Source of the DNA: Anaerolineae bacterium | Lineage (GTDB): Bacteria > Chloroflexota > Anaerolineae > JAADDB01 | NCBI GenBank assembly: GCA_015486845.1 | Contig: WFQU01000129.1 | Span: forward strand, 3,955-67,954 | Reading direction: 5' to 3' | DNA length: 64,000 bases | Part shown: piece after piece, positions 1-64,000 of the stretch | Position numbering within the stretch: the first letter of the stretch is position 1 | Layout: each line of letters starts with the position of its first letter | Translations under genes and position numbers: made by a program | Notes under the pieces: generated by a model | The model's input: only the letters and a program-made list of their open reading frames with translations | Database searches by the model: none | Told to the model about the DNA's origin: nothing

Positions 1-690
1 GCCAGACCAGATAATGGCCGGATCGCCGCCTAAGGAAACTGCCACTGGCAGGCGCTCGGTACCGCTTTCCAACGCTTTGCGCTGATGCTCGGCCCCCCCC
101 TTGTGCAACTGCCAATGCATGCCCAACGTGCGGCGGTCGTGCTGTTGCAACCGATACATGCCCACATTGCGCACGCCGCTAACCGGATCCCGGGTGATGA
201 CCGTGGGCAACGTGATAAAGCGCCCACCATCCTGTGGCCAGCACTGCAGAATCGGCACTCTGTCCAAATCAATTTCGTCACCGGTATAAACGATTCCCTG
301 CACCGGCGCCCTGCGCACCATTTTCGGCTTCAGTCCCACGCTGCGCAGCGCCCCGAAAAGTTCCAGCGCTTTGCCGACCGTCGGGCCCAGCCCTTTCGGC
401 AGTTCCGGTGTGATCAGTTTGGCCAAATTGCGGTTGAGATCGTCCAGTGCTTTGACGTTGAGTGCCAGCGCCATCCTTTTTTCGTTGCCGAACATATTGG
501 TGAGCACCGGTATGTCGCCGCCGTCCACATTCTCGAACAGAAGCGCTTTATTCCGCGCTGCCGGCCCTTTGCTCACCCGGTCAGTGATGGCACTAATTTC
601 GAGCATGCTGCTGACCGGCGTCTTGACCCGAACCAACTCGCCTTCTTTTTCCAACCGACGCACGAACGCGCCCAAATTAGCGAACGCCAT
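1..690 (-). CDS. UbiD-family (4-hydroxybenzoate/prenylated-aromatic) decarboxylase, N-terminal 230 codons. The C-terminus runs off the left edge of the window.
   Basis: Reverse-complement translation from the ATG at 690..688 gives MAFANLGAFVRRLEKEGELVRV...GGRFITLPTVITRDPVSGVRNVGMYRLQ..., which carries the UbiD hallmark (GRxITLP...NxGMYR). The plus-strand ORFs 85..696 and 371..1132 in the track are its antisense shadows. The frame is open all the way to position 1. Confidence 0.7.
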   Translation of the reverse strand, partial: MAFANLGAFVRRLEKEGELVRVKTPVSSMLEISAITDRVSKGPAARNKALLFENVDGGDIPVLTNMFGNEKRMALALNVKALDDLNRNLAKLITPELPKGLGPTVGKALELFGALRSVGLKPKMVRRAPVQGIVYTGDEIDLDRVPILQCWPQDGGRFITLPTVITRDPVSGVRNVGMYRLQQHDRRTLGMHWQLHKGGAEHQRKALESGTERLPVAVSLGGDPAIIWSG

Positions 691-706
691 AGTTGATTCC
701 TTTCCG

Positions 707-2104
707 TCAGATAGCGAACCGGGTCGCGTTGGCACGGGCTTTTTCGATCTCTTGCCGGCGCTTTTCATAGCCGGAGCGCCCCAACAGCGCGTAGGTAGCG
801 ATTTTCCCCGCTTCTACCCCGGGTTGATCGAACGCGTCGATATCGTAAAGCTCGCCGCTGTATGCCGTAGCCACTTCCAGTGTGAAGAGAAGCTGTCCCA
901 AAGTATGGGCGTTCAGCTCCGGCAGGATAAAAGAGCCGTTGGCGCGCCTCGCTTCTGTCAACACAAGAGCGGTGGCGTCCCCTTCCGCCTGGAAAAGCTC
1001 GTTAAAACTGTGTTCGCCCAAATAATCGACGCCGCTTTGTCCCGTGGTCCAGCGAGGCATGGAAAGCTCATGGGCGAAACGTTCCACCCGCAGGAAAGTG
1101 ATCACTTTGTCGTACGGCCCTTCAATATATAACTGCACTTGAGAATGCTGGTCGGTGACGCCAAGCGCTTTCACCGGCGTCGGCCCGGCGAAAATCTCCT
1201 GGCCGGTGCGGTTCAGCCGCTTGCCCAACGATTCCGCCCACAATTGCCGGTACCAATCCGCCACGTCCCGCAACGCCTGGCTGTACGGCATCATCACGCT
1301 GATCGGCTTGCCCCGGCGGTAGCTGAGCCATTGCGATACCGCATAGAGCAGTGCCCGATTCTGCCAGATGTCCTCGGCTTGCGTCTCGGCGTCCGCTTGC
1401 GCCGCGCCGGCAAGTAGTGCGTCAATATCAATGCCGGCTACCGCAGCGGGGAAAAGCCCCACCGACGAAAGCACCGAAAAGCGCCCCCCGACCCCATCCG
1501 GCACGACGAAGCTGGAATAACCTTCCTGTTGTACCAGCGGCCGCAAGCTGCCTTTTCCCGCGTCGGTGGTGATCACCATCCGCTGGACGTAGCTATCTCC
1601 CAGCCGCTCTTGCAACGCATCGCGGAAAAGCAGAAATTGGCTCATGGTCTCGGCGGTGCTGCCGGATTTAGAAATGACGTTAAAGCAACTATCTTCCAGG
1701 TCAATGATGTCAAAGAAACCGGCCAACCAATCCGGGTCCACGTTGTCCAGCACGAAAAGCCGCGGCCCCGGTCGTTTTTCATCCGGCAACGTATTATGCC
1801 ACGGGTGCAGCAAGGCCGAGCGCAACGCAATACTGCCCAAAGCGCTACCGCCGATACCCAGGACAATGCAATTATGATAACGGCTGGCCATTTCCACTGC
1901 CAACTGTTTGATAGCGCCAACATTTTCCTGCTGGTATGGCAGGCCGAACCAGCGCAACCAGCCACTGCCCCGTTTGCGCTGCACATTGCGCACGGCAGAA
2001 CGCGCCCGTTCCGCCACGGCGTCGATTTCTTCCCGACGAATACCTTGTTCCTGGCCCAACTGCTCGGCCATCATATTGCTAAAATCATAAACGATACTTT
2101 TCAT
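707..2104 (-). CDS. pgi: Glucose-6-phosphate isomerase
   Basis: 465-aa ORF with the PGI family pattern (...GGRFSVLSSVGL..., sugar-isomerase domains). Confidence 0.85.
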   Translation of the reverse strand: MKSIVYDFSNMMAEQLGQEQGIRREEIDAVAERARSAVRNVQRKRGSGWLRWFGLPYQQENVGAIKQLAVEMASRYHNCIVLGIGGSALGSIALRSALLHPWHNTLPDEKRPGPRLFVLDNVDPDWLAGFFDIIDLEDSCFNVISKSGSTAETMSQFLLFRDALQERLGDSYVQRMVITTDAGKGSLRPLVQQEGYSSFVVPDGVGGRFSVLSSVGLFPAAVAGIDIDALLAGAAQADAETQAEDIWQNRALLYAVSQWLSYRRGKPISVMMPYSQALRDVADWYRQLWAESLGKRLNRTGQEIFAGPTPVKALGVTDQHSQVQLYIEGPYDKVITFLRVERFAHELSMPRWTTGQSGVDYLGEHSFNELFQAEGDATALVLTEARRANGSFILPELNAHTLGQLLFTLEVATAYSGELYDIDAFDQPGVEAGKIATYALLGRSGYEKRRQEIEKARANATRFAI

Positions 2105-2127
2105 GATCGGCTCCTCGAAATAATATA

Positions 2128-2503
2128 GAACGCTGATATCGCTGATGCATGCTGTTTCGACCGGCGATTAAAATCGCTGCTACGATTGCGAAACCTGCCT
2201 GCGCAGGTTATCTTTTAATCGCCGTAGGGCGATTTCGCAGGTGTTGCCCGCGACTTCCAATTGAACGCTGATATCGCTGATGCACGCTGTTTCGACCGGC
2301 GATTAAAATCGCTGCTACGATTGCGAGACCTGCCTGCGCAGGTTATCTTTCAATCGCCGTAGGGCGATTTCGCAGGTGTTGCCCGCGACTTCCAATTGAA
2401 CGCTGATATCGCTGATGCACGCTGTTTCGACCGGCGATTAAAATCGCTGCTACGATTGCAAAACCTGCCTGCGCAGGTTATCTTTCAATCGCCTTGGAAA
2501 AGG
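2128..2503. repeat. Tandem array of a 135-bp unit (two full copies plus about 0.8 of a third, near-identical) belonging to dispersed repeat family R1
   Basis: The unit gaacgctgatatcgctgatgcaYgctgtttcgaccggcgattaaaatcgctgctacgattgcgaRacctgcctgcgcaggttatctttYaatcgccgtagggcgatttcgcaggtgttgcccgcgacttccaatt recurs at 2128, 2263 and 2398. Each unit contains three short palindromes: gcgattaaaatcgc, acctgcctgcgcaggt and aatcgccGTAGggcgatt. Confidence 0.9.
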
Positions 2504-2509
2504 GTTCCA

Positions 2510-3463
2510 TCACGGCTTGAGCGTCGTGGCCACAATTACTTTATAGTCCAAGGGCTGGCTGATGAGTTTTTTGCTCAGCATCCAGGCGCTCACGTCTTTG
2601 ACCTCAGCCTCCGTAGGCAGTAAATTCACCGGGTAAGCCGGCACCTGATATTCCTTTTCGATGAAACCCGGCACCCGGCCTTTTTTCACCAGCAAAGGTT
2701 TGTATTTGTCGGGATGAGCATTGATCTCCGCGGATGCTTTGTACCACGCTTGCATAAATTTGGCTATATTGTGCGGCTTGGCGGCCAACGATTCAGTTCG
2801 AACAGCGAGCACAGATTGGGAAAACTGCGGATACTGGCTATCGTCCACAATCAGCTTCGCGCCTTTGGCGATAGCGCCGCTGGCCAGCGGCTCCGGCAAA
2901 GTCGCTGCAGCCACTTTGCCTTGCATCAAGAGCTCGAAACGCACCGGAATTTGCGTCACTTCGGTAATGCGAATATCCTTCGATGTCAACCCTTTCGCTT
3001 CCAACAGACGATCGGTAACATATTCGATGATAGTGTGCTGGGAAATAGCCACCGGCACGCCTTTCATAGCAGCCGGGCCGATGATATGGCCGCCGGGCGC
3101 GGCTAATATCCTGAACTGCGGCATTTTAGCCGTAGCGTGCATGAGCGTGCCGACAACTTTCAGCTTAGCTGTATCCTTATCAAACAGCCCCACGCTAATC
3201 AAATCCGTCAAAGCTCCGTCAACTTGCCCGGTCTGCAAAAGCGTGTCGCGTTCCTGGGCGCTTTTGACAAAAATCGCTTGCACTTGCAGTCCCTCGGCAG
3301 CAAAATAACCCTTATCTTGAGCCACGTAATAGGGCAGCGCGTCCATAATGGGCAATAACGCCACTTTAATGGATGTGTCTTCCTGCTTTTGACAAGCCAC
3401 CGTAGCCGGCAACAACATGGCTATAACGAGCAATAACAGCATCGAACGTTTCACGAAATACAC
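2510..3463 (-). CDS. ABC transporter periplasmic substrate-binding lipoprotein, NMT1/SsuA/TauA-like (nitrate/sulfonate/bicarbonate family)
   Basis: Signal peptide plus lipobox (LPATVAC) and an SsuA-like fold pattern. 317 aa. Confidence 0.65.
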   Translation of the reverse strand: MYFVKRSMLLLLVIAMLLPATVACQKQEDTSIKVALLPIMDALPYYVAQDKGYFAAEGLQVQAIFVKSAQERDTLLQTGQVDGALTDLISVGLFDKDTAKLKVVGTLMHATAKMPQFRILAAPGGHIIGPAAMKGVPVAISQHTIIEYVTDRLLEAKGLTSKDIRITEVTQIPVRFELLMQGKVAAATLPEPLASGAIAKGAKLIVDDSQYPQFSQSVLAVRTESLAAKPHNIAKFMQAWYKASAEINAHPDKYKPLLVKKGRVPGFIEKEYQVPAYPVNLLPTEAEVKDVSAWMLSKKLISQPLDYKVIVATTLKP

Positions 3464-3491
3464 CTTTCCTTTACAGATGCAGGCCCAAGTG

Positions 3492-4055
3492 TCACTTTCC
3501 CACCGTCACAACCAACGTGCCCTGGCTAACCTGGACTTCTTTCACTTTGAGTTCTTCGCCGCTGCCGGAAGCCAGCGCAGAGTTTAGCGCATCGGTCAAC
3601 GCCGAGCGAATCTGTGACGGGAGAGGCAGCGAGCCCAAATACGCTTCTTCGATTCTCACTTGCAAATGACCATCCTTCACAAACGGGGACAGTTTGGTGA
3701 CGACAGTGCCGTGCAAAGCGGTATTTTCCAGTTGGATATCACCCCGCAAATAAATGGCATCTGCCTCGAACCAAACGGTCGCGTTGGCCATGGGCAGATT
3801 TTTACCCGAGAGTTTGTGATGAAAATAAGAGGTCACCTCGGACTCCGTGACGGTCAGCCGGTAACTGTTGGCGCCGACTTTGTTCCAGGACTGTAGCTTT
3901 TTCTCCATGCTGGCAGCCGCTTTCTTGCTAATGGTGACTTTGCGGGCCGGGACAGTGGCTTTCGGTTTGGAACCGATAAGGCTGCACCCGGCGAAAATGA
4001 CCAGGAGTGACGCGAGAGTGACGATGACAGGGACAAAACGTTTGTGTAATCGCAT
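3492..4055 (-). CDS. Hypothetical secreted lipoprotein
   Basis: Internal start MRLHKRFVPVIVTLASLLVIFAGC (lipobox) preceded by an AAGGAG ribosome-binding site. No recognisable family. Confidence 0.45.
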   Translation of the reverse strand: MRLHKRFVPVIVTLASLLVIFAGCSLIGSKPKATVPARKVTISKKAAASMEKKLQSWNKVGANSYRLTVTESEVTSYFHHKLSGKNLPMANATVWFEADAIYLRGDIQLENTALHGTVVTKLSPFVKDGHLQVRIEEAYLGSLPLPSQIRSALTDALNSALASGSGEELKVKEVQVSQGTLVVTVGK

Positions 4056-4084
4056 GGCATGCTCCTTTTCTCTTGCCTCAGCGG

Positions 4085-4612
4085 CTACGAATGGCCGGCC
4101 GAGTCCGGTGCCCACTGTCCAATGGGCGGAAATTTATCCTCTTCGACCATCTGGATAAGTGATTGTAAACTATGCCGGGCGGCCTTGGCTAATGGCGGCG
4201 TAATCCACTTTTCGGCAATGGCTTCCTCGAATTCATCTTCATCCAAAATGTAGTAAGTGTGCCGATCCTGGCGCACCCACAAGTCCAGCTTCAAGTCGGT
4301 CACACAAAGCCGGTTCCCGCAGAAAATAGCTGGTGTGGCGATATCACAATAAAAACCGGTTAACGTTCTCTCTTTGTTATAAGTCTCGGTGATCGCGTAC
4401 CAATGATCCAGAAAGTAATAAGCCCGGCCATAATAAATATCTCCTGCTTGCGCTAACTGGATACCGTGATATTCACGCCCTGTACTTTGGTTGTGGTGTG
4501 GATAAGTCCACTCCACAACCACGTAATTGTCCTTTATCTCGATAGACGTATGGTTGCGGTAGACAACAATAATGCCAGGTAACCGGGTGTATTGAATAAA
4601 CAGATCATCCAT
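4085..4612 (-). CDS. DUF402-family protein (FomD/YgaC-like, RNase G/E-associated). The assignment is tentative.
   Basis: 175 aa. The size and aromatic-rich pattern (DHWYAITE...DLWV) recall DUF402. Confidence 0.4.
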   Translation of the reverse strand: MDDLFIQYTRLPGIIVVYRNHTSIEIKDNYVVVEWTYPHHNQSTGREYHGIQLAQAGDIYYGRAYYFLDHWYAITETYNKERTLTGFYCDIATPAIFCGNRLCVTDLKLDLWVRQDRHTYYILDEDEFEEAIAEKWITPPLAKAARHSLQSLIQMVEEDKFPPIGQWAPDSAGHS

Positions 4613-4739
4613 CTCTCTTCATTGCTCCTTGTCTGCTATCATTTTGCGCTTAGTAAATCATAAATCGGCATAAATGTCCAACACGGAGCATTTCCCCTTT
4701 AGCTATTCAACGCCTGCGAGGAGGTGCACTTCTAAACAG

Positions 4740-5016
4740 GGAGTTATCATGAGCCTATGGCACACCACAGCGGCTGAAAACGAAGCGGCTGGTGTCAAGC
4801 CTTTAGGTGGGTTGGTGGGTCTACCACCGGCTAAAGCCTCGATGCCGGTACGGTGGCGGGGTACGTCAAAGTTGCGTCCGCTGCCAAAAGGCTGCTCAAC
4901 ACTAGCCCCCTTTCAGGGGGCTTCTTGGCGACGTAGCACGGGGATTTGACCCCCGTGCGCTCGGGCGGAGAACGCTGTCGATTAGAAGTTCAACTTCTCG
5001 CAGAAGTTGAACTTCT
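4740..5016 (+). repeat. Composite dispersed repeat made of module S (gagttatcATGagcctRYggcRcaccacagcggMtgaaaa), the 200-bp module R2 and the terminal palindromic hairpin H
   Basis: About 85 to 90 percent identical to the copies at 22210..22400 and 50211..50471, and to the inverted copy at 16014..16200. It ends with GAAGTTCAACTTCTcgcAGAAGTTGAACTTC at 4985..5015. The track ORF 4674..4949 lies inside this repeat and is probably spurious. Confidence 0.85.
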
Positions 5017-5059
5017 TAAAGATACTCTGCGCCTTTGCGCCGCTGCGTCAACTGATTTT

Positions 5060-5150
5060 CAAGGGAGTTATCATGAGCCTACGGCGCACCACAGCGGATG
5101 AAAATTAAGATCAGCGTGCATCAGCGTTAATCTGCGTTCTATTTTCAGAG
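5060..5150 (+). repeat. Second, shorter repeat block: module S followed by leader module L' (gatcagcgtgcatcagcgttaatctgcgttctattttcagaggag)
   Basis: Same motif set as 50527..50590, 25390..25435 and 45308..45335. Confidence 0.8.
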
Positions 5151-5190
5151 GAGATAATTCTTGGATGCTTACCAAGACAGTTTTGGGCCG

Positions 5191-5490
5191 TTATAGCATC
5201 TCAATCTGTGTATTCACGATTTCCGCATCTACGCGCCATGCTTCCAGCGCGTTCAGTGCCTTTTGGAGTAAGCCCTCGGCGTAGCGGTGATCATTGCTAA
5301 TGCAAACTAAACCTAAAAGTGCTTGCTGAGGACGATCCAAATAGCCCACTTCGGCAGCAGCCAGGTTAAATTGGTTGTGCAGCCGGGTTAGCACCGATTT
5401 TACCAGACGCCGTTTTGTCTTCAGGGAATGGCTATAAGCGATATAAAGTTCCACGGTGGCCAAGCCAATGACTATTTGTGTGCCGTCCAT
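5191..5490 (-). CDS. DUF503-family protein (YlxP-like)
   Basis: 99 aa with the typical DUF503 pattern (LELYIAYSHSLKTKRRLVKSV...). Confidence 0.6.
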   Translation of the reverse strand: MDGTQIVIGLATVELYIAYSHSLKTKRRLVKSVLTRLHNQFNLAAAEVGYLDRPQQALLGLVCISNDHRYAEGLLQKALNALEAWRVDAEIVNTQIEML

Positions 5491-6287
5491 GCCTCATTCC
5501 CGTAGCGTTGTTCCTGAATTTCCCGGGCTAGAGCAATTTCAGGCTCACTTAATGCCTCCTGGTGCAGTTGGATATCCAGGGCTCGCTTGAAACCATCGGC
5601 CAGCGCAGCTGTGGCTTTTGTCCAACTAACAGGCCGGCCCAAAGTTTCTCGCAAAGTGGTTGCCCGGTGCAATAACCGGCGTCGCAGCATTTCCCGTTCT
5701 GCCGCGGGGAGCGCCAAATAACGAGTCAGCCGGGTGACGTCGCCACGCAGCGGCAAAGCACCGTGCTGCAATACCCAGTCCCGGCGCCTGGTCTGGGCGC
5801 TGCCGATGAGCTTGCGTCCCTGTGCGTCGATGATCTCGTAAGCAGAAGGCACCTCGAAACAGACAGCGCTCACATCGGACGGTGTGCGGCTCTCCCCCGG
5901 GGCCTCTTCCACCGACACGCCCAACTGCCGTAGCCCCAACAACAAACCCTGGCTGATCTGCAGGTAGACATCCAGCACATTGCCCTGCAGCAGAGGGTGA
6001 CCAGTCGGTCCGGCCACGCTGTAAGTCAGTTCGTCCGTGTGCAAAATGGCCCGGCCGCCAGTGGGCCGACGCACCACATCGATCCCATCGCGCCGGCAAG
6101 CCGCCCTATCGATTTCCGCCACCGGCTGGTGCCGCCCCAACGAAACGCATGCCGGCCGCCAGGCATAGAAACGAAGGGTCGGCGGCACAGCACCGGAAGC
6201 CGTCTGCTGAGCAATAGCTTCATCGACCGCCATGTTCCAACTTCCGCTCTGCGGATTAGATTGTATGATTAACCGCCATCTGTCCAT
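5472..6287 (-). CDS. Lipoate-protein ligase / octanoyltransferase family protein (BPL/LPL catalytic domain)
   Basis: LplA/LipB-like catalytic-domain pattern (RRPTGGRAILH...). It overlaps the DUF503 gene by 19 nt. The true start may be the internal Met at about 6233. Confidence 0.65.
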   Translation of the reverse strand: MDRWRLIIQSNPQSGSWNMAVDEAIAQQTASGAVPPTLRFYAWRPACVSLGRHQPVAEIDRAACRRDGIDVVRRPTGGRAILHTDELTYSVAGPTGHPLLQGNVLDVYLQISQGLLLGLRQLGVSVEEAPGESRTPSDVSAVCFEVPSAYEIIDAQGRKLIGSAQTRRRDWVLQHGALPLRGDVTRLTRYLALPAAEREMLRRRLLHRATTLRETLGRPVSWTKATAALADGFKRALDIQLHQEALSEPEIALAREIQEQRYGNEAWTAHK

Positions 6288-6389
6288 TGCTCTTCACCCG
6301 AAATGCATAACTGTAGTATAATCCAACATGTTTCGCTCGACGTCGAGCGCTTTGTCCTGTTTCCCCCATAGACATTCACCTGAGCACGA

Positions 6390-7562
6390 ATGGAGGTTAC
6401 CATGACACGCAGTCGCTTGGAATTAGAAGAATACGAGCAACGTTCCTTAGCTCCTTATGCCATGAAAAGCAGCGAAAGTCAAGGACGGCGCTATCCGGAC
6501 GACGAAGACGCCTTCCGGTCACGCTTCCAGAAGGATCGCGATCGTATCATTCACACCACCGCTTTCCGCCGGCTGGCGTACAAAACACAAGTGTTTGTCT
6601 ATTACGAAGGCGATCACTACCGCACTCGCCTAACCCATTCCATTGAAGTCGCCCAAATCGGGACCTCACTGGCCCGCGCTTTACGCTGCAATGAGGATTT
6701 AACGGAAGCGATCTGCCTGGCCCACGATTTAGGCCATCCGCCTTTCGGGCACACCGGGGAAGGGGCGCTAAACGAGCTGATGGCCGGCCATGGCGGCTTC
6801 GATCACCAGCGGCAGACCATGCGCATCCTGGAAAAACTGGAAGTCGCCTACCCTGACTTTCCCGGCCTAAATCTGACCTACGAAGTGCGGGAAGGCTTGG
6901 TCAAGCACGATACGGATTACGATGTGACCAATGCCCATGGCTACGAACCGGACAAAGCCGGCACCTTGGAATGTCAGTTGGCTAATTTAGCGGACGAAAT
7001 TGCTTACAACACGAGCGATTTAGACGATGGTCTGCGCAGCGATGTATTGCATTTAGAAGAAGTCGCTCAGCTCACACTTTGGCAGGATGCACTACGATCT
7101 TTGGGCATGTCGGAAATCACGCATTTGAATCACTTGCTGCGGGCGCGCATCATCCGTCGTCTGGTAAGTTTCGAGATTAACGATGCGATTCAGGCTACGG
7201 CAGCAGCGCTGACCCACTATGATATCCATTCGTTGGCAGACTTGCGCAACCAGAAAGAAAATACAGCCCGGTTCTCCGGGCCCATGGAGAGCAAAAACCG
7301 CCAGCTCAAAGCATTCTTGATGGAAAAATTCTACCACCACTATCGCGTCATGCGCATGGCCACCAAAGCGCAGCGGGTGCTGAATGATCTTTTCAACGCG
7401 TATGTGAGCGACCCACGACAGCTGCCGCCAGAAACACAAGCCAAGTTCGCCTGTGAGCCCGGCGGCGTAGAAAGAGTGATCTGCGATTACATTGCCGGTA
7501 TGACTGATCGTTACGCTTTGGAGGAACACCAGAAACTATTCGATCCTACAGTGCGCGTGTGA
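6390..7562 (+). CDS. dgt: dGTP triphosphohydrolase-like HD-domain protein
   Basis: HD motif (HSIEVAQIG...HDLGHPPFGH) with the typical dGTPase N- and C-terminal regions. 390 aa. Confidence 0.8.
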   Translation: MEVTMTRSRLELEEYEQRSLAPYAMKSSESQGRRYPDDEDAFRSRFQKDRDRIIHTTAFRRLAYKTQVFVYYEGDHYRTRLTHSIEVAQIGTSLARALRCNEDLTEAICLAHDLGHPPFGHTGEGALNELMAGHGGFDHQRQTMRILEKLEVAYPDFPGLNLTYEVREGLVKHDTDYDVTNAHGYEPDKAGTLECQLANLADEIAYNTSDLDDGLRSDVLHLEEVAQLTLWQDALRSLGMSEITHLNHLLRARIIRRLVSFEINDAIQATAAALTHYDIHSLADLRNQKENTARFSGPMESKNRQLKAFLMEKFYHHYRVMRMATKAQRVLNDLFNAYVSDPRQLPPETQAKFACEPGGVERVICDYIAGMTDRYALEEHQKLFDPTVRV

Positions 7563-7677
7563 TGCGTGTTACGCAGAGAGGGCTTTAGGAAATAAGCCAT
7601 GTTGTAACCTTTATGCGCTTTTTGCATCACATTAAAAGATGTACCCTATGTTCTTTTACGTGGGGAGAGATATATGT

Positions 7678-7709
7678 CATGCGGGAAAGAGATACACCTT
7701 TCCCGCATG
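7678..7709. other. Perfect 12-bp-stem hairpin (CATGCGGGAAAG agatacac CTTTCCCGCATG) in the dgt-trxB spacer
   Basis: Seen directly in the sequence. There is no T-tract after it, so it is more likely regulatory or structural than an intrinsic terminator. Confidence 0.4.
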
Positions 7710-7811
7710 GTACGTCTTGGCAACATAAAAATGTAGATGAGGGAAATAGCTGTGGAATTTTCACTGTTTGGTACAACAGAAGAAACTAACCAGGATGTAA
7801 AACCGACGGAA

Positions 7812-8756
7812 ATGAAGCCGGAGCCGGATATTCGCAATGTCATTGTCATCGGGTCGGGGCCGGCCGGTTTGGCTGCCGGCTTATATACCGCCCGTGCACA
7901 TTTAGAGCCCCTTTTACTAACAGGCAACGATATTGGCGGCCAAGTCTCGCTGACCTCGGAAGTCGAGAACTATCCCGGCTTCCCGGCAAGCATCACGGGG
8001 CCAGAACTCGTGCAAAAGATGCAAGAGCAAGCAGAGAAATTCGGTGTTGATGTGCGCATCGACACCGTAACAGATGCCAATTTGGACGTCTATCCATTTG
8101 AATTAACAACTTATGAAGGCACTTACAAAACAAAAGCTTTGGTAATTGCCACCGGTGCTACGCCACGTAAACTCGACGTTCCCGGCGAGGAACGGTTAAT
8201 CGGTCGTGGCGTTTCTTACTGTGCGACGTGCGACGGCTGGTTTTTCAACGGCAAAGAGGTCGTGGTGGTCGGAGGCGGGGATAGTGCGTTAGAAGAAGGT
8301 CTTTTTCTGACCCGATTCGCCTCTAAAGTTACCATCATTCACCGACGAGACAAACTGCGGGCCGGCAAAACACTGCAAAAGCGCGCCTTCAATAATGATA
8401 AGATCGCATTCATCTGGAACTCAGTCGTGGAAGAAATTATCGGCGACGAAAAAGTATCCGGCGTGCGGCTGCACAACAAGGTCACCGGGGAAGATTCTGT
8501 GTTCTCCACGGATGGCGTTTTCATTTTCATTGGGCACACGCCGAATTCGCAGCTTTTCCAGGAACAATTAGAGGTCGATGAACACGGATACTTAGTTGTC
8601 GATAGACATTACAGCACCAGTAAGGAAGGGGTCTGGGCCGCCGGCGAAATTGCTGATTCGACTTTCCGGCAGGTGGTCACCTCGGCCGGCATGGGTGCTT
8701 CGGCTGCGATCATGGTAGAACGCTGGTTGGGCGAGAAAGCGGCTGAAGAAGCATAA
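7812..8756 (+). CDS. trxB: Thioredoxin-disulfide reductase
   Basis: FAD-binding GSGPAG motif, redox-active CATCDG, and an NADPH-binding motif. The start was chosen at MKPEPDIRNVIVIGSGPAG. The annotated upstream ATG at 7737 or a GTG at 7752 are also possible. Confidence 0.85.
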   Translation: MKPEPDIRNVIVIGSGPAGLAAGLYTARAHLEPLLLTGNDIGGQVSLTSEVENYPGFPASITGPELVQKMQEQAEKFGVDVRIDTVTDANLDVYPFELTTYEGTYKTKALVIATGATPRKLDVPGEERLIGRGVSYCATCDGWFFNGKEVVVVGGGDSALEEGLFLTRFASKVTIIHRRDKLRAGKTLQKRAFNNDKIAFIWNSVVEEIIGDEKVSGVRLHNKVTGEDSVFSTDGVFIFIGHTPNSQLFQEQLEVDEHGYLVVDRHYSTSKEGVWAAGEIADSTFRQVVTSAGMGASAAIMVERWLGEKAAEEA

Positions 8757-8784
8757 AGCCGCTTTTCTATAGCCGCTACACCAA

Positions 8785-8822
8785 AAAGAGGCAGGTCTCC
8801 GTCGACGGAGACCTGCCTCTTT
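8785..8822. terminator. Perfect 38-bp palindrome (AAAGAGGCAGGTCTCCGTCGACGGAGACCTGCCTCTTT), a likely bidirectional terminator between the convergent genes trxB (+) and kbl-like (-)
   Basis: The palindrome is seen directly. It is flanked by A and T runs on both sides, as expected for convergent transcripts. Confidence 0.6.
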
Positions 8823-8847
8823 CAGTTAGAAATTCAACTTCTGAGCA

Positions 8848-10032
8848 CTAAATCACGCCCAGCGCCTGGCCAACCTGCTGGAAAGTCGCCAACAAACGAT
8901 CGATCTGCTCATCCGTGTGGGTAGCCATGTAACTGGTGCGCAATAATGACATATTGGGCGGCACACCTGGTGGAATGACCGGATTGACAAAGACGCCGGC
9001 ATCCAGCAGCGCTTGCCAGAAAGCAAAAGTCTTCATTTCATCGCCGATGATAACCGGAATGATTGGCGTCTGCGTGTTGCTAATGTTGAAACCCATGGCG
9101 CGGAAACTTTTGTGCAAGTGGTGGGTAAGATCCCACAAATGCTGATTCCGTTCCGGTTCGTCGCGCATCACGTGTAGGGAAGCCAAAGCAGCAGCAGCGT
9201 TAGGCGGTGTCATGCTGGCGCTGAAAATCAACGAACGGGCATTGTGTTTGATGTACTCGATGACCACCCGATTGCCGGCAATGAATCCGCCCAACGAAGC
9301 GAAAGCCTTGCTGAAAGTGCCCATTACCAAGTCAATCCCCTCCGAGATGCCATAATAAGCCGCCGTGCCCCGGCCGCCACCCAGGACGCCAATACTGTGT
9401 GCATCATCCACCATGAGGCGAGCGCCATAGCGCTGGCAGACTTCGATCATCTCCGGCAAAGGCGCAATATCGCCACCCATGCTGAAAACGCCGTCGACAA
9501 CGACTAAGCTGCCGGCACCAGCAGGAATTTTCTGCAATGTTTGCGCCAAAGAGTCCATATCATTGTGTCGAAAGCGCGCCATTCTGCCATAACTCATTTT
9601 AGCGCCATCAATGATACTGGCGTGATCATCTTTGTCGGTCACCACGAAATCGCCTTTTTGCACTAACGAGGAAATCGTTCCTAAATTCGTCTGGTAGCCG
9701 GTGCTGAAAACTAAAGCGGCTTCCATTCCAACCCAGTCGGCTAATTCCCGCTCCAACTGTTCGTGTAAGGCTAAATTACCGTTGAGAAAACGCGAGCCGG
9801 TACAACTTGTGCCATATCGGTGCACGGCATCGATGGCAGCCTGGCGCACTTTAGGATGGGTCGTCAATCCCAAATAGTTGTTAGAACCGGCCATGATCAC
9901 GCGTTGGCCGCGCACCACCGCTTCCGGCCCTTCCGATTCATCTAAAGGAATGAAATAAGGATAATAACCTTCCCGCACAGCTTCTTCAACACGCTCGATG
10001 CCTGCTTGACACTTCTCGAATAAGTCCATCAA
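8848..10032 (-). CDS. PLP-dependent 2-amino-3-ketobutyrate CoA ligase / 8-amino-7-oxononanoate synthase family acyltransferase
   Basis: Class II aminotransferase fold with the lysine motif region (...FSKAFASLGGF...). 394 aa. Kbl versus BioF cannot be resolved without more analysis. Confidence 0.8.
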   Translation of the reverse strand: MMDLFEKCQAGIERVEEAVREGYYPYFIPLDESEGPEAVVRGQRVIMAGSNNYLGLTTHPKVRQAAIDAVHRYGTSCTGSRFLNGNLALHEQLERELADWVGMEAALVFSTGYQTNLGTISSLVQKGDFVVTDKDDHASIIDGAKMSYGRMARFRHNDMDSLAQTLQKIPAGAGSLVVVDGVFSMGGDIAPLPEMIEVCQRYGARLMVDDAHSIGVLGGGRGTAAYYGISEGIDLVMGTFSKAFASLGGFIAGNRVVIEYIKHNARSLIFSASMTPPNAAAALASLHVMRDEPERNQHLWDLTHHLHKSFRAMGFNISNTQTPIIPVIIGDEMKTFAFWQALLDAGVFVNPVIPPGVPPNMSLLRTSYMATHTDEQIDRLLATFQQVGQALGVI

Positions 10033-10326
10033 TTTGTTCCTTTCTCATGACATGGCACTTTGCCTATTTACTGCTCATAAATACCGATAAAGATTTCAAA
10101 GGCACAAACCCCGTTGCAATCCCATTATTTCCCTCCTTGCGCACTCCGCGTTCTCGGCGGTAAAAGTCTTTTAGTAAAGCCATCCTTTTATCCTGATAGG
10201 TATTCTCAATTTTTTAGGGGTATTTTCCCACCTGACGACGTTGTCAGGCGCGTTTTCGATGTCGCCAGCAATATAAACCACACGGGGAATTTCGTCAAGT
10301 GATGCGTAAAAACGCGGCGTAATCGG

Positions 10327-11613
10327 CTAATCAATCGCCGGATCACACGGGAATTGCCGGCCCAAGAGCATAACCTGGACAATGGCGCCCGGCTCCACTT
10401 TGTCCCACGATTCGGGGATGACAGCTAAGCCGTCCGCCAAAACCATGGAACGCAAAATGCCAGAGCCCTGGTCACCGGTAAGAAAAGCTTGCCAGGCACC
10501 ATTATCGCGTTGCAGGCGTACCCGTAAATAGTGACGGCGGTGGTCTTTGCGCTTAATGCGGTTCATAAAGTGAGCATCGATGACTTGTCGGCGCCAATCG
10601 TGTCGATTCTGCATCTTAGCCATGGCTGGACGGGCAAATAGCTCGAAGGTAATCATCGCAGAAACCGGATTTCCCGGCAAGCCCAGCAGCGGAATGCCGC
10701 TGATTTGCCCCATGGCGGCCGGCTTCCCCGGCTTCATCTGGACGCGCCAGAAATGGATCTCGCCTTCTGCGGCCAATACATCTTTTACGACGTCGAAATC
10801 TCCCAACGAGACGCCGCCGGACGTGAGAATAAGATCAGCTTTGGCGTCCACGGCTTGGTGCAATTTCTCGGTGAGCGCGACGATGTTGTCTTTGGCAATG
10901 CCTAACGAGATTGGCAGGCCGCCCATGCGCAATACCTGTGCGGCATTGGCGTAACTGTTCGCGTTGCGAATCTGTCCCGGCCCCGGCGTCTCTTCCACAT
11001 CCACCAATTCATCCCCCGTGGCTAAAATCGCCACCCGCGGCCGGCCGACAACGGCAGTACGCCGGTAGCCTAACGCCGCCAGCATGCCGATTTCCTGCGG
11101 GCGCAACGTTGTTCCCGCCGGCAAAATGACTTCACCTCGTTGCACATCTTCACCGGCGGCGCGCACATTGCGTCCCGGCTTGACTGCCTTGAAAATAGTA
11201 ACCCAATCGCCGTCTCGCTCTGTTTGCTCGAACGGGACCACCGCTTCCGTTCCCGGCGGCACCGGTGCACCGGTCATGATGCGCACCGCCGTGCCCGGCG
11301 CCACAGGCTGGGTGCGCACGTAGCCCGCAGCCAAATTGCCGGCAATACGCAGTCGCACCGGCCGCTCAGCCGTTGCGGCACTAATATCAGCCATGCACAC
11401 AGCATAACCATCCATAGCGCTATTAGCCAAAGGGGGAATATCGTTTATCGCTACGATGTCACGGGCTAAAACGCGATCCAGGCCATCCGAAATGTCGATT
11501 TCTTCGGCCGGCAGAACAGTGAACAGACGCAAAAAACGCTCAATAGCGCCTTCCACCGAAAGCCATGGATACGATTCCACCATTTCTTGTTCATGTCGTT
11601 TTTTCTCCGGCAT
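10327..11613 (-). CDS. moeA: Molybdopterin molybdotransferase
   Basis: MoeA N-terminal pattern (DIPPLANSAMDGYAV) and the MoCF-binding domain (ILTSGGVSLGDFD). The start was moved to MPEKK at 11613. Confidence 0.85.
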   Translation of the reverse strand: MPEKKRHEQEMVESYPWLSVEGAIERFLRLFTVLPAEEIDISDGLDRVLARDIVAINDIPPLANSAMDGYAVCMADISAATAERPVRLRIAGNLAAGYVRTQPVAPGTAVRIMTGAPVPPGTEAVVPFEQTERDGDWVTIFKAVKPGRNVRAAGEDVQRGEVILPAGTTLRPQEIGMLAALGYRRTAVVGRPRVAILATGDELVDVEETPGPGQIRNANSYANAAQVLRMGGLPISLGIAKDNIVALTEKLHQAVDAKADLILTSGGVSLGDFDVVKDVLAAEGEIHFWRVQMKPGKPAAMGQISGIPLLGLPGNPVSAMITFELFARPAMAKMQNRHDWRRQVIDAHFMNRIKRKDHRRHYLRVRLQRDNGAWQAFLTGDQGSGILRSMVLADGLAVIPESWDKVEPGAIVQVMLLGRQFPCDPAID

Positions 11614-11944
11614 TGTTTTGTTATACCCCCTAACCTGTACAAGCCAGAACCAAAAACTCAACGCAGAGACGCAAAGATTCTTTGATTCTCTTTTTGCCCG
11701 TTTTCTCCGGTTTATACCGTCACTTTTGCCAAATCCTATTCATTCAGTTTAGATTAGTCCATTCCGCTAAACACGCATCATTTCATGTGCCACCATTTTA
11801 CGGTAATATGCCTCATCTTGCCAAGCCATGGCTACATTCTCTTGTCGCGGTCCGTCGAGGAATGGATGCTATTTCCAACAGAAACGGGAAACCGATGTAG
11901 AGACATTTCAGGCTGCCAAGACCTGGAACGTCTCTATGCGACGA

Positions 11945-14900
11945 TCAATTTTTGGGTAGCTGGAACGCTTGCACCCGGCAAGTAGCGCTATCCACCACTA
12001 CGATCCGGTTGCCGCGCAGGCTGTCGATACCCAACGGCAGGGTGAACAGGTTCGCACCGCCGAACTGGCCATACGGCGTGCCGTCCGCTTCGTAAATCTG
12101 CACGCTCTTCGTCGTCGGGACGGTCACGGCAATCCGATCAGGCGGCAAGACAGCCAAATGCGGCGCATCCACGCTGTTGTGCTGGCCAACAAACCAGTTT
12201 CGCAAGACATTTCCTTGTGCGTCGAAAGCCCAGATTCGACCGGAAGCCGATTCGGCAGCGAAAATCAGCCCGGAAGGGATAACTGCTACGTCCACAGGCT
12301 GCCCCGGCCCAAACAGTTGCTTTTTACCACCGATCTGTGCCAAGGTGTGACCTTGTTGATCCATCTTGACAACCCGCACACCGCCGGTATCAGCCACGTA
12401 CAGATTGCCGCCCGGCCCGGTCGTTAGGCCACGCGGACGATACCATGGGCTTTCCGGCCGCACTATAGCAATGAGCTTGCCGTCCGGCGTGAAATGTTTG
12501 AGCAATTGCAACACGGAATCCAAAACCCAGACTGTGCCATCTGGCGCCACGGCCACATCGAACGGTTCCTCGAACTGATCAGGGCCACTCCCGGCGCTGC
12601 CCCAAGCGGTAATGAACTTCCCATCTGCGTCCAGTTTGACAATGCGACGGTTGCCACTATCGGCAACGTAAATCTGGCCACAGCGACAAACGGCCACCCC
12701 GCGTGGCTTGGCGAATTCGCCGTCACCGCTGCCACAATGGCCCGTTTGCCACAATTTTTGCACGGCCAACGCGGGCAAAGATTGCCGTTTAGCAGGGAAA
12801 CTCGCGGCGGGTTTTCCGGCTGGTGGCGTATTGGGCTGGGGCGTCTGCCCTGATAATGACGCAGGCGGCATTACAGCCAACGGCGGTGGCGGCAAGTGCA
12901 ACGTTTCTGGAATTTGATCGCCAACAATGGGAAACAAATAAGTGAGCGGTATCACTGATTGCCCCGCGCCGGGCGGCGTCCACGACAGCGTCAGCGCCCG
13001 GCCACCGCCGTTCTGGAAATAGTCTAAACGAATTTTGTGGAATCCGGCATCCAGATGAATAGCGCCTGCTTTAAACATGGCACCGTGGCTGCCGCCGTTA
13101 TCCACCACCAGTTTGTCGTCGATCCAGAGCATGGAACCGTCATCAGAACGGGTGGCGAAGCCGTAACGGCCGCTCTTCGGCGCGGCGATGTAGCCCACCC
13201 AGCGGATGCTGAACGGTTCCCGCAAAATATTATTGGGCATGATGAACAGGTCTCGCCGCACCACCGCCGGCATGCCTTGCCAATTATTGTTGGGATAATA
13301 ATAGCCTACCAAGCCATTGTCACCGATATTCAGTGTGTATAGCGCCCCTCGCCCAACCGTTGCCGAGGGCATGCCTTCCCCGGCCCAGGAGAGACGCAAC
13401 CGCCCCGGCGTTCCGCCGCTATAATATGACAGCGTGAACGGGTAAAACCCAGCTACCAAGAATTTTGTAACTTGCTGGTCGCCGTGATTGGCCGCAATGA
13501 GCACGTCCTGGCCCAAATGCAGCATCGTGCGCCCCGAAGTGGACAGTTTAAACGTGTAATGGCCGAACTTCGGCACCAACAGCGTGCCGTGCAATTTCAG
13601 GGTGAAAGCCCCTTGCAGCGGCGCTTTCTGGCTGAAGTCGAAGTCCACGGCTGCTACTTTCTGATGCAACAAAGGTCGGCCAGACGCCTTATCACCGGCG
13701 TAGAAATCTGCGGTTAAACCACCTGCTTCGTGCAAAGCAGCCACTGGCACCCGATAGCTGAGGAAAAGTGTGCCGCCGAAAGGATCACGATGTTCCCGGA
13801 AGGCGCCATCCGGGTAAAGCTGTTGAAGAAGTGGAATGACCTGCCGGTCGGCCGTGTTGAGAATGTAAACGACATCGCCTTGCACTGGCCGGCGCAGTGG
13901 CACATCGCGCGTCAAATCCAACGATTGGACCTTTTTTTGCCCGATAAGCTTCACGGCGGAGTGATGGCTGTAATCAGGATCCACTAAAATAGTTGTAGTC
14001 GAGGGAAGGCCATGGATAAACTGGCCGATGGCGGATTCTTGCGGGCTGAACGCTAAGACGACGCTGGGGTTATGGACCTGAACGACAAAATAGTCGTGTA
14101 AACCGGCTTTAGCGCCAAACAGGGCAATGAGCAGTAATAACGCGTAGAGCCAGCCCCGCCCTGTTCTCCCCCAAGCGTGTTGCCAGGCGTCGGCGCCTTG
14201 CTGCAAAATCTCTCCGGCCAACAGAAACGCTAACGGCAAGATCATGACTACCCGCCGGGCATTAGGTGCTTCATGCACTACAGTGAAAATGGCCGTGCTG
14301 ATGCCTACCAGGAACCAGGTCGTGTAGAGAAAGCCCAGCGGCTTCCAAAAATAGCGCAGTGCGTAGAAAAGTCCCACTAGCGCCAGGGCGCCGACGATGG
14401 GGCCCAACATGGGTGCGCCGGGCAGGTTGTTCAGCGCGGCTAAGTCGCCCCGGAAATTGAACATTAACAATACTTTGCGGGCATTATCCACCACCGGCTG
14501 GTAGCTGCCGGCCCGGGCGACATCGCCGAGCACGGAAATATGTTGGGTGCGGCTGAGGAAGATATGCCAATGCCGGCTGACATACGCCAAGAGCGGCAAA
14601 CTTCCCAACGCCGCGGAGAGGGTGAAAAGCACCATCCCTTGCAAATCAGTGCGCCAGCGTGACGATTTTTGCACGCCCAGTCGGATTAACCAGTAAATAA
14701 AATAAAGCATGATCCAGGCCGGTACAACCCGAAAAGCCGTGTAGCTATTCAGTCCCAGGGCCAACATCAACCCACCCCACAGCCAGTGGCTGCGTTTGCC
14801 GCTTTCCTGTGCTTTGAGGATGAAATAGACCAACAACGAAAGGAAGAGCGGCACCAAGATCAGTTCATACACGATGCGGCTGATGGTGATGTGCCAGCGG

Positions 14901-15655
14901 GCCACGGCAAACAGCGCTGTGATGGTCAACGCCACCGGTGGCTTGAAGCGCAGCCGGGCTAACGGGTAAAAAGCAGCCATAGTGAGCGTGCCTACGACCG
15001 CCGAGAGCAAGCGCATAGAGACCACGGAGACACCGAAAAGCTGGAAAAAGAGCGCAATCAGATAGGTGAATAGTGTCGCCTGCCCTTCATTCGTTTCGGC
15101 ATAAGGAATGTAAGGGGCACCATGTAGCCATTTGAGTGCATCCAGGCCATTGTTGCCTTCGTCGGACTGACAACCAAAGGGAAAGGAAGCGATATGCCAA
15201 ACGCGCACCACAAACGCTACCATGATGATTAAAAACAGAACGAGCAATTCCCAACGATGCCTGCGGAACCAGGTTTTGCACCGCTCTAAGAACGGCCGCC
15301 GACCAGGCAACACGCCTTCGAAATAACCACTGATCAAGAAGATAAATATACCGATCAACCATAACCAGAATGGCCAGCCGTCGTAGCGATTCGCCCGTTG
15401 CCAAAAGCCGAAGAGGGCACTAAGGCCCAAAAGCAGGCCCGCGCCGGCTAACAATTCTCCTAAGTGCCACCAGGGACGTGCCGCTATCGCCCCATCGGGC
15501 CAAGAGGGTAGCGGTTTAGCTTGCCAAAGGAAAATAACAATGGCCATCGCGAAAAGGATAAAGCCATCCAGGGGGATGGGTTTGGGCACATGCCAGAAAT
15601 GTTCTGCCCACAGAGCAATCAGCACAGCGATGGAAAGCCAGGTAAAACGTTTCAT
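11945..15655 (-). CDS. Large multidomain protein of 1236 aa. The N-terminal half is a polytopic GT-C-fold glycosyltransferase (ArnT/PMT-like, GT39/GT83 type, with a DE motif in the first loop). The C-terminal half has two PA14 domains, a proline-rich linker and a six-bladed NHL-repeat beta-propeller.
   Basis: The true start is MKRFTWLSIAVLIALW at 15655, with an AGGGAG ribosome-binding site supplied by a repeat module. There are more than ten predicted transmembrane segments, and the loop motif FPFGCQSDEGNNGLDALKW fits the DE loop. Two PA14-like segments are present (...FTLKLHGTLLVPKFGHYTFKLSTSGRTMLHL... and ...FSIRWVGYIAAPKSGRYGFATRSDDGSMLWIDDKLVVDNGG...). NHL repeats follow (...PRGVAVCRCGQIYVADSGNRRIVKLDADGKFI... 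repeated). Confidence 0.75.
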   Translation of the reverse strand: MKRFTWLSIAVLIALWAEHFWHVPKPIPLDGFILFAMAIVIFLWQAKPLPSWPDGAIAARPWWHLGELLAGAGLLLGLSALFGFWQRANRYDGWPFWLWLIGIFIFLISGYFEGVLPGRRPFLERCKTWFRRHRWELLVLFLIIMVAFVVRVWHIASFPFGCQSDEGNNGLDALKWLHGAPYIPYAETNEGQATLFTYLIALFFQLFGVSVVSMRLLSAVVGTLTMAAFYPLARLRFKPPVALTITALFAVARWHITISRIVYELILVPLFLSLLVYFILKAQESGKRSHWLWGGLMLALGLNSYTAFRVVPAWIMLYFIYWLIRLGVQKSSRWRTDLQGMVLFTLSAALGSLPLLAYVSRHWHIFLSRTQHISVLGDVARAGSYQPVVDNARKVLLMFNFRGDLAALNNLPGAPMLGPIVGALALVGLFYALRYFWKPLGFLYTTWFLVGISTAIFTVVHEAPNARRVVMILPLAFLLAGEILQQGADAWQHAWGRTGRGWLYALLLLIALFGAKAGLHDYFVVQVHNPSVVLAFSPQESAIGQFIHGLPSTTTILVDPDYSHHSAVKLIGQKKVQSLDLTRDVPLRRPVQGDVVYILNTADRQVIPLLQQLYPDGAFREHRDPFGGTLFLSYRVPVAALHEAGGLTADFYAGDKASGRPLLHQKVAAVDFDFSQKAPLQGAFTLKLHGTLLVPKFGHYTFKLSTSGRTMLHLGQDVLIAANHGDQQVTKFLVAGFYPFTLSYYSGGTPGRLRLSWAGEGMPSATVGRGALYTLNIGDNGLVGYYYPNNNWQGMPAVVRRDLFIMPNNILREPFSIRWVGYIAAPKSGRYGFATRSDDGSMLWIDDKLVVDNGGSHGAMFKAGAIHLDAGFHKIRLDYFQNGGGRALTLSWTPPGAGQSVIPLTYLFPIVGDQIPETLHLPPPPLAVMPPASLSGQTPQPNTPPAGKPAASFPAKRQSLPALAVQKLWQTGHCGSGDGEFAKPRGVAVCRCGQIYVADSGNRRIVKLDADGKFITAWGSAGSGPDQFEEPFDVAVAPDGTVWVLDSVLQLLKHFTPDGKLIAIVRPESPWYRPRGLTTGPGGNLYVADTGGVRVVKMDQQGHTLAQIGGKKQLFGPGQPVDVAVIPSGLIFAAESASGRIWAFDAQGNVLRNWFVGQHNSVDAPHLAVLPPDRIAVTVPTTKSVQIYEADGTPYGQFGGANLFTLPLGIDSLRGNRIVVVDSATCRVQAFQLPKN

Positions 15656-15690
15656 GCGCACACTCCCTTGAAAATAAACTTCTCTGGAGG

Positions 15691-15725
15691 GTAGCCGAGG
15701 GCAATGCCTTCGGCTACCCTCTGTA
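15691..15725 (-). promoter_or_regulatory. Perfect 13-bp-stem hairpin (GAGGGTAGCCGAgggcaatgccTTCGGCTACCCTC) in the 5' leader of the giant GT-C/PA14/NHL gene. A GC-only hairpin (CCCCTCCCCgtatcGGGGAGGGG) lies further upstream at 15785..15807.
   Basis: Seen directly. It lies between the presumed promoter and the AGGGAG Shine-Dalgarno sequence. Confidence 0.35.
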
Positions 15726-16013
15726 CCGTCTTTGAAAAAAAGACCTCTCCCCTGGCTTGCCGCCCAAAGGGGCGGCAAGCCTCCCCCTCCCCGTATCGGG
15801 GAGGGGGAAAAGCTAAGCGCAGCGCCTTCAAATTAGTCGTGTCATTGCGAGCGAAGCGACAGTGTGATCCTCTTTTTGGTCAAGCAATCTCCAATGATAG
15901 TGAGAGAGAGTGCCACGGCCCTGCCGGGCCTCGCAATGACAAACTTCTCTGAAAATAAGTTGATGCAGCAGCGCCAAGGCACAGGGCGTCTAAAAAAATC
16001 AGGCCTCCTTTTA

Positions 16014-16200
16014 GAGGTTCAACTTCTTCAAGAAGTTGAACCTCTCCGGCGTTTTCCGCCCGAGCGCACGGGGGTCAAATCCCCGTGCTACGTCGCCAAG
16101 AAGCCCCCTGAAAGGGGGCTGGCGTTGAGCAGCCCGTTTGCAGCGGATGCTGCCTTGACGTACCCCGCCGCCGCACCGGAATCGGAACCGCATATCCTCA
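16014..16200 (-). repeat. Inverted-orientation partial copy of the composite repeat (hairpin H plus module R2)
   Basis: GAGGTTCAACTTCTtcaAGAAGTTGAACCTC at 16014..16044, followed by the reverse complement of the R2 core (ccgcccgagcgcacgggggtcaaatccccgtgctacgtcgccaagaagccccctgaaagggggct...). Confidence 0.8.
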
Positions 16201-16350
16201 TTGGGTTTCATGTGTTTCTATTATAGCATCAAAAGGCAACGCAGGGGAATGGCACAAAACGCCAGCCGGCGCGTCGCATGCCGGGCGCTGACAGGGGATG
16301 GATACAATGACTCGCTGAACTTTCGCGCCCTGTTGAACATTTGTCGCATT

Positions 16351-16379
16351 TTGGCCTTTCCCCGCCTTTGCGCTATAAT
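16351..16379 (+). promoter_or_regulatory. Putative sigma-70-type promoter (TTGGCC, 17 nt spacer, TATAAT) for the small downstream ORF
   Basis: TATAAT sits at 16374..16379. The -35 element is weak (TTGGCC). Confidence 0.35.
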
Positions 16380-16444
16380 GTAAATGAACAAAAACGCTAA
16401 CTCTAATCCGTTATGCAGTATCTCGACAGGAGACATATCTCAGC

Positions 16445-16615
16445 ATGAGCGAGATTCGCTCTGATTTGCTGTTGCCAACACAGAGAGCAAAATATCACGG
16501 CATCGACGAACATTTGTTGTTAGCCGGTGCCGGCACCTTCCGCATGTGCGTGGGTGTCGGCACCCACTCTGTCTTGCCCGGGATGGTTCTCATTAAGAAT
16601 AGCCATACGCTATAG
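16445..16615 (+). CDS. Small ORF of 56 aa (MSEIRSDLLLPTQRAKYHGIDEHLLLAGAGTFRMCVGVGTHSVLPGMVLIKNSHTL). It has its own ribosome-binding site, promoter and terminator. Function unknown. It is absent from the 60-aa-or-longer ORF track.
   Basis: AGGAG lies 7 nt upstream of the ATG. An intrinsic terminator follows immediately after the stop codon. It sits just upstream of the 2-oxoacid dehydrogenase operon. Confidence 0.35.
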   Translation: MSEIRSDLLLPTQRAKYHGIDEHLLLAGAGTFRMCVGVGTHSVLPGMVLIKNSHTL

Positions 16616-16618
16616 CCA

Positions 16619-16650
16619 CGACCAGCCGCTGAGCTGGTCGTTCTTTATTT
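16619..16650 (+). terminator. Intrinsic terminator (CGACCAGC cgctga GCTGGTCG followed by TTCTTTATTT)
   Basis: Perfect 8-bp GC-rich stem followed by a T-tract. Confidence 0.6.
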
Positions 16651-16690
16651 AGACAGCGTTACATCTATCACAATAAGGAGGTTTTCCATC

Positions 16691-17698
16691 ATGACTGCAT
16701 ATCAACAACCGTTACCGCCAGCAGCAGAACTTGAAGATAGTGTTCTGCTGCAAATGTACTACCAGATGTTGCGAGCGCGGCGTCTCGATGAGCGGATGTG
16801 GGTGTTACACCGCCAAGGAAAAGTCGCTTTTCACATTTCCGGCATTGGACAAGAAGGCACACAGATCGGCGCTGCTTTCGCCCTGCGCAAAGGATATGAT
16901 TGGGTCTATCCCTACTATCGCGATATTTCATTAGTACTCACTTTGGGCATGACGCCGAGAATGCTCATGTTGGGTCTTTTCGGCAAAAAGGAAGCAGTCA
17001 GCAGCGGCGGCCGGCAAATGCCGGAGCACTTCAGCTACCGTCCTTCCAAACTGGTAACGATTTCCAGCCCCGTAGGCACACAAATCGCCCAGGCGCCGGG
17101 CACCGCCTTCGCCTCCAAGATTAAAGGCAGCGACGAGGTCACCGTAGTTTGTTTTGGCGAAGGCACGACCAGCCAGGGCGATTTCCACGAAGGATTGAAC
17201 TGGGCCAGCATTCACAAGTTGCCGGTCATTTTCCTCTGTCAAAACAACCAATATGCCATTTCGGAACCAATGAGCGTGGAAATGGCGGTGAAAAGCGTGG
17301 CGGATCGAGCTAAAGGATATAACATGGTTGGCGTCAAAGTGGATGGCAACGATGTTTTGGCTGTCTATGATGTCATGCGCGAAGCTGTAGCCCGGGCGCG
17401 AAAAGGGGAAGGGCCCACATTAGTCGAAGGTTTCACCTACAGGCCGGTACCCCATTCCAGTGATGACGACGATCGCACTTATCGCAGTCGCGAAGAGGTG
17501 GAATCTTGGAAGAAAAAAGATCCCATTTTGCGTTTCGAAAAGCTGCTATATGAGCGCAAGCTTTTAGACGATGCTAAGAAAACCGAAATCGAGGCCGGCA
17601 TCATGGATGAAGTCAATGATGCCACCGATTACGCAATGAGAGCGCCTTATCCGGCGGCCGAAGAGTGTCTTTATCCCGTTTACGGGCCGTTGCCTTAG
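16691..17698 (+). CDS. 2-oxoacid (branched-chain keto acid / pyruvate) dehydrogenase E1 component, alpha subunit (TPP-binding)
   Basis: E1-alpha family pattern, GDG...N TPP motif region, 335 aa, first gene of an E1a-E1b-E2-E3 operon. Confidence 0.9.
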   Translation: MTAYQQPLPPAAELEDSVLLQMYYQMLRARRLDERMWVLHRQGKVAFHISGIGQEGTQIGAAFALRKGYDWVYPYYRDISLVLTLGMTPRMLMLGLFGKKEAVSSGGRQMPEHFSYRPSKLVTISSPVGTQIAQAPGTAFASKIKGSDEVTVVCFGEGTTSQGDFHEGLNWASIHKLPVIFLCQNNQYAISEPMSVEMAVKSVADRAKGYNMVGVKVDGNDVLAVYDVMREAVARARKGEGPTLVEGFTYRPVPHSSDDDDRTYRSREEVESWKKKDPILRFEKLLYERKLLDDAKKTEIEAGIMDEVNDATDYAMRAPYPAAEECLYPVYGPLP

Positions 17699-17801
17699 TA
17701 AGCCGGACGAAGCGGAACTAAAAAGCTAACGCGAGGCCACAAGGGCTTTATTCTTCCTTGTACAAGAATCTCATTGCTAAGATACCAATGAGCAAAGGAG
17801 C

Positions 17802-18791
17802 ATGATCATGACAGTGAAATCCATCATTGAAGCGATACATGATACGATATTAGAAGAAATGCGCCGGGATCCGACCATTATCATTACCGGCGAAGACATT
17901 GGCAAGCGGGGCGGTGTTTTCCGAGCGACCCAAGGCCTTTACGATGAGTTCGGCCCCATGCGGGTCATCGACAGCCCGCTTTCGGAACTTTCCATCATTG
18001 GCACGGGCATTGGCATGGCGATCAACGGCCTGCATCCAATTTGCGAAATCCAGTTCGCGGATTTCATTTTCCCCGCTTTCAACCAGATCGTCAACGAAGC
18101 GGCCCGTATCCGTTACCGATCAAACGGTGCCTATACTTGCCCCATGGTGATCCGGGCGCCGTACGGCGGCGGTATTGGCGGGGGCTTGTACCATTCCCAA
18201 TCCGTAGAAGCGTATTTTGCCCACGTGCCGGGGCTCTACGTTTTAGCACCTTCTACCCCTTACGACGCCAAAGGTCTGTTGCGCACGGCATTGCGCACGC
18301 CAGATCCGGTTCTCTTCCTAGAACACAAAAAGACGTATAGGCTGGTCAAAGGGGAAGTGCCGGATGAAGACTATCTCGTTCCCATTGGCAAAGCAAATGT
18401 TGTTCGGGCCGGCGATGATCTGACCGTCATTAGCTACGGTTTGATGTTGCATGAAACATTGAAAGCGGCAGAGATCGTCGGCCGAGAGGGGATTAGCGTA
18501 GAAGTAATCGATTTGCGCACTTTGCATCCGTTGGACAAAGAGACGATTCTGGCTTCGGTAGCAAAAACGAGCAAAGTGCTCACCGTACACGAGGATAATT
18601 TGACCGGCGGTTTAGGTGCGGAGATCAGTGCCATTATTGCTTCTGAAGGATTCGAGGATTTAGACGCACCAATTCGCCGCTACGCCGGCCCAGATATTCC
18701 GGGGGTGCCGTTTAGCCCGCCCATGCAGGATTTCTTCATGCCTAACGCGGCAAAGATCGCCAACCAAATCCGTGACTTAGCCGCTTATTGA
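17802..18791 (+). CDS. 2-oxoacid dehydrogenase E1 component, beta subunit
   Basis: Transketolase-like pyrimidine-binding and C-terminal domains. 329 aa. Confidence 0.9.
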   Translation: MIMTVKSIIEAIHDTILEEMRRDPTIIITGEDIGKRGGVFRATQGLYDEFGPMRVIDSPLSELSIIGTGIGMAINGLHPICEIQFADFIFPAFNQIVNEAARIRYRSNGAYTCPMVIRAPYGGGIGGGLYHSQSVEAYFAHVPGLYVLAPSTPYDAKGLLRTALRTPDPVLFLEHKKTYRLVKGEVPDEDYLVPIGKANVVRAGDDLTVISYGLMLHETLKAAEIVGREGISVEVIDLRTLHPLDKETILASVAKTSKVLTVHEDNLTGGLGAEISAIIASEGFEDLDAPIRRYAGPDIPGVPFSPPMQDFFMPNAAKIANQIRDLAAY

Positions 18792-18870
18792 CGCTTTTTG
18801 CGTCTCTGCACTGAGTTCTTTGGGTTCTGGTTCGTCCAGGGTAGAAATATAGCGCTAAAAGGAGACAAAA

Positions 18871-20352
18871 TTGGCTGAATATATCGTTATGCCCCAATTA
18901 GGGGAGAGCATTGTTGAAGGAACGGTCAGCAAGTGGCTGGTAAAAGAAGGCGATCCGGTTAAACGCTACGACCCCGTTTTGGAAGTTGGCAGTGACAAGG
19001 TGGACACCGAGGTGACTTCCACAGCGGACGGGGCCATTCTGCGCATCGTGGTACCGGAGGGCAAGACGGTGAAAGCCGGCACGATTTTAGCTGTGGTCGG
19101 CCAGCCTGGCGAGGCAATTGGCGAGATTCCCGCAGCCATCGCGTTGCACGCTGCCGAAACAACCCCCGCGGAAGCAGCCCCACCATCACCACCGGCTATC
19201 ACGCCGGTTGTGGCCCGCATGGCTGCGGAACACAACCTGGATCTAATGAAAATCAAAGGTAGCGGCGCCGGGGGGCGGATCACCAAAAAAGACGTGCTGG
19301 ACTATTTAGCGCAACGCCAGGCAGCAGAGAAAGTGATCGAATTGCCGCCGTGGGAACAGCCCGGCAGCGGCGATCTCTTCAAGCCAACCGATCAATTCGT
19401 GAAAGAGGTCGTTTCAGCGAAGCCAGAACCGAGGGTTCCACCTCAGCCAGGCCAAAAAGCGCTGGCCATCAGTCCTGTGGTGGCTCGTTTGGCAGCACAA
19501 CACGGGGTGGATCTCAATGCCGTGCGCGGTAGTGGTGCCGGAGGGCGGATCACCAAAAAGGATATTTTGGCTTTCGTGGAAGGGCGTAAAACAGCGCCGG
19601 CCGCTCAGCCTGTGCCGCTCGCCACACCTGTTCCGCCGCCATCATTCATCGCGCCGGCGCCGGCGGCGGGTGAAGATGAAGTAGTTGTGCCGCTGACCCG
19701 CATGCGCCGGCTCATTGCGGAGCACATGGTGCTGAGTAAGCACACCGCACCCCATGCTACCAGTGTCATGGAAGCAAATTTGAGCAAAGTAGTAGCGCAC
19801 CGGGCCGCAAACAAAGACGCTTTTGCCGCCAAAGGTGTACGACTTACTTTCATGCCCTATTTCGTGCAGGCCACGGTGACCGCGTTAAAAGCCGTGCCGG
19901 AAATGAACAGCATTTTCCGGGAAGACGCGTTAGTACTGAAGCGGCGCATTCATATTGGCATGGCGGTGGCTATCCCCGACGGGCTGATGGTGCCGGTCCT
20001 TCGCGACGCGGATGAAAAGAACTTGTTAGGCTTGGCCCGGACGGTCAACGATTTGGCAGAACGGGCTCGTTTGGGTAAGCTATCCCCGGGTGAATTGGGA
20101 GGCAGCACATTTTCAATCACCAATCATGGCACTGGCGGCAGTCTTTTTGCGGCGCCAGTCATCAACCAGCCCAACGTGGGCATTTTGGGGATCGGCATTA
20201 TCCAGAAACGGGTTGTGGTAATCGACGATGCCATCGCCATCCGGCCGATGGTTTATTTGAGCTTGTCTTTTGACCACAGAGCCGTAGACGGCGCCGGGGC
20301 GGACCGGTTTTTGTTAGTCGTTAAAGAGACGTTGGAGAATTGGACAGCATAA
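18871..20352 (+). CDS. Dihydrolipoamide acyltransferase (E2) with one lipoyl domain, two peripheral-subunit-binding domains and the catalytic domain
   Basis: Lipoyl-lysine motif (VGSDKVDTEV). Two PSBD copies are present (PVVARMAAEHNLDLMKIKGSGAGGRITKKDVLDYL and PVVARLAAQHGVDLNAVRGSGAGGRITKKDILAFV). The catalytic DHRAVDGA motif is present. Confidence 0.9.
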   Translation: MAEYIVMPQLGESIVEGTVSKWLVKEGDPVKRYDPVLEVGSDKVDTEVTSTADGAILRIVVPEGKTVKAGTILAVVGQPGEAIGEIPAAIALHAAETTPAEAAPPSPPAITPVVARMAAEHNLDLMKIKGSGAGGRITKKDVLDYLAQRQAAEKVIELPPWEQPGSGDLFKPTDQFVKEVVSAKPEPRVPPQPGQKALAISPVVARLAAQHGVDLNAVRGSGAGGRITKKDILAFVEGRKTAPAAQPVPLATPVPPPSFIAPAPAAGEDEVVVPLTRMRRLIAEHMVLSKHTAPHATSVMEANLSKVVAHRAANKDAFAAKGVRLTFMPYFVQATVTALKAVPEMNSIFREDALVLKRRIHIGMAVAIPDGLMVPVLRDADEKNLLGLARTVNDLAERARLGKLSPGELGGSTFSITNHGTGGSLFAAPVINQPNVGILGIGIIQKRVVVIDDAIAIRPMVYLSLSFDHRAVDGAGADRFLLVVKETLENWTA

Positions 20353-20463
20353 CTTTTACACGCTACGGGCTATGCCGTATGGGGTACGACGCCCCGGCAT
20401 AGTCCGTAGCAAAGGTCATTTTTCCGCTCGCACAGTAATAGTAGAATGGAGGGGAAGAGAAAC

Positions 20464-21870
20464 ATGCGCGAAGAAAAAGTTTACGATGTGATTATTTTAG
20501 GCGGTGGGCCGGGCGGCTATGTGGCTGCGATTCGAGCTGCTCAATTGGGCTTACAAACGGCCATTGTCGAACGTGAGGCATTGGGCGGCATCTGTCTGAA
20601 CTGGGGGTGTGTGCCCACCAAAGCGTTGTTGCGCAACGCAGAATTAATGCACACCTTGCAGCATCGACAGCAAGAATTCGGTTTTAGCTTCGATAATTTC
20701 CAGGCTGATTACGGCGTGGCCATGGCGCGCAGCCGCCAGGTGTCGCAGCGGCTGGTCAAAGGGGTAGGCTTTTTAATGCGCAAGAACAATGTGGACGTTT
20801 TTTACGGCAGAGGGAAACTCCTTTCGCCTACACAGATTGCCATTACTGACGACAAAAATGTGACCCAAGTGCTAACCACCCGCCATATTATCGTGGCCAC
20901 AGGCGCCCGGCCGCGAGCTATCCCCGGCATGGAGGTAGACGGCAAAACGGTGGTCACGTACCGACAGGCCATTGTACAAAAAGATCTGCCCAAAGCGGCT
21001 ATTATCATCGGCGCCGGCGCTATCGGTGTCGAATTCGGCTATGTCTGGCACAATTACGGCGTGGACGTGACCATCGTGGAGATGCTGCCCCGGGTTGTGC
21101 CGTTGGAAGATGAGGAAGTCAGCAAAGAATTGGCCCGCGCTTTCCGCAAGCTGAAAATCAAAACGCTCACCAACAGCAAAGTGACCGATTTGCAGACGGA
21201 CGAGAAAGGCGCCCAGGTAACCATCAGTGGGGCGGATGGGAAGACAGAGACATTGATGGCAGATGAAGTGTTGGTTTCCATCGGCGTGCAGCCCAATTCC
21301 GATGACATCGGCTTAGAGGCGTTAGGCGTACATACGGAACGAGGCTATATCGTTATCGACGATAAAATGCGCACCAACGTGCCGGGCATTTACGCCGTAG
21401 GGGACGTGACCGGCAAGGTGATGTTGGCTCATGTGGCGCAAGCGCAAGGAATTGTGGCGGCGGAGAGTATTGCAGGGGCACAGAGCATCGTCCTGGATTA
21501 CACCATGATGCCGCACGCCACGTATACCCAGCCGCAGATCGCCAGTTTCGGTCTCACGGAAGCACAAGCCAAAGAACATGGCTACGAGATTAACGTGGGC
21601 AAGTTCCCGTTCCAAGCCAACGGCAAAGCGCTTGGTTTGGGCGACTATCAAGGTTTCGTGAAGATTATCACCGACAAACGCTACGGCGAAATTTTAGGTG
21701 CCCATATGATCGGCCCAGAAGTGACCGAATTATTGCCAGAACTGACCTTGGCTCGTACCTGGGAATTGACGGCTAATGAGATTGCCCGCAATGTACACGC
21801 TCACCCGACCCTTTCCGAAGCGTTGATGGAAGCAGCACACGCAGTGGAAGGGAAAGCTATCCATATATGA
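20464..21870 (+). CDS. lpdA: Dihydrolipoyl dehydrogenase (E3)
   Basis: GGGPGGY FAD motif, redox-active CLNWGCVPTK, and the C-terminal HAHPTLSE dimerisation motif. The start was moved to MREEK. Confidence 0.9.
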   Translation: MREEKVYDVIILGGGPGGYVAAIRAAQLGLQTAIVEREALGGICLNWGCVPTKALLRNAELMHTLQHRQQEFGFSFDNFQADYGVAMARSRQVSQRLVKGVGFLMRKNNVDVFYGRGKLLSPTQIAITDDKNVTQVLTTRHIIVATGARPRAIPGMEVDGKTVVTYRQAIVQKDLPKAAIIIGAGAIGVEFGYVWHNYGVDVTIVEMLPRVVPLEDEEVSKELARAFRKLKIKTLTNSKVTDLQTDEKGAQVTISGADGKTETLMADEVLVSIGVQPNSDDIGLEALGVHTERGYIVIDDKMRTNVPGIYAVGDVTGKVMLAHVAQAQGIVAAESIAGAQSIVLDYTMMPHATYTQPQIASFGLTEAQAKEHGYEINVGKFPFQANGKALGLGDYQGFVKIITDKRYGEILGAHMIGPEVTELLPELTLARTWELTANEIARNVHAHPTLSEALMEAAHAVEGKAIHI

Positions 21871-22055
21871 GATCGATTCCGCAGGACAGCGACCGGCTGG
21901 TCTAAGCAGCGACCAATGACCTGTTTAATTCGTTTGACCATCTTAGCTGGGGGAACGCTTTTCGGAAGAGTTGGAGGGGAACCGTACGGTTCCCCTGCTG
22001 GGAGCTCGAGGGTAGAGCCCTCGAAAAAGAAAAAGGGAGGCGAGATCATCTTTGA

Positions 22056-22400
22056 CTAGAAGTTCAACTTCTTCAAGAAGTTGAACTTCTAGAACGGCAA
22101 CATCTGCAAAATCGCCCTACGGCGATTAGCATGCAACCTGCGTAGGCAAGTTTCGCAGCTGTGGCAGCGATTTCTAATCGCAGGGCGAAGCAGCCTGTGT
22201 TGACCTACGTCCCATTCCGGTGGGCCGGCCCCTTGCCGCCGCGGCGGCGGGGTACGTCGGTCCGCTGCCAAGAGGCTGCTCAACACCAGCCCCCTTTTAG
22301 GGGGCTTCTTGGCGACGTAGTACGGGGATTTGACCCCCGTGCGCTCGGGCGGAGAACGCTGTCGATTGGAAGTTCAACTTCTCGCAGAAGTTGAACTTCT
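22056..22400. repeat. Repeat cluster made of hairpin H (22056..22093), an inverted R1-family copy (22089..22200), an R2 copy (22210..22365) and a second hairpin H (22369..22399)
   Basis: The sequence ctaGAAGTTCAACTTCTtcaAGAAGTTGAACTTCtag is followed by acatctgcaaaatcgccctacggcgatt..., then the R2 core and GAAGTTCAACTTCTcgcAGAAGTTGAACTTC. The track ORFs 22089..22286, 22161..22394 and 22280..22494 lie inside the repeats. Confidence 0.85.
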
Positions 22401-22514
22401 TTAAAAAATTGACCACGCATGTTGTTGTTGCCTGGAACGTTGTCGGCGTTGGGGATAGTTTTGCGCCAATCAGCCATGACATAACGGAGTCCATTTTTGA
22501 CTATTGTTTTTTTA

Positions 22515-22566
22515 TCTGCGTGCGCAGCCTGCGTTAATCTGCGTCCTATTTTTATTTTCAGAGGAG
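22515..22566 (+). repeat. Leader module L (ttatctgcgtgcgcagcctgcgttaatctgcgtcctatttttattttcagaggag), positioned 75 nt upstream of the fabD start
   Basis: Near-identical blocks occur at 50715..50782 (where it supplies the secG Shine-Dalgarno) and at 59135..59203. Confidence 0.8.
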
Positions 22567-22641
22567 ATTGATTTTAATCTCTGCACCTTAGCGGCTCCGC
22601 GTCGAGCTTTTAGTTCCGGCCTGTCCCGGTTAGGAGAATTC

Positions 22642-23592
22642 ATGAAAAAAGCAGCTTTTATTTTTCCAGGCCAGGGCTCACAATTCGTGGGCATGGGGAA
22701 ATCATTAGCCGAAAAATATCCGTTGGCCCGGCAAACTTTCGCCGAGGCGGACGAATTATTAGGCTTTCCGCTGAGCGAACTCTGTTTTGACGGCCCGGCG
22801 GAGCAATTGAACGATACCATCAACACCCAACCTGCCCTTTTCGTGGTCAGCATGGCCGCGTTTCGAGTCTTGCAAGCGGAACTGCCGGCATGGCAACCAT
22901 CAGCCGTGGCCGGGCACAGTTTAGGCGAGTACTCAGCCTTGACGGCAGCCGGCGCGCTTTCTTTTGCCGATGGCCTCCGTTTGGTACGAGAACGCGGCCG
23001 GCTGATGAAACAAGCCGGCGAAGTGTCCCCCGGCGGCATGGCCGCGGTCTTAGGACTGACAGCGGAACAAGTGGCAGCAATCTGCCGGGAAGCCAGCGAC
23101 GGGCAAACAGCGGTACAAATTGCCAATGACAATTGTCCCGGGCAGATCGTGATTTCCGGCCACAAAGAGGCGGTAGAACGGGCTTTGCCGCTTGCTCAGG
23201 CAATGGGCGCACGCCGGGTCGTGCCGTTAGCCGTGAGCATCGCTGCCCATTCGCCATTAATGGCGCCCATCGCCGCTGATTTTGCGGCTGCTATCGAGGC
23301 AACGCCGCTACACTTACCCACACTGCCGGTGGTGGCCAACGCCAGCGCCGCGCCGGTGCACAATCTAACCGAAATGAAGCAGCTTCTGGCCGCCCAATTA
23401 ACCTCGCAGGTGCGTTGGACTACATCGGTGCGCTATTTGCTAAATGAGGGCATCGACACGTTCATCGAAGTTGGCCCGGGCAACGTTTTAATCGGCCTGG
23501 TTAAACGCATTGACCGCAAAACAGAACGTTTAGCCATCGGCACAGCCGCAGAAATAGAGAAACATAAAGCGAAAACGGAGAAACAAGCATGA
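22642..23592 (+). CDS. fabD: Malonyl CoA-ACP transacylase
   Basis: The start MKKAAFIFPGQGSQ lies after an AGGAG ribosome-binding site. The GHSLGE active-site motif is present. Confidence 0.9.
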   Translation: MKKAAFIFPGQGSQFVGMGKSLAEKYPLARQTFAEADELLGFPLSELCFDGPAEQLNDTINTQPALFVVSMAAFRVLQAELPAWQPSAVAGHSLGEYSALTAAGALSFADGLRLVRERGRLMKQAGEVSPGGMAAVLGLTAEQVAAICREASDGQTAVQIANDNCPGQIVISGHKEAVERALPLAQAMGARRVVPLAVSIAAHSPLMAPIAADFAAAIEATPLHLPTLPVVANASAAPVHNLTEMKQLLAAQLTSQVRWTTSVRYLLNEGIDTFIEVGPGNVLIGLVKRIDRKTERLAIGTAAEIEKHKAKTEKQA

Positions 23593-24338
23593 ACGGTTTA
23601 CAAGATAAAATTGCTGTGGTAACCGGCGCCTCCCGAGGCATTGGCCGAGGTATTGCACAGCGCTTGGCCGCTGAAGGAGTAACCGTCATCATCAATTACC
23701 ATCACAGCGCCGAGGCGGCAGCGGAAGTTGTGGCAGAGATCGAAGCCGCCGGCGGCCAGGCAGTGGCTATGCAGGCTGATGTGAGCCAGTTTGCCGAGGC
23801 CCAAGCGTTGATCAAACAAGTGAAAAAGCAGTTCGGCCGCATCGATATTTTAGTCAACAACGCCGGCACCACCCGTGATAATCTCATCCTCTTAATGAAA
23901 GAAGCGGAATGGGACACGGTTATTGAGACAAATCTGAAAAGCGTGTATAATTGCAGTAAGGCAGCCGTCCGTTTTATGATCAAACAACGCAGCGGCCGCA
24001 TCATCAACATTACTTCGGTAGTAGGCCTTTCGGGGCAGGCCGGGCAGACCAATTATGCCGCATCGAAAGCGGGTATCATCGGCTTCACCAAGAGTTTGGC
24101 CAAAGAAGTCGGTTCACGTCACGTGACGGTGAATGCCATTGCGCCAGGCTTTGTGCTCACAGCTTTGACCGAGGTGTTGCCAGAAGAAATGCAAGCGCAG
24201 ATTATTGCTGCCACGCCTTTGGGGCGCATGGGAAACGCCGAGGATATTGCCGGCACGGTAGCTTTTCTGGCTTCCGATGACGCTTCTTTCATCACTGGCC
24301 AAGTGATCTCGGTCGATGGTGGATTAGTAATGCAATAG
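23589..24338 (+). CDS. fabG: 3-oxoacyl-ACP reductase
   Basis: Short-chain dehydrogenase/reductase: TGASRGIG, NNAG, and YAASKAG catalytic motif. Its start overlaps the fabD stop (ATGA). Confidence 0.9.
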   Translation: MNGLQDKIAVVTGASRGIGRGIAQRLAAEGVTVIINYHHSAEAAAEVVAEIEAAGGQAVAMQADVSQFAEAQALIKQVKKQFGRIDILVNNAGTTRDNLILLMKEAEWDTVIETNLKSVYNCSKAAVRFMIKQRSGRIINITSVVGLSGQAGQTNYAASKAGIIGFTKSLAKEVGSRHVTVNAIAPGFVLTALTEVLPEEMQAQIIAATPLGRMGNAEDIAGTVAFLASDDASFITGQVISVDGGLVMQ

Positions 24339-24344
24339 AACTCA

Positions 24345-24740
24345 GTGGGGGAGGAGATATACAATATGGACGACGCACCAGGTCGCATTACCATTGCGCC
24401 AGATGTCCTATTGACCATTATCCGGCGTTCTGTCTTAAATCAGCCGGGCGTTGTAGAATTAGTCGGGAAACCGACACATTTGACCGAAGAAAGACGTCAT
24501 GCCCAAAAAGCGAAAGCGGAAGGCATTCGTATTATCATCGATGATAGCGGCGTCGGCATTGGTCTGCGGCTCATCGCGCGCAAAGAAAAAGGAATCTCCG
24601 TGCACATGTTAGCTACGAAAATTCAGAAAGATGTGGCTCGTTCCATTGAAACGATCACCGGTTTATCAGTGCATACAGTGGATGTACACATCGAGGCTAT
24701 CAAACAATCCGAAAACAATGCCGAGTCCGATGCACGCTAA
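24345..24740 (+). CDS. Asp23/Gls24-family alkaline-shock/envelope-stress protein
   Basis: Asp23 pattern (RITIAPDVLLTIIRRSVLNQPGVVEL...). Confidence 0.7.
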   Translation: MGEEIYNMDDAPGRITIAPDVLLTIIRRSVLNQPGVVELVGKPTHLTEERRHAQKAKAEGIRIIIDDSGVGIGLRLIARKEKGISVHMLATKIQKDVARSIETITGLSVHTVDVHIEAIKQSENNAESDAR

Positions 24741-25212
24741 AGGGAAAGATCGCCACAAGGCACGTATCTTAGCCTTGCAGGCACTGTTCGAGTTAGACAT
24801 GACCCAGCACACGCCACAACAAGTCATTACCGAGCGTTTGGACGGAGATAAATTAGGTCCCAAGGGCACAGCGTTTTTTCAAGACTTATTAAATGGCGCT
24901 TTAGCGCACCGTGAGGAACTGGATCGGTACATTCAGGAATTGGCGCCAGAGCGGCCGGTGTCGCAATTAGCGGCCATTGATCGCAATATCTTGCGCTTAG
25001 CGATCTGGGAAATTTCTTCCGCTAAAATGCACACCCCTTATCGTGTCGCGATTAATGAGGCGATAGAGTTAGCCAAGACTTTTGGATCGAAAAGCACACC
25101 CCGGTTTGTAAACGGCGTTCTGGGCGGCATGGTTAATAAACATCCTGAATCTGTAGTGACGTTGTTAGATATAGCAAAGGGGGAAAAAAGAAGTTCTGCA
25201 CGTAATACATAA
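24718..25212 (+). CDS. nusB: Transcription antitermination factor NusB
   Basis: NusB pattern (ARILALQALFELD...). The start overlaps the asp23 end and is ambiguous between 24718 and 24730. Confidence 0.8.
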   Translation: MPSPMHAKGKDRHKARILALQALFELDMTQHTPQQVITERLDGDKLGPKGTAFFQDLLNGALAHREELDRYIQELAPERPVSQLAAIDRNILRLAIWEISSAKMHTPYRVAINEAIELAKTFGSKSTPRFVNGVLGGMVNKHPESVVTLLDIAKGEKRSSARNT

Positions 25213-25284
25213 CGTGTTGCCGGAGGCTACATAACGGCTCAGCCCAGGTCAAATGGAACGCTGATGGGCCCAGCGACAAAAGTC

Positions 25285-25435
25285 ACGGCAACAATCTGCA
25301 AAATCGCCCTACGGCGATTAGCTTGCAGCCTGCGCAGGCAGGTTTCGCAGCTGTGGCAGCGATTTCTAATCGCCGGACAAGGCAGACTGCGTTAATCAGC
25401 GTTCTATTTTCCAGAGCATTCTATTTTCAAAGGAG
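25285..25435. repeat. Inverted R1-family copy (caacaatctgcaaaatcgccctacggcgattagcttgcagcctgcgcaggcaggtttcgcagctgtggcagcgatttctaatcgcc...) fused to leader module L' (gcgttaatcagcgttctattttccagagcattctattttcaaaggag), which ends 10 nt before the next start codon
   Basis: Direct comparison with 2128..2503 (reverse complement) and with 22089..22200. Confidence 0.8.
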
Positions 25436-25444
25436 ATTGTTTCA

Positions 25445-26767
25445 ATGGAGAAACAGCGGGTTTTAATTATGGGTGCTGCGGGACGTGATTTCCACAATTT
25501 CAACGTTTATCTTCGCGGCAACGAACATTATGAAGTGGTCGCCTTCACGGCGACACAAATTCCCAACATCGAGGGACGAGTTTATCCCTCCGAATTGGCC
25601 GGTCCCGGCTATTCAGAAGGAATTCCCATTTATCCGGAGGCGGAATTGGACCGCCTCATCAAAGAACTACACGTGCAGCAAGTCCTCTTCTCCTATTCTG
25701 ATGTGCCTTACGAATATGTGATGGGCCGGGCAGCCATTGTCCAGGCAGCCGGTGCAGATTTTCGTCTACTAGGGCCAAATAACACTATGTTGAATTCCAG
25801 CAAGCCGGTCATTGCCATTTGTGCCGTGCGCACGGGTTGCGGCAAAAGCCAAACCACCCGGCGCGTTGCTGAAATTCTCCGGCGCATAGGCAAGAAGGTC
25901 GTGGCAGTGCGGCATCCCATGCCCTACGGCAACCTGGTCGAACAGGCCGTGCAGCGGTTTGCCACTTACGAAGACTTAGATCGCTATCATTGCACCATTG
26001 AAGAGCGTGAAGAATACGAGCCGCATTTAGACCGCGGTGTGATTGTTTACGCCGGCGTGGACTACGAAGCGATTTTGCGTCAAGCAGAGCAGGAAGCAGA
26101 TGTAATCCTCTGGGATGGCGGCAATAATGATCTGCCGTTTTATCGTCCCAATTTGCACATCGTCGTGGTAGATCCACTGCGGCCGGGGCACGAGTTGCGC
26201 TATTACCCCGGCGAAACGAACCTACGCATGGCGGATATTGTCGTGGTAAACAAAGTGGACAGCGCCGACGAAGCAGCGGTTCGCCAGGTTATAGATAATG
26301 CCCGCCAGGTCAATCCGACAGCCACGATTCTGACCGCTGCATCGCCGATTTTTGTGGAAAACCCGGACGCCATCGCAGGCAAAAAGGTGCTGGTCATCGA
26401 GGATGGCCCGACGCTGACCCATGGTAGCATGTCCATTGGCGCCGGCTGGGTAGCTGCCCGCCGTTACGGTGCCGCCGAGATCGTCGACCCGCGTCCTTAC
26501 GCCGTTGGCTCCATCAAAGCAACGTACGCGAAATACCCCAACACCGGTAATGTGTTGCCGGCCATGGGCTATGGCGAAGAAATGATCCACGAACTGGAAG
26601 AAACGGTCAATGCTGCGCCGGTGGATTTGGTCATCGTGGGCACGCCCATCGACCTGCGCCGGGTGATGCATATCAAACATCCCGCGGATCGGGTGCGCTA
26701 TGAACTGCAAGTCATCGGCCGGCCCACACTGGAAGACATTTTGCAGCGCTGGCTGGAGAAGAAGTAG
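25445..26767 (+). CDS. P-loop NTPase resembling cyclic 2,3-diphosphoglycerate synthetase (cDPGS/DUF1611-related family). The assignment is tentative.
   Basis: 440 aa with an N-terminal Rossmann-like region (RVLIMGAAGRDFHNFN...EHYEVVAF) and a Walker A-like motif (AVRTGCGKSQTT). The family was recalled from memory and not verified. Confidence 0.4.
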   Translation: MEKQRVLIMGAAGRDFHNFNVYLRGNEHYEVVAFTATQIPNIEGRVYPSELAGPGYSEGIPIYPEAELDRLIKELHVQQVLFSYSDVPYEYVMGRAAIVQAAGADFRLLGPNNTMLNSSKPVIAICAVRTGCGKSQTTRRVAEILRRIGKKVVAVRHPMPYGNLVEQAVQRFATYEDLDRYHCTIEEREEYEPHLDRGVIVYAGVDYEAILRQAEQEADVILWDGGNNDLPFYRPNLHIVVVDPLRPGHELRYYPGETNLRMADIVVVNKVDSADEAAVRQVIDNARQVNPTATILTAASPIFVENPDAIAGKKVLVIEDGPTLTHGSMSIGAGWVAARRYGAAEIVDPRPYAVGSIKATYAKYPNTGNVLPAMGYGEEMIHELEETVNAAPVDLVIVGTPIDLRRVMHIKHPADRVRYELQVIGRPTLEDILQRWLEKK

Positions 26768-26999
26768 GAACAGCCGCGGCAAGACAAGTGGCTCAGAGTA
26801 AACATTCAAGCCACACCGTGGTTTGGTGTAAGCTATTCAAATCCTCAACATGAGGACGCTGAGGACCGCAGATAAAGCAGAAAAGATCAGCGAAAATCAG
26901 CGTCATCAGCGTTCCATTTGATCTTAGCTGAGCACGAACGATCCTGTTTCTAAATATGTCCGTTCAATCAATATCTCACAAGCAAAAAGGAGGTTATTC

Positions 27000-28358
27000 A
27001 TGCGTGCCGTTTATGCTGTTTCCGGTGGGGTAAGCAAGTTTGCCAAGGCTCGCCCGGACAAAACGTTTCCGGCCTTGGTCAAAGAAGCGTACGATTACAT
27101 GCTGGCCGACGTCGGCCTGGAACATCCGCAGTTCTATGAACTGGTGGACGGATCGGTCGTCTCCTACTTTTCCGATCATTTCGCCCGCCAGTTGATGGCC
27201 GGTATCATGGTGCAGGACTATTTAGGGTTGCTACCTAAACCATCGCATCGAGTAGAAGGCGGCGGTGCTACCGGCGGCATCTGTTTCCAGGAGGCGTACA
27301 AATCGGTGGCTTCCGGCGACATGGATGTGGCGCTGGCCATGGGTTTCGAGAGTATGTCTCACGTGAATACCTGGAAAGGCAACGAGTTTATCGCCTTGGC
27401 GTCGGACACCAGCTTTGATTATCCAGTAGGGGGCTTTTATTCTGGTTATTACGCCATGATGGTTACCCGACACATGAAAGAATTTGGCACTACGGTGGAA
27501 CAATTGGCCCACGTGTCGGTGAAAAATCACATGAACGCTTATTACAATCCCTATTCCCAGAAACGCCGCAAATTGACCATCCAAGACGTGCGCGATGCGC
27601 CCATGGTGGCTTGGCCGCTGACCCGTCTGGATATTTGTGTGATGAGCGACGGGGCGGCGGTGGTGCTTTTGGCCAGCGAGGACGGGTTGGCCAAATTGGA
27701 GAAGGCAGCCGGTCGACGCTTGCCCCACGTGAAAGTGGCAGCCATTGGCCGGGGCACCGATGCCATGCGCATGGCCGATCGTCCCCATCAGTCGTATGAC
27801 GATTTTTACCGCTACAACGCTCTGCCCAACGAAATGGACGCCGATTCCAAAGCGTATTACAAAGCGTTGTGGGAAAAAGGGTTCCGCTATCCCGGCGTGC
27901 ATTCATTCCGGGCAGGACGCATGGCCTCCAAGCAAGCCTACCAGCGCGCCGGCATCACCAGGCCGGCCCAAGAGATCGATTTCGTCGAGTTGCACGATGC
28001 TTATACCAGCTCCGAAATTCAAACCTATGAAGACATGGGGCTCTGCCGTTATGGTGAAGGTGGCCCATTTGCTGCTTCCGGCAAAGCGTTTCTGCCTAAT
28101 GTGGATTACGGCTTGGATTTGCCGGAACCATCGCAAGTGCCGGTCAATCCCTCCGGCGGGTTGATTGCTTGCGGCCATCCGGTGGGGGCTACAGGCCTAA
28201 TGCAAGCGGTCTTTGCCATCTGGCAACTACAACATCGCATTAAAGACCATTTCGGTAACGATACGCTGCAAGTGCCTCATGCTAAGCGGGGTGCGATTCA
28301 TTCCCACGCCGGCACCGGCACTTACGTTACAGTCAGTATCCTTGAGCGCGAAGCATAA
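27000..28358 (+). CDS. Thiolase-like protein (SCP-x/archaeal-type acetyl-CoA C-acyltransferase family)
   Basis: 452 aa with the thiolase fold pattern and the C-terminal GHPVGATG motif. It pairs with a downstream DUF35 gene, as is typical for this family. Confidence 0.75.
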   Translation: MRAVYAVSGGVSKFAKARPDKTFPALVKEAYDYMLADVGLEHPQFYELVDGSVVSYFSDHFARQLMAGIMVQDYLGLLPKPSHRVEGGGATGGICFQEAYKSVASGDMDVALAMGFESMSHVNTWKGNEFIALASDTSFDYPVGGFYSGYYAMMVTRHMKEFGTTVEQLAHVSVKNHMNAYYNPYSQKRRKLTIQDVRDAPMVAWPLTRLDICVMSDGAAVVLLASEDGLAKLEKAAGRRLPHVKVAAIGRGTDAMRMADRPHQSYDDFYRYNALPNEMDADSKAYYKALWEKGFRYPGVHSFRAGRMASKQAYQRAGITRPAQEIDFVELHDAYTSSEIQTYEDMGLCRYGEGGPFAASGKAFLPNVDYGLDLPEPSQVPVNPSGGLIACGHPVGATGLMQAVFAIWQLQHRIKDHFGNDTLQVPHAKRGAIHSHAGTGTYVTVSILEREA

Positions 28359-28371
28359 AAAGGAGGTTTCC

Positions 28372-28932
28372 ATGACCGAGAATAAGAAAACGATCAAAAC
28401 GAAAATGGAAGAAACCGAGGACGGCAGCGTTCTTTTTAATGTGCCCTTTCCCACGGAATTAACGGAGGAAACGTTAGCCAGCCTCAAGAAAATGGGCCCG
28501 ATACTGGTCAAAGATCCTTATGCCATCACCTATTTGCATTCCTATGGGCAGGACTCGCCCTGGTTCGCCGGATTGAGCAACAAAGTGCTTTTAGGCTCCC
28601 GAGATCCGGAAACAGGCTACACCTATGCGACGCCGCGCGGCCATGCTATGCACACAGGTCAAGAAACGGATTGGATCGTACTGCCTCAAGAAGGGAAGAT
28701 TCACACATTTACCGTCTGTCATTTCGGCTCGGAGACCTTTTTGCCGGAAACCCCTTACATCCTGGTACAAGTGGAATTTGAGGGCGCTGACACATTGCTG
28801 TTAGGGCGTCTCATCGGCCTGGATCCGAACGAAGCCAGTTTAGACTGGATTGGCATGAAAGTGCAAGCGAAGTTCCGCCGCTTGAGTAAGTTCAAGCCGA
28901 CGGATGTCTATTTTGTGCCAACCGAAGGGTAG
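28372..28932 (+). CDS. DUF35 OB-fold protein, the usual partner of SCP-x-type thiolases
   Basis: The start MTENKK follows an AGGAGG ribosome-binding site. The size and OB-fold pattern match DUF35, but the N-terminal rubredoxin-like Cys4 motif is not apparent. Confidence 0.6.
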   Translation: MTENKKTIKTKMEETEDGSVLFNVPFPTELTEETLASLKKMGPILVKDPYAITYLHSYGQDSPWFAGLSNKVLLGSRDPETGYTYATPRGHAMHTGQETDWIVLPQEGKIHTFTVCHFGSETFLPETPYILVQVEFEGADTLLLGRLIGLDPNEASLDWIGMKVQAKFRRLSKFKPTDVYFVPTEG

Positions 28933-29202
28933 TAATCGACAAAGCAGCTAAACGCTCTAAAATGGGTGCCGCAACGCCATGGATGGCGATAGTTTTATAC
29001 GATTGAAGCAATAAGTTCTATTGAAAGAGCCTTTACCGCAGAGAACGCAAGTGCACAGAGACGAAGGCAATAGGGTTGCAACAGGATTTTTCTCTATACC
29101 CCTTACTTTTTCTCAGCTTTCTCAGCGATCCCTGCGGTTTAACGGCTTTTTTAGGGGGCTACAAGAACTTTCCGCACAGATTTGCGAGATGATACGCGCA
29201 AT

Positions 29203-29231
29203 TTGACATAATTTCGAAATGTTGCTAAAGT
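29203..29231 (+). promoter_or_regulatory. Sigma-70-type promoter (TTGACA, 17 nt spacer, TAAAGT) driving cspA with a leader of about 110 nt
   Basis: Perfect -35 hexamer. The long 5'UTR is typical of cold-shock genes. Confidence 0.5.
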
Positions 29232-29340
29232 GTAAGCGTTGGCAGTAGTCGTTCTTTATTCAGCAAGACAGCAATTATTGCAGCACTGGTATCAGAACGC
29301 CCTGTCTTAACGTACTTTCGAGGAAAGGAGGATATTCACC

Positions 29341-29553
29341 ATGGGAGAACGCGAAACCGGAACCGTTAAGTGGTTTAATGCGACTAAAGGTTATGGCTTC
29401 ATCGCTCGCGATGACGAGTCGGACATCTTTGTCCATTACAGCGCCATTCAGGGCTCAGGATACCGCTCATTAGAGGAAGGCCAAAAGGTCGAATTTACGG
29501 TTGCTCAAGGCCCCAAAGGTCTACAGGCACAGGACGTTGTTGTTGTTGGCTAA
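29341..29553 (+). CDS. cspA: Cold-shock protein (CspA family)
   Basis: RNP1/RNP2 motifs (KGYGFI, VFVHY). 70 aa. Confidence 0.9.
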
Positions 29554-29663
29554 ATAGTTTTCATAGAAAAAGCAAGGTCACATTTCCTAACGTTGTATAG
29601 GATTTTCTACCTCGCCAAATAGGGCGGCACTAAACTTTGTTTGGTAACGCCAATTTGTAATAA

Positions 29664-29712
29664 GCCGCCGACAGCGCCACTGCACGTCTGTCGGCGGTTA
29701 TGTTTTCTCTGC
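29664..29712 (+). terminator. Intrinsic terminator (GCCGCCGACAG...CTGTCGGCGG followed by TTATGTTTTCTCT)
   Basis: Stem of about 11 bp followed by a T-rich tract, after cspA. Confidence 0.6.
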
Positions 29713-29727
29713 GGAGAACCATGCCAA

Positions 29728-30894
29728 TTATACAACGTTAAACTCTGCCGTTAAATCTTCCCCAGTCAAAAATCGATCATAACGAAATGGATCGATACCC
29801 ACCGTGTGCGCCTGTCCATCCAAAATTTCCTCGGCCATGAGTAGACCGATAACTGGCCCGTGCATAAAGCCGTGGCCGCTAAATCCCGCCGCGGTGTAAA
29901 ATCCAGCCACGCCGGGAATCGCTCCCATAATGGCTTGGGCGTCCGGTGTGACTTCGTACAGTCCGGCCCAATGCGCCAGCAAGCCGGCTTGTTCCAACAA
30001 CGGTAGCCGGTAAATCGCCTCTTCCATGTGCCGCAACTCCCAATCTTCGTCCACTTTGAGCTTGAAGCCGGGGGTTTCGTCGTGATTCGATTTGCCCGTC
30101 AAAATTCCTTTCCCTTCCGGGTGGAAATAAAGTGCCTCTTTGAAGAAAAGCACGAAAGGAAAGTCGGGGCGCAAGGAGGGCAACGGCGTTGTGACCACAA
30201 TTTGTCGCCGGATGGGTTGGATCGGCAACTGGACCTCCACCATGGCAGCAATTTGTGGTGCCCAGGCGCCACAAGCATTGACGACAATTGGTGTGGCAAT
30301 GCGGCCCTGATTCGTTTGCACGGCAGTGATAGCGCCTTGATTTCGCTCAATGCCGGTGACTTCCACATTGTTGAGCAGTTTTGCGCCCAGCCGCCGGGCA
30401 TTCTTCGCGTAGCCCGCCACCACGCTGGACGGATCGGCCAGGCCATCGCCGTCATAAAATGTGCCGGCCAACGCCCCATCCACATTGACCTGAGGCACTA
30501 ACGCTTTAATCTCTGCCGGCTCCAGCCACTGTGTCATGATGCCATGGCGATGCTGTAAACGTACATTCTCTCGAAATGGCTCGATATCGGCTGGATCAGT
30601 AAGCACAAAAAGATAACCGACCCAACGCAAGTCGATCTCCTGATCCATCTCTTCCGCAAACCGATCCAACATCTGCAAACTGACTTTAGAAAGCTCAATA
30701 TTGATAGCGGAAGAAAACTGATGGCGGATACCACCAGCACATTGCCCAGTGGACATGCTACCTAAAAAGGGTTCTTTCTCCAATAGAACGACATCTTTCA
30801 CACCCCGCTGCGCTAAGTGATAAGCAATGCTGCACCCCATCACGCCACCGCCGATCACAACGACATCTGCTGTCTTGGGCAATTCGGAACTCAT
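29728..30894 (-). CDS. FAD-dependent oxidoreductase (DadA/glycine-oxidase/sarcosine-oxidase-beta family)
   Basis: Start MSSELPKTADVVVIGGGVMGCSIAYHLA (GxGxxG). Its start overlaps the stop of the upstream ornithine cyclodeaminase-like gene by 4 nt. Confidence 0.8.
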   Translation of the reverse strand: MSSELPKTADVVVIGGGVMGCSIAYHLAQRGVKDVVLLEKEPFLGSMSTGQCAGGIRHQFSSAINIELSKVSLQMLDRFAEEMDQEIDLRWVGYLFVLTDPADIEPFRENVRLQHRHGIMTQWLEPAEIKALVPQVNVDGALAGTFYDGDGLADPSSVVAGYAKNARRLGAKLLNNVEVTGIERNQGAITAVQTNQGRIATPIVVNACGAWAPQIAAMVEVQLPIQPIRRQIVVTTPLPSLRPDFPFVLFFKEALYFHPEGKGILTGKSNHDETPGFKLKVDEDWELRHMEEAIYRLPLLEQAGLLAHWAGLYEVTPDAQAIMGAIPGVAGFYTAAGFSGHGFMHGPVIGLLMAEEILDGQAHTVGIDPFRYDRFLTGEDLTAEFNVV

Positions 30895-31868
30895 AACCTG
30901 AATACCTCCCCTTTCCCTTCTGCTAATGCTCCTTGATAAGCCAACTGTGCCGTAACGACATCTTGCGCTGCCACACCGACGGACTTGAAGAAAGTAATTT
31001 CCGTCGGCGAACGCCGTCCAGGGGAAGTTCCTGCCACAACGGCGCCGATTTCTGTCCACAACGATTGATCCGTAGCGCCGGCCGCCGCGGCTTGAATGAG
31101 GTCGCCGGCCTCAGCTAACGCCGCCGACACAGAATCCACGAAAACGCGGGCGTCCGATAGTCCCGGCAGATCGATTTCACACATCGCAGGCGTATACGCG
31201 CCAATGCCATTGATATGTGCGCCGGGCTTGACCGCCGCGGCCGGGAAAACCGGCCGTGTGGAAGTTGTAACAGTTGTAATCACGTCCGCACCGGCCACGG
31301 CCTGGGCTGGTGTTTGAGCAGCCACAAAACACACCGCGGGGAATTGGGAAGCCATGCGGTCTACTAATTTGGGGGCGGCATCAGGTCGTAAATCGAAGAT
31401 GCGCACTTCGCGGAGGGGACGCACGGTCAGCACAGCCCGAATCTGTTGTTCCGATTGCCCTCCAGCGCCGAAAATAGCCAAAATGGAGGCCTCCGGTCGA
31501 GCCAAATAGTGTGTAGCCACGCCACTGGCTGCACCAGTGCGTACAGCGGTGAGGAAGCCGCCTTCCATGAGCGCCAACGGCCGACCGCTGTCCGCTTCCA
31601 CGAGAATCACTAAAGCGTGAATCGTTGGCAAGTGCTTAGCCGCGTTGCCGCTAAAGACAGAAACGAGCTTGACGGCCAACGCGTCGCTTTCTACTAAATA
31701 ACCCGGCATGATTAAGAAATCGCCGCCATTGGCCGGCAAATTCAGTCGCTGCGGTAGTCGAGCTTTACCCTGACTGACCTGCCGGTAAGCAGCGGCCACA
31801 GCCGGGATGACCTTCTCCATGGGTAACAATTCTTGCAATGACTGGCGATTCAGCAACAACAGCTCCAC
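30891..31868 (-). CDS. Ornithine cyclodeaminase / mu-crystallin family protein
   Basis: 325 aa with the OCD/mu-crystallin Rossmann pattern (ILAIFGAGGQSEQQIRAV...). Confidence 0.8.
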   Translation of the reverse strand: MELLLLNRQSLQELLPMEKVIPAVAAAYRQVSQGKARLPQRLNLPANGGDFLIMPGYLVESDALAVKLVSVFSGNAAKHLPTIHALVILVEADSGRPLALMEGGFLTAVRTGAASGVATHYLARPEASILAIFGAGGQSEQQIRAVLTVRPLREVRIFDLRPDAAPKLVDRMASQFPAVCFVAAQTPAQAVAGADVITTVTTSTRPVFPAAAVKPGAHINGIGAYTPAMCEIDLPGLSDARVFVDSVSAALAEAGDLIQAAAAGATDQSLWTEIGAVVAGTSPGRRSPTEITFFKSVGVAAQDVVTAQLAYQGALAEGKGEVFRL

Positions 31869-32190
31869 TTCTCGCCTCCTTCGAAAATAGAACCCTGATG
31901 TGCGCTGATCCTATTCATTCGCAGCGCTGTGCCGACCTACGTTGCCGTTTTAGTGACCACACAGGTAGTCGCTTGGCGGTGAGCGCAGCGAGCCGTCCTT
32001 TCGGCATGGCTTTAGCCGACATGCCCGGGGCCAAAAGCCGCCGGGCTACATCAAGTTCAAGCCCGCTCAAGCGGGCTGCTTCACCCCAGCCCCCTTCAGG
32101 AGGCACCTCATCATGTAGCACGGAGCTTTGAGCTCCGTGTGCGCCCCGAAAAACAGCTTCATAGAACTGCGTAGTTTGACGCTGACAATT

Positions 32191-33186
32191 TTACCTCTTA
32201 GCTTTGCCTCGCCGCAAATCACGAAGCTCTTGGAAAAGCTTTCTCTCAGCCGGCGTTAGTTTATCAGGCAATTGTACGTTGACTGTAACCAGCAAGTCGC
32301 CGTGTTTCTTCGGATCATGCAGGTCCGGCATGCCCTTGCCGCGCAGTCGGAACACCTTACCATTATTAGTGCCCGGCGGGATAGAAAGCATAATCGGCTT
32401 TTCCATGGTGGGCACTTGCACCTCGCCGCCTAAAATGACGGTGTAGAGGTCTACCGGCACGCTGGTATGCAGGTTGTTGCCATGTCTGCTGAACCGAGGG
32501 TGAGGCCGCACCCGGATTTTCAGGTACAAATCGCCGGCAGGTCCTCCTGCCCTGCCCGGCACGCCTTCGCCGCGAATGCGCACTTTAGAGCCAGTTCTCA
32601 CGCCAGGAGGGATATTGACCATAACGCTACTGCCATTAGCCCGGCGTAATTGCCGTGTAGTGCCCCGATAGGCCTCCTCCAACATAATCTCCACAGGTTG
32701 TTCGATATCGCGCCCTTTCACAGGGCGTTGAGCATAACGAACGCCACCGGGCCCCGGTCGGGCGCCCGACCGTGCCCCGGGTCGTGTTCCTCCCATATTG
32801 CCAAAAATTGTCTGGAAGAAATCAGAAAAGCCCCCGCTGCCACCAAACAGATCGCCAATATCGCCGATATTGCCGTATTCCACGTGCACGCCGCCCGGCC
32901 GGCCAGGTTGACCACTGGCCCATTGGCCCCAATCGAATCCGCCGGGGGCGCCACTCTGTTGATATTGTTTCCACTGGGCACCCAATGTGTCGTACTTCTT
33001 CCGCTTTTCAGTATCGGAGAGCACTTCATGCGCTTCGTTGATCTCTTTGAATTTCCTCTCCGCGTCCGGGCTTTTGTTCACATCAGGGTGATATTTGCGG
33101 GCTAAACGACGAAACGCCTGCTTAATTTCTTCTTGTGAGGCGGTGCGTTTGACCCCTAATATTTTATAATAGTCTTTATACTCCAT
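32191..33186 (-). CDS. DnaJ-class co-chaperone without a zinc finger (CbpA-like): J domain, G/F-rich region and C-terminal substrate-binding domains
   Basis: [12 protein letters not shown]...HPDVNK J-domain with HPD. 331 aa. No Cys-rich region. Confidence 0.85.
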
Positions 33187-33497
33187 TATCGTCGTTCTCC
33201 TTTATCCTTTGCCTTTTATAGTTTACCCCCATAATAGCTAAAACGCAATCAAAAATATATCGGAAATTTATCTGTTTTCTGTCTGAAATAGTGATCCGGC
33301 CGGCGTTAAGGCTGGTGCTGGGATGAGGAGAAGTTCATAGCGGAATCATCTATCGGAGCTTCTGAGGCGCAAAGCCTCGGTCTGTGTGTTAACAAGCCCC
33401 CCGAGGTGGGCTGGCATTGTTCCGAATTGTGGACTGTTTTTTCTCCGCGTTCTTACGTCTCCGCGTCGAAATTTGTGGCGTCTGGAAGTCACGCTGC

Positions 33498-34688
33498 TCA
33501 GCCGGCCACATCCATGATAATTTGGGCATATGCGTGTACTGCTTGTACGACATCGCTGAGATGGACATGTTCACGTACTGTATAAATTAGTTCCTCTTTG
33601 CCGGGCCCAAATCCCACCGTCGGGATGCCTCTTTCCCCCACCAAATACGTGCCGTCCGTGGAATAAGCCCAGGTGCGCAACTGTGGCCGGTATCCTAAAG
33701 CGCGTTCCACGCTGTGCATGACACGCCGCAAAAAAGGATCTTCTTTAGGGAGAAGCCAGGCTGGATAACTACTACGACCACCGGTCCTATAGCCGGTATA
33801 AGTCGTCATCTGGTATTCGTGCACTTTGATTTCCGCTCCTACCTGCTCGCGCAGCAACATGCCTTCCAGCTCAGAAATAGCCCGGGCTTCTGTTTCACCT
33901 ATCGTCAAGCGGCGGTCTACGATCAACGTACAACGGTCCGGGATTGCGTTACGGCTGGGGGTGTGCACCATCAAATCAGTAACGGTAATGCCACCGGCAC
34001 CTAAAACGGAATCAGAGGGCAAAGAGGTAGCTAATAACTCTATACCAAAAATGGCCCGGGCCGCCGCAGAAAGCGCGTTAACCCCCGTTTGCGGGCTCGC
34101 CGCATGTGCGGATTGCCCTTTCGTGGTAACATGCAACTCTAACCGCCCCCGATGGCCCCGATGAACCTGCAAATTCGTGGGATTGCCCAACAAGACCATA
34201 TCCGGCTGCAAATTCGCGTCGGCTAACGCTGCTTGAATGCCTTTTCCTTCATGTTTACCCCCGTCCACGACAGCAATGAGATACAAATCACCTTTTATCT
34301 TCCCTAAAAGGCCTTGTTGTTGCAATAATGCCACGGCGTAGACCATAGCTGCTAAGCCGCTTTTGCAATTCGCGCTGCCCCAGCCGTAAATTTTGTCGTT
34401 GTTGATCGTGCCGGGAGAAAACATCTCATGTTGTGTGCCGCTTTCCAAGCCATTGCCGATGGCGTCCATGTGAGCATCGAAAACGAGAAACGGACCATGT
34501 CCTTGGCCTATGTGTCCTATGACATTTCCAGCAACATCTTGCCAAACTTGCAAAAATCCGGCAGCATGCATTTCGGTCATCAACCGTTTTGCCAGCGCAC
34601 CTTCCTGCCCGGGCGGGGACGGAATGCGTATCAACTCTTGTAAGAATCCGATCAGTTTGTGCTCTTGTTGTCGAGTCAACTGCGACAC
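33498..34688 (-). CDS. M20-family metallopeptidase (ArgE/DapE/acetylornithine deacetylase-like)
   Basis: M20 pattern (DAHMDAIGNG..., DGGKHEGKG). 396 aa. Confidence 0.8.
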   Translation of the reverse strand: MSQLTRQQEHKLIGFLQELIRIPSPPGQEGALAKRLMTEMHAAGFLQVWQDVAGNVIGHIGQGHGPFLVFDAHMDAIGNGLESGTQHEMFSPGTINNDKIYGWGSANCKSGLAAMVYAVALLQQQGLLGKIKGDLYLIAVVDGGKHEGKGIQAALADANLQPDMVLLGNPTNLQVHRGHRGRLELHVTTKGQSAHAASPQTGVNALSAAARAIFGIELLATSLPSDSVLGAGGITVTDLMVHTPSRNAIPDRCTLIVDRRLTIGETEARAISELEGMLLREQVGAEIKVHEYQMTTYTGYRTGGRSSYPAWLLPKEDPFLRRVMHSVERALGYRPQLRTWAYSTDGTYLVGERGIPTVGFGPGKEELIYTVREHVHLSDVVQAVHAYAQIIMDVAG

Positions 34689-34852
34689 GACTCGCCTCCA
34701 TCTCTATCGATCAGAACATTTAGCGGCTGAATGCGCAGGAACCTCTGCGACATAAATCTCCATCAGTTCAATCTTGCGTCAGCCCGCGTCGACTTCGCAA
34801 AAGTTAGCACGCCTTAACGGCCGGCCGCAGGCCGTCTCAGCAGATTATCCCT

Positions 34853-36295
34853 TCAATATGCGCCTTCGCCCACAATCACCTTGGGGATCGTGCGCAGCAA
34901 AATAGAGATATCCAGCCCCACAGACCAATTCTCGGCGTAATAAATATCCAGCAAAACCATTTCGTCGAAAGTCAAATGGCTGCGCCCACTCACCTGCCAG
35001 AGACCGGTTAGGCCGGGAAGCACGTCCAGCCGTTTACGATGCCAATCGCTATACGCTTCCACCTCACGCGGCAGGGCAGGACGAGGTCCCACCAAGCTCA
35101 TATTGCCCTGTATAACGTTGATCAATTGGGGCAGCTCATCCAAGCTCAACCGGCGCAAAATCTTGCCCACCCGTGTAATACGCGGGTCATCACGCATTTT
35201 GAAAAGGGGCCCATCCGCTTCGTTATAACGTTCTAAGTCCGGCAATTGTTCCTCAGCATCGTCGACCATGGAACGGAATTTCCAAACTGCGAAAGGTATT
35301 CCTCCTTTGCCGATACGCTCTTGGCGAAACAATGCCGGGCCGCGGCTATCCAATTTGATGGATAAAACAATAAGCAGCCACAACGGGGCCAGCAGAATAA
35401 GCATGAACATACCTAATAGCAAATCCATAGTTCTCTTGACCGTCAAATTCCAGCCGGCAATGCGTATTTCTTTCATGCCAATGATCGGTAGCCCGTTTAG
35501 TTGTTCAATCATAACATTTGTCAGGCGCAGTTGAAAGAAATCGGGCACGATATAAGCGCGTACCCCGGCGTGCTGGCTCTGGGCCAAGACGCGCATGATT
35601 TGGCGATGGTATTGCCACGGCAAAGTAATAATGACCGAATCGACTAAATTCGCATCAAGAATGCCAGGTAGACAGGCAATATCTCCCATACCCTGAAAAG
35701 GTCCGATGTGTTGGTTCCCTCGCTGCGGATTGTCGTCGATAAAGCCAACAATCTGATAGCCGAGATCCGGGGCTGCTAAAATATTGCGAATCACCGCCCG
35801 CCCCACCTCACCAGCGCCTACCACCACCACGCGTTCCACACCAATGCCGCGATGGCGCAAGTAGCGCAAATACAAGTCTAATAGTATTCGAAAAATCGTC
35901 AAAAAGAGAATAATGAGGAATGCTGCATAAAAGAAAATCAATCGAGAATAAACCAGGGGACGGAAGATGAAAACAATCACCATGCTCAACACGATGCCTG
36001 TCGTTGTGCCGTGTAGTATTACGCGAAAATTATCGGTAGCATGCCGCCCTCGTCGCGGTCGATAAGCGCCATCAGCATAATAACTGAGCATCAAAATGAT
36101 AGTCAGCAAAAAGGCAAACGGGATGTAAGCGCTAAAATGCGAGTAATAGGCAGGATCCAAGGCGCGGAACCACTGATATTCATAGCGTATTTTATAGGAG
36201 AGAAAAAAAGCCAGGTTGATGAGCAAAATATCTCCCAATGCTGTCAACCAAGGCAAAGACGGTAAATACTTTGATGTAGGCGTTTGCGACGTCAT
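34853..36295 (-). CDS. Undecaprenyl-phosphate sugar phosphotransferase (WbaP/exopolysaccharide priming glycosyltransferase)
   Basis: Bacterial sugar-transferase C-terminal domain (KRTMDLLLG...DELPQLINVIQGNMSLVGPRP). Confidence 0.85.
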   Translation of the reverse strand: MTSQTPTSKYLPSLPWLTALGDILLINLAFFLSYKIRYEYQWFRALDPAYYSHFSAYIPFAFLLTIILMLSYYADGAYRPRRGRHATDNFRVILHGTTTGIVLSMVIVFIFRPLVYSRLIFFYAAFLIILFLTIFRILLDLYLRYLRHRGIGVERVVVVGAGEVGRAVIRNILAAPDLGYQIVGFIDDNPQRGNQHIGPFQGMGDIACLPGILDANLVDSVIITLPWQYHRQIMRVLAQSQHAGVRAYIVPDFFQLRLTNVMIEQLNGLPIIGMKEIRIAGWNLTVKRTMDLLLGMFMLILLAPLWLLIVLSIKLDSRGPALFRQERIGKGGIPFAVWKFRSMVDDAEEQLPDLERYNEADGPLFKMRDDPRITRVGKILRRLSLDELPQLINVIQGNMSLVGPRPALPREVEAYSDWHRKRLDVLPGLTGLWQVSGRSHLTFDEMVLLDIYYAENWSVGLDISILLRTIPKVIVGEGAY

Positions 36296-37458
36296 CCCAA
36301 GATCTGCCTGTACACACCGATCGTCTCATGAACTGTGCGCACCCAGGTAAAAGAGAGGCTCTTCTGCCGCCCGGCGTGCGCTAAATGCGCCGCCAACTCA
36401 CGATCGTCCAACAACTGTTGCAATCCGTCGGTCCAAGCATCGGCATCCCGTGGTGGGAGCAAAAGGCCTGCGTCGCCGACAACTTCCGGCAAAGCGGAAG
36501 CATCAGCCGCGACAACCGGCGTACCGCAAGCCATCGCTTCGGCTACTGGCAGCCCAAAGCCTTCATACAAGGACGGATAGGCGAAAAGCGTGGCAGCATT
36601 ATACCAATAAGGAAGTTCCTCATCCGGCAAGAAGCCGGTAAAACGGACTACATTCCCCAGATTCAGCGTCGCCACCAAAGATAAAAGCGCTTTATATCCC
36701 CAACCTTGGGCGCCGGCAAGAATGAGCGGCACATCCTGCACGCCGCTCTGTTGTCGCCATTGTGCATATGCTTTAATCAACGTGGTCACATTTTTGCGCG
36801 GCTGCAACGTGCCCAAATAGAAAATGAAACGTGTCGGCAATCCTTTCTGCCGGCGCCACGTTTCGATTTCTGTTGCTGGCAACGGCTTGAAACGGTCGCT
36901 AATGCCGTTGTAAATAGCGTGAACACGTTCCTCCGGCACACCTAGTAATCGCACGACATCTTGCTTACTGCTTTCCGAAACTGTGATGATAGCGGCGGCC
37001 CGTTGCGCTGATTCTTGTGTGATCCAGCTTAAATAACGGCGTTTCCAGGGTGAAAAGGTCTCCGGGTAGCGCAGGAAACTCAGGTCGTGGATCGTGATGA
37101 CCGTCGGCACTTTGGCGGCTACGGGTGCGGCGAAAGCCAAGCCGTGGTATAAGTCACCTTGCAGTTTCTGGATCACGTGGGTTTGCAAAGTTTGTTCCCA
37201 TAGAATGCGTGGCACAGGATGACGGGTGATCTGAGGCGGGCGGTGCAGTAATATGCCCGGCGGGGGTTGATAAGCCGGATCACTGACGAATGCCCAGAAG
37301 AGCATACCTTTTGCCTCGTGACAAAAGGCTGGCAACAGCGCTAATAATGAGCGGCTGTAACCGCTTATGCCCGCGTTACGATATGTTTTCCCCGATGTCA
37401 ACAAAAGTGCGTTGATAAAAACGCGCTTTCCGATTAATTTTTCGCGTACGTTTACCAT
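36292..37458 (-). CDS. Glycosyltransferase family 4 (GT-B, glycosyl transferase group 1)
   Basis: GT4 C-terminal EGFGLPVAEAMACGTPVV motif. Its start overlaps the stop of the gene at 37569..38570, and it overlaps the downstream gene by 4 nt. Confidence 0.8.
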   Translation of the reverse strand: MVNVREKLIGKRVFINALLLTSGKTYRNAGISGYSRSLLALLPAFCHEAKGMLFWAFVSDPAYQPPPGILLHRPPQITRHPVPRILWEQTLQTHVIQKLQGDLYHGLAFAAPVAAKVPTVITIHDLSFLRYPETFSPWKRRYLSWITQESAQRAAAIITVSESSKQDVVRLLGVPEERVHAIYNGISDRFKPLPATEIETWRRQKGLPTRFIFYLGTLQPRKNVTTLIKAYAQWRQQSGVQDVPLILAGAQGWGYKALLSLVATLNLGNVVRFTGFLPDEELPYWYNAATLFAYPSLYEGFGLPVAEAMACGTPVVAADASALPEVVGDAGLLLPPRDADAWTDGLQQLLDDRELAAHLAHAGRQKSLSFTWVRTVHETIGVYRQILG

Positions 37459-37568
37459 AGTGTTCCCATTATAGCACAAAATTTGTGCGTCCAAAGATTC
37501 AGATGGGTCAAGCATTTGGCGGAGAAGGAAAAGTGGAAATTCGTGCCCCCGAGTGCGGCACCGCGGCG

Positions 37569-38570
37569 CTACAGCATTGCATTTCCCCGAGCGATAACAC
37601 GCCGGTAGACCTCGCTAACCCGATGGGCGCTTGTTGATAATGCATAAACCTGCATGCGCTGCCGGCCATCGGTGCGCCGGCCAAAAGCCAGCGCCAACTT
37701 CAATTTGGCGGCTGTGTCTTCTGCCGAACGGTCGCAAATGTAGCAGCCTGCTGTATCCCCAATGACCGTCTTCGCATCTCCTAAATCACCGCTAACGATG
37801 GGCAGATTGCACGCCATGGCTTCTTTGATCACCATAGGCGAACCTTCGTAATCGGAAATCAGCACCAGCGCGTCGGCAGCATTCATATAAACAGGCACTT
37901 TCTCGTGGGGCTGCCCGCTGGCGATGAGTAGATTCACCCGCATGCCACCGTTCTGTAATATTTGTACGGCCTGCCGAATAACCGGCACCCGTTTGTCCGG
38001 GCGCATTTGCCCGGCAAACAACACATACTTATCATGAGGTGACAAACTCAGCCCCAGTGCCTCGCGCGCCGCTGTCTGCGCTAGAGGACGGAAACGTTGC
38101 AGGTTGATGCCCGGCGGAATCACCACCGCTGACGGCCAGGCCAATGTTTCTTGCACCCAGCGGCTAGTAACGATAACCGCAGCGGCATGGCGAGCTAACA
38201 AGCGGGAAAGGGGCGCCGTCAGACCAATTTTGACCTCGCTACCGTGGAAAGTTATCACGGACGGAAGCCGCCGCTGCGCCATCGCGATGAGCCCGGAAAG
38301 CGCGTAATGGGCATGGACTAGCTGGTAGGGCCTACCCTTCAATTGCCGCCAAAAAGGCGGGTAAGCGCGCAAATAGTTAGTCTTGCTGGCTTTGCCGTTG
38401 ACAAAAAACACATCCACACCCACGCCTAAATCCCGTAATGCCTCGACTTCATCGCGAACAAAAGTGCCGAAATCGGGAGCGCCGGGGTGCGGGTATAAAT
38501 TTGCCACCACTAGCACCCGTAGCGATGCTTCTTCCAGGTTGGGGTCGGCAAACAGTTGGATTACACTCAT
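37569..38570 (-). CDS. Glycosyltransferase family 4
   Basis: Start MSVIQLF at 38570. GT-B pattern with the EGSPMVIKEAMAC motif. Confidence 0.75.
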   Translation of the reverse strand: MSVIQLFADPNLEEASLRVLVVANLYPHPGAPDFGTFVRDEVEALRDLGVGVDVFFVNGKASKTNYLRAYPPFWRQLKGRPYQLVHAHYALSGLIAMAQRRLPSVITFHGSEVKIGLTAPLSRLLARHAAAVIVTSRWVQETLAWPSAVVIPPGINLQRFRPLAQTAAREALGLSLSPHDKYVLFAGQMRPDKRVPVIRQAVQILQNGGMRVNLLIASGQPHEKVPVYMNAADALVLISDYEGSPMVIKEAMACNLPIVSGDLGDAKTVIGDTAGCYICDRSAEDTAAKLKLALAFGRRTDGRQRMQVYALSTSAHRVSEVYRRVIARGNAML

Positions 38571-39595
38571 ACTTTCTTCCTGGCAACGATGCGAAACGCG
38601 TTGGCCAGCCAGATAGTCAACCGCGTAGGCACTTTGTGCGTGAGCCAATTGTTGACTTTGGCAATTCTGTTGCTCCGGGAACCACCAAAATAGGCATAGG
38701 CCTGGACATCGAACCCGTAATACGCCATCTCGTCTCGCAATTTCAGCGGGTTGAAAAGGAGCGTTGCATACTGATTGGTCACCGGATCGATGGGACATGT
38801 ACCGTGCTGATAAAAGTGTTGTGGCTTAGCGCCGGTATCCGTGAAATAGTGCACCACGGCCAAGGTCTCGCCTCTACTCAGTCCCGAAGTGCCCCGCGCT
38901 AAACTATCTACGACGTCCTGGTTCAAAAACGGGAAAGCCTCACTAATAATTTCCCGGCGCTGTTGCAAGAAAGACTTGGCGATGGGACGATGATGCCCGC
39001 TGCCTTCTCGACCGTTCTCGAGCATCGCCCATCGCCGCCGCATCCGTTTCACCTGCCATGGATTGGCACCGTTATGAGAATCCGCCACGATGAGCACGCC
39101 GCCGGGGCGCAACACGCGGCACGTCTCTTTGAAAAACCCGGTTATATCTCGGCAATGTGATATGGCGTCCATGGTAAGAATCACGTCGAAGCTATTATCT
39201 TCATATGGCATCGCGGCGGCATCACCCTGGCGGACGAAGACCGGCAGGTCCGCCGGGAAAATAGCGCGAAAAGCGTCGAATGTGTCCACATAATTTTGCT
39301 CGGGTTCCAAGCTATGCGCGGTTTTGGCGCCAGCTAAGGCGAGAAAAATGGATGGAAGGCCGAAATCAGCACCACAATCCAAGATATCCTGGCCGGCGAT
39401 CGGCACCATGGCCAGAGCCAATAGCGATTCTACATGGCGCCTGTAACGGCGCAAAAAACGTTTTTTGCGCAAATGGCCAAATTGTTGCCATAGTTGCGGA
39501 TCATACTGTTGGCGTCGTTCCGGTGCAAAAAGCTCGCCCATGAGCTGAGCTACATCGTATTGTTGCCCTTGCCACTGAAATGTTGTGCTTTTCAT
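38567..39595 (-). CDS. Class I SAM-dependent methyltransferase
   Basis: Motif I (ILDCGADFGLPSIFLA) and the post-I acidic residue. Its stop overlaps the start of the downstream GT4 gene by 4 nt. Confidence 0.75.
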   Translation of the reverse strand: MKSTTFQWQGQQYDVAQLMGELFAPERRQQYDPQLWQQFGHLRKKRFLRRYRRHVESLLALAMVPIAGQDILDCGADFGLPSIFLALAGAKTAHSLEPEQNYVDTFDAFRAIFPADLPVFVRQGDAAAMPYEDNSFDVILTMDAISHCRDITGFFKETCRVLRPGGVLIVADSHNGANPWQVKRMRRRWAMLENGREGSGHHRPIAKSFLQQRREIISEAFPFLNQDVVDSLARGTSGLSRGETLAVVHYFTDTGAKPQHFYQHGTCPIDPVTNQYATLLFNPLKLRDEMAYYGFDVQAYAYFGGSRSNRIAKVNNWLTHKVPTRLTIWLANAFRIVARKKV

Positions 39596-39638
39596 CTAAG
39601 CCCTTCCTGCGGCGTAACGTCTCTACGTCAGTTTTTTC

Positions 39639-40847
39639 TCACGGCACGAAATCCCCATTTTCCACACTCCGCTTTTCATTCTCCACACGCCAGGCTCTAT
39701 TTCCCTGCCCCGCAATGATTTCGCGGTACATGGTCAAATGCTTGGCAGCGACAATATCAGGGTGAAAACGTTTGGCTGCTTCCTGCCGTGCTGCCGCGCC
39801 CCGGCGCAATGTTTCCGCCTGATTCGCTAACGCTTGTGTCATAGCTCGCCGCAAAGCTGTTTGATCTCCCCATGGCACAATCCAGCCAGTGCGTCCGTGT
39901 TCGATCATGTATCGATGGCCGCCCACATCATTGGCGATGACAGCACGACCAGACGCCATGGCTTCGGTGATGACGACAGGAGCCGTTTCCTGTTGGGAGT
40001 TTAACACAAAAACAGTAGCTTGGCGATACGCGCCCAATAACGCAGAACGATCCAGAGCCCCCAAGAAATGGATACGCCCTGCCAAACCTAATTGCTGCAC
40101 CCGGGTCCGGCAGGCCTGGGCGTAGTTCGGGAAAGCATCCATTTCACCGGCGATGCGCAAATGTGCCGCCGGAAAATCTGATGCTATGCCAGCAAACGCG
40201 TCAATAAGCGGCAAGATCCCTTTGCGTGGAATGACCCTGGCCACGGTCAATAAGGCTCCCGGCTCTGCTTCCCCATCGGCAGCAAAGAAACACGGATCTA
40301 CCGGATTTTCGATAGCGAACAGCCGCGCCCGTAGCCAGGGATAAGCCTGGGTCACGTATGGCGAAATAGCCACAACGTTCCGCGCCTGAGGCAACAACCA
40401 GCGCTCAAACCAACGATCGATTTCCCGCGCCACCCGCTTTTTCCTCCCCCAGACGGTATGCGCTTCAGCGAACATAACGCCATGGATGGTAACCACATGC
40501 GGCCATCGACTCCGGATCGCCGCGGCGGCGTAAAGATCAGAACCGTGCCCGTGGACGATATCCGGTTGGATGGTCGAGAGCAGAGCGTGCAACCGGTGCA
40601 TTGCCAGCCCGTGCCAGGTCAAACGGCCAAAACGAGGCTGGGGCGCCACGTGTACAAACAAACGGCCAATCTGGCGGGTGGTCGGTACGGTAATATCGTT
40701 GCGCAGCGTCACCACATGCACTTCGACACCGTTCATGTGGCTGAGTGCTCCAGCCAAAAGCTGCGTCACAGCCTCCACGCCACCAACAACCGGGCCGTCT
40801 TGCACCGGGAAAAGTCCTAATATGGCTACGCGTAACGGTTTAGACAT
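39639..40847 (-). CDS. Glycosyltransferase family 4
   Basis: GT4 pattern (ETAPVVITEAMASGRAVIAN). Confidence 0.8.
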   Translation of the reverse strand: MSKPLRVAILGLFPVQDGPVVGGVEAVTQLLAGALSHMNGVEVHVVTLRNDITVPTTRQIGRLFVHVAPQPRFGRLTWHGLAMHRLHALLSTIQPDIVHGHGSDLYAAAAIRSRWPHVVTIHGVMFAEAHTVWGRKKRVAREIDRWFERWLLPQARNVVAISPYVTQAYPWLRARLFAIENPVDPCFFAADGEAEPGALLTVARVIPRKGILPLIDAFAGIASDFPAAHLRIAGEMDAFPNYAQACRTRVQQLGLAGRIHFLGALDRSALLGAYRQATVFVLNSQQETAPVVITEAMASGRAVIANDVGGHRYMIEHGRTGWIVPWGDQTALRRAMTQALANQAETLRRGAAARQEAAKRFHPDIVAAKHLTMYREIIAGQGNRAWRVENEKRSVENGDFVP

Positions 40848-42309
40848 CGTCTTGTCTCTTCCCCCAAGCGATCATCTGCCGCCGTCTTGCCTCGGCTGCT
40901 TGGAGATAAGCGAAAAGGACGCCCAACAGATAGAAATAGACAATATTGCCGAATTGGTTAGGGCCGGTATCCAGCGTGGCGATAATGCTCATGTAAGCTA
41001 ATGTGGCGGCCACGACAATGCCCCATAAAGCGCGTTCGCCCGGCAAATGCTGGTTGAACCAACGGCAGCCGGCGATGATTTTTCGCCAAAGGGTGATCCA
41101 GAAGCCTAACAACGGGAGAAAGCCCAACAACCCTGCCGAGAGCAGAATATCTAAATAGGTATCATGCGGCATGGGCATCCAGTGCGGCGCATATTGGTAC
41201 CACAAGCCGGCGGCTAAGCTTCGATAGCCAAAATTGGCATAGCCAATACCCCAGAGGGGCGAGGAGAGAAAGTAGCCAATACCGATATCGAACGCTTTGC
41301 CACGATAGCCCACCGTTTCGCCTTGGGCCAGCCGTTCTTTGAACAACGCCGATCGACTGAGCGGGCCCCATAAGAGCAGCACACTAAGCCCAGCTAACGC
41401 CATAAAAGTGAAAAACGGCCGGCGAAAGCGCGGTTCAATGATGGACCAAACGACGAACACGATGAGCAATCCCATATAGCCGGCTCGCGTGTACAGCAGA
41501 CCGACGGCCACACTCATCAAAACGATATATGTGCCGTAAAACCATTTTTGCCCGGCCCGAGTGGCTTGGAAATAACGATACAGAAAATAGGGCATAAGCA
41601 CGTCTAAAATCGTAGCGTGGTAGGCGGGATCGCCCAACAAACCGGTCATACGGTGAAGGTGGGCGGTATACTGAGCAGCTCTTCCCCAGGGATAAAACCA
41701 GATTACCCCGGTAGTCTGTTCGTGCAGGACAAGCACGACAAGATAGCCAGCGATAAGGGGCAAAATGCTCAGTGCCCGGCGCAACTGTTCCCGGCTGTTC
41801 ACATAGAAGCGCACCAGGAAGAAAAGCGAAAGGGGCAGAACCCAGATGTCGAAGAAGGATTGACCGGCCTCTATGAGGCCTTTAACCGAAAGTCGGATGG
41901 ACAGGCCATAGCCGATGAGAAAGAGCAGCAGCCAGCCGGCCAGCCAGGTAAAGTGTGGCCAGGGGCGGCGGCCAGTAGCCCATTGCAAGAAAAGGATGAG
42001 CGCCAAAAGGACAAAGACTAACCGATTATAACCTAAATCCGGCACGCCAGCACCTAAGCTCAAATTCAGATGCCAGAATGGCGCAAAGGGTGAAACGACC
42101 ATCCAGGTGAGCAGGCCGAGGAATGGATCCATTATGGTGAGCACGGCCTGGAAGAAAAGACCAATGGGCGAAAAAAGCCGCTCCGGATGGGGCTGCAAGG
42201 TGCCCCGGATCAGGAAGAAGGCGGCTGCGATGGCAATGCCGCTCTGGGCGCCGATGTTCAGCACGCCACGCCAAAGTCCTCCGGACTGTTTATGGGCAGC
42301 TACTGACAT
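40840..42309 (-). CDS. O-antigen ligase/polymerase-like (Wzy/WaaL family) polytopic membrane protein
   Basis: About 490 aa with 10 to 12 transmembrane segments and a large periplasmic loop, typical of Wzy_C. The start was moved to MSVAAHK at 42309. Confidence 0.65.
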   Translation of the reverse strand: MSVAAHKQSGGLWRGVLNIGAQSGIAIAAAFFLIRGTLQPHPERLFSPIGLFFQAVLTIMDPFLGLLTWMVVSPFAPFWHLNLSLGAGVPDLGYNRLVFVLLALILFLQWATGRRPWPHFTWLAGWLLLFLIGYGLSIRLSVKGLIEAGQSFFDIWVLPLSLFFLVRFYVNSREQLRRALSILPLIAGYLVVLVLHEQTTGVIWFYPWGRAAQYTAHLHRMTGLLGDPAYHATILDVLMPYFLYRYFQATRAGQKWFYGTYIVLMSVAVGLLYTRAGYMGLLIVFVVWSIIEPRFRRPFFTFMALAGLSVLLLWGPLSRSALFKERLAQGETVGYRGKAFDIGIGYFLSSPLWGIGYANFGYRSLAAGLWYQYAPHWMPMPHDTYLDILLSAGLLGFLPLLGFWITLWRKIIAGCRWFNQHLPGERALWGIVVAATLAYMSIIATLDTGPNQFGNIVYFYLLGVLFAYLQAAEARRRQMIAWGKRQDDV

Positions 42310-42316
42310 AATCCGT

Positions 42317-43546
42317 TCATCCTTGTCCCAGAATATCGGCGTAGACCGCTTCGACGCCGCGCACAGTTTGGGCAGCGCTGAAATGTTGCCGCACATGCTC
42401 TCGCCCCGCCTGCCCCAAAGCAACCGCTTGGGCCGGATAGGATAACAGCCGTTCAATGGCAGATGCCATGGCCATGGCATCTCCTGGCGGTACCAGTAGA
42501 CCGGTTTGACCCGCTTGCACGATTTCAGGCACCGCCCCGGCGTCGGTGGCTATCACCGGCAACTGTGCGGCCATCCCTTCGATAAGCACCCGGCCGAACG
42601 GCTCCGGCTCCACCGAGGCGTGCACCAATAGATCCAGCGACGGTAACAAGCCCGGAATATCTTCCTGGTGTCCCAAGAAATGGATACGCTGAGCAATGCC
42701 GGAAGATTCGGCCAAATGGTGCAAAGTCTGTGCATAGCTTTCTGCGCCGACTTCCGGCTCGCCAACAATCCAAGCGTGAAAAGCTGGGTTTTTACGTGCA
42801 ATTTGCGCCACGGCTTGCAAAAAAATGTGTTGTCCTTTCCATGGCACAATGCGCCCGACCAGGCCCGCCAAAGGCCCGTCCGGCGGTGTTTGCCACGCCT
42901 GCCGCAGTGCGGGATCGGCAACAGTGGAAAAATCCTCCACGTCCAAGCCGTTGTAGACAACGGTCAAACGCCTTTGCAACACGCCTAAGGTCGCCATCTG
43001 ATCAGCAACGGCGCCGGAAATGCAAAGATAACGAGCGACGCTCTGGTCCAGCCAGCGATCAAAAATAGTCCAGCTATCCCAGCCGCGCACATGGCAGACC
43101 AATGGCAGCCGGTTCATTTTAGCAGCCCAAATAGCGCCTCGGTTAACAGTAAGCCGATCGTTGACATGTACTAGATCCGGCTGGACTTGGGCCATCACGC
43201 GTGCTAACCTTTTTGCCTGGGGATAAAAGCGGCGGGCAATACGTCCCATGAAGCCAATGCCGTGCCAAATGGGACGCAAAAATGTTTGCCGGCGCATGAA
43301 ATCCCCTACATACCCTTGCCGAGCCCGATCTACGCTTGCACCGTATTGCACCGGCTGTCCCTGGCTGGAGGGAAAGTCGATGACCTCAACACCCAAATCG
43401 ACAAACCGTTGCCGGCGCCGCTGCCCAGCCGCTAAAATCAACGTGGGGCGGTAATGATTGGGCAGCTTGCGGAGGAGATATTCTAAACTGGCCAACGATC
43501 CGGCCGCCCGGGGGGCCAGATCGACGTACAAAATGCGTTTCTCCAT
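42317..43546 (-). CDS. Glycosyltransferase family 4
   Basis: Start MEKRILYV at 43546. GT4 C-terminal EPFGRVLIEGMAAQLPVIAT motif. Confidence 0.8.
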   Translation of the reverse strand: MEKRILYVDLAPRAAGSLASLEYLLRKLPNHYRPTLILAAGQRRRQRFVDLGVEVIDFPSSQGQPVQYGASVDRARQGYVGDFMRRQTFLRPIWHGIGFMGRIARRFYPQAKRLARVMAQVQPDLVHVNDRLTVNRGAIWAAKMNRLPLVCHVRGWDSWTIFDRWLDQSVARYLCISGAVADQMATLGVLQRRLTVVYNGLDVEDFSTVADPALRQAWQTPPDGPLAGLVGRIVPWKGQHIFLQAVAQIARKNPAFHAWIVGEPEVGAESYAQTLHHLAESSGIAQRIHFLGHQEDIPGLLPSLDLLVHASVEPEPFGRVLIEGMAAQLPVIATDAGAVPEIVQAGQTGLLVPPGDAMAMASAIERLLSYPAQAVALGQAGREHVRQHFSAAQTVRGVEAVYADILGQG

Positions 43547-43550
43547 GATT

Positions 43551-44765
43551 TTACGGCTGTTTGCGTTGAACAGAACGGCGCCGCCAGGTACGATCGATGC
43601 CTTCCAAGAGAAAAGCGAGCAATAGACCAACCAGTAGAGAAGCCCCAAACGCAACGGTCAAGTACCGTCCCATTTGAGTCGGTGCACGCTGGGCCGGGGT
43701 TTTGTTGCCTTTGTCCAACCAGACTAAATAGCCGGCGTGCAGCGCCTGGTTCTCTTTGATCTTCGCTTCATTGAGCTTGTTGAGCAAGAAGCTGTATTGT
43801 TGACGGGCATTAGCCACGTTATCCGAGAGCGTTTGATATTGCCCTTCAATGCCCACCAATTCGGCCAACCGGCTACCTTGTTGGGTGGCCAGCAAATCAT
43901 AGCGTTGTTGGGCGGCTTCCTGCCCGGCGACGAGCGCCTCTTGTTGGGACGCGTTGGTAAAATTGGATTGTGCTAAGCCACGATAAAAGTCAGCCGTGGC
44001 GGTTGCCTGCCGAGCTTCGGCCTCGCTGCTCATTTTGAGGGCTGATTCTGCTTGCTGGCGGTAACTTGCCGCCAATGCTTTGGCTTGATCCGCTTTGACG
44101 GTTGCCATTTGTTGGCTGTTACGGTAGGCCCGTATGGTGGCTTGCACAGCCTCGGCCTCCGCTTGCACTGAATTGATGTTGTAACGCAAACGAAAGGTTG
44201 TCAAGGCGGATTGGGCCGCCGCCAGACGCTTTTCCTGGGCGTGAACCTGCTCTTCGATGAACTGCCGGGACTGAATAACCGGCAGAGAGCGCTCCTGGCG
44301 AAATGCTTCCAACGCGTTGGCCACATGCGTGTCGACGACAGTGCGGGCCAAAGTCGCCGTTGGCTCATAGAAAATCACGACAACGTCAGCCTCATCCGGG
44401 ATGGGCCACATTTCGTAATTGATGTCTGCCGGCGTTTTGTGCAAGTGTAAGTCTTTGATGGTCTTCCAGGCGACTGAGTTCTCCCGCAATGTCTTGATGA
44501 AAGCGTCCCGTGTGGCTCGGGCCGACTCGCTGGCCCCCACAGAACGGTAGGAGCCGTAAATCGCGACATTATCTGCCTGGGTAGGCAAAGCTTGCAAGCG
44601 CACGGTGGCCTGATACCGGGGGGGCTTACGAGCCTGATAATAATACACTCCGCCGACGGTTACGACGACCAAAAGGGTAATCAGCCACCAGCGCCGCCAA
44701 ATGACGTTCAAATAAGCTTGTATGTCGTTCAAGTTTCTTTTGACCTCTTTCGAGACAGGCTCCAT
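43551..44765 (-). CDS. Polysaccharide chain-length determinant (Wzz/GumC-like co-polymerase) without a kinase domain
   Basis: N-terminal transmembrane helix, a long coiled-coil periplasmic region, and a C-terminal transmembrane helix (LLVGLLLAFLL). About 404 aa. Confidence 0.65.
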   Translation of the reverse strand: MEPVSKEVKRNLNDIQAYLNVIWRRWWLITLLVVVTVGGVYYYQARKPPRYQATVRLQALPTQADNVAIYGSYRSVGASESARATRDAFIKTLRENSVAWKTIKDLHLHKTPADINYEMWPIPDEADVVVIFYEPTATLARTVVDTHVANALEAFRQERSLPVIQSRQFIEEQVHAQEKRLAAAQSALTTFRLRYNINSVQAEAEAVQATIRAYRNSQQMATVKADQAKALAASYRQQAESALKMSSEAEARQATATADFYRGLAQSNFTNASQQEALVAGQEAAQQRYDLLATQQGSRLAELVGIEGQYQTLSDNVANARQQYSFLLNKLNEAKIKENQALHAGYLVWLDKGNKTPAQRAPTQMGRYLTVAFGASLLVGLLLAFLLEGIDRTWRRRSVQRKQP

Positions 44766-45363
44766 CTCTATTTTATTGAGACATGGGCACAAAAGTATAG
44801 CATAGCAAAACGTTTTCTCAAAAGCGTAGTTGCTAATAACCTCGGGCTATTGGTATAGCCAGTCGTGACTCATCCGAAAACAGGCTCACCGCGGAATACG
44901 CAACGTGCGCCGCGGTCAAATTAGTGTGATTTTAGCAACTATTTGCTTCCGAAACTGTAACTGCTCGTTTCTGATAAAACAGTGGCGCCGGCACGGGCCG
45001 GCGGCCGGCCTGTGCCGGCACGCAGACAGGCGCACCATAGCGGCTGAAAACGCCCCCTATCCCCCAACCTTGGGGGGAGCAACATGCCCCAGCCCTCCGA
45101 AAAAGGGTCTTGGCTACGCCGGATCTGGTTCGTTGCGGGCAGCACTCCCTCTCGCCACGCTGCGGTCTGCCGCTATCCTGTTGGCAACGAGCGCATAGCC
45201 CGTGTTGTCGTCGTGCGTTGGTATGCGCTTAATCGTGGCTAATCGTATGAGCCGGGTCTGATAACATGAATTTTCGTGTTGCTGGCGTAATATATTTGAG
45301 ATCAGCGTTGATCAGCGTTCTATTTTCAAATGAAACAAAATTGCTGGTCGCAAGCAGCTTTGT

Positions 45364-45392
45364 TTGACCAACACAGACTGATAGCGTATAAT
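45364..45392 (+). promoter_or_regulatory. Strong sigma-70-type promoter (TTGACC, 17 nt spacer, TATAAT)
   Basis: -35 at 45364..45369 and -10 at 45387..45392. It lies immediately downstream of a leader-type repeat module (45308..45335). Confidence 0.5.
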
Positions 45393-45399
45393 TTTTTCA

Positions 45400-45620
45400 T
45401 TCAGCTATACTGTCAAGTTCGCGTAAATTCGAGTTCTATAGACCATAAAGGCGTGGCAGTCGTGGACGTTTTCAGCAGGCAAGGTTTTTTATGTCAAGCT
45501 TGGTACAACAAACAAAAACCAAGTGGGCCAAAAGCATTCACGGGCAGGAAAATTGTAAGTTGTGGTAGAGCCAGGAAACTTAGCCAGAAACAAGGCAGTT
45601 CTTGGCTGTTTTTATTTTAA
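45400..45620 (+). ncRNA. Candidate small noncoding transcript of about 220 nt, bounded by the promoter above and an intrinsic terminator. Only a 26-codon ORF with a weak ribosome-binding site lies within it. Identity unknown.
   Basis: Terminator-like hairpin AGCCAGAAacaaggcagTTCTTGGCT followed by GTTTTTATTTT at 45583..45620. The unit sits upstream of the korA leader. It was not matched to a known RNA family by eye. Confidence 0.25.
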
Positions 45621-45744
45621 GTATAGGCTCTCTTGCAGGTGGGTGAGCGCATGCACTGGGATAAGGAAGCTAGTCAAGAGGTCGTTTATCTCAATGTGCT
45701 ATGAAAAAGGGAGACTTAATTACTAATGAGGAAGGCTATTCGCT

Positions 45745-47478
45745 ATGGGTGCAAATGATCTGGTAATTCGTATTGGTGGTGAATCGGGAGACGGTTACGT
45801 TAGCACCGGTGACATTTTAGGGCGCATTGCTGCCAGTTCCGGTTATGACGTTTATACTTTTCGAACTTTTCCTGCTGAGATTTTAGGTGGCCATGTCATG
45901 TTCCAATTGCGTATCGACGTGGAAAAAGTTACGTCACGCGGGGACATGTTGGATGTTTTAGTGGCGACCAATCAGGAAGGTTACGAAAAACATCACAAAG
46001 ACTTACACGAAACTGGTCTAATTGTCTACGATAGCAACTCGGCCGAGATCCCCGCCGAGAACACGCGGGAGAAATTAGGTATCCCGGTGGTAGATATTGC
46101 CCGCAAGCTCAAGTATCCCCGCGGGAAAAATGCCGTGCTGTTAGGCGCTGTCGTGCAATTGATCGGCTTGGAAGTCGAAGAGGCAGAAACGATGATTATG
46201 CGTCGTTGGGGACGCAAGTCGGCAGCCATCGGTGAGCAAAATATCGCCGCCATGCGAGCTGGCATGGCCTACGCCGCTGAAAACTGGCCGACGGAGCGCC
46301 AATTCAGGTTGGAAAAGCCACATGATACAGAATCAGAACGGCTGGTCATAGACGGCAACCAGGCCATTTCTATGGGCGCCTTGGCTGCCGGCTGCCGGTT
46401 CTATGCCGGTTATCCTATCACGCCTGCTTCCAGTGTGATGGAGTTCATGGCCAAAGAATTGCCCAAATTCGGTGGCGTGATGATCCAGGCTGAAGATGAA
46501 ATTGCGGCCATCAACATGGTTGTCGGCGGCTCTTTTGCTGGCAAACGCTCTATGACGGCTACCTCCGGCCCCGGCGTGGCTTTGATGTCCGAAACATTAG
46601 GCATGGCCTCCATGGCCGAAATTCCCCTCGTCCTGGTGGACGTGCAACGAGTCGGCCCCAGCACCGGCATGCCAACAAAAACGGATCAAGGCGATCTAAA
46701 CCTGGCCATTTACGGCATGGCCGGCGAAGGCCCGAAAGTGGTTCTGGCTGCGGACAATGTGGAAGATTGTTTCTACGTGATGAGCGCAGCGTTCAATGCA
46801 GCCGAGCGGTTCCAATTGCCCGTTCTCGTGCTCAGCGATCAAGACCTTTCCAACCGCATTCAAACGGTACCGCTATTCGATATGAGCCGGATGCAGCAAA
46901 TTCCTCGTGTGTTACCGGAAATCAAAGAAGGCGAGAAATATCTCCGTTACACTGTGACTGAAAACGGCATCTCGCCCATGAGCATTCCCGGCATGCCCGG
47001 CGGCAATTACACGGCGGAAAGCCTGGAACACAAGCCAATGGGTGCACCCAGTCACGAGCCGGATAACCGTATCACACAGATGAATAAACGTTTCCGCAAG
47101 ATGGAAACTGTGGCCAAAGAAATGGCCGACTGGAACCTATTCAAATATCACGGTGAGCGCAAGCCGAATATTGCCATTTTAGGATGGGGAACGTCGGAAG
47201 GCGCCGTCACCGAGGCGGTCAGCCGTTGTCAGGCCAAAGGAATCAGCGTGGGTGCTTTCTACACGAATTTACTCCTACCGCTACCGGTGGATGTCATTGC
47301 TGAATTCGTGAAAGACGCTAAAGTCGTGTTTGTGCCCGAGTTGAACTATACGGGACAATACGCCAATTGGCTGCGGTCCCAAATGGGGTTAGAAAGTGTC
47401 GGTTATTACCGCTATGACGGATTACCGTTCACAGCCGGCGAAATTGAAGCAGAAATCGAGAAATTAGCCGCTTCCTAA
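45745..47478 (+). CDS. korA: 2-oxoacid:ferredoxin oxidoreductase, alpha subunit (KorA-type, gamma-alpha fusion)
   Basis: Pyruvate/2-oxoglutarate:ferredoxin oxidoreductase domains. 577 aa. Followed by the TPP-binding beta subunit. Confidence 0.85.
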   Translation: MGANDLVIRIGGESGDGYVSTGDILGRIAASSGYDVYTFRTFPAEILGGHVMFQLRIDVEKVTSRGDMLDVLVATNQEGYEKHHKDLHETGLIVYDSNSAEIPAENTREKLGIPVVDIARKLKYPRGKNAVLLGAVVQLIGLEVEEAETMIMRRWGRKSAAIGEQNIAAMRAGMAYAAENWPTERQFRLEKPHDTESERLVIDGNQAISMGALAAGCRFYAGYPITPASSVMEFMAKELPKFGGVMIQAEDEIAAINMVVGGSFAGKRSMTATSGPGVALMSETLGMASMAEIPLVLVDVQRVGPSTGMPTKTDQGDLNLAIYGMAGEGPKVVLAADNVEDCFYVMSAAFNAAERFQLPVLVLSDQDLSNRIQTVPLFDMSRMQQIPRVLPEIKEGEKYLRYTVTENGISPMSIPGMPGGNYTAESLEHKPMGAPSHEPDNRITQMNKRFRKMETVAKEMADWNLFKYHGERKPNIAILGWGTSEGAVTEAVSRCQAKGISVGAFYTNLLLPLPVDVIAEFVKDAKVVFVPELNYTGQYANWLRSQMGLESVGYYRYDGLPFTAGEIEAEIEKLAAS

Positions 47479-47506
47479 AGCGGGGAAGGCATAAAAGGAG
47501 ATCATC

Positions 47507-48358
47507 ATGGCTGAACAAGCTAAACTAACACCTAACGATTATAAAAGTGGCGTCAAGCCGATTTGGTGCCCTGGTTGTGGCGATTATGCTGTCTTCAACG
47601 GCGTTTTGACCGCACTGTCCACATTGCAAATTCCGTTTCATCAAATTTCCATTGGCTCAGGGATCGGCTGCTCCGGGCGTTTCCCGGCTTTCGTGAAATC
47701 TTTCGGCTTCCACGGCGTACACGGCCGCGCTTTGCCGCTCTCCACCGGCATGAAAATGGCCAACCCGGACTTGACCGTTTTGACCGTCGGCGGCGATGGG
47801 GACGCATTCTCCATTGGCGGCGGTCACATTGCGCATGCCGCCCGCCGCAATGTCGATGTAACCTACATCGTCATGGATAACGAGATATATGGTTTGACCA
47901 AAGGGCAGCCTTCACCCACCAGCCCATTAGGTTTGGTGCGCAAAGCCTCGCCCTACGGCACAGTGGAACAGCCATTGAATCCGTTGCCCATGGTTTTAGC
48001 AACTAACGCTTCCTTCGTCGCCCGTGGCTTTTCTTCCCGGCCCAAGGATTTAGCTGCTTTAATTCAGAAGGGGATCGAGCACAAAGGCTTTTCTTTCATT
48101 CAGGTGATGAGCCCATGCGTTAGCTTCCACAATACCTACAAGCATTTCCGTTCCGTGACAAAGCCGCTACCGGAAGATCACGATTCATCCGATATGAATA
48201 GCGCTATGAAATACGCATTGGACCAAGAAACGGTTTGGTTGGGCATTTTCTTCGAGCGCCAGGCGCCATCTTACGACGAACTGCAGCGAGGCGTGCAGGA
48301 AAAGGTGCACAAAGAGGGCTACGACGTAGAAACACTGGTGCGAGGCTTCTTGCGCTAA
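47507..48358 (+). CDS. korB: 2-oxoacid:ferredoxin oxidoreductase, beta subunit (TPP-binding)
   Basis: GDG...N TPP motif region (TVGGDGDAFSIGGGH) and CPGCGD. Confidence 0.85.
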   Translation: MAEQAKLTPNDYKSGVKPIWCPGCGDYAVFNGVLTALSTLQIPFHQISIGSGIGCSGRFPAFVKSFGFHGVHGRALPLSTGMKMANPDLTVLTVGGDGDAFSIGGGHIAHAARRNVDVTYIVMDNEIYGLTKGQPSPTSPLGLVRKASPYGTVEQPLNPLPMVLATNASFVARGFSSRPKDLAALIQKGIEHKGFSFIQVMSPCVSFHNTYKHFRSVTKPLPEDHDSSDMNSAMKYALDQETVWLGIFFERQAPSYDELQRGVQEKVHKEGYDVETLVRGFLR

Positions 48359-48454
48359 GCGCTGATCAGCCAACAGGAGTGAACCGCGTCCTGTTTTGTT
48401 AGTCATTGGCGTTGCCCTCCAGCAATGTGCTGGGGGGCGATTTTTTGCCGGGGA

Positions 48455-48556
48455 GTTATCATAAGCCCGACAAGGTGGAGAAGTTCAACTTCTGTCAGAA
48501 GTTGAACTTCTCCACCGGAAAGTTTTCTTGACGCTTTGCGTCGGCTATTTTCAAGG
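48455..48556 (+). repeat. Repeat block made of a partial module S, hairpin H (48479..48510) and leader module T (ttttcttgacgctttgcgtcggctattttcaagggacagc), ending 6 nt before the birA ATG
   Basis: GAAGTTCAACTTCTgtcAGAAGTTGAACTTC. The T module also occurs at 52955..53020 upstream of the PBP gene. Confidence 0.8.
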
Positions 48557-48562
48557 GACAGC

Positions 48563-49342
48563 ATGGAAGAACGAATACCGCCGTTGACGGACGCCATTGC
48601 TTGGCGTTGGCGACGGCTGGACAAAGTTACATCCACGCAGGATATTGTCCGGCGTGAGGCGGAAGCCGGCGCGGCAGCGGGGCTAATTTTGTGTGCTAAT
48701 TGGCAATCCGCCGGCCGGGGGCGTTTGCAGCGCCGTTGGGAAAGCGCCCCCGGCGCCGCGCTGCTCTGTTCACTGTTGGTGCGGCCAATAGCGTTGCCCG
48801 CTCAGCAGGCCGCCCATTTGACCATGATCACAGCGTTAGCACTGGCGGATGCCGTTGCCGAGACGGCCGGCGTGCAGCCGGATATCAAATGGCCCAACGA
48901 TCTATACCTGCAAGGACGCAAATTAGCCGGCATCCTGACAGAAACGCAGATAGACGCTAATAATGTGCAATGGGCAGTCATCGGCTTCGGGCTGAACTTG
49001 CGGCGCAGTTTTCCAGAAGGGCATCCCTTGGCCCGGCAGAGTATTGCTTTAGCCGAAGTCTGTGGGGCCGTGCCGGAACGAGAAACTTTGTTGCGGGCCG
49101 TCGTGTTGCATTTAGCCGCATCTTGTCGCCGCCGGCGCGCGGGCTGGTCTCCGCACAGAGCATGGCAGCAGCGATTGCTGACACTGGGCCGCGAGGTAAC
49201 CGTCACAGCGGGGGCTAAACGATGGCACGGCACCGCCGTGGGAACGACCTCCGCCGGCGCGCTGCAACTGCGTCTGCAAAATGGGTCGTTACGAGAAATA
49301 TGGGCAGGTGAGGTCACGCTAAGTGCCTCGATAGGAGATTAA
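48563..49342 (+). CDS. birA: Biotin-[acetyl-CoA-carboxylase] ligase (catalytic and C-terminal domains, no N-terminal HTH)
   Basis: BPL motif (QSAGRGRLQRRWESAPGAALLCSL), KWPND. Confidence 0.8.
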   Translation: MEERIPPLTDAIAWRWRRLDKVTSTQDIVRREAEAGAAAGLILCANWQSAGRGRLQRRWESAPGAALLCSLLVRPIALPAQQAAHLTMITALALADAVAETAGVQPDIKWPNDLYLQGRKLAGILTETQIDANNVQWAVIGFGLNLRRSFPEGHPLARQSIALAEVCGAVPERETLLRAVVLHLAASCRRRRAGWSPHRAWQQRLLTLGREVTVTAGAKRWHGTAVGTTSAGALQLRLQNGSLREIWAGEVTLSASIGD

Positions 49343-49470
49343 ACCAGCCGCTATTTGTCTCCGCCACGGGCAATATTTGACAGGCACGCTGCCTTATCAT
49401 AGGATTGTGGATGAAATGCTATAGTGTTACGGTAATGTAATTTTCAAGAGAGTAAAGGGGTAAGAAGTTA

Positions 49471-50028
49471 ATGATTGGTGTTCATAATTTACGTAAAGGT
49501 GTAACTTTTGAATTAGACGGCGAGTTATATCGTGTCATGGATTTTCACCACCACAAACCAGGACGGGGCACGGCGGTTATCCGCACACGGCTGCGCAATT
49601 TGCGCACTGGCGCAACGATTGATCGCACATTTACCTCTGGCGGCAAAGTACAAGACATCCGCCTCGACCATGCCACCGTGCAATATCTCTATAATGATGG
49701 CCAGATGTACTATTTCATGGACTCGGAAACATTCGAACAGGTGGCTTTGCCGGCAAATGTGCTGGGCGACATGGTCAATTATTTGGTAGATAGCATTAAC
49801 GTCGAGCTGGAAACGTATAACCACGAGCCAATTAGCATTGAACTACCAACAACGGTGGATATGAAAGTAATCAAAACAGATCCGGGCTGGGCCGGTGATA
49901 CAGCGCAAAATGCCACCAAAGCATGTGTCGTGGAAACTGGATTGACCATACAAGTACCTTTATTTGTCAACGAAAACGATGTCATTCGGGTAGATTCGCG
50001 CACGGGCACTTATGTGACACGGGTTTAG
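49471..50028 (+). CDS. efp: Elongation factor P
   Basis: 185 aa with the KPGKG loop (HHHKPGRGTA), KOW-like and OB domains. Confidence 0.9.
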   Translation: MIGVHNLRKGVTFELDGELYRVMDFHHHKPGRGTAVIRTRLRNLRTGATIDRTFTSGGKVQDIRLDHATVQYLYNDGQMYYFMDSETFEQVALPANVLGDMVNYLVDSINVELETYNHEPISIELPTTVDMKVIKTDPGWAGDTAQNATKACVVETGLTIQVPLFVNENDVIRVDSRTGTYVTRV

Positions 50029-50210
50029 GGACCTTTGCGGGTAACGAGATAGCAAGTTTTTTTGACGACGTGCTAATTCTATGTGGGTAGTGCTTGCAAG
50101 GGTACCCTTTCTCTGTGTATAATGTTCTTTCACGCGTTAAGCGGATACGTAGACACGGCGATTTATTTACAGCCGGCTTAAGCGAGGAGAAACGGTCGTT
50201 ATTGAGGAAA

Positions 50211-50782
50211 TTGTCACAAGCCCGCCACAGCGGCTGAAAAACTGCGGCTGGTGTAAGCCTTTAGGTGGGTTGGTGAGTCTATTACCGACTAAAGCTTCGA
50301 TTCCGGTACGGCGGCGGGGTACGTCAAGGTAGCGTCTGTTGCCAAGAGGCGACTCAACACCAGCCCCCTTTCTGGTGGCTTCTTGGCGACGTAGCACGGG
50401 CCTTTGACCTCCGTGCGCTTGGGCAGGGAACGCCGTCGATTAAAGTTCAACTTTTTGAAAAAGTTGAACTTCTTAAAGGAGACCTGATTTTGAAGGGACT
50501 GTTTCCGTATTGCCTGCGTAATATATTTGAGATCAGCGTTAATCAGCGTTCTATTTTCAAGGGAGTTATCATGGGCCTGCGGCACACCACAGCGGATGAA
50601 AACCTATGGCTGGACTCGAGCCTTTAGGCGGTTTTGTAGCGTTACCCCCGGCTAAAGCCTCGAGTCCGGCGCAATGGGAGCTATTTTCAGGGGAGAATCT
50701 GTTACTAATTTCTTGACCATTGTTTTTTATCTGCGTGCGCAGCCTGCGTTGATCTGCGTCCCATTTTTATTTTCAGAGGAGG
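50211..50782 (+). repeat. Largest repeat cluster in the window. It contains module S with the R2 copy (50211..50440), hairpin H (50443..50471), a second S with leader L' block (50510..50610), and leader module L (50715..50782), whose AGGAGG is the secG Shine-Dalgarno sequence.
   Basis: Direct alignment with the copies at 4740..5150 and 22160..22566. The upstream part of track ORF 50674..51012 is repeat sequence. Confidence 0.85.
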
Positions 50783-50790
50783 TTTTGAGA

Positions 50791-51012
50791 TTGACAACAT
50801 ATCTTTATATCATTCAAATGATCTTAGCCGTTGCTTTAATCATCATCGTCATGGTAGGATCGAAAGGTTCCGGTGTAGGTAGTGTATTCGGTGGCGATTC
50901 GGCCGTTTATAACACCCGTCGCGGGGTAGACAAGCTTTTGTTTCAAATCACCATTGGTCTCTCTTTCGTTTTCTTCCTGATATCGCTGCTCTCGGTGATG
51001 ATCGGCGGCTAA
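50791..51012 (+). CDS. secG: Preprotein translocase subunit SecG (TTG start)
   Basis: TTG start 8 nt after AGGAGG. 73 aa with two transmembrane helices and a glycine-rich loop (GSKGSGVGSVFGG), typical of SecG. Confidence 0.65.
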   Translation: MTTYLYIIQMILAVALIIIVMVGSKGSGVGSVFGGDSAVYNTRRGVDKLLFQITIGLSFVFFLISLLSVMIGG

Positions 51013-51027
51013 TTTGGTCTTATCGCG

Positions 51028-52683
51028 GTGAAACGACATCTTTATTGGCAAACGCTTGTTGCATTGGTGGGCATCGTGTTAGTCGTCGGTGTTTTGGGTA
51101 CGGCTTCTCACCGTTATACGACCACGGTCATTGCTGAAAACGGCGGGGTCTTCCGAGAAGGCATGACCGGTGCACCACACTATCTGAATCCGCTCTTGTC
51201 GGCATTCAACCAGACAGATCAAGACTTAACACCCCTAATTTTCGATGGTTTGGTCAAAGTCGACGTGCGCGGCGTGTACCATCCCGACTTAGCTAAAAAA
51301 TGGTGGATCGATACCACCGGCATGACCTATACCGTTGCGCTGCGACCGGACGTGCGTTGGCACGACGGCCAGCTCTTTACCGCCGATGATGTTCTGTACA
51401 CGATCCAGGTCATGCAGTCACCGAATTTCCCCGGTTTACCAAGTTTGCACGATTTTTGGAGCAATGTCCGGGTCAAGAAGATCACGGACTATGTGGTTCA
51501 ATTTCGACTGGCAGAGCCGCTCTCTTCTTTCTTAGATGCGTTGACCATTGGCATTCTGCCGGCCCATCTCTGGAAAAACATTCCGGTTGACGTGCTTGAT
51601 AAGTCCGATTTGAATCTCAACCCGGTTGGGACCGGTCCTTTCAAATTCCAGGCACTCTATCGAGATCACTTAGCTTTAGTACCCAATCCTTTTCAGCACG
51701 GCGGGCAACCTTATTTACAAAGCGTGGATTTTTACTTCTATCCGAACCCATTCGCTATGTTGAACGCTTATCAAAAGGGCAACTTGGATGGAATGTCCGA
51801 TATCCCGCCCGATTTACTTCCAGAAGCTAAACAGCTTGACGATTTGCAACTTTTCTTCGGTGCCCGACCTGCTTATGTGGCCATTCTCCTGAATTTGCAA
51901 AATGCTGATGTGCCTTATTTGCAGGATGTGCGAGTGCGCCGGGCGTTGCTTATGGCCATCGACCGGCAAAAACTCATCGATAAGGTACTGAACGGTGCCG
52001 GCGTGATCGCAGAAACGCCTTTCCTGCCCGATAGCTGGGCTTACACAAACGACATTCATCATTACACTTACGACCCAGGCGCAGCAAAGCAGTTGCTCAC
52101 CGCCGCCGGCTGGCAACGGCAGGGCGATAGTTTTCGCAGCAAGGCAGGGAAACCGTTGACTTTGACCCTTTATTGCGACGACAGGTCGGTTCACATTGCG
52201 CTCGGCCAAGCTATCGTGCAGGCATGGCGAGCCATTGGGGTCGACGCTCAGTTGAAAACAGCCTCCTTTGCCGACATTGTGAATGACCAGTTACGGCCAC
52301 ATAAATTCCAGGCTGCATTAGTCCGTTGGGATTTGCATGGAGATCCTGATCCTTATCCTTTGTGGCATTCAACGCAAATGGAACACGGGCAAAATTACGG
52401 CGGTTGGCAAAATCGCCATGCTGATGAGGCGATGGAACAAGGCCGACGAGCTATCACGATGACTGATCGCATCACGGCCTATCATGCATTCCAACAGATT
52501 TTTGCCGATCAGGTGCCGGCGCTGTTGTTATACGCTTCCATGTTCACCTGCGGTGTGCGTGACAATATACACGGCGTGCGCATGGGCAGTGTGACCCGCC
52601 CGGCCGATTGTTTTCGCTATTTCTCGGCATGGTACATAGCCGAGAAGCGTGTACCCGTTTATCCGGCAGCCGACCAGCCATGA
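51028..52683 (+). CDS. ABC transporter substrate-binding protein, family 5 (oligopeptide/nickel type)
   Basis: N-terminal signal/anchor, SBP_bac_5-like length (551 aa) and pattern. Confidence 0.75.
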   Translation: MKRHLYWQTLVALVGIVLVVGVLGTASHRYTTTVIAENGGVFREGMTGAPHYLNPLLSAFNQTDQDLTPLIFDGLVKVDVRGVYHPDLAKKWWIDTTGMTYTVALRPDVRWHDGQLFTADDVLYTIQVMQSPNFPGLPSLHDFWSNVRVKKITDYVVQFRLAEPLSSFLDALTIGILPAHLWKNIPVDVLDKSDLNLNPVGTGPFKFQALYRDHLALVPNPFQHGGQPYLQSVDFYFYPNPFAMLNAYQKGNLDGMSDIPPDLLPEAKQLDDLQLFFGARPAYVAILLNLQNADVPYLQDVRVRRALLMAIDRQKLIDKVLNGAGVIAETPFLPDSWAYTNDIHHYTYDPGAAKQLLTAAGWQRQGDSFRSKAGKPLTLTLYCDDRSVHIALGQAIVQAWRAIGVDAQLKTASFADIVNDQLRPHKFQAALVRWDLHGDPDPYPLWHSTQMEHGQNYGGWQNRHADEAMEQGRRAITMTDRITAYHAFQQIFADQVPALLLYASMFTCGVRDNIHGVRMGSVTRPADCFRYFSAWYIAEKRVPVYPAADQP

Positions 52684-52701
52684 ACACGGTAACATTGGTG
52701 A

Positions 52702-52733
52702 GACGTTCAACTTCTCAAAGAAGTTGAACGTCT
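52702..52733. repeat. Hairpin H variant with compensatory outer-stem changes (GACGTTCAACTTCTcaaAGAAGTTGAACGTC)
   Basis: Same invariant core as the other copies. The outer base pair has switched from A:T to C:G. Confidence 0.85.
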
Positions 52734-52954
52734 TCACCGGAAAGCTCCGTGCTACGTTAATGGGAAGCCCCCTTCAGGGGGCTGAAGTCACGCAGCCCGC
52801 TTCAGCGGGCTTGGACTTGCTGTAGCCCGGCGGCTTTAGCCCCGGGCAGGTTTGCGGTGCGGCTTCAATTGCGGTTGTGATCAGCGGCAATGAATTAGGT
52901 GCCCCTGATGCGGCAGATTTAATCCTGAGACGGCAGGTCACGGACCTGCCTGGA

Positions 52955-53020
52955 ACGCGGCAAAAAGCTTTTTTGACGCTCGGCGTCTTTGCGGCTCAGC
53001 GTCGGCTATTTGCAAAGGGA
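52955..53020 (+). repeat. Leader module T (ttttttgacgctcggcgtctttgcggctcagcgtcggctatttgcaaagggag), ending 13 nt before the PBP1A start
   Basis: Homologous to 48521..48556. It supplies the GGGAG Shine-Dalgarno sequence. Confidence 0.75.
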
Positions 53021-53033
53021 GTCATAGAACGTT

Positions 53034-56000
53034 ATGCAAAATATTGATCTTGTCCGTATCATCCGGCGCCGCCGGGGACGTCGTGTCCGGCACCAATCCA
53101 TTAGCGTGCCCGGCTGGACATGGCGCCTGACCATTGCCAATATTGCCGTGGTCATAGCAGTTGTTGTTTCGCTGCTCATGGTCAGCGGCGGCACGGCGAC
53201 GGCCGTTTATTTGCATTTTGCCCGCCAATTGCCGGACCCAAGCGCTATCGAAACCAAACAAGAGAAATTCGAGACGGTTCGTATTTACGACCGAACGGGC
53301 AAACATCTCCTTTACGAAGCCATCGATCCCCGACCTTACCGCGGTGATCGCACCTATGAACCACTGCGCGACATTTCACCCTGGCTACAAAAGGCAACTA
53401 TCGCGTTAGAAGACCGCAGCTTTTATACCAATCCCGGCGTTAATGTGCGCGGCATCGCACGCGCTTTTTTTGCTAATTTACAGGGCCAATCCGTACAGGG
53501 CGGTAGTTCTATCACCCAGCAACTCATCAAAAGCGTTCTCTTCAGCTATCACGAGCGCGTGTCTCGCAGCTTTACCCGCAAAATCAAAGAAGTCATCATG
53601 GCGGTGGAAATCACACGCCGCTATCCCAAGAACAAAATCTTGGAATGGTATCTGAACTATAACTTTTACGGCAATGCAGCTTATGGTATCGAAGCAGCGT
53701 CTCGCATTTATTTCGACAAGCCGGCTAAGGACTTAGACCTGGCGGAAGCAGCCATGTTAGCCCATTTGCCGCAATACCCGGCGCTGAATCCCATCAATAA
53801 CCCGATCGATGCCAAACGCCGCCAGAAAAAAGTCTTGCAGGCTATGGTGAGTGCCGGCTACATCACGCAGGCACAAGCTGATGCGGCGTTTGCCGAGCCG
53901 TTGGATGTACGTAAGTCCGCTGCCGAACGGTATCATATCAATGATGCCCCACATTTCGCCCTGTACGTGCTCCACGAATTAGACCATCGCTACAACACGC
54001 CCCAAGATCCTTTCCGTATTTGGAAGGAAGGGCTTGTGGTTTACACAACACTGGATTACGATTTGCAAAAACAGGCCGAGAAAATTGCCCGCGAGCACAT
54101 TAAAGCGCTGGAAGCGGATAAAAAGGTAGACCGCAACGCACACAATGCAGCGGTTGTCGTCCTACGTCCCTCCACCGGTGAGGTCTTAGCCATGGTTGGC
54201 AGCTTAGACTTCTACAACAACGCCATCAACGGCCAGGTGAACATGGTCACGGCGAACCGGCAGCCCGGCTCCAGCTTCAAGCCGTTCACGTACATGACCG
54301 GCTTTGCGGGGAAATTCTCGCCGGCATCTATGGTTTTGGACGTCCGGACTGTCTTCCCAGACCCGCAGACCGGCGTTTATGTGCCGGAAAACTACTCTCG
54401 CACTTATCATGGCCCACAGAGCTTGCGCCAGGCCTTGCAACGGTCGCTCAATATCCCCGCGGTCTGGCTCATGAGCCAGGTCGGCGTGCGCAATGTACTG
54501 AAAACAGCCCATAAAATGGGCATCACGACGCTGAACCAGGATTATTATGGCCTCAGTTTGACGCTGGGCGGCGGCGAGGTCAAATTGATTGATATGGCTT
54601 ACGCTTTTGGTGTCATGGCGAATAACGGCTACATGGCCGGCAAACCGGTGCCAGTGGACCAACAGCGCCTTGGTTACCGTGTTCTCAATCCTGTTTCCAT
54701 TCTATTAGTCAAAGATAAAGACGGCAAAGTGATCGATCAGTTCACCAAACCGGAGATTACCCAGGTCATCACGCCGCAACTGGCCTATATGATGAACAAT
54801 GTTTTGTCCGACCCTAAGCCGCGGCCTATGACATTTGGCCGATTCGCCAAATATCTACAATTGCCGGATGGCCGGCCGGTGGCCGCCAAAACCGGCACAA
54901 CCAACGATTTCCGCGATGCGTGGACCATCGGCTACACGCCCCAGATCGTCACCGGCGTCTGGGTCGGCAATGCCAACAACGATGCCATGAATCATATCTC
55001 CGGCGCGGTGGGTGCAGCGCCTATTTGGCAGGATGTAATGAAGTACGCATTGCGTGATACCAAACCGATGAGCTTCACCGAGCCGCCGGGCATTGTGCAC
55101 ATGGATATATGCTGGCCTTCCGGCCTATTAGTAACCGATGCCTGTAAACAAGTTCACGCGGTGCAAAAAGACATTTTTCTGCCCAAGAATGTGCCCACGA
55201 AACCGGATAATGTTTGGCAAGTGTTCCGCATCAACCGACAGAACGGTAAATTGGCGACGCCATATACGCCACCGGAGCTGATCGACGAGAAAATATTCGA
55301 GATCCTTCCACCTCATGCGGATGACTGGATCCGCCAGGCACACGTTCCGCAGCCACCGAGGCAGTACGATGATACCTACGCAAATGTCGTGCTCAATGGC
55401 GACACGGTGATCGCTCAGCCCCGGCCCTACGCTTATGTGCATGAAATGGTGGAGATACGCGGCAACGCTCGCGCCGGCCGTGGTTATCATATTTTATTAG
55501 GCCAGGGCCTCGCACCGAAGACATGGCAACAGATTGGCCCAGACCATTGGAACCACGTCAGCAACAACGTGTTAGAATACCTGGATACCCGCACTTTCCC
55601 GGATGGCGTTTATACTTTACGCTTAGCTGTTTTGAATGGCAGCGGCGAAGTCAATGATATTCCCATCGTAATCGATAATACGCCCCCCAAAGTGGAAATC
55701 ACCTCACCCACTTACGACGAACTTTTCGTCAAAGAAGATGACGAGTGGGTCATGGTGCAAGTGAATGCCACCGATCAATGGGCAATGGACAAGGTAATCT
55801 TTTCCATTGATGGCACCGATTTTGCCACCAGCACGGTGCCGCCGTACAACCAGCGCTGGAACATTGTCATTTCCGATACAAAAGTGTACACAGAGACCCG
55901 CTGGCTGACCGTCAAAGCTTTCGACAAAGCCGGCAATGAAACGGATAGCGATCCGTTACCCATTCGCGTTATTTCCAAGAAGAAAAAATTGCCGGCTGAG

Positions 56001-56165
56001 GGGGGAGCTGGGAGTAATCCCAGCGGAACCCGGCTACCAGTCGGCCCCATTTGGTCCTATCGCCGACCACAACAGCAACCAGTAGCTACCCTGCCAGGCG
56101 CCCGTCCGCCCGAGCTGTGGGCTGAGGGCCAGGCCCGAGAGCGTCAAGGGCCAAGAAAGACATGA
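53034..56165 (+). CDS. Class A penicillin-binding protein (transglycosylase plus transpeptidase) with a C-terminal extension of about 300 aa, beta-rich and probably Ig/Fn-like
   Basis: GT51 motifs (EDRSFYTNPGVN, GGSSITQQL) and transpeptidase motifs SxxK (GSSFKP), SxN and KTG (AKTGTTND). 1043 aa. Confidence 0.9.
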   Translation: MQNIDLVRIIRRRRGRRVRHQSISVPGWTWRLTIANIAVVIAVVVSLLMVSGGTATAVYLHFARQLPDPSAIETKQEKFETVRIYDRTGKHLLYEAIDPRPYRGDRTYEPLRDISPWLQKATIALEDRSFYTNPGVNVRGIARAFFANLQGQSVQGGSSITQQLIKSVLFSYHERVSRSFTRKIKEVIMAVEITRRYPKNKILEWYLNYNFYGNAAYGIEAASRIYFDKPAKDLDLAEAAMLAHLPQYPALNPINNPIDAKRRQKKVLQAMVSAGYITQAQADAAFAEPLDVRKSAAERYHINDAPHFALYVLHELDHRYNTPQDPFRIWKEGLVVYTTLDYDLQKQAEKIAREHIKALEADKKVDRNAHNAAVVVLRPSTGEVLAMVGSLDFYNNAINGQVNMVTANRQPGSSFKPFTYMTGFAGKFSPASMVLDVRTVFPDPQTGVYVPENYSRTYHGPQSLRQALQRSLNIPAVWLMSQVGVRNVLKTAHKMGITTLNQDYYGLSLTLGGGEVKLIDMAYAFGVMANNGYMAGKPVPVDQQRLGYRVLNPVSILLVKDKDGKVIDQFTKPEITQVITPQLAYMMNNVLSDPKPRPMTFGRFAKYLQLPDGRPVAAKTGTTNDFRDAWTIGYTPQIVTGVWVGNANNDAMNHISGAVGAAPIWQDVMKYALRDTKPMSFTEPPGIVHMDICWPSGLLVTDACKQVHAVQKDIFLPKNVPTKPDNVWQVFRINRQNGKLATPYTPPELIDEKIFEILPPHADDWIRQAHVPQPPRQYDDTYANVVLNGDTVIAQPRPYAYVHEMVEIRGNARAGRGYHILLGQGLAPKTWQQIGPDHWNHVSNNVLEYLDTRTFPDGVYTLRLAVLNGSGEVNDIPIVIDNTPPKVEITSPTYDELFVKEDDEWVMVQVNATDQWAMDKVIFSIDGTDFATSTVPPYNQRWNIVISDTKVYTETRWLTVKAFDKAGNETDSDPLPIRVISKKKKLPAEGGAGSNPSGTRLPVGPIWSYRRPQQQPVATLPGARPPELWAEGQARERQGPRKT

Positions 56166-56169
56166 TAAT

Positions 56170-56967
56170 ATGCGTTTACCTTTAATTTTACTGACCAACG
56201 ATGACGGCGTGGACGCGCCGGGATTGCTGGCGCTCCGCCAGGCGCTTGTCGATATCGCCGAAGTGGTTGTTTTTGCGCCCAGCCACAATTGGTCCGCGGC
56301 CGGACACACGAAAACGATGCATAAGCCGATGCGGGCTTATCCGGTCACGCTGGCCGATGGCTCGCCGGCTACGGCGACCACCGGCGCGCCTTCGGATTGT
56401 GTGGCGTTGGCGCTGCTGGGATTATTGGACCGCAAGCCGGATTTGGTCATTTCCGGCATCAACCTGGGCGCTAATTTAGGTTTCGATATTACATATTCCG
56501 GCACAGTGGCCGGTGCCATGGAAGGGGTCGTGGCCGGCATTCCCGGCATCGCTTGTTCCCAGGAATTCGACAAAGACAGCACTCGGCCCGATTTTGGGTT
56601 GGCCGCGCAAGCGTGCCGTGAGGTGATTCATCGTGTATTGTTACACGGATTGCCCGACAAGATTTTTCTGAACGTTAATGTTCCATTGCACTCGGCTATC
56701 CAGCCACGCATCCGCATTAGCCGCTTGGGGAAACGGGTCTACCGGGACAAATTAATCGTCCGGGAAGACCCGCGTGGGCAGCCTTACTATTGGATCGGCG
56801 GTGAAGCGCCCACCGGTGTTTATCAATCGGGAACCGATGTCGCTATTCTACAGGAAGGTGATATTTCCGTAACCCCCCTTTCTTTGGACCTGACGGCTAT
56901 GGAACTCATGGATGTGCTGAAAAGTTGGCGCTGGAAACGAAATCTATCTAGTATCAAAAATCATTGA
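56170..56967 (+). CDS. surE: 5'/3'-nucleotidase SurE
   Basis: SurE N-terminal motif (ILLTNDDGVDAPGL). 265 aa. Confidence 0.9.
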   Translation: MRLPLILLTNDDGVDAPGLLALRQALVDIAEVVVFAPSHNWSAAGHTKTMHKPMRAYPVTLADGSPATATTGAPSDCVALALLGLLDRKPDLVISGINLGANLGFDITYSGTVAGAMEGVVAGIPGIACSQEFDKDSTRPDFGLAAQACREVIHRVLLHGLPDKIFLNVNVPLHSAIQPRIRISRLGKRVYRDKLIVREDPRGQPYYWIGGEAPTGVYQSGTDVAILQEGDISVTPLSLDLTAMELMDVLKSWRWKRNLSSIKNH

Positions 56968-57860
56968 CGGTATATGGAGGCCTACACGTGCACAGATCGG
57001 CTGCTGGGGTGATTTTGCCCGCTGCTAAAACGGATGTAGCCCAAGAAGGATTATTGCTGGCTTTTGGGAGCTTCGTCGCCGGCATACTAATATTAATGCT
57101 TGTGATCAAGCGTCCGTGGGGTATCGTTTCTTACCTCTTACTGCTGATCGCCATTCTCGTTACGGCTGTGGCCGCACGCTTGGCATACCGCAGTTACGCA
57201 CTGATGCGGTTGCGGTATCAAATCAATCGCGATGCGGTTTTCATTTATTGGGGGTGGAGCCGGTACACACTGCCGCTACCGAACATCGAGGGCATCAGAG
57301 CACAGCGCACGCCAGAAATAGAGCCACCGCTTTCCCGCTGGCAGGCTATTTGGCGTTGGCCGGCGGCGTTTGTCGGTCGTACCTTAACGGCAAACGGCCC
57401 TGTGTTCGTTTTAGCCAGCCAGCCCACGCCCCAGCAGTTGCTCCTGGAAGTGAATCGGGGCATACCTTGCGCCCTTTCCCCGGCCGATCCGGAAGCATTC
57501 CTGCAAACACTGTCCATTCGCCATCACCTGGGCCCTAATCGGCGCCTGGAAGCCGGGTTCTCAGCGCCGGTTTTATGGCGGGCGCCTTTGCTGCACGACC
57601 GCTTAGCGCTCTCTCTCCTTCTGACCGGATGGCTGCTACTTTTTGGATTACTAACCTACTTGACCTGGCATTGGCCGGCAGCGCAGTGGAGCCAGGAGCA
57701 GAGAGCACTATTGCTAATAGCGGCTATCATTTCGTTGGTGAATAGTGTGGCCGGTCTTTTGCTCTACGCGTTACAACGTTGGGAAAGTTATTTACTCTGG
57801 AGCGCCACTGTGCTAATCAACGGCATTGCGTTCATGGCACTCTTTTTAATTCCGGGCTAA
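56964..57860 (+). CDS. Hypothetical polytopic membrane protein, possibly of the bacterial PH-domain (YdbS/YdbT-like) type
   Basis: Multiple transmembrane helices and no strong family motif. The start is uncertain. Confidence 0.45.
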   Translation: MTVYGGLHVHRSAAGVILPAAKTDVAQEGLLLAFGSFVAGILILMLVIKRPWGIVSYLLLLIAILVTAVAARLAYRSYALMRLRYQINRDAVFIYWGWSRYTLPLPNIEGIRAQRTPEIEPPLSRWQAIWRWPAAFVGRTLTANGPVFVLASQPTPQQLLLEVNRGIPCALSPADPEAFLQTLSIRHHLGPNRRLEAGFSAPVLWRAPLLHDRLALSLLLTGWLLLFGLLTYLTWHWPAAQWSQEQRALLLIAAIISLVNSVAGLLLYALQRWESYLLWSATVLINGIAFMALFLIPG

Positions 57861-57861
57861 A

Positions 57862-58692
57862 ATGTGGCGCTCTCCGTGGTGCGTGGGTGCGTTCATCAGC
57901 AGTTGCATCGTAAGTGCGGCGTACTGGCGGCGTGATCTTTCCCTTAGCGGCCTGTTCGCAGCGTTCCTTTTGGGATTATTCGTTTATGTCGCCGGCGGCG
58001 TCGTGTGGAGCATTGTTTTGGTCGCATTCTTCCTTTCCGCCTCGGCGCTCTCACATGTGCAAACGGCCAACAAACGGAGCGTGATGATCGCATTTGCCAA
58101 AGGCGGGCAGCGGGATGCGGCACAGGTATTAGCTAACGGTAGTATCGCACTGTTAGCGGCATTGTTTGTGCTCTGGTCAGGCCGGTGCGGTCTGGGCAGC
58201 AACACAGCCTGGCTAATTTTCTTGGCTTCTCTTGCCGGGGCCACAGCGGACACCTGGGCCACAGAAATTGGCACGCTTCGGCCGGGAGAGCCCCGTTTGT
58301 TGACGACCTTGCAATCCGTGCCGGCCGGTCGTTCCGGCGGCGTGACCTGGCTGGGCTCGCTTGCGGCGCTCGGCGGAGCAAGCTTCATCACTTTGACGGC
58401 GTGGGGCGCACTGCTATTGTGGCCGGGGCCGTGGCGATTTTCCGCCGAGCTGGCTATATGGGGCATTCTCGCCGGCCTGGTCGGCTCCTTTGTGGATAGT
58501 CTCCTCGGCGCCACCCTGCAAGCCCAGTATTTCTGCCCCCGTTGCGCAAAAATCACCGAAGCCCGCGTGCATCATTGCGGCACGCCGACCATTTACCGGA
58601 GCGGTTGGCGCTGGCTGAACAACGATTGGGTGAACTTCTTCAGTCTGTGTGCCGCTGCCGTCGTGGTCATCTTCGGCTCCCTGCTTTTCTGA
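57862..58692 (+). CDS. DUF92/TMEM19-like integral membrane protein. The assignment is tentative.
   Basis: About 270 aa with 6 to 7 transmembrane helices and a KGGQRDAAQVLANG motif, consistent with DUF92. Confidence 0.5.
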   Translation: MWRSPWCVGAFISSCIVSAAYWRRDLSLSGLFAAFLLGLFVYVAGGVVWSIVLVAFFLSASALSHVQTANKRSVMIAFAKGGQRDAAQVLANGSIALLAALFVLWSGRCGLGSNTAWLIFLASLAGATADTWATEIGTLRPGEPRLLTTLQSVPAGRSGGVTWLGSLAALGGASFITLTAWGALLLWPGPWRFSAELAIWGILAGLVGSFVDSLLGATLQAQYFCPRCAKITEARVHHCGTPTIYRSGWRWLNNDWVNFFSLCAAAVVVIFGSLLF

Positions 58693-58704
58693 GAAGACAT
58701 CATG

Positions 58705-59205
58705 AGACTACGGCCTGCCTTGTGCGCTGCGCGCGGACAGGCACACCATAGCGGATGAAAGTCGGCCGATAGCCGGTAGGCGTTCGCCGTTAGCAAATAT
58801 ATAAGCGGACGTTGCTGGAGCATTAATCGTGGGGAGCTGAAGCCGCACCGAAAGTGCCTGCAGCCAGGCGACCACCTACGTGGTCGCGACGACGCCAACG
58901 CACAAGAGCGAGACATTCAACTTCTGAGAGAAATTGAATGTCTGCACTGCGGTTGAAACCGCGGCACAGGAAACCGGCAAAGCAGTTCGCCCGTGCGTAG
59001 TGCAGTTTTGGCTGCTGGCAGCTGGAGCTTAGCCTTTTGGCAGCCTGGAAGCGTCGACACCGGCTAAAGCCTCGACTCCAGTGCTGGGGAAAGTGTCGCA
59101 CTTTTTTCGCGACGACATCTTCGGGATCGTTTTTTGACCGTTGTTTTTTTATCTGCGTGCGCAGCCTGCGTTTATCTGCGTCCCATTTCATTTTCAAGGG
59201 AGGGC
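58705..59205. repeat. Repeat cluster made of an S-like module (58705..58760), hairpin H variant GACATTCAACTTCTgagAGAAATTGAATGTC (58912..58942) and leader module L (59135..59203)
   Basis: Alignment with the other copies. It marks the boundary of an islet that looks lower in GC. Confidence 0.8.
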
Positions 59206-59555
59206 GGTGGCCGTCATCCCGTGCCAGGAACTGCGAGAGAGCGTGTTTAAGCAAGTACGGTAGAGACATAGCAAATAATCATCCAATGTGGTAAAATATA
59301 GGTGATAATTCATAAAGATTTTGCTGAACGACGAGTCCGAATCAACAGTATTGATCGCTCGTTCGATCTGGAATTTCGGAGTAAACAAACACACCAGGCG
59401 CGTTTTGACGTAGCCTGGACATTGGCCACTCATGCAAACAGGGTCAAGGGGTTAGCTGTTCGTCAACTCCGACTTCACCAACCCATTGAGGTTTTTCGAC
59501 GTTTACAGCGTTAAATACCTTGTGATCGTGAGTATATTATTCAAGGAGTCAAGTC

Positions 59556-59786
59556 ATGCCTTCAACAGCCATCGCGACGGTGGAGAGGATGTTAGAGCCT
59601 TTGCCGGAAGAAGCGCAAGAGCGAGTCGTAGAACACCTGCGAGAGTATATTTTAGACCTGGAGGATGAACTTCTGTGGGACGATCAATTCAGAAGCACGC
59701 AGGACAAGCTTATCATGGCAGCCCGCCGTGCCAAGAAAGAGATTGCTGCTGGCAAAGCGGAACCCATGGACTTTGAACGACTATGA
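59556..59786 (+). CDS. Type II toxin-antitoxin system antitoxin, partner of a RelE/ParE-family toxin
   Basis: 76 aa, acidic N-terminus and a C-terminal ...AARRAKKEIAAGKAEPMDFERL tail, typical of antitoxins that pair with this toxin clade. Its stop overlaps the toxin start (ATGA). Confidence 0.55.
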   Translation: MPSTAIATVERMLEPLPEEAQERVVEHLREYILDLEDELLWDDQFRSTQDKLIMAARRAKKEIAAGKAEPMDFERL

Positions 59787-60063
59787 AGTCGGCCACGTTA
59801 CCCTCCTTCTGGGAAGCCTATGCCTCCCTTGGCGAAGACGTCAGACGCCAGGCGAGGAAAGCCTTCGATTTATGGATTCAGAACCCATTTCTCATCCATC
59901 TCTGCACTTCAAGTGCATCAATTGCGAGGAAGATATTTGGTCTGTCCGGATAACCCGACAATATCGTGCAGTAGGTGTCTGAGAAGTAGGTGTCTGAGAA
60001 GGAGATGTCGTCACCTGGTTTTGGATTGGTCACCATGACCATTACCAACGCTTCTTTTCGTGA
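59783..60063 (+). pseudogene. RelE/ParE-superfamily toxin gene disrupted by a 1-bp deletion (frameshift at about 59888..59892) and a 15-bp tandem duplication (59971..60000) that introduces in-frame TGA codons
   Basis: Frame 1 reads MKSATLPSFWEAYASLGEDVRRQARKAFDLWIQNPF. Frame 2 reads HPSLHFKCINCEEDIWSVRITRQYRAVGV*EVGV*EGDVVTWFWIGHHDHYQRFFS*. Together these rebuild a canonical toxin of about 90 aa (...NP..LH.K......WSVRI...YRA.......WFWIGSH..Y). Confidence 0.6.
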
Positions 60064-60408
60064 TCGAGTCCGTTTATCGCTCCGAAATGTCAAAGACAAG
60101 CCATCGCACTTGCCGCTGTTCTCGTATTTAGGCCAGTTTGTCATCCAGACCCATGGTTTCGTCGCCGAGAAGGAACATGGTAAGATGGGCCCAGCAGCCA
60201 GCAGCAGCCGGGTTATGATCCTGGATTCTTTGTCAAACTCGAGAAACTGGAACATGCCATGTCAGACAAGTATCCGTACTATCTCTTGGCACGTCATTTT
60301 CAGATCGTTGCAACTAAGCCTGGAAATGATGTAGGTCTTTAGGCAACACAATCAATGGTCAATGTCATGTCAAACTGAATTAGGCCGCCGCTGGCGAGAA
60401 AGTGAACA

Positions 60409-60981
60409 TTGCAAATGACTTCTATCTCTGAGAATCAGAAAGCTCGAATAATTTCTTTGCTCCAGGAAAGGCAACTCGGCCGCGAAGAGATCGCAGCGAA
60501 AGTCGGCGTTTCTCCCGGAACGGTCAGCGCAATCAAGGCGCATGTGACGATGGGTACTTACGGGACGGCCTCTAATCCCGAAACAGAAACCGACGAGCTT
60601 ATCGATGCTGCCGAAACAACATTTGGACTTGAACGTGATTTACAGCTTGCGTTGCGATCGAACATCCAGCAACTCGAAGATGGGCTCACTATCATTGATG
60701 GTGGCAAGGAATGCGTTACCGACGCAGGCAGAATCGATATTCTTGCCCGAGCCCTAGATGATTCGATTGTTGTGATTGAATTGAAGGCGGGGATGGCTTC
60801 CCCGGCAGCTTTGACCCAACTCTTAGCCTATATGGGAACCATCAACGAGCAGGGCAAGGCAGTGCGAGGAGTTTTAGTAGCAGGCGACTTTCATCCACGC
60901 GTTGTATTCGCGGTGAGAGCTGTGCCCCGTGTGAGGTTGTACCGATATCGTTTCAAATTCAATTTTGAGTCAGTGGAGTAA
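60409..60981 (+). CDS. N-terminal HTH domain fused to a DUF91/NucS-C-type PD-(D/E)xK nuclease domain
   Basis: HTH (EEIAAKVGVSPGTVSAI). C-terminal ...GRIDILARALDDSIVVIELKAGMASPAALTQLLAYM...VRGVLVA... matches the D...(D/E)xK core of NucS/DUF91-like nucleases. Confidence 0.5.
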   Translation: MQMTSISENQKARIISLLQERQLGREEIAAKVGVSPGTVSAIKAHVTMGTYGTASNPETETDELIDAAETTFGLERDLQLALRSNIQQLEDGLTIIDGGKECVTDAGRIDILARALDDSIVVIELKAGMASPAALTQLLAYMGTINEQGKAVRGVLVAGDFHPRVVFAVRAVPRVRLYRYRFKFNFESVE

Positions 60982-61117
60982 GTTCCAGGCTACAAGAGAT
61001 CTCATTACAGCTGCTTCCGCTCGACCGCGATTGCACTGGCATTCAAGCAGCCGTCCGAACCTGATCACAAGCTCGCCCACCGCCAAACCTATTAAGGACA
61101 TAAGACAGAGAGAAAAA

Positions 61118-61810
61118 GTGAAAACACTCATCGTCATGCCGCTGCCGGAAGAAATGGCACCATTCATGGAGCTTTGTGCGGCTAAGTCCATTCGGTTAGA
61201 GGCTGCTACGATAGGAAAACTTGATGTAACACACTGTCCAGATTTAGACCTGACGGTGGCTAACGGCGGTCTCGGCAAAACGCAGTTCGCGATACAGGTG
61301 CAGCACTTGCTGGATTTTTCTCCAGATTTCGATCTGGTTATTTGTGCAGGGGCGGCCGGGGCGTTAGATGATCCTCTCACCATCGGGGATGTGGTGATCG
61401 CAACGGAGACAGTGGAATACGACATTTACAACGGATTCGCAACACCGTTGCTGCCCCGGTACCCCAGCGACGAAAGCGTTCGTAACTCGTTTAGAGAAAT
61501 ACCGTTTGGAGAAAATGCTTTTCGGGTGCATTTTGGGCCCATTGCCAGCGGGGACGAGGATATTGTCGGTATCGAGCGAAAAAAGGAGATTCAAAGAAAA
61601 ACAGGTGGGCTGGCGGTAGCCTGGGAAGGGGCCGGAGGTGCCCGTGCTTGCCAGTTCAACCGGGTACCCTACCTGGAAATTCGAGGTGTGACGGACGATG
61701 CCGATGGAACTGCTTTGACGGATTTCAAGAAGAATCTGCCGGCAGCCATGCGTAATGTAGCGGCGGTGATTTTAGCCTGGGCTGAGAGACAGAAGGCGGC
61801 ATCATCATAG
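61118..61810 (+). CDS. MTA/SAH nucleosidase family protein (PNP_UDP_1 fold; an MtnN-like or MqnB-like futalosine hydrolase)
   Basis: GTG start. The pattern TLIVMPLPEEMAP...ICAGAAGAL...IGDVV...GDEDIV...AVAWEGAGGARACQFNRVPYLEIRGVTDDAD parallels the MtnN catalytic core. Confidence 0.6.
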   Translation: MKTLIVMPLPEEMAPFMELCAAKSIRLEAATIGKLDVTHCPDLDLTVANGGLGKTQFAIQVQHLLDFSPDFDLVICAGAAGALDDPLTIGDVVIATETVEYDIYNGFATPLLPRYPSDESVRNSFREIPFGENAFRVHFGPIASGDEDIVGIERKKEIQRKTGGLAVAWEGAGGARACQFNRVPYLEIRGVTDDADGTALTDFKKNLPAAMRNVAAVILAWAERQKAASS

Positions 61811-61856
61811 CCTGCAGCCACCACAGCGGATGCAACTGCATCCAAAGGAGCAACAG

Positions 61857-62282
61857 ATGACCAACAAAGATGACGATTTCAGGATAGAACGGGATTCCAC
61901 GGGCGAAATCGCTGGGCCGGGCGGCGCACTTTATGGCGCCGAGACCTAACGCTCTGTAGAGCTCAGCGGTTAGTTGAAGCGGGTGGTGGCGTCGTTGCGA
62001 AAAATCGCCCAGGATTTGTGCTGGATGAACTCAGTGCCCGTTTCCGGCCTGGCCGAGATCCAGTTGCCGGCGTTGCAGCCCGGTTCGTCCATCATGCCGG
62101 GCAAAATCAACCCGGTCATCCCGGAAGCGGTCATTCAGGGGACAACGCAAGTCATGGGGCAAGACCTGATCGTGACGGTGAGCGGGGCCATGGGCAATTT
62201 TCAACTCAATGTCATGTTGTCCGTCATAGCAAATGGCGATTGTTCTACTATAATTGATCTACATTGCAATTACCGGCAGTGA
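61857..62282 (+). pseudogene. Remnant of a class II fumarate hydratase / aspartate ammonia-lyase gene. The N-terminal 30 codons are intact, followed by stop codons and an in-frame internal deletion of about 250 codons, then a fragment carrying the [11 protein letters not shown] signature that is C-terminally truncated.
   Basis: MTNKDDDFRIERDSTGEIAGPGGALYGAET* matches the FumC/AspA N-terminus. 61974..62282 encodes ...[20 protein letters not shown]...GNFQLNVM..., the fumarase/aspartase signature region. Confidence 0.65.
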
Positions 62283-62392
62283 CGCGAACAAGTATCAAAA
62301 GGTCTGAGTTATCACTGTTTCTCATTGAGCAGTCAAATGCCAGGGACTCCCCTGGGCCACAGCATTCAGTTGATTTCATGAAGGAGGGAAGT

Positions 62393-63271
62393 ATGAACGT
62401 ACCCAATTTGACCGAACACTTTTTGGAGTTGATCCGGCGTTCTTCCACCGACTTGCCGGCGGACGTCGAAGCCGCTTTGCGACGGGGCCGGGATCAGGAA
62501 GAAGAGGGATCGGCGGCGCAGGCGGCATTAGACACCATTTTGCAGAACGTGCAAATGGCGCGCGAGCTCTCCACGCCGATCTGCCAAGATACTGGCACGC
62601 CTATTTTTTACGTCTGGTATCCCACAGGCTGGAGCACCCTGCCGTTGAAAGCCCAGTTATTAGAAGCTACGCAGCAGGCCACGCGGAAATACTATTTGCG
62701 CCCCAATGCAGTGGATTCGCTAACGGGCCGAAATTCCGGTGACAACACTGGCATTGATTTTCCCACGATGCATTTCATCGAGTGGGAAGCAGATTACTTA
62801 CAGGTCAAATTGGTGCAAAAAGGTGGCGGCAGCGAGAATGTTTCCCGGCAATACACCATTCCCAGCGCCGAATTCGCAGCCAGCCGTGACCTGAAAGGGG
62901 TGCGCAAAGCGATTTTGGATGTTGTTTGGCGAGCACAAGGAAAAGGTTGTGCACCGGCAGCCGCCATTGGCGTGGGCATCGGCGGCGACCGCGCTTCTGG
63001 CATGATGAAAGCCAAAGAACAACTTTTCCGCAAGCTGGATGATATCAACCCAGTGCCGGAACTGGCCCAATTCGAGCAAGAAATGTACGAAGAACTGAAT
63101 CAACTGGGCATTGGCCCCATGGGTTTCGGCGGCAAAACCACCGTTTTGGGCGTGAAAGTGGGCACAGCACACCGTTTGCCGGCGTGTTATTTCGTTTCTA
63201 TTGCCTACATGTGCTGGGCAGACCGGCGTCGGACACTGACCTATCGTGACGGTCAGGTTACCATCGAATAA
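62393..63271 (+). CDS. Class I (Fe-S) fumarate hydratase / L(+)-tartrate dehydratase, alpha (N-terminal domain) subunit
   Basis: The start MNVPNLTEHF follows an AAGGAGGG ribosome-binding site. Fe-S hydro-lyase alpha pattern (CQDTGTPIFYV...). Confidence 0.85.
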   Translation: MNVPNLTEHFLELIRRSSTDLPADVEAALRRGRDQEEEGSAAQAALDTILQNVQMARELSTPICQDTGTPIFYVWYPTGWSTLPLKAQLLEATQQATRKYYLRPNAVDSLTGRNSGDNTGIDFPTMHFIEWEADYLQVKLVQKGGGSENVSRQYTIPSAEFAASRDLKGVRKAILDVVWRAQGKGCAPAAAIGVGIGGDRASGMMKAKEQLFRKLDDINPVPELAQFEQEMYEELNQLGIGPMGFGGKTTVLGVKVGTAHRLPACYFVSIAYMCWADRRRTLTYRDGQVTIE

Positions 63272-63282
63272 GGAGGGGCAAA

Positions 63283-63903
63283 ATGGCTGTTTACAAACTG
63301 ACTGTGCCGATTAGTGAAGAACAAATTCGTGCCCTCAAAGTGGGGGACCAGGTGCTGCTGAGCGGTGTTATTACCACCGGCCGTGATGCTGCACACAAAT
63401 ATATGATCGAGAATTTCATTCATAGCGACGCCGTACCGCCGGAAGAAGAAGCGCTCTATCACCGCCTGCAAGAGATATTGCACGAGGGCGTAATCTACCA
63501 CTGCGGCCCGGTGGTGGGTCAGCGAGAGGACGGCAGCTACTACTTCGTGGCCGCCGGCCCTACCACCAGCATTCGCGAGGAGCCGTACGAAGGGGAAGTC
63601 ATCGGCCATTTCGGCATGCGGGCTGTGATCGGTAAAGGCGGTATGGGACCCAAAACGCTGGCGGCGTTGCAAAAGAACGGCGCTGTGTATCTACACGCTG
63701 TGGGCGGCGCCGCGACCCTCATCGCTCAGTCTGTCAAGGAAGTCGTCGAAGTGCACAAAATGGAGTTCGGCGTGCCGGAAGCTTTTTGGGTAATCCGGGT
63801 GGAAGATTTTCCCACCGTTGTGACCATGGATTCCCACGGCAACAGCATCCACGAAAAGATAGAAGAAGCGTCTAAAGTTCAATTAGAGAAGTTGCTGGCG
63901 TAA
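63283..63903 (+). CDS. Class I fumarate hydratase / tartrate dehydratase, beta (C-terminal domain) subunit
   Basis: Fe-S hydro-lyase beta pattern (GDQVLLSGVITTGRDAAHK...GKGGMGPKT). 206 aa. Confidence 0.85.
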   Translation: MAVYKLTVPISEEQIRALKVGDQVLLSGVITTGRDAAHKYMIENFIHSDAVPPEEEALYHRLQEILHEGVIYHCGPVVGQREDGSYYFVAAGPTTSIREEPYEGEVIGHFGMRAVIGKGGMGPKTLAALQKNGAVYLHAVGGAATLIAQSVKEVVEVHKMEFGVPEAFWVIRVEDFPTVVTMDSHGNSIHEKIEEASKVQLEKLLA

Positions 63904-64000
63904 CGCAGGCTATTCTGTGAAACATTGTGCACACGTCAGGCCAAGGCGCCTCCCTGCTATCGCGCTCGGGAGGCGTCCTGCGCGCTGCCGCACAACGCGA

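Follow-up and report, generated by a model that had tools for sequence, protein, structure and literature searches.

The repeat described here, R2, has its closest described counterparts in GTAG-tagged REPs, REPIN-RAYT systems, and the TnpA transposases of IS200/IS605 elements. A survey by Di Nocera et al. (2013; PMC3733652) documented GTAG-tagged REPs along with dimers that enclose structured spacers, insertion in or next to palindromes, and presence in the Chloroflexi, for which GTAG-23 of Thermomicrobium roseum is an example. R2 resembles these REPs (PMC3733652; REP/BIME of enterobacteria; SMAG of Stenotrophomonas) in being present at many intergenic sites, be it as singletons, as inverted dimers, or in clusters, and in the small stem-loops of its dimer spacers, its association with a palindrome, and the association of its units with Y1 genes. 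It differs from them in that the unit is bipartite, with an accessory hairpin (hairpin A) ~10 nt 5' of the GTAG that covaries across distant genomes, and in that R2, at 175-255 nt, is a longer composite that also includes a decayed second unit, a conserved tail, and a palindrome (hairpin H); the unit sequences are, as far as checked, unrelated to published REP classes. With REPIN-RAYT systems (Bertels and Rainey 2011, PMC3116915; Nunvar et al. 2010; Ton-Hoang et al. 2012) R2 shares an inverted doublet that matches the flanks of a Y1 gene, extragenic dispersal of its copies, and persistence of the family in related species, whereas its diverged copies, R2b, contain units of two sequence types that would form no single long hairpin, and the associated transposases appear IS200-like in sequence rather than group 2/3 RAYTs (groups of Bertels et al. 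2017). The likeness to the TnpA of IS608 and ISDra2 would, by analogy, consist of a Y1/HUH family enzyme and a single-stranded DNA hairpin beside a short cleavage motif on one strand; in contrast to IS200/IS605 elements, the flanking units are inverted instead of being same-strand ends, vastly outnumber the genes, and occur without them.

R2 was noticed in a 64,000-nt stretch of DNA from an Anaerolineae bacterium, hereafter the window, where the original prediction had read it as a possible paralogous structured RNA, or else as a MITE-like element. We conclude with some confidence that R2 belongs to the REP/REPIN kind of repeat, as a composite and non-autonomous member made of GTAG-tagged hairpin units and presumably served by a small IS200-like Y1 transposase; the likeliest reading is a parasitic or domesticated repeat at the DNA level, not a new small-RNA family.

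Results

Copies of R2 in the window

BLAST of the region 4700-5100 against the window returned matches at 50225-50478 (87% identity, E 1e-78), 22260-22405 (96%, E 3e-64), and 16184-16008 (87%, E 4e-53), and together with multiple alignment confirmed the four predicted copies, whose pairwise identity is 84-96%. The predicted places were right and the predicted limits slightly too narrow: the copies extend over 4765-5021 (+), 22232-22405 (+), 50225-50478 (+), and 16184-16008 (-). The expectation of at least four copies was borne out as well, as self-comparison of the window added the two R2b copies at 32018-32145 and 52729-52852, bringing the total seen in 64 kb to six (four R2 and two R2b). A further fragment of the 5' part of R2 lies at ~59058-59075. 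The features are listed below in window coordinates, with bit scores from R1, a covariance model built from the bipartite unit.

4706-4735: degenerate hairpin H to the left of the module A and R2 block, 30 nt, 83% complementary to 4982-5011
4765-5021, plus strand: R2 copy 1, long form, with 5' extension, decayed left unit, intact right unit, tail, and hairpin H
4875-4926, minus strand: decayed inverted left unit of copy 1, head GTAC, a weak R1 match (11.9 bits) at the expected inverted position
4901-4963, plus strand: intact bipartite REP unit of copy 1 (68.5 bits, E 4e-16)
4904-4922, 4923-4932, 4933-4936, and 4937-4957, plus strand: hairpin A, spacer, GTAG, and hairpin B of that unit
4985-5015: hairpin H closing copy 1, a palindrome
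16008-16184, minus strand: R2 copy 2, short form, with intact unit 16061-16123 (69.1 bits) and H 16014-16044
22059-22089: hairpin H with no R2 directly attached, ~140 nt upstream of copy 3
22232-22405, plus strand: R2 copy 3, a short form carrying a 7-nt deletion, with intact unit 22285-22347 (62.8 bits) and H 22369-22399
32018-32145: R2b-1, inverted doublet of two intact units (49.5 and 62 bits)
32018-32081, minus strand: left unit of R2b-1, GTAGCCCGG type, head GTAG, hairpin B CCCGGCGGC/GCCCCGGG, hairpin A AGCCCGC/GCGGGCT
32084-32145, plus strand: right unit of R2b-1, GTAGCACGG type, starting 3 nt after the left unit, hairpin-A sides adjoining
48480-48510: solo hairpin H in the extended form GGTGGA-H-TCCACC
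50225-50478, plus strand: R2 copy 4, long form, unit 50359-50421 with hairpin B partly broken (53.5 bits), H 50442-50472
50560-50663, plus strand: module A with a variant R2 5' extension and no REP units, 83% identical to 4738-4842
52729-52852: R2b-2, inverted doublet of a plus-strand unit (52790-52852, 58 bits) and a minus-strand unit (52729-52787, 25.5 bits)

The non-coding character proposed for R2 is consistent with the 7-nt deletion in the copy at 22210, other gaps between copies, and ORFs on different strands; a protein-coding R2 was ruled out by the indels between copies and by ORFs that lie on different strands and in different frames. Two details of the proposed conservation had to be abandoned. 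The stem ggtggGTCTAccacc, thought to be common to all copies, is found only in the two long ones (4790 and 50246), the copies at 22210 and 16046 lacking that part, and the change between ggggatttgacccc and ggcctttgacctcc (copy at 50246), put forward as a paired change, is not compensatory, two pairs being broken and one becoming G-T. Genuine paired changes between R2 copies occur elsewhere, for example GGTGG/CCACC to GGTGA/TTACC, and many more compensatory changes emerge once R2b and relatives from other genomes join the comparison.

Hairpin H, GAAGTTCAACTTCT-nnn-AGAAGTTGAACTTC, is a 14-bp perfect palindrome with seven occurrences in the window versus zero expected. It closes all four R2 copies, as had been proposed, and also stands alone at 22059-22089 and 48480-48510; the former places copy 3 between two intact H, and copy 1 is bracketed by the degenerate H (4706-4735) and an intact one. 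H follows stop codons at distances of 19 nt (a solute-binding protein gene), 122 nt (the gene at 47507-48358), and 190 nt (the dihydrolipoamide dehydrogenase gene). With no conserved head beside it, H was ruled out as another GTAG-type REP.

The bipartite unit

The 3' half of R2, which is conserved, consists of a bipartite unit of 61 nt in which hairpin A (AGCCCCC-TTTCA-GGGGGCT), a 10-nt spacer, GTAG, hairpin B (CACGGGG-ATTTGA-CCCCGTG), and CG follow one another; generalised, the unit comprises a hairpin A whose loop is of TTCA type, ~10 nt of spacer, GTAG, a hairpin B whose loop is of TTTGA or TTCAG type, and CG. R1 detected eight significant units in the window, one per R2 copy and two inverted units per R2b. 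All eight are intergenic, lying between ORFs with Pfam support, and the unit thus has the multiple, exclusively extragenic copies of a GTAG-type REP within 64 kb. The hairpin-B pattern GTAGYACGGnnnTTTGAnnnCCGTG occurs five times in the window versus 0.05 expected. As in the short, GC-rich, imperfect palindrome of GTAG-type REPs (stem of about 5-13 bp, loop of 2-20 nt), hairpin B has a stem of 7-9 bp and a loop of 5-7 nt in all units, with 93.5% of stem cells paired, and as in their head, GTAG stands directly 5' of hairpin B in the right unit of 4/4 R2 copies and in each unit of R2b; in the decayed left unit of R2, GTAC takes its place.

For the assessment of covariation, 39 distinct units were taken from the window and 16 loci. 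Paired stem cells amounted to 93.1% versus 81.0% in shuffles, in a structural alignment that was fitted to the model and so favours pairing, although the same compensations can be seen by eye in the raw unit list. Changes on both sides were present in 11/16 pairs, the observed values were reached by 0/500 shuffles, and sliding the 3' partners by 1-3 columns lowered pairing to 37-51%. On the GTAG strand, non-Watson-Crick stem cells comprised 45 G-T and 7 A-C, and this excess of G-T points to a fold that matters on one strand. Folding z-scores of R2 were -4.5 on the plus strand and -5.1 on the minus strand. The conserved folding that had been anticipated was upheld across the 39 units, and its covariation is explained equally well by single-stranded DNA hairpins recognised by a transposase; a one-strand fold is expected for RNA and just as much for the single-stranded DNA substrates of Y1 transposases.

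R2 aligns with R2b end to end, with the inverted left unit of R2b matched by the left half of R2, and weak R1 matches occupy the inverted left-unit position in three R2 copies. R2 is an R2b-like doublet whose left unit has decayed (GTAC head, weakened hairpins), and R2b itself has the geometry of the sequences on either side of a Y1 transposase gene, minus the gene. Beyond the doublet, R2 carries the conserved tail GCGCTCGGGCGGAGAACGCYGTCGATTA and palindrome H, and two copies also contain a 5' module that lies 3' of module A. The inverted REPs with a short spacer that characterise a REPIN are present in R2b-1 and R2b-2, and in R2 in decayed form only. Near-identical REPIN arms are absent from R2b, where the arms are of GTAGCCCGG versus GTAGCACGG type with different hairpin A sequences; the doublet would therefore not form one long hairpin, each unit folding alone. 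In R2b-2, hairpin B of the minus-strand unit is shortened by hairpin H (52702-52732). Two other metagenome contigs also carry the bipartite unit as an inverted doublet, though with stems of entirely different sequence, one with GTAG inside (L009, 29-88 on the minus and 104-163 on the plus strand) and one with GTAG outside (L020, 1671-1730 on the plus and 1758-1817 on the minus strand), and both dimer geometries thus occur in the unit family.

Y1 transposase genes beside the unit in other genomes

Public genome and metagenome collections were searched with the hairpin-B pattern, which leaves the upper stem free. Among genome-collection matches, true R2 was confined to a single Anaerolineae MAG (L003, L005); three other matches were rejected as chance occurrences inside genes. 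In matching contigs of unrelated samples, the free positions were again complementary and CGG again stood directly 3' of the hairpin. One of these, the 3.4-kb contig L013, contained five copies of the motif on both strands around a 168-aa ORF encoding a Y1_Tnp/IS200-like HUH transposase (Pfam PF01797, E 3.5e-21), and a truncated homolog of such a transposase with the motif adjoining was found at the end of L015.

A protein search with the Y1 transposase yielded 127 homologs; those with organism names were from Chloroflexi, Anaerolineae, or Promineofilum, and several were labelled 'REP element-mobilizing transposase RayT' by JGI. We examined the contigs of seven homologs (L024, L025, L027, L028/L029, L030/L031, L032, and L033, the last being 568 nt long and too short to show any unit). 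In other genomes and metagenomes, the unit or a variant of it adjoins Y1_Tnp genes in eight loci, seven of them independent. Inverted units stand on both sides of the gene, as for a GTAG-type REP beside a Y1 gene and in the geometry by which REP-associated tyrosine transposases (RAYTs) are defined, in six (L013, L024, L027, L028/L029, L030/L031, L032), and in these the hairpin-A side of each unit faces the gene; in L020 both units are upstream, and in L025 a single unit lies just downstream. The units beside Y1 genes have the hairpin A AGYCCCC-TTCA-GGGGGCT or a covarying equivalent, and hairpin A of R2 is almost identical to this consensus.

The associated Y1 proteins matched only 'IS200/IS605 family transposase' in NCBIfam (60-82 bits against a cut-off of 55), and their best PDB matches were the TnpA of IS608 and ISDra2 (E about 5e-7), with no TnpA-REP among them; they therefore seem RAYT-like by gene context rather than by sequence class, and may correspond to the 'RAYT-like IS200 group' of PMC5581495. 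No Y1 transposase gene was present in the 64-kb window by tblastn or on the MAG contigs L003, L005, L022, L023, and L039, and the contigs of the closest Y1 homologs came from other organisms, none from the species of the window. BLAST of R2 against a plasmid collection gave no match.

In one unrelated genome (GCA_963851995.1; L024, 5001-5909), the Y1 gene flanked by GTAGCCCGG-type units directly adjoins DUF503, as does R2 copy 1 in the window. This common neighbour is probably a coincidence, because the corresponding spacer of a sister species (L037) is a plain 89 nt. To regard R2 copy 1 as the trace of a transposase gene lost from beside DUF503 would be speculation, and we set the idea aside in view of that short sister spacer.

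Gene context and orthologous spacers

The genes neighbouring R2 and R2b are functionally unrelated, encoding DUF402, DUF503, a PA14/NHL glycosyltransferase-like protein, PDH E1, dihydrolipoamide dehydrogenase (E3), a FabD-like acyltransferase, EF-P, SecG, a solute-binding protein (SBP), a class A PBP, ornithine cyclodeaminase, and DnaJ. Orientation relative to the flanking genes is mixed: in 3/6 loci both genes run opposite to R2 or to its GTAGCACGG unit, and copy 2 lies in a divergent promoter region.

EF-P homologs assign the organism to Anaerolineae, and gene order is preserved in two sister lineages. Three orthologous spacers were compared with those of sister Anaerolineae (L034, L036, and L037). 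The EF-P-SecG spacer, 763 nt long here and containing R2, is 447 nt in L034, where it holds an R2b-type doublet in the opposite orientation between flanking genes of ~84% DNA identity, and 314 nt with no unit in L036. Between SBP and PBP, 351 nt with R2b-2 here correspond to 64 nt in L034 and 278 nt in L036, both without a unit. In L037 the DUF503-DUF402 spacer, 578 nt long with R2 here, measures 89 nt and is free of units; the ~505-nt block that includes R2 corresponds to ~19 nt there, with no evident duplication, and no unit was found anywhere in L037. Both ends of a same-species scaffold (99.9% identical) fall inside R2-bearing spacers. This context and turnover fit a mobile, or at least rapidly turning-over, repeat and not a conserved regulatory RNA tied to particular genes.

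The MITE-like alternative in the original prediction is accordingly retained in altered form. As a non-autonomous REP/REPIN repeat R2 agrees with it, the units flanking Y1 genes elsewhere and the element being absent or different at the three orthologous spacers; as a classical MITE R2 probably does not, since it is without terminal inverted repeats of its own and no target duplication was seen. The only long inverted pair at copy 1 is the degenerate H (4706-4735) with the intact H.

The listed SecG ORF (window 50674-51012, 112 aa) is too long: the SecG domain begins at residue 44, relatives encode 73 aa, and the true start is probably a TTG at ~50791. With that start, the EF-P to SecG spacer consists of ~760 nt of repeats.

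Searches for RNA families and signals

No Rfam match was obtained for the whole window at gathering score. In E-value mode, the R2 region gave only chance-level matches to hairpin H (E >= 0.04) and two neighbouring repeat regions gave nothing meaningful. A tRNA/tmRNA scan returned none, and consensus scans for promoters and terminators around two R2 copies revealed no shared sites.

Other repeat modules

Several further modules share the intergenic DNA of the window. Module A, GGAG-n-ATCATG-nGCCTAYRG-[optional GC hairpin]-GCRCACCAYAGCGGMTGAAAAC, occurs at 4738-4781, 5062-5104, and 50560-50603, with variants at 45008-45084 and 58700-58762, and in L036 at 5656-5697 and 4007-4083. It is 93-95% identical to the copy in the sister species, whose coding DNA is only 71-76% identical, and immediately precedes the long form of R2. 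The ATG of module A varies (ATA in L036), and Rfam gave no match for it; the module may represent either a conserved leader RNA or a further mobile element. Module P (TTGACCATTGTTTTTTATCTGCGTGCGCAGCCTGCGTTGATCTGCGTCCCATTTT...TTTTCAGAGGAGG; 22493-22566, 50708-50782, and 59130-59203) has copies that are 89-93% identical, two of them directly 5' of gene starts (acyltransferase and SecG), and contains reiterated ATCTGCGT words, with a ribosome-binding-like GGAGG at the end. Akin to it in design, module Q (GATCAGCGTTAATCAGCGTTCTATTTTCAAGGGAG; 45271-45329, 50502-50560, and 5108-5160) has reiterated ATCAGCGT words followed by TATTTTCA-GGAG; downstream of its copy at 5108-5160 there is only a 43-codon ORF antisense to DUF503. 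A tandem array at 2125-2493 comprises ~2.7 copies, 96-97% identical, of a 135-bp unit, which also has dispersed copies of 79-90% identity at 22094-22201 and 25280-25407; one of the dispersed copies separates hairpin H from R2 copy 3. A further short module with a hairpin, GGCAGGTCACGGACCTGCC, is found at ~52903-52953 of the window and in different spacers of both sister species (L034 ~1171-1201 and L036 5718-5769).

Discussion

The REP/REPIN reading of R2 draws on features observed directly, namely the repeat family, the structure of its unit, covariation, strand bias, the association with Y1 genes elsewhere, and absence from orthologous sites. Its mechanism is modelled on known systems: a Y1 transposase encoded elsewhere in the genome would bind the folded GTAG-strand unit in single-stranded DNA and cut at or near GTAG, and cutting would lead to the copying or relocation of doublets into intergenic DNA, possibly beside palindrome H. 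That the genome of R2 itself holds such a cognate enzyme, acting on R2, we infer by analogy with RAYT/TnpA-REP and IS200/IS605 TnpA (PMC3116915, PMC5581495, PMC3733652). With GTAC in its left unit, R2 may be a derivative in decay, and with no GTAG in that unit it may even be an immobile fossil that was spread by other means.

The main competitor of this reading is the one from which the study began, in which the hairpins of R2 work as RNA, the copies being either structured small RNAs with transcription of their own or cis-acting UTR modules. Stable folds (z = -4.5), compensatory changes with a one-strand G-T (G-U) bias, and the intergenic position of every copy are all what such RNAs would display, but the compensatory changes and the bias would be shown by single-stranded DNA too. 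There is no match to an Rfam family, the two R2 spacers scanned share no promoter-like or terminator-like site, the copies are of mixed orientation beside unrelated genes, both flanking genes being reversed at 3/6 loci, and each R2b has one unit per strand; in sister species, three orthologous spacers hold either no such element or a different one, and the identical type of unit flanks transposase genes elsewhere. We therefore regard a paralogous RNA or sRNA family as highly improbable. A function at the RNA level may nevertheless have been acquired later. Whatever their origin, R2 and H could now serve the host mainly as 3'-end mRNA stabilisers, terminators, or barriers between genes, a secondary function that is compatible with a REP/REPIN repeat and that has precedents among the REPs of other bacteria summarised in PMC3733652. 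Several copies and H do lie just 3' of stop codons, and the hairpins are very stable; however, no T-run follows them 3' and no terminator-like site appeared in the scan, copy 2 occupies a divergent promoter region, and close relatives lack the element at orthologous sites and therefore do not require it there. We consider it unlikely that this is now the main role of R2 and H, while RNA-level side effects of R2, stabilising or terminating neighbouring transcripts, are possible on the analogy of REPs elsewhere.

The transposase-related evidence also admits the reading that R2 derives from a true IS200/IS605 insertion sequence, as a remnant or a miniature (PATE), in which case the hairpins of R2 would be the left and right ends and possibly overlap a TnpB/IscB guide-RNA scaffold. 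The associated proteins do score as members of the IS200/IS605 family, with the TnpA of IS608 and ISDra2 as nearest structures, and the fold is strand-specific. The ends of IS200/IS605 elements have the same orientation on one strand, whereas the flanking units are mutually inverted in the six Y1 loci with units on both sides and within R2b. Moreover, the Y1 genes stand alone in the loci listed, no TnpB or IscB gene adjoining, the units are far more numerous than the genes, and there is no Rfam match of any kind, a result that extends to guide RNAs (omega RNAs) provided that the library includes such a family. Such an origin seems to us very unlikely. Compared with the REP/REPIN repeat that we favour, a broader proposal goes further: the bipartite unit may define an undescribed REP class served by an IS200-like, independently domesticated Y1 clade that is widespread in Chloroflexota and in soil and marine bacteria, with hairpin A as a second recognition or guide element and the R2 composites, made up of doublet, palindrome H, and leader-like modules, co-opted as structured RNA modules that influence how neighbouring genes are expressed. 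We put this forward as a long shot, and regard the bipartite unit with its covarying accessory hairpin, together with the IS200-like transposase clade, as mildly novel.

Conclusions

The identification of R2 as a REP/REPIN-type repeat, probable on the evidence above, explains the mosaic of hairpin repeats in the intergenic DNA of this Anaerolineae genome and the breaks that metagenome assemblies of the species show there, and removes a false lead for a new small-RNA family. It extends to a Chloroflexota lineage a type of element known mostly from Proteobacteria, and provides a candidate two-hairpin recognition unit, supported by covariance, that can be assayed with the associated IS200-like transposases.

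Follow-up and report, generated by a model that had tools for sequence, protein, structure and literature searches.

A GT-C membrane protein with appended PA14 and NHL modules in Anaerolineae and its possible role in glycosylation at the outer face of the membrane

EmbA, EmbB, EmbC and AftD, the mycobacterial arabinofuranosyltransferases, combine a GT-C enzyme with carbohydrate-binding modules, as described for EmbC and AftD (PMC3044687; bioRxiv 10.1101/2019.12.22.885152). The protein analyzed here is encoded in a 64,000-nucleotide stretch of DNA (the window) from an Anaerolineae bacterium and resembles these enzymes in that general plan. However, it belongs to Chloroflexota rather than Actinobacteria, carries PA14 and NHL modules instead of the Emb/AftD carbohydrate-binding modules, and matches their structures less well than those of PMT, ArnT and oligosaccharyltransferases (OST). 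No sequence similarity to them was found, and Arabinose_trans-type membership (GT53 and relatives) was not detected.

PMT (GT39) and TMTC1-4 provide a second point of reference. The MIR domain of PMT has been proposed to bind already glycosylated stretches, while TMTC proteins join a PMT_2-like core to a TPR region that is thought to recognize the protein substrate; the target differs from both in its PA14 and NHL modules and in four extra N-terminal helices. ArnT (GT83), the undecaprenyl-phosphate-L-Ara4N:lipid A transferase, has no lectin or propeller modules, unlike the target, for which a lipid A substrate is not expected because Chloroflexota are generally held to lack LPS.

Agl23 (TIGR03663) and Chlor_Arch_YYY (TIGR03662/DUF2298), found in Archaea and Chloroflexota, adjoin orthologues of the target gene in many Anaerolineae, but neither is encoded beside it in the window, and the target itself falls far under the TIGR03663 cut-off. 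Agl23 handles dolichyl-phosphate-hexose or lipid-linked glycans (PMC11182771). For the outer modules, the closest solved relatives are the tandem PA14 dyads of RsgI3 and RsgI4 (PDB 6qe7, 6qdi), with phmmer E-values of 5e-31 and 6e-24 and, against the target pair, a Foldseek E-value of about 1e-21 at 24% identity. In these clostridial anti-sigma factors, the paired PA14 domains sense polysaccharides (PMC6852018). The likeness extends to an extracytoplasmic tandem with the DcisD Ca2+/sugar site retained in just one of the two modules, although the competent module is the second in the target and the first in RsgI3. Furthermore, RsgI3 and RsgI4 are single-pass pectin/xylan sensors controlling sigma factors, whereas the target dyad is joined to a predicted enzyme.

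The gene (Table 1) is a single uninterrupted frame of 1236 codons that opens with ATG at 15655, and a 100%-identical protein (P0001) exists in a public collection. The mechanically called frame extends upstream to a TTG at 15778; this start was ruled out, as orthologue alignments begin at residue 1 (MxRL...), which favors the ATG, and as the Shine-Dalgarno sequence and ATG are kept in L081 and L082, two relatives of 84% identity. The product starts with four extra helices, which lead into the GT-C core; next come a small alpha/beta domain and a pair of PA14 domains, and a disordered Pro-rich linker joins these to a C-terminal NHL propeller of six blades. An earlier note, made from the sequence without database searches, had proposed a fusion, within one gene, of a GT-C glycosyltransferase, a pair of PA14 domains and an NHL propeller of six blades. 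This view is borne out for a PMT_2-type enzyme: PMT_2, PA14 and NHL all score above their Pfam cut-offs, structure prediction returns a GT-C fold, and a frameshift or two-gene artefact is ruled out by the open frame and by more than 120 full-length orthologues that match the target in length and architecture.

Table 1. Positions in the window of the gene, its predicted modules and the elements of its leader
Feature	Residues	Position	Strand	Basis
Complete gene: GT-C, alpha/beta domain, two PA14, linker, NHL		11945..15655	-	1236 codons plus stop
N-terminal extension, 4 membrane helices before canonical GT-C TM1	1-120	15296..15655	-	Hydropathy, AF2
GT-C transmembrane core, interpreted as 11 helices	121-525	14081..15295	-	Pfam PMT_2 at 195-321
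First extracytoplasmic loop (EL1), GCQSDEgNNGLDALKWL...YAETNEGQAT, putative catalytic D165-E166	156-198	15062..15190	-	
Extracytoplasmic alpha/beta domain, right after last membrane helix	526-645	13721..14080	-	AF2, high pLDDT
PA14-1, degenerate, without DcisD signature (STSG instead of SDDG)	646-775	13331..13720	-	Pfam first stretch, AF2
PA14-2, DcisD-type signature (D838-D839, Y879, Q881)	776-912	12920..13330	-	Pfam best stretch 812-904
Pro-rich flexible linker, includes PPPPLAVMPPASLSGQTPQPNTPPAGKP	913-965	12761..12919	-	pLDDT, conservation
Six-bladed NHL beta-propeller	966-1236	11948..12760	-	Pfam NHL, AF2
Shine-Dalgarno AAGGGAG, 7 nt upstream of ATG		15663..15669	-	Sequence reading
Leader hairpin, 12-bp perfect stem, 17-nt arms at 94%		15687..15721	-	Inverted-repeat search, fold
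Two more back-to-back 12-bp perfect GC-rich leader hairpins, genome-specific		15754..15808	-	

The N-terminal part is polytopic, as anticipated, with the correction that the four extra helices (residues 2-22, 28-45, 64-86 and 94-109 in the AF2 model) precede the canonical TM1; this extension recurs in orthologues with weak conservation (32% identity). PMT_2 (PF13231) scores 50.7 bits against a Pfam gathering threshold of 26.1, and the polytopic core displays the conserved GT-C helix arrangement. The predicted fold lies at about equal distance from STT3/AglB, PMT and ArnT, the fold-score differences among OST, PMT and ArnT being too small for discrimination, and identity in the structural comparison is 12-17% (locally 22%) to PMT/TMTC and 12-13% to ArnT. 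A sequence-level tie to solved GT-C structures was abandoned, since no match at E<=10 came from phmmer with residues 1-600 or from a profile built on seven sequences (residues 121-645), and fold comparison alone succeeded. PMT (PF02366), MIR and PMT_4TMC are absent from the Pfam matches of the target at E<=0.1, weak PF02366 matches occurring in some orthologues only, and no sequence relationship to ArnT was detected. The assignment to GT39/GT83 made in the earlier note is thus not supported.

Structural similarity to the oligosaccharyltransferases STT3/AglB is present despite the lack of a match to STT3 (PF02516) in the target and of a WWDxG-type motif anywhere in the protein, which leaves no sign of GT66 membership. 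An OST-like en-bloc transferase, ligase or polymerase would use a polyprenyl-diphosphate-linked oligosaccharide and would add or lengthen repeat units from a Wzx/Wzy-type pathway, for example that of the sole glycan cluster of the window (34853-44792). This reading is improbable in view of both absences, of fold scores that do not set OST apart from PMT or ArnT, and of a distance of 19 kb, across unrelated operons, between that cluster and the gene.

EL1 is the most conserved segment of the protein (80% identity to the target). D165, E166, N168, N169 and other residues are invariant in 70 sequences, and the D-E pair is near-invariant also in 50 more distant relatives, so that the DE-loop motif reported from the sequence holds. 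In the AF2 model, the pair sits 10-12 residues past the helix taken as TM1, and a catalytic role is putatively assigned to it by analogy with the position of acidic residues in GT-C enzymes. Together with RWHxTxSRIxYE (253-264), NTYT (303-306), GD...NNLP (403-412) and HEAPxARR (461-468), D165-E166 forms a set of invariant polar clusters, all of which map to loops predicted to face outward. Short inside loops average 24.8 K+R per 109 residues and short outside loops 3.8 per 38 (means of 70 sequences), a distribution that agrees with the proposed extracytoplasmic placement of the PA14 and NHL modules.

A largely non-enzymatic role has little likelihood, be it as a GT-C-shaped flippase helper or scaffold of the Agl23 kind or as an envelope sensor or anchor that binds the wall via PA14/NHL. 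Weak similarity to TIGR03663 does extend over residues 139-490, and a true Agl23-family paralogue occurs in the gene arrays of relatives described below, but the score of the target is 25.7 bits against a cut-off of 126.25, outside the family. Flippase activity of Agl23 in vitro (PMC11182771) and the tandem PA14 polysaccharide sensors RsgI3 and RsgI4 (PMC6852018) would fit such a role; the target, however, has no cytoplasmic signaling domain, and its invariant D-E pair, like the remaining polar clusters of the outer face, is what a functional GT-C active site would be expected to show.

The alpha/beta domain is kept between the membrane part and PA14-1 and is part of the unit conserved in 563 cluster representatives at E<=1e-30. 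PA14 and NHL are therefore appended to this domain, and the suggestion that lectin-like and propeller modules had replaced the C-terminal soluble domain does not hold. PA14 (PF07691) scores 107.7 bits against a cut-off of 24 in two stretches, both modeled as beta-sandwiches. PA14-1 is conserved at 34%, and its lack of the DcisD signature was judged from sequence against the signature associated with Ca2+/sugar binding in PA14 (PMC6852018). PA14-2, the best-conserved outer module (57%), carries this DcisD-N/Q calcium/sugar signature and aligns in register with the RsgI4 and RsgI3 modules, D838-D839 falling on the DD/DN motif and Y879-x-Q881 on the Y-x-N/Q loop; D838, D839 and Y879 are invariant across the 70 sequences. 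A Ca2+-dependent carbohydrate-binding site is therefore likely in PA14-2 as predicted from its sequence, and the lectin-like character claimed for the PA14 pair is upheld at least for this module.

The Pro-rich spacer recognized earlier is confirmed at residues 921-948 and disordered in the model, where residues about 929-953 form the sole low-confidence segment (pLDDT <50); the linker is also the least conserved part of the protein (23% identity, 19% gaps). NHL (PF01436) scores 79.3 bits against a Pfam cut-off of 20, and the six-bladed domain comprises 24 strands in the AF2 model, with TM scores of 0.84-0.89 to the NHL domains of Thin, TRIM2 and Brat and matches to NHL structures in a profile search. 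NHL propellers are mostly known as protein-binding, RNA-binding or catalytic modules, so a protein acceptor fits equally well.

The earlier note regarded the fusion as unusual, but the search for the same architecture in related genomes yielded the more than 120 orthologues cited above, and the fusion is, as judged from sequence comparison, a standard design in Anaerolineae. Relatives are present in 97 species-representative genomes, with Chloroflexota accounting for 80 of the 80 listed, mostly Anaerolineae and Caldilineales, and the family reaches 4349 cluster representatives at E<=1e-10. Among 50 more distant relatives, PMT_2 is found in all (E<=0.001), PA14 in 42 and NHL in 20, and single members bear NPCBM or Tachylectin-type sugar-binding modules. 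A literature search for GT-C or GT39 paired with PA14 returned no relevant paper, and none on this architecture.

These distributions bear on the possibility of a PMT/TMTC-like protein O-glycosyltransferase, in which the GT-C core would move a hexose from its polyprenyl-phosphate carrier onto Ser/Thr residues in S-layer or secreted proteins; by analogy with TMTC and PMT, NHL would recognize the protein substrate and PA14 would bind already glycosylated stretches. Such an activity is possible, if rather unlikely, given that PF02366, MIR and PMT_4TMC are missing, that the fold is equally near ArnT and STT3/AglB, that constraint among the outer modules is strongest on the lectin-type PA14-2 and not on NHL, that the wider family has PA14 more often than NHL (42/50 versus 20/50), and that nearby genes include no candidate substrate protein.

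The gene in this window is an ordinary, solitary member of its family, lying among housekeeping genes (MoeA, an aminotransferase and a pyruvate dehydrogenase operon). No GT2 polyprenyl-phosphate sugar synthase, flippase or GT-C paralogue was found across the whole 64 kb, and neither a donor-synthesizing GT2 nor any other glycan gene is adjacent, which counts against a lipid-phosphate-sugar/glycan reading. Two ORFs at 51-56 kb (551 and 1043 aa) were considered as paralogues and rejected, being a solute-binding protein and a class A PBP. In related loci, the orthologue is preceded by same-strand GT-C paralogues in 36 of 52 informative cases. The arrays are headed by Chlor_Arch_YYY/DUF2298 genes, and the fullest one continues with a short GT-C gene, an Agl23-family+NHL protein (paralogue B), a GT-C+PA14 protein (paralogue C) and then the orthologue. 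Paralogue B is a true TIGR03663 member (252.4 bits against 126.25) and has the NHL domain in common with the target, while paralogue C shares its GT-C and PA14 regions. Downstream of the orthologues lie housekeeping genes that differ between loci (ppk, aconitase, sucCD, a two-component system), so conserved non-paralogous neighbors were dropped as a clue. Because the gene ends a co-oriented GT-C set with an Agl23-family member in many relatives, one multi-step outer-face glycosylation pathway is suggested; as the gene is solitary in its own lineage, the argument draws on relatives of 40-45% identity.

With moderate confidence, the protein is best read as a member of a Chloroflexota-rich, uncharacterized PMT_2-type GT-C subfamily that acts outside the cytoplasm and transfers a lipid-phosphate-linked sugar onto a cell-surface glycan held by PA14-2 and NHL. 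On the outer side of the cytoplasmic membrane, a sugar linked to polyprenyl-phosphate would bind to the membrane core of about 15 helices, and D165-E166 in the first outer loop may activate the acceptor or hold a metal. The sugar would then pass to an acceptor gripped by the appended modules, with PA14-2 acting as a Ca2+-dependent lectin, the NHL propeller placed on a flexible Pro-rich tether, and PA14-1, a degenerate module, serving as spacer or partner. A wall-associated polysaccharide or glycoconjugate would be the most likely acceptor, and the enzyme may stay bound to a substrate that is still growing or already bears glycans, in the manner of mycobacterial EmbC and AftD.

The Chloroflexota cell envelope is poorly understood, and we know of no characterized outer-face glycosyltransferase from this phylum. 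More tentatively, the gene and the Anaerolineae arrays might represent an undescribed, Chloroflexota-specific outer-face glycan assembly line of lipid-phosphate-sugar transferases acting in turn. If so, its logic would resemble that of the mycobacterial arabinogalactan/LAM machinery, with PA14 and NHL modules common to several transferases and one lineage-specific envelope polymer as product, such as a wall polysaccharide or the sheath of filamentous Anaerolineae. The pairing of a GT-C enzyme with a lectin-competent PA14 domain and an NHL propeller would carry the principle of GT-C plus carbohydrate-binding module beyond mycobacteria. Anaerolineae include wastewater bulking filaments, for example Candidatus Amarolinea. 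The family is large and strongly conserved in this class, its soluble PA14/NHL modules offer handles for fishing the natural acceptor, and the paralogue arrays give the outline of a candidate pathway.

In the leader, GGAGTGTGCGCATG is identical in L081 and L082. The proposal of a repeat-derived Shine-Dalgarno sequence, based on a direct repeat of 19 nt at 79%, is not supported, as GGAG is kept where the upstream sequence does not align. The reported 13-bp hairpin exists, but its perfect stem measures 12 bp; it was not seen in L081 or L082, where the upstream sequence and that of the window fail to align, and it is probably no dedicated regulator, since it is not conserved. The hairpin motifs have no other occurrence within the 64 kb, so no repeat family can be defined here, and the aligned part of the same relatives shows neither of the two additional hairpins. 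A riboswitch or known RNA was ruled out by the lack of an Rfam match at E<=1 and of the hairpins in those relatives. The region 15640-15830 folds at -106 kcal/mol (z -8.2).

The target gene, whose product joins a GT-C membrane core, an alpha/beta domain, two PA14 domains, a Pro-rich linker and an NHL propeller, is real and intact as a single minus-strand open reading frame of 1236 codons (see the table for positions). Such a fusion in one gene had been claimed in the earlier note, and the claim holds: Pfam recovers PMT_2, PA14 and NHL in the product, and more than 120 full-length homologues (39-84% identity, ~1190-1325 aa) all carry the three. A 100%-identical copy of the protein is present in a public collection. 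A frameshift or two-gene artefact is excluded by the uninterrupted frame and by these homologues of the same architecture, and on sequence grounds the fusion is kept under selection. The mechanical reading frame extends 5' to a TTG at 15778, which was ruled out as the start; the ATG is taken as the true start because a Shine-Dalgarno sequence (SD, AAGGGAG) lies 7 nt before it, because orthologues align from residue 1, and because GGAGTGTGCGCATG is identical in the window and its two closest relatives, unlike the sequence upstream of it. In the related loci L067 (CP059258.1), L077, L079 and L024 (long-read assemblies), the orthologue is broken into three or four overlapping reading frames, which reflects either homopolymer sequencing errors or a decaying gene.

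Features of the target gene, its product and its surroundings (window positions, or residues of the product)
Feature	Position	Strand	Basis or remark
Target gene	11945-15655 (ATG 15655-15653; stop 11945-11947)	minus	
Four N-terminal helices	residues 2-109		model 1 secondary structure
Strongly basic segment, predicted cytoplasmic	residues 117-136		seven Lys/Arg
Membrane core, read as 11 helices	residues 134-525		model 1 listing
First outer loop (predicted)	residues 156-198		
PMT_2	residues 195-321		Pfam, 50.7 bits (cut-off 26.1)
Alpha/beta domain	residues 526-645		models 1 and 2
PA14, two stretches			Pfam, 107.7 bits
PA14-1 (first PA14 domain)	residues 646-775		
PA14-2 (second PA14 domain)	residues 776-912		
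Pro-rich spacer	residues 921-948		
Disordered linker	residues ~929-953		model 2, pLDDT <50
NHL repeats			Pfam, 79.3 bits
Intergenic region	15656-16690		target to pyruvate dehydrogenase E1-alpha gene, ~1 kb
Leader hairpin	15687-15721		12 perfect pairs; 17-nt arms at 94%
Second and third hairpins	15754-15781, 15782-15808		12 bp each, back to back with the first
Shared ~45-nt element	~15832-15875	minus	in L081 (84%-identity relative), ~60-100 nt upstream of ATG
12-nt inverted repeat	15840-15851 / 15930-15941		78-nt spacer
Perfect 16-nt palindrome	16013-16045		
207-aa protein with a weak, borderline LmeA-like match	3492-4115	minus	PF11209, 28.5 bits (cut-off 27.3)
Wzy-dependent polysaccharide cluster	34853-44792	minus	initiating sugar transferase (Bac_transf), four GT4 glycosyltransferases, methyltransferase, Wzy_C polymerase/ligase-like protein, Wzz chain-length determinant
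Class A penicillin-binding protein, 1043 aa	53034-56165	plus	transglycosylase and transpeptidase

According to structure prediction, the fold of the membrane domain is GT-C. Two AlphaFold2 models were built, model 1 covering residues 1-700 (70-sequence alignment; pLDDT 89.3, pTM 0.88) and model 2 covering residues 520-1236 (pLDDT 91.2). In Foldseek searches with the membrane domain, all matches at E<=1e-3 are GT-C enzymes, namely AglB (9e-9), ArnT (5e-8), STT3, PglB, AftA, ALG12/9 and Pmt1/2/4; these matches are only 10-17% identical, and their scores favour no single family. Sequence searches with residues 1-600 or a profile of residues 121-645 detected no solved structure. The four N-terminal helices have no counterpart in canonical GT-C enzymes. 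The label "GT-C, PMT_2-type" is supported, PMT_2 scoring above its cut-off. The narrower GT39/GT83-type identity put forward earlier is unsupported, because PF02366, MIR, PMT_4TMC and STT3 gave no Pfam match in the target and its sequence lacks a WWDxG motif. An OST-like transferase, moving a glycan en bloc, is quite improbable given the missing WWDxG and STT3 signatures.

In conservation the first outer loop far exceeds every other segment of the protein, with a mean identity to the target of 80% across 70 sequences, compared with 51% for the membrane core. Its motif, GCQSDEgNNGLDALKWL...YAETNEGQAT, includes D165 and E166, which are invariant in this alignment and near-invariant as a pair in 50 relatives of only 28-36% identity. 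The other invariant polar clusters (R253-W254-H255 ... S259-R260 ... Y263-E264; N303-T304-Y305-T306 with R309; G403-D404 ... N410-L411-P412; H461-E462-A463-P464 ... R467-R468) all likewise map to loops with a predicted outside orientation. A GT-C active site binding a lipid phosphate would be expected to show such a pattern, and a catalytic role is putative. An Agl23-like helper whose main role is something other than sugar transfer is a reading of low probability, and the invariant acidic pair speaks against it; the Agl23-family model TIGR03663 scores the target at 25.7 bits, below its cut-off of 126. Helix count and topology were read from the secondary-structure listing of model 1 and from loop charges, rather than from coordinates. 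Mean Lys+Arg content in short loops of the 70 sequences is 24.8 per 109 residues for those assigned to the inside and 3.8 per 38 for those assigned to the outside, and because of this bias the first loop and the entire C-terminal half would be extracytoplasmic, in agreement with the outside placement of PA14 and NHL proposed earlier.

The outer half of the protein comprises, in model 2, two PA14 sandwiches after the alpha/beta domain, the disordered linker and an NHL part whose 24 strands form six four-stranded blades; the Pro-rich spacer quoted in the earlier note was located between the PA14 pair and the propeller. The target shares its tandem PA14 arrangement with clostridial RsgI3 and RsgI4, whose dyads (6qe7, 6qdi) match the PA14 pair in Foldseek at 24% identity. 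PA14-2 is the best-conserved outer module (57% identity), and phmmer aligns its invariant D838-D839 with the DD/DN pair, and its Y879-F-Q881 with the Y-x-N/Q loop, of RsgI4/RsgI3. Residues at the positions matching D838-D839 and Y879-x-Q881 make up the DcisD-N signature of the RsgI3/RsgI4 PA14 modules, which holds a Ca2+ ion contacting the sugar, and a PA14 module lacking this signature bound no polysaccharide (PMC6852018). PA14-1 is probably not lectin-competent, since STSG replaces the expected SDDG and conservation is only 34%. The propeller is canonical, resembling the six-bladed NHL domains of Thin, TRIM2, TRIM71 and Brat (Foldseek TM 0.84-0.89 on target); its conservation is uninformative on the ligand because the conserved residues belong mostly to the structural repeat motif.

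The architecture had been described as an unusual fusion, a view that its distribution contradicts. A pattern scan limited to one genome per species picked up 97 relatives, and all 80 of those listed belong to the Chloroflexota (Anaerolineae, Caldilineales, Candidatus Amarolinea aalborgensis and Litorilinea aerophila). An exhaustive HMMER search of 1.84 billion cluster representatives with residues 121-645 (GT-C plus alpha/beta domain) returned matches ~570-1440 aa long, which number 563 representatives at E<=1e-30 and 4349 at the looser limit of E<=1e-10. Among 50 sampled distant members, PMT_2 occurs in 50, PA14 in 42 and NHL in 20, while NPCBM or Tachylectin-type modules appear in single members. 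A literature search on the GT-C and PA14 combination found nothing relevant. The architecture is thus conserved and common in Anaerolineae, and sequence comparison indicates that GT-C with PA14/NHL is the usual form in a large subfamily that is still unstudied; the target belongs to a known kind, GT-C enzymes that carry carbohydrate-binding modules as accessories, in a family that is itself uncharacterised. The same frequencies bear on the acceptor. A protein O-glycosyltransferase of the PMT/TMTC kind, whose NHL propeller would bind the protein substrate, is a rather unlikely alternative, against which stands the greater frequency of PA14 than of NHL; this tips the balance slightly towards a glycan rather than a protein as acceptor. 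With confidence only a little above even, the target is predicted to be an outer-face transferase in which the GT-C core would take a sugar from a lipid phosphate, while PA14-2 and the tethered propeller would keep the enzyme on a cell-surface glycan. Mycobacterial EmbC and AftD, which likewise combine a GT-C core with carbohydrate-binding modules, provide a precedent for a GT-C enzyme staying attached to its glycan (PMC3044687; bioRxiv 10.1101/2019.12.22.885152).

The target is solitary in the window, with MoeA and aminotransferase genes downstream and a divergent pyruvate dehydrogenase operon upstream, beyond the intergenic region. The orthologue is likewise divergent from the dehydrogenase operon in the 84%-identity relatives and also solitary in a 69%-identity relative. 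The 64-kb window yielded neither a GT2 donor synthase nor a flippase nor a GT-C paralogue, and its only glycan genes form the Wzy-type cluster 19 kb from the target. The penicillin-binding protein carries a ~370-aa C-terminal extension with a bacterial Ig-like Big_7 domain. Mycobacterial LmeA is linked to lipomannan elongation, and the borderline match to this phospholipid-binding family in the window is curious beside the Emb/AftD analogy.

Related genomes present a richer arrangement. In 36 of the 52 loci with enough upstream sequence, one to three same-strand GT-C paralogues precede the orthologue; a few of these may be frameshifted copies. The fullest arrays (L014, L018, L024, L025, L028, L056, L064, L073 and L078), absent from the window, start, in most of them, with one or two DUF2298/Chlor_Arch_YYY (TIGR03662) proteins and continue with a GT-C protein of ~590 aa, a ~1100-aa protein with a C-terminal NHL propeller that passes TIGR03663 (252 bits), a ~1000-aa PMT_2 and PA14 protein (28-29% identity to the target across residues 130-910, with the D-E motif kept) and, last on the same strand, the target orthologue. 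Haloarcula Agl23 has been linked to dolichyl-phosphate-hexose flipping, and in liposomes it moves lipid-linked glycans (PMC11182771). Within one array, different GT-C cores bear the same PA14 and NHL modules, which suggests that the array enzymes act on a common substrate. In one relative (L080:4156-9030, plus strand), a PMT_2/PMT-type GT-C domain and a complete DUF2298 domain are joined in a 1624-aa reading frame, which suggests that the two membrane-protein families are functionally linked. The array, although outside the window, is a more interesting lead than the target alone.

Perfect GC-rich palindromes crowd the intergenic region, and the three consecutive strong hairpins of the leader, the region upstream of the target ATG, give a fold of -106 kcal/mol (z -8.2; 15640-15830). 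The leader hairpin described earlier as 13 bp and perfect does exist, with a stem of 12 perfect pairs; the notion of a repeat-derived Shine-Dalgarno sequence, resting on a 19-nt repeat of 79% identity, was not sustained. The palindromes have no Rfam match and do not recur elsewhere in the window. Compared over 15640-16000, they are not conserved in the closest relatives: the 84%-identity relatives (L081, L082) lack the window hairpins, cannot be aligned with the window 5' of the SD and carry other GC-rich hairpins. The palindromes may be strain-specific inserted elements, and the hairpins do not look like a regulator tied to the target. An element of ~45 nt, AAGAGGATCAC.CT.TCGCTT.GCTC.CAA.GACACG.CT, is common to the window and the 84%-identity relatives by eye, its copies not being in register in MAFFT. 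It lies ~130 nt farther from the start codon in the window, as if hairpins had been inserted between it and the SD, and it could be a promoter or operator region.

Follow-up and report, generated by a model that had tools for sequence, protein, structure and literature searches.

Extragenic palindromes such as enterobacterial REP/BIME and MITEs such as the Neisseria Correia elements occur in mosaics, are often intercistronic, form hairpins and evolve rapidly. Other dispersed repeats lie 5′ of unrelated genes and provide their translation initiation region and part of their 5′ UTR, as described for Neisseria meningitidis REP2 (contact-regulated 'CREN') and the IR of Borrelia plasmids (PMC3184786). 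Mycobacterial MIRUs are short repeats in co-directional spacers that follow the orientation of the genes, vary in presence between related genomes, and have a structure that lets them insert at a gene start with little effect on its expression (PMC12548453, PMC3184786). TAACTGA heptamers in Beggiatoaceae, cyanobacteria and Bacteroidetes form two to six direct repeats a few nucleotides 5′ of starts (PMC4679880).

In the 64,000-nt stretch of Anaerolineae DNA analysed here (the window), leader modules (L modules; Table 1) are best explained as a mosaic repeat of MITE/REP-like kind that turns over rapidly and meets genes at their ribosome-binding sites, a reading to which we assign a probability of about 0.58. 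It draws on the repeat family itself, its anatomy, its turnover and the positions of its joints, all observed in the present analysis. Among described systems, Neisseria REP2 and mycobacterial MIRUs come closest.

Like REP2 and the Borrelia IR, the modules are dispersed repeats immediately 5′ of unrelated genes, where they give the initiation region. REP2, however, has its own promoter, its own ATG and two internal stem-loops, and its genes were shown to be co-regulated, whereas the modules yielded no promoter, leave each gene the spacer and start codon that module-free relatives also have, and carry a head of 10-nt direct repeats that come from one arm of a hairpin; co-regulation is unsupported by relatives. 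With MIRUs the modules share an intergenic position in co-directional spacers, orientation with the neighbouring genes and presence/absence, and the 135-nt tandem units at 2125-2529 recall MIRU arrays. Yet the internal ORF of MIRUs overlaps the neighbours' stop and start codons (coupling at -4 nt), while here the mini-ORF of a second module, S, is neither conserved nor overlaps a gene, ending before the iterons, and continuity is via the Shine-Dalgarno sequence. REP/BIME and Correia elements likewise have palindromic extragenic modules in mosaics, hairpins and fast evolution, but no conserved GTAG-type head was found in the L arms, no RAYT or other transposase was found in the scanned window ORFs or around the 82 loci listed below, no target duplication was seen, and the arms are arrays of a 10-nt unit. 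REPs and MITEs do not usually share one unit between phyla, as these arms do. Finally, the TAACTGA repeats resemble the modules in preceding functionally unrelated, partly essential genes and in their patchy cross-phylum distribution; their unit is 7 nt rather than 10 nt, and the repeats here are also hairpin arms.

Table 1. Repeat modules and neighbouring genes in the window, in order of position.
Feature	Position	Strand	Remarks
PGI leader: L variant (ATCAGCGATATCAGCGTTCTATATTATTTCGAGGAGCCGATC, about 2155-2105) before ATG 2104	2105-2529	-	
Three tandem 135-nt units, each with an iteron pair, ahead of PGI L variant	within 2105-2529	-	family D3
L core (5053-5067) fused to S module (GGGAGTTATCATGAGCCTACGGCGCACCACAGCGGATGAAAATTAA)	5053-5108	+	family D9; mini-ORF frame not conserved
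L module, iteron-head (ATCAGCGTG CATCAGCGTT AATCTGCGTT + CTATTTTCAGAGGAG), no gene behind	5110-5153	+	faces 3′ end of convergent lipoate-ligase gene
PMT_2/PA14/NHL giant gene	11945-15655	-	Pfam
L core (TTATTTTCAAGGGAG)	15663-15677	-	7 nt before giant gene ATG 15655
Decayed L core (TTATTTTCAGAGAAG), no gene behind	15944-15958	-	
L module, long-head (TTGACT, T-run, ATCTGCGTGCGCAGCCTGCGTTAATCTGCGTCC, TATTTT + TATTTTCAGAGGAG)	22497-22566	+	75 nt before fabD start, no RBS for fabD; family D7, 95% identical to 50723-50784
fabD's own Shine-Dalgarno AGGAG (22632-22636) and ATG (22642-22644)	22632-22644	+	
FabD gene	22642-23592	+	Pfam
Left arm and flank of iteron element (..TCAAATGGAACGCTGATG)	25237-25266	+	30-nt inverted repeat with 26904-26933
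L module, iteron-head, duplicated core (CTATTTTCCAGAGCATT + CTATTTTCAAAGGAG)	25385-25435	+	9 nt, then cDPGS-like ATG 25445
cDPGS-like gene	25445-26767		weak cobW match only
Complete iteron hairpin (GAGGACGCTGAGGACCGCAGAT..loop..ATCAGCGAAAATCAGCGTCATCAGCGTTCCATTTGA)	26852-26921	+	85 nt past cDPGS-like stop; fold -28 kcal/mol
L module, degenerate iteron head (GGATCAGCGCACATCAGGGTT + CTATTTTCGAAGGAG)	31876-31912	-	core 31890-31876; OCD-family GTG 31868
L module, iteron-head, decayed tail (CAAATGAA), no gene behind	45301-45334	+	family D10
Hairpin-head variant: TTGACGCTTTGCGTCGG (7-bp stem, terminator-like) + CTATTTTCAAGGGAC	48528-48559	+	birA ATG 48563
BirA-type ligase gene	48563-49342		Pfam
L module, iteron-head (50532-50565), fused to S module (to 50602)	50532-50602	+	families D5, D9
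Isolated L core (CTATTTTCAGGGGAG), no gene behind	50681-50695	+	
L module, long-head	50713-50782	+	AGGAGG 50777-50782, 8 nt before secG TTG 50791
SecG gene, TTG start	50791-51012		Pfam
Degenerate hairpin-head variant (TTGACGCTCGGCGTC..GCGGCTCAGCGTCGG + CTATTTGCAAAGGGA)	52973-53020	+	family D11; PBP1A ATG 53034
PBP1A gene	53034-56165		Pfam
L module, long-head, no gene behind	59145-59202	+	family D7, 79%

The shared part of the leader is only ~15-60 nt long, and the heads are of three types. Iteron-head copies carry ATCWGCGTT repeats (5139, 25421, 45320 and 50551; degenerate at 31890 and about 2155, both on the minus strand), long-head copies (22552, 50767 and 59188) run from TTGAC through a T-run to ATCTGCGTGCGCAGCCTGCGTTNATCTGCGTCC, and the hairpin-head copies of birA and PBP1A have a small hairpin, TTGACGCTTTGCGTCGG, before CTATTT and no ATCWGCGTT repeats. 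A head of two to three ATCWGCGTT repeats, which the preliminary description had given to the whole family, is thus true of some copies only and fails for the long-head, birA and PBP1A copies.

The module is the right arm of a hairpin repeat that is built of 10-nt units (ACGCWGAT / ATCWGCGT) and ends in CYATTTT. The full form is a long imperfect hairpin, with left arm ..RGRACGCWGAT.. and right arm ..ATCWGCGTYC closed by TGAAAATAG / CTATTTTCA, and complete copies, including the one at 26852-26921, have the terminal inverted repeats typical of MITEs. Most copies in this Anaerolineae lineage, and most L copies of the window, are half-elements with the right arm only, set in mosaics with other repeat modules: in the window, L, S, a 33-nt palindrome, a 188-nt module and a 115-nt module are joined in varying orders in extragenic space, as in REP/BIME. 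Like MITEs, the repeat is small and non-coding, has many copies per genome (up to 95% identical over 62 nt within the genome) and is present or absent between relatives. In some Chloroflexota lineages the arm passes into a purine-rich tail (CARR-GGAG) at a fixed 4-nt offset; among copies retrieved without requiring a Shine-Dalgarno sequence, 4 nt was also the commonest distance from ATTTT to GGAG (NAGA-GGAG), found in five of 11 gene-adjacent copies from at least three genomes. CAGAG, and often GGAG too, is kept in non-genic copies. Other modules of the window, such as GTAGCACGGGGATTTGACCCCCGTGC, look REP-like in combining GTAG with a hairpin.

Judged by its sequence, the complete hairpin looks like a two-way intrinsic terminator, with a GC-rich stem leading directly into a U-tract, an arrangement also present in the birA head. 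In a rival reading the hairpin acts between co-directional genes as a partial intrinsic terminator or stabilises their mRNA; translation of the downstream gene would come from read-through via the adjoining Shine-Dalgarno sequence, and the L modules of the window would be decayed halves. Complete units do have a GC-rich stem base (GGACGC/GCGTCC) with UAUUUU after it and AAAAUA before it and, where gene-adjacent, mostly fill co-directional spacers in the order stop codon, hairpin, ATTTT, NAGAGGAG, start codon; moreover, a Bacteroides copy and the copy at 26852-26921 lie just past stop codons, and a terminator scan detects TTGACGCTTTGCGTCGG + CTATTTT at birA. The half-element L copies, however, lack a GC-rich stem leading directly into a U-tract, the region 22495-22650 among them, which has no more RNA structure than shuffled sequence (z = +0.40), and since most L copies of the window are without a left arm, no hairpin can form there. 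A terminator needs no conserved sequence, so the conserved 8-nt unit is left unaccounted for. Termination is unlikely to be the explanation.

The motif is strongly enriched in the 64-kb window. CTATTTTCARRGGAG with at most two mismatches has 14 matches where 0.34 are expected, and none of 100 shuffles yields as many; exact ATCWGCGTT has 13 where 1.0 is expected. A confirmed start codon follows five of the 13 intergenic cores at a distance of 3-9 nt, namely at the giant PMT_2/PA14/NHL, cDPGS-like, OCD-family, birA and secG genes, which far exceeds random intergenic placement (p = 1.2e-5); PBP1A and PGI have weaker copies 5′ of their starts, the PBP1A core with three mismatches and a 12-13 nt spacer. 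By our own tally, modules aim at the downstream gene start in nine of the 10 module-bearing intergenic regions of the window. There is no gene behind the remaining cores (8/13: 5053, 5139, 22552, 45320, 50551, 50681 and 59188, and 15944 on the minus strand), and the pair 5053/5139 aims at the 3′ end of a convergent gene.

Compared with other intergenic GGAG sequences of the window, cores are not significantly more often at starts (5/13 versus 17/83, p = 0.14). In metagenomes, an ORF starts 4-13 nt past GGAG in 13 of 17 iteron-bearing copies, whereas among the pattern's iteron-free matches the figure is 20 of 92 (p = 2.4e-5); these iteron-free matches, ~85% of all that the scan returned, arise by chance and served as the control set. 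The clear excess at starts comes from the metagenome copies. As in REP2, the repeat places a ribosome-binding site directly upstream of ORFs at the five confirmed window starts, although at OCD this site is probably native, and in these 13 metagenome copies. Genes behind the gene-adjacent metagenome copies are functionally unrelated. The Shine-Dalgarno sequence of the module is itself ordinary for window genes: 43 of 49 match the Shine-Dalgarno consensus over 4 nt or more, and AAGGAG is often seen where there is no module. Independent copies converging under selection on an optimal initiation region were considered and rejected, given the 30-60 nt that copies have in common upstream of the core and the existence of non-genic ones.

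Of the seven genes before which modules had been placed in the preliminary description, the giant, cDPGS-like, birA and secG genes do have them at 3-9 nt, while fabD is 75 nt away from a module that supplies no ribosome-binding site and PBP1A has only the weaker, more distant core. The OCD-family and PGI copies are two gene-adjacent ones that it had not listed. Its gene identities hold by Pfam (FabD, SecG, BirA-type ligase, PBP1A and the PMT_2/PA14/NHL giant; the cDPGS-like gene has its weak cobW match only), and its start codons are consistent with gene calls and with gene lengths in relatives. The distances that it gave are right, too: the fabD core ends at 22566, 75 nt before ATG 22642, and secG has AGGAGG 8 nt before its TTG. 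AAAGGAG is followed by 9 nt and the cDPGS ATG, and GGGAG by 7 nt and the giant gene's ATG. Its central observation is sound, in that unrelated genes, some of them essential, have repeat-derived sequence reaching or entering the Shine-Dalgarno site.

Comparison with orthologous genes of relatives reveals rapid turnover. The module is missing at fabD, cDPGS, OCD and birA in the relatives compared (59-86% protein identity; for birA, in the closer relative), its absence at the first three extending to relatives as near as 85-86%, and the same intergenic regions cannot be aligned even with relatives whose proteins are 86% identical. At fabD, the counterpart in relatives of the window's 770 nt of mosaic is a PHP gene or a 75-nt spacer; at cDPGS, three relatives without the module keep the spacer TTGTTTCA + ATG; at OCD, a 99% identical strain retains the module and an 85% relative lacks it, with the same CGAAGGAG; and at birA, the 77% relative L085 has only the terminator and then GGGAGTTAACATG, the window carrying ~100 nt extra. 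The reverse is seen at the gene for PDH E1-beta, preceded by iterons + CTATTTTATAAGGAG in L088 and by none in the window. Before the giant gene, the window and L088 have L modules of different subtypes (long-head in L088) ahead of the same GGAGTGTGCGCATG, and upstream of secG L086 has a diverged version of the module (AATTAGTGGAATTCGTGGTTGTATTTTTAAGGGAGG). A module so patchy at orthologous genes of close relatives looks less like a conserved control switch than like a fast-moving repeat that is tolerated, or put to use, as a ribosome-binding site.

Homology always breaks off at the Shine-Dalgarno sequence, beyond which spacer and start codon are native; with the joint there, all that lies upstream is exchanged and the gene's own spacer and start codon stay in place. 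At OCD, the module-free relative natively has the odd 'CG' of CTATTTTCGAAGGAG. Here the repeat stops at CTATTTT and the Shine-Dalgarno sequence is probably native, so this sequence is not always repeat-borne. The exact boundary between repeat and gene falls somewhere inside CARR-GGAG. In filled versus empty sites the upstream sequence is replaced, with no clean insertion and no consistent duplication. GGAG on both sides of S+L units was considered as a target-site duplication and dropped because hairpin-only units lack the left copy.

These patterns suggest that the leader module is one arm of a dispersed, non-coding, MITE/REP-like repeat whose copies are rapidly gained, lost and exchanged. 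The repeat would either bring a working Shine-Dalgarno sequence or land precisely on the native one, with its U-rich stretch just upstream. Since the Shine-Dalgarno sequence would be brought or respected, insertions before genes may be harmless and copies could accumulate there, even before essential genes. The module is presumably transcribed, and its U-rich/Shine-Dalgarno end may support translation. Spread could occur by transposition or by recombination with the Shine-Dalgarno sequence as microhomology; since no target-site duplication, autonomous parent element or mobilising enzyme was found in the window, at the 82 listed loci or in the comparison of filled and empty sites, we infer mobility from distribution and turnover alone. 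This account agrees with the second option of the preliminary description, here taken to mean that the repeats persist since they carry or respect a ribosome-binding site, and that option fits our data.

Its first option was coordinated post-transcriptional control through a shared 5′ UTR. In a regulon, repeats and U-rich stretch would form a cis-regulatory leader through which one RNA- or DNA-binding protein or sRNA co-regulates translation or transcription of the genes behind it. Conservation of the repeat unit between lineages and phyla is striking, suggesting a conserved binding partner, its distance to the Shine-Dalgarno sequence is fixed, and the excess of metagenome copies directly 5′ of start codons is strong; furthermore, there are precedents in Neisseria REP2, which precedes 14 co-regulated genes (PMC3184786), and in TAACTGA direct repeats just 5′ of start codons, which are proposed regulator sites (PMC4679880). 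A regulon is nevertheless unlikely, and our data do not support coordinated control: the module is not kept at relatives' orthologous genes, 8/13 window copies are geneless, the genes fronted are unrelated, palindromes of these units are found in either orientation and often at gene 3′ ends, and the birA and PBP1A heads lack the repeats altogether. The L copies also have no conserved structure or covariation, the consensus fold of eight of them reaching -2.6 kcal/mol with 0 compensatory pairs. Rfam searches gave nothing relevant, whether at the gathering threshold over the whole window or at an E-value threshold for three loci with perfect hairpins, and a tRNA scan of the window found none. 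The L module is not a structured RNA.

In a portable promoter like that of REP2, TATTTT would be the -10 element, with a -35 or activator site in the upstream repeats or the TTGAC head. YATTTT retains two key -10 positions (A2, T6), long-head and hairpin-head types begin with TTGAC, and the REP2 and Borrelia IR repeats carry promoters (PMC3184786). In no copy, however, are -35 and -10 elements paired 16-18 nt apart, and a sigma-70 scan found no site in any module, although the scan is weak since Chloroflexota promoter rules are poorly known. TTGAC and TATTTT are 12, 28 or >40 nt apart, and a transcript starting ~7 nt past TATTTT would begin inside the Shine-Dalgarno sequence, deleting it from the mRNA. 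We consider a promoter very unlikely. The region's best sigma-70-like site (45364-45392) lies downstream of the L module at 45301-45334.

Alternatively, S mini-ORF, hairpin, U-tract and Shine-Dalgarno sequence together might form a leader-peptide attenuator that senses translation and was copied before many genes. Complete metagenome units read SD-N5-6-ATGAGC..(7-11 codons)..stop, hairpin, CCTATTTT, Shine-Dalgarno, gene, with the stop codon at the foot of the hairpin. Against this, the ATG is ATA in two copies, L021/L086 are put out of frame by an insert of 25 nt, the peptides differ, many hairpin units are without S, and no alternative antiterminator pairing was found. The leader-peptide reading of S was rejected because start codon and frame vary, and an attenuator is very unlikely; the short S-module ORFs, which the preliminary description had counted among its genes, are not gene-like.

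The repeat extends well beyond this lineage. A 24-mer, CWGCGTTNATCWGCGTYCYATTTT, matches >82 loci against about 0.3 chance matches expected (our own estimate); among the matches listed, most are in Chloroflexota and some in Planctomycetota, Acidobacteriota, Bacteroidota and cyanobacteria, at least seven come from one groundwater MAG, and 71 of 82 are intergenic, in all orientations, a crude analysis giving no orientation bias for the cross-phylum copies listed. Cultured Bacteroides finegoldii (right past the aspD stop codon, on NZ_OY725914) and Sphaerospermopsis have copies, and viral contigs yielded a single match, giving no sign of phages as main carriers. An inverted partner lies 10-20 nt upstream of many copies, which have folding energies of -35 to -66 kcal/mol. 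The 10-nt units also occur as palindromic hairpins, in either orientation and often at 3′ ends of genes, and gene-adjacent complete units sit between co-directional genes.

A purely selfish-repeat model does not explain the conservation of the 8-nt unit across phyla, which hints at a conserved binding partner. An intercistronic cassette of stop codons, terminator-like hairpin and ribosome-binding site, with or without the S mini-ORF, could be spreading horizontally among several phyla, with a dedicated putative protein that recognises the ACGCWGAT/ATCWGCGT unit and mobilises the cassette and/or tunes termination and translation of dozens of genes. We consider such a cassette quite improbable. 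All-against-all BLAST of ORFs from the 82 listed loci (545 kb) found no protein family common to the neighbours, one cluster occurring in 10 loci. Scanned window ORFs contain no transposase domain, genes directly behind the arms are housekeeping genes, and no autonomous IS with matching ends and a transposase was found around the 82 listed copies or in the scanned window ORFs.

If the mosaic-repeat reading is correct, the ribosome-binding regions of essential genes (secG, birA and PBP1A) in this group can be rebuilt by repeat turnover without gene loss, and the rare cases of REP2 and MIRUs extend to Chloroflexota. Shared 'leader motifs' in MAGs then need not mean regulons. The hairpin of 10-nt units appears undescribed, having no Rfam family and no literature match by sequence string; a full-text search with the repeat strings and for Anaerolineae intergenic palindromic repeats gave nothing relevant. 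Its presence in cultured Bacteroides and cyanobacteria makes the putative binding partner and function testable in tractable organisms. Gene callers may also extend ORFs through modules: the one at 22504 is in frame with fabD.

Core and iteron sequences in the window far exceeded chance: CTATTTTCARRGGAG was matched 14 times with up to two mismatches (0.34 expected) and ATCWGCGTT 13 times (1.0 expected), so the motif proposed in a preliminary description from sequence alone is real. All but one of the CTATTTTCARRGGAG matches (13/14) were intergenic, the exception, within a moeA-like gene, probably being due to chance. The 15-nt core is attached to at least three head types (see table), and the copy at 22497-22566, on which the preliminary description focused, is of the long-head type, with 95% identity over 62 nt to the secG copy.

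The gene assignments made earlier were sound: Pfam agreed for FabD, SecG, a BirA-type ligase, PBP1A, the giant PMT_2/PA14/NHL gene and the cDPGS-like gene, the last having a weak cobW match only. The distances also hold (75 nt from core to ATG at fabD, AGGAGG 8 nt 5' of the TTG of secG, and spacers of 9 and 7 nt at the cDPGS-like and giant genes), but the picture of modules sitting directly on start codons was too tidy. Using start codons consistent with relatives' gene calls and protein lengths, 5 of the 13 intergenic cores lie 3-9 nt upstream of a real start and the other 8 have no gene behind them. Two gene-adjacent copies had been overlooked, upstream of an ornithine-cyclodeaminase-family (OCD) gene and of phosphoglucose isomerase (PGI); three tandem 135-nt units, each bearing an iteron pair, precede the latter. 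Within the window, cores lay at starts far more often than random intergenic placement would give (p = 1.2e-5), and their enrichment there over other intergenic GGAG sequences was not significant (p = 0.14). From TTG 22504 onward, the module 5' of fabD contains no stop codon and shares the fabD reading frame (window 22504-23592); an automatic gene caller could therefore add 46 residues to FabD through the repeat.

Repeat features of the window and of related genomes
Feature	Position (window unless stated)	Strand	Remarks
L module, head 1	5139, 25421, 45320, 50551; degenerate at 31890, 2155		two or three ATCWGCGTT units
L module, head 2	22552, 50767, 59188		longer: TTGAC, T-run, ATCTGCGTGCGCAGCCTGCGTTNATCTGCGTCC
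L module, head 3	birA, PBP1A		small hairpin TTGACGCTTTGCGTCGG
L copy before OCD gene	core 31890-31876, GTG 31868	minus	
L copy before PGI	~2155-2105, ATG 2104	minus	
Complete iteron hairpin	26852-26921		just 3' of cDPGS-like gene; sole complete one in window
Element with separated arms	25237-25266 and 25385-25410		arms flank another repeat module
S module	4731-4780, 5055-5108, 50553-50602, 45026-45050, 50216-50240, 58737-58761		
S module, relatives	L085 10945-10990; L086 7590-7665, 9259-9300		
33-nt palindrome	4984-5016, 16013-16045, 22058-22090, 22369-22400, 48479-48511, 50443-50473, 52701-52733, 58911-58947		near-perfect, AGAAGTTCAACTTCT-N3-AGAAGTTGAACTTCT
~190-nt module	4797-4984, 22181-22368, 50255-50442; inverted 16049-16184; related 32025-32111 / 52760-52846		several GC-rich hairpins
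Three tandem 135-nt units	2125-2529		directly upstream of PGI gene; 97% and 74% identity

Similar arms occur well beyond this genome. A scan for CWGCGTTNATCWGCGTYCYATTTT in one genome per species returned more than 82 loci (about 0.3 expected by our own estimate), among the matches listed mostly MAGs of Anaerolineae and other Chloroflexota, with phyla as in the record titles. The sequence was also present on long contigs assigned to Bacteroidales, Melioribacter, Planctomycetota and an Anabaena isolate; mis-binning may explain some short-contig matches. Many listed loci have an inverted copy 10-20 nt upstream, making the element a long imperfect hairpin of 10-nt units (typically AATAGGACGCAGATGAACGCAGATAAACGCAGAT, loop, ATCTGCGTTCATCTGCGTCCTATTTT) with a fold energy of -35 to -66 kcal/mol, and in most of them sequence likeness ends directly past ATTTT. 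By crude ORF calls, 71 of the 82 listed copies are intergenic, in all arrangements toward neighbouring genes, and no protein family common to these neighbourhoods was found. Only one viral contig carried the pattern. Cultured organisms also carry the family: a Sphaerospermopsis plasmid has a lone left arm, and a plasmid of Bacteroides finegoldii (NZ_OY725914 30116-30206; retrieved locus L203 1490-1580) has the hairpin GCGCAGATGAACACAGATGAACGCAAATTATCGCAGAT...ATCTTTGCGTAAATCTGCGTTAATCTGCGC directly 3' of the aspD stop codon, unannotated in this cultured gut bacterium. Given this family and its copies in the window, the 'leader module' is the right arm of an iteron hairpin, mostly present as a half-element.

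The outer modules around the common hairpin core differ from genome to genome. In the groundwater Chloroflexi MAG JACRLB01 (L022, L028, L035-L037, L053, L058), the hairpin is nested in a longer repeat of at least seven near-identical copies with outer inverted ends CTA(G/C)CCACCTGACA...TGTCAGGTGGGTAG, and MAG VFKN01 has similar ends (TGTACGGTAGAGAA). A Candidatus Loosdrechtia contig (L016 2945-3041) gave a near-threshold c-di-GMP-I-GGC riboswitch match (56.7 bits vs a gathering score of 59), unrelated to the repeat.

In metagenomes, iteron-bearing copies are associated with gene starts. The pattern GCGTYCYATTT(N0-6)TCARRGGAG matched 108 loci, of which the ~92 iteron-free ones served as control: an ORF began 4-13 nt past GGAG in 13/17 iteron-bearing loci vs 20/92 controls (Fisher p = 2.4e-5). 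Complete units, mostly forming the entire spacer between two co-directional genes, often consist of a mini-ORF module (SD-N5-6-ATGAGC...ACACCATRAA), then TGAAAATAGRACGC, the arms, GCGTYCTATTTTCA, GAGGAG, N5-9 and the gene's ATG. The 'S module' of the preliminary description corresponds to this mini-ORF part. At the nucleotide level, the S-module core CACACCACAGCGGATGAAAA has been kept by all three related genomes, and the metagenome units contain a diverged form of it (ACACCATRAATGAAAAT). Because some copies have ATA for ATG and others a 25-nt insert that changes the frame, the S module is conserved as nucleotides rather than as a peptide; the unstable frame likewise contradicts a leader peptide. 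The A-rich tail of the S module complements CTATTTTCA in the L core; the module also includes GGAUGA, reminiscent of CsrA-type sites.

Whether the repeat supplies the Shine-Dalgarno sequence, as originally proposed, has a mixed answer. Nothing about the Shine-Dalgarno sequence is special: matches of 4 nt or more are present at 43 of the 49 window genes, and AAGGAG often occurs where there is no module. In all pairs of orthologous starts with and without a module, homology breaks within a few nt 5' of GGAG, and the module-free alleles likewise bear a Shine-Dalgarno sequence. At OCD, the odd 'CG' of CTATTTTCGAAGGAG is native sequence of the module-free relative, which suggests that the repeat stops at CTATTTT and is followed by the gene's native Shine-Dalgarno sequence. 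Conversely, non-genic copies (5139, 22552, 50681, 59188; L086 9393 in a relative) retain CAGAG, and in many cases all of GGAG, at an unchanged offset; others resemble point-mutated forms (CAGAGAAG, CAAATGAA, CAGAGTGT). Among the CWGCGTTNATCWGCGTYCYATTTT matches listed, in a scan whose pattern demanded no Shine-Dalgarno sequence, the commonest ATTTT-to-GGAG distance was 4 nt (TAGA, CAGA, AAGA; 5/11 ORF-adjacent copies, at least three genomes). Genes behind these copies included OsmC-like, glutamine-synthetase-like, epimerase and RidA-like genes, among others; no transposase lay directly behind them. Our reading is that the clade's repeat consensus extends into the purine tract and that the gene joint falls inside CARR|GGAG, as would be expected if the Shine-Dalgarno sequence were recombination microhomology or a preferred target.

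The window is part of MAG GCA_027008065.1. Two related lineages with conserved gene order were recovered, one at 77-86% protein identity (JGI/ENA contigs L085, L088-L090, L093, L205, L206) and one at 59-76% (GCA_027008045.1 / WFQT01; L086, L087, L091). The cDPGS-like gene lacks the module in 3/3 relatives, with AAATAGGGGAGG or TTAAAGGAGG ahead of the same spacer TTGTTTCA and ATG, and OCD lacks it in an 85% relative (ACTGCCCGAAGGAGATAGGCGATG) and retains it in a 99% strain. At fabD, where the window has 770 nt of mosaic repeats, relatives have either a 75-nt spacer or a gene encoding a PHP domain; comparison of L088 9075-10000 with window 21871-22641 places that gene between PDH E3 and fabD in relatives and shows it to be absent from the window genome. 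At birA, the 77% relative has the upstream terminator alone, then GGGAGTTAACATG; the window has ~100 extra nt (palindrome module, small hairpin, core) between GGGAGTTATCAT and GGAAGAACGA, and the 59% relative a different mosaic terminating in GGGGGCTATTTTCAGGGGAG. The giant gene has L modules of differing subtypes in the window and in L088 ahead of identical GGAGTGTGCGCATG, secG a diverged version with AATTNGTGG units in the 59% relative, and PDH E1-beta has iterons and CTATTTTATAAGGAG in L088 and none in the window before the same AAGGAGCATGATCATG. The set of fronted genes thus differs between close relatives, and copies resemble one another more closely inside a genome than orthologous spacers do across genomes.

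The coordinated regulon suggested earlier is contradicted by the failure of orthologues to keep the module, by the number of non-genic copies and by the unrelated functions of the genes. Nor is the L module a structured RNA, since the 22497-22566 copy is no more stable in its fold than shuffled controls (z = +0.40) and eight aligned copies have neither conserved structure nor any compensatory pair; no Rfam family matched it. A role in termination is suggested by the complete hairpins and the birA head, which look like intrinsic terminators, but the half-elements are unable to form the stem. No -35/-10 pair at 16-18 nt was found in any module, by a test that is weak for Chloroflexota; the best promoter-like sites lie outside modules (45364-45392, 50094-50123).

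The sharing of a leader by unrelated and essential genes most likely reflects tolerance instead. A non-autonomous hairpin repeat would spread and recombine within intergenic DNA, and variants with a purine tract after the U-rich end would be tolerated at a gene's ribosome-binding site with expression unharmed, so that copies could persist before genes, essential ones included; the U-rich stretch may even aid ribosome binding. Surviving copies would subsequently be truncated and shuffled into mosaics. The principle is shared with known analogues, including MIRUs, which insert at start codons and sustain expression through a coupled internal ORF (PMC3184786, PMC12548453), and TAACTGA direct repeats, found just 5' of start codons in several phyla (PMC4679880). 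The architecture differs: the L repeat is a hairpin arm of 10-nt units, with no promoter found and no ATG of its own, and it has a cross-phylum distribution.

Other repeats accompany the L modules. The 33-nt palindrome, in ~8-10 copies, lies without exception in repeat mosaics (also L085 11175-11210) and could be an operator-like site or a further hairpin module. Each 135-nt unit upstream of PGI comprises a 115-nt module and an iteron pair, in a VNTR-like layout. A 30-nt inverted repeat (25237-25266 / 26904-26933, 90% complementary) brackets the cDPGS-like gene and its L module; as the gene is identically placed in relatives, a pair of independent elements is more probable than a cargo transposon. 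Finally, one hairpin of the ~190-nt module, GTAGCACGGGGATTTGACCCCCGTGC, resembles REP elements in pairing GTAG with a palindrome, a hint that the genome may have a RAYT-type system at another site.
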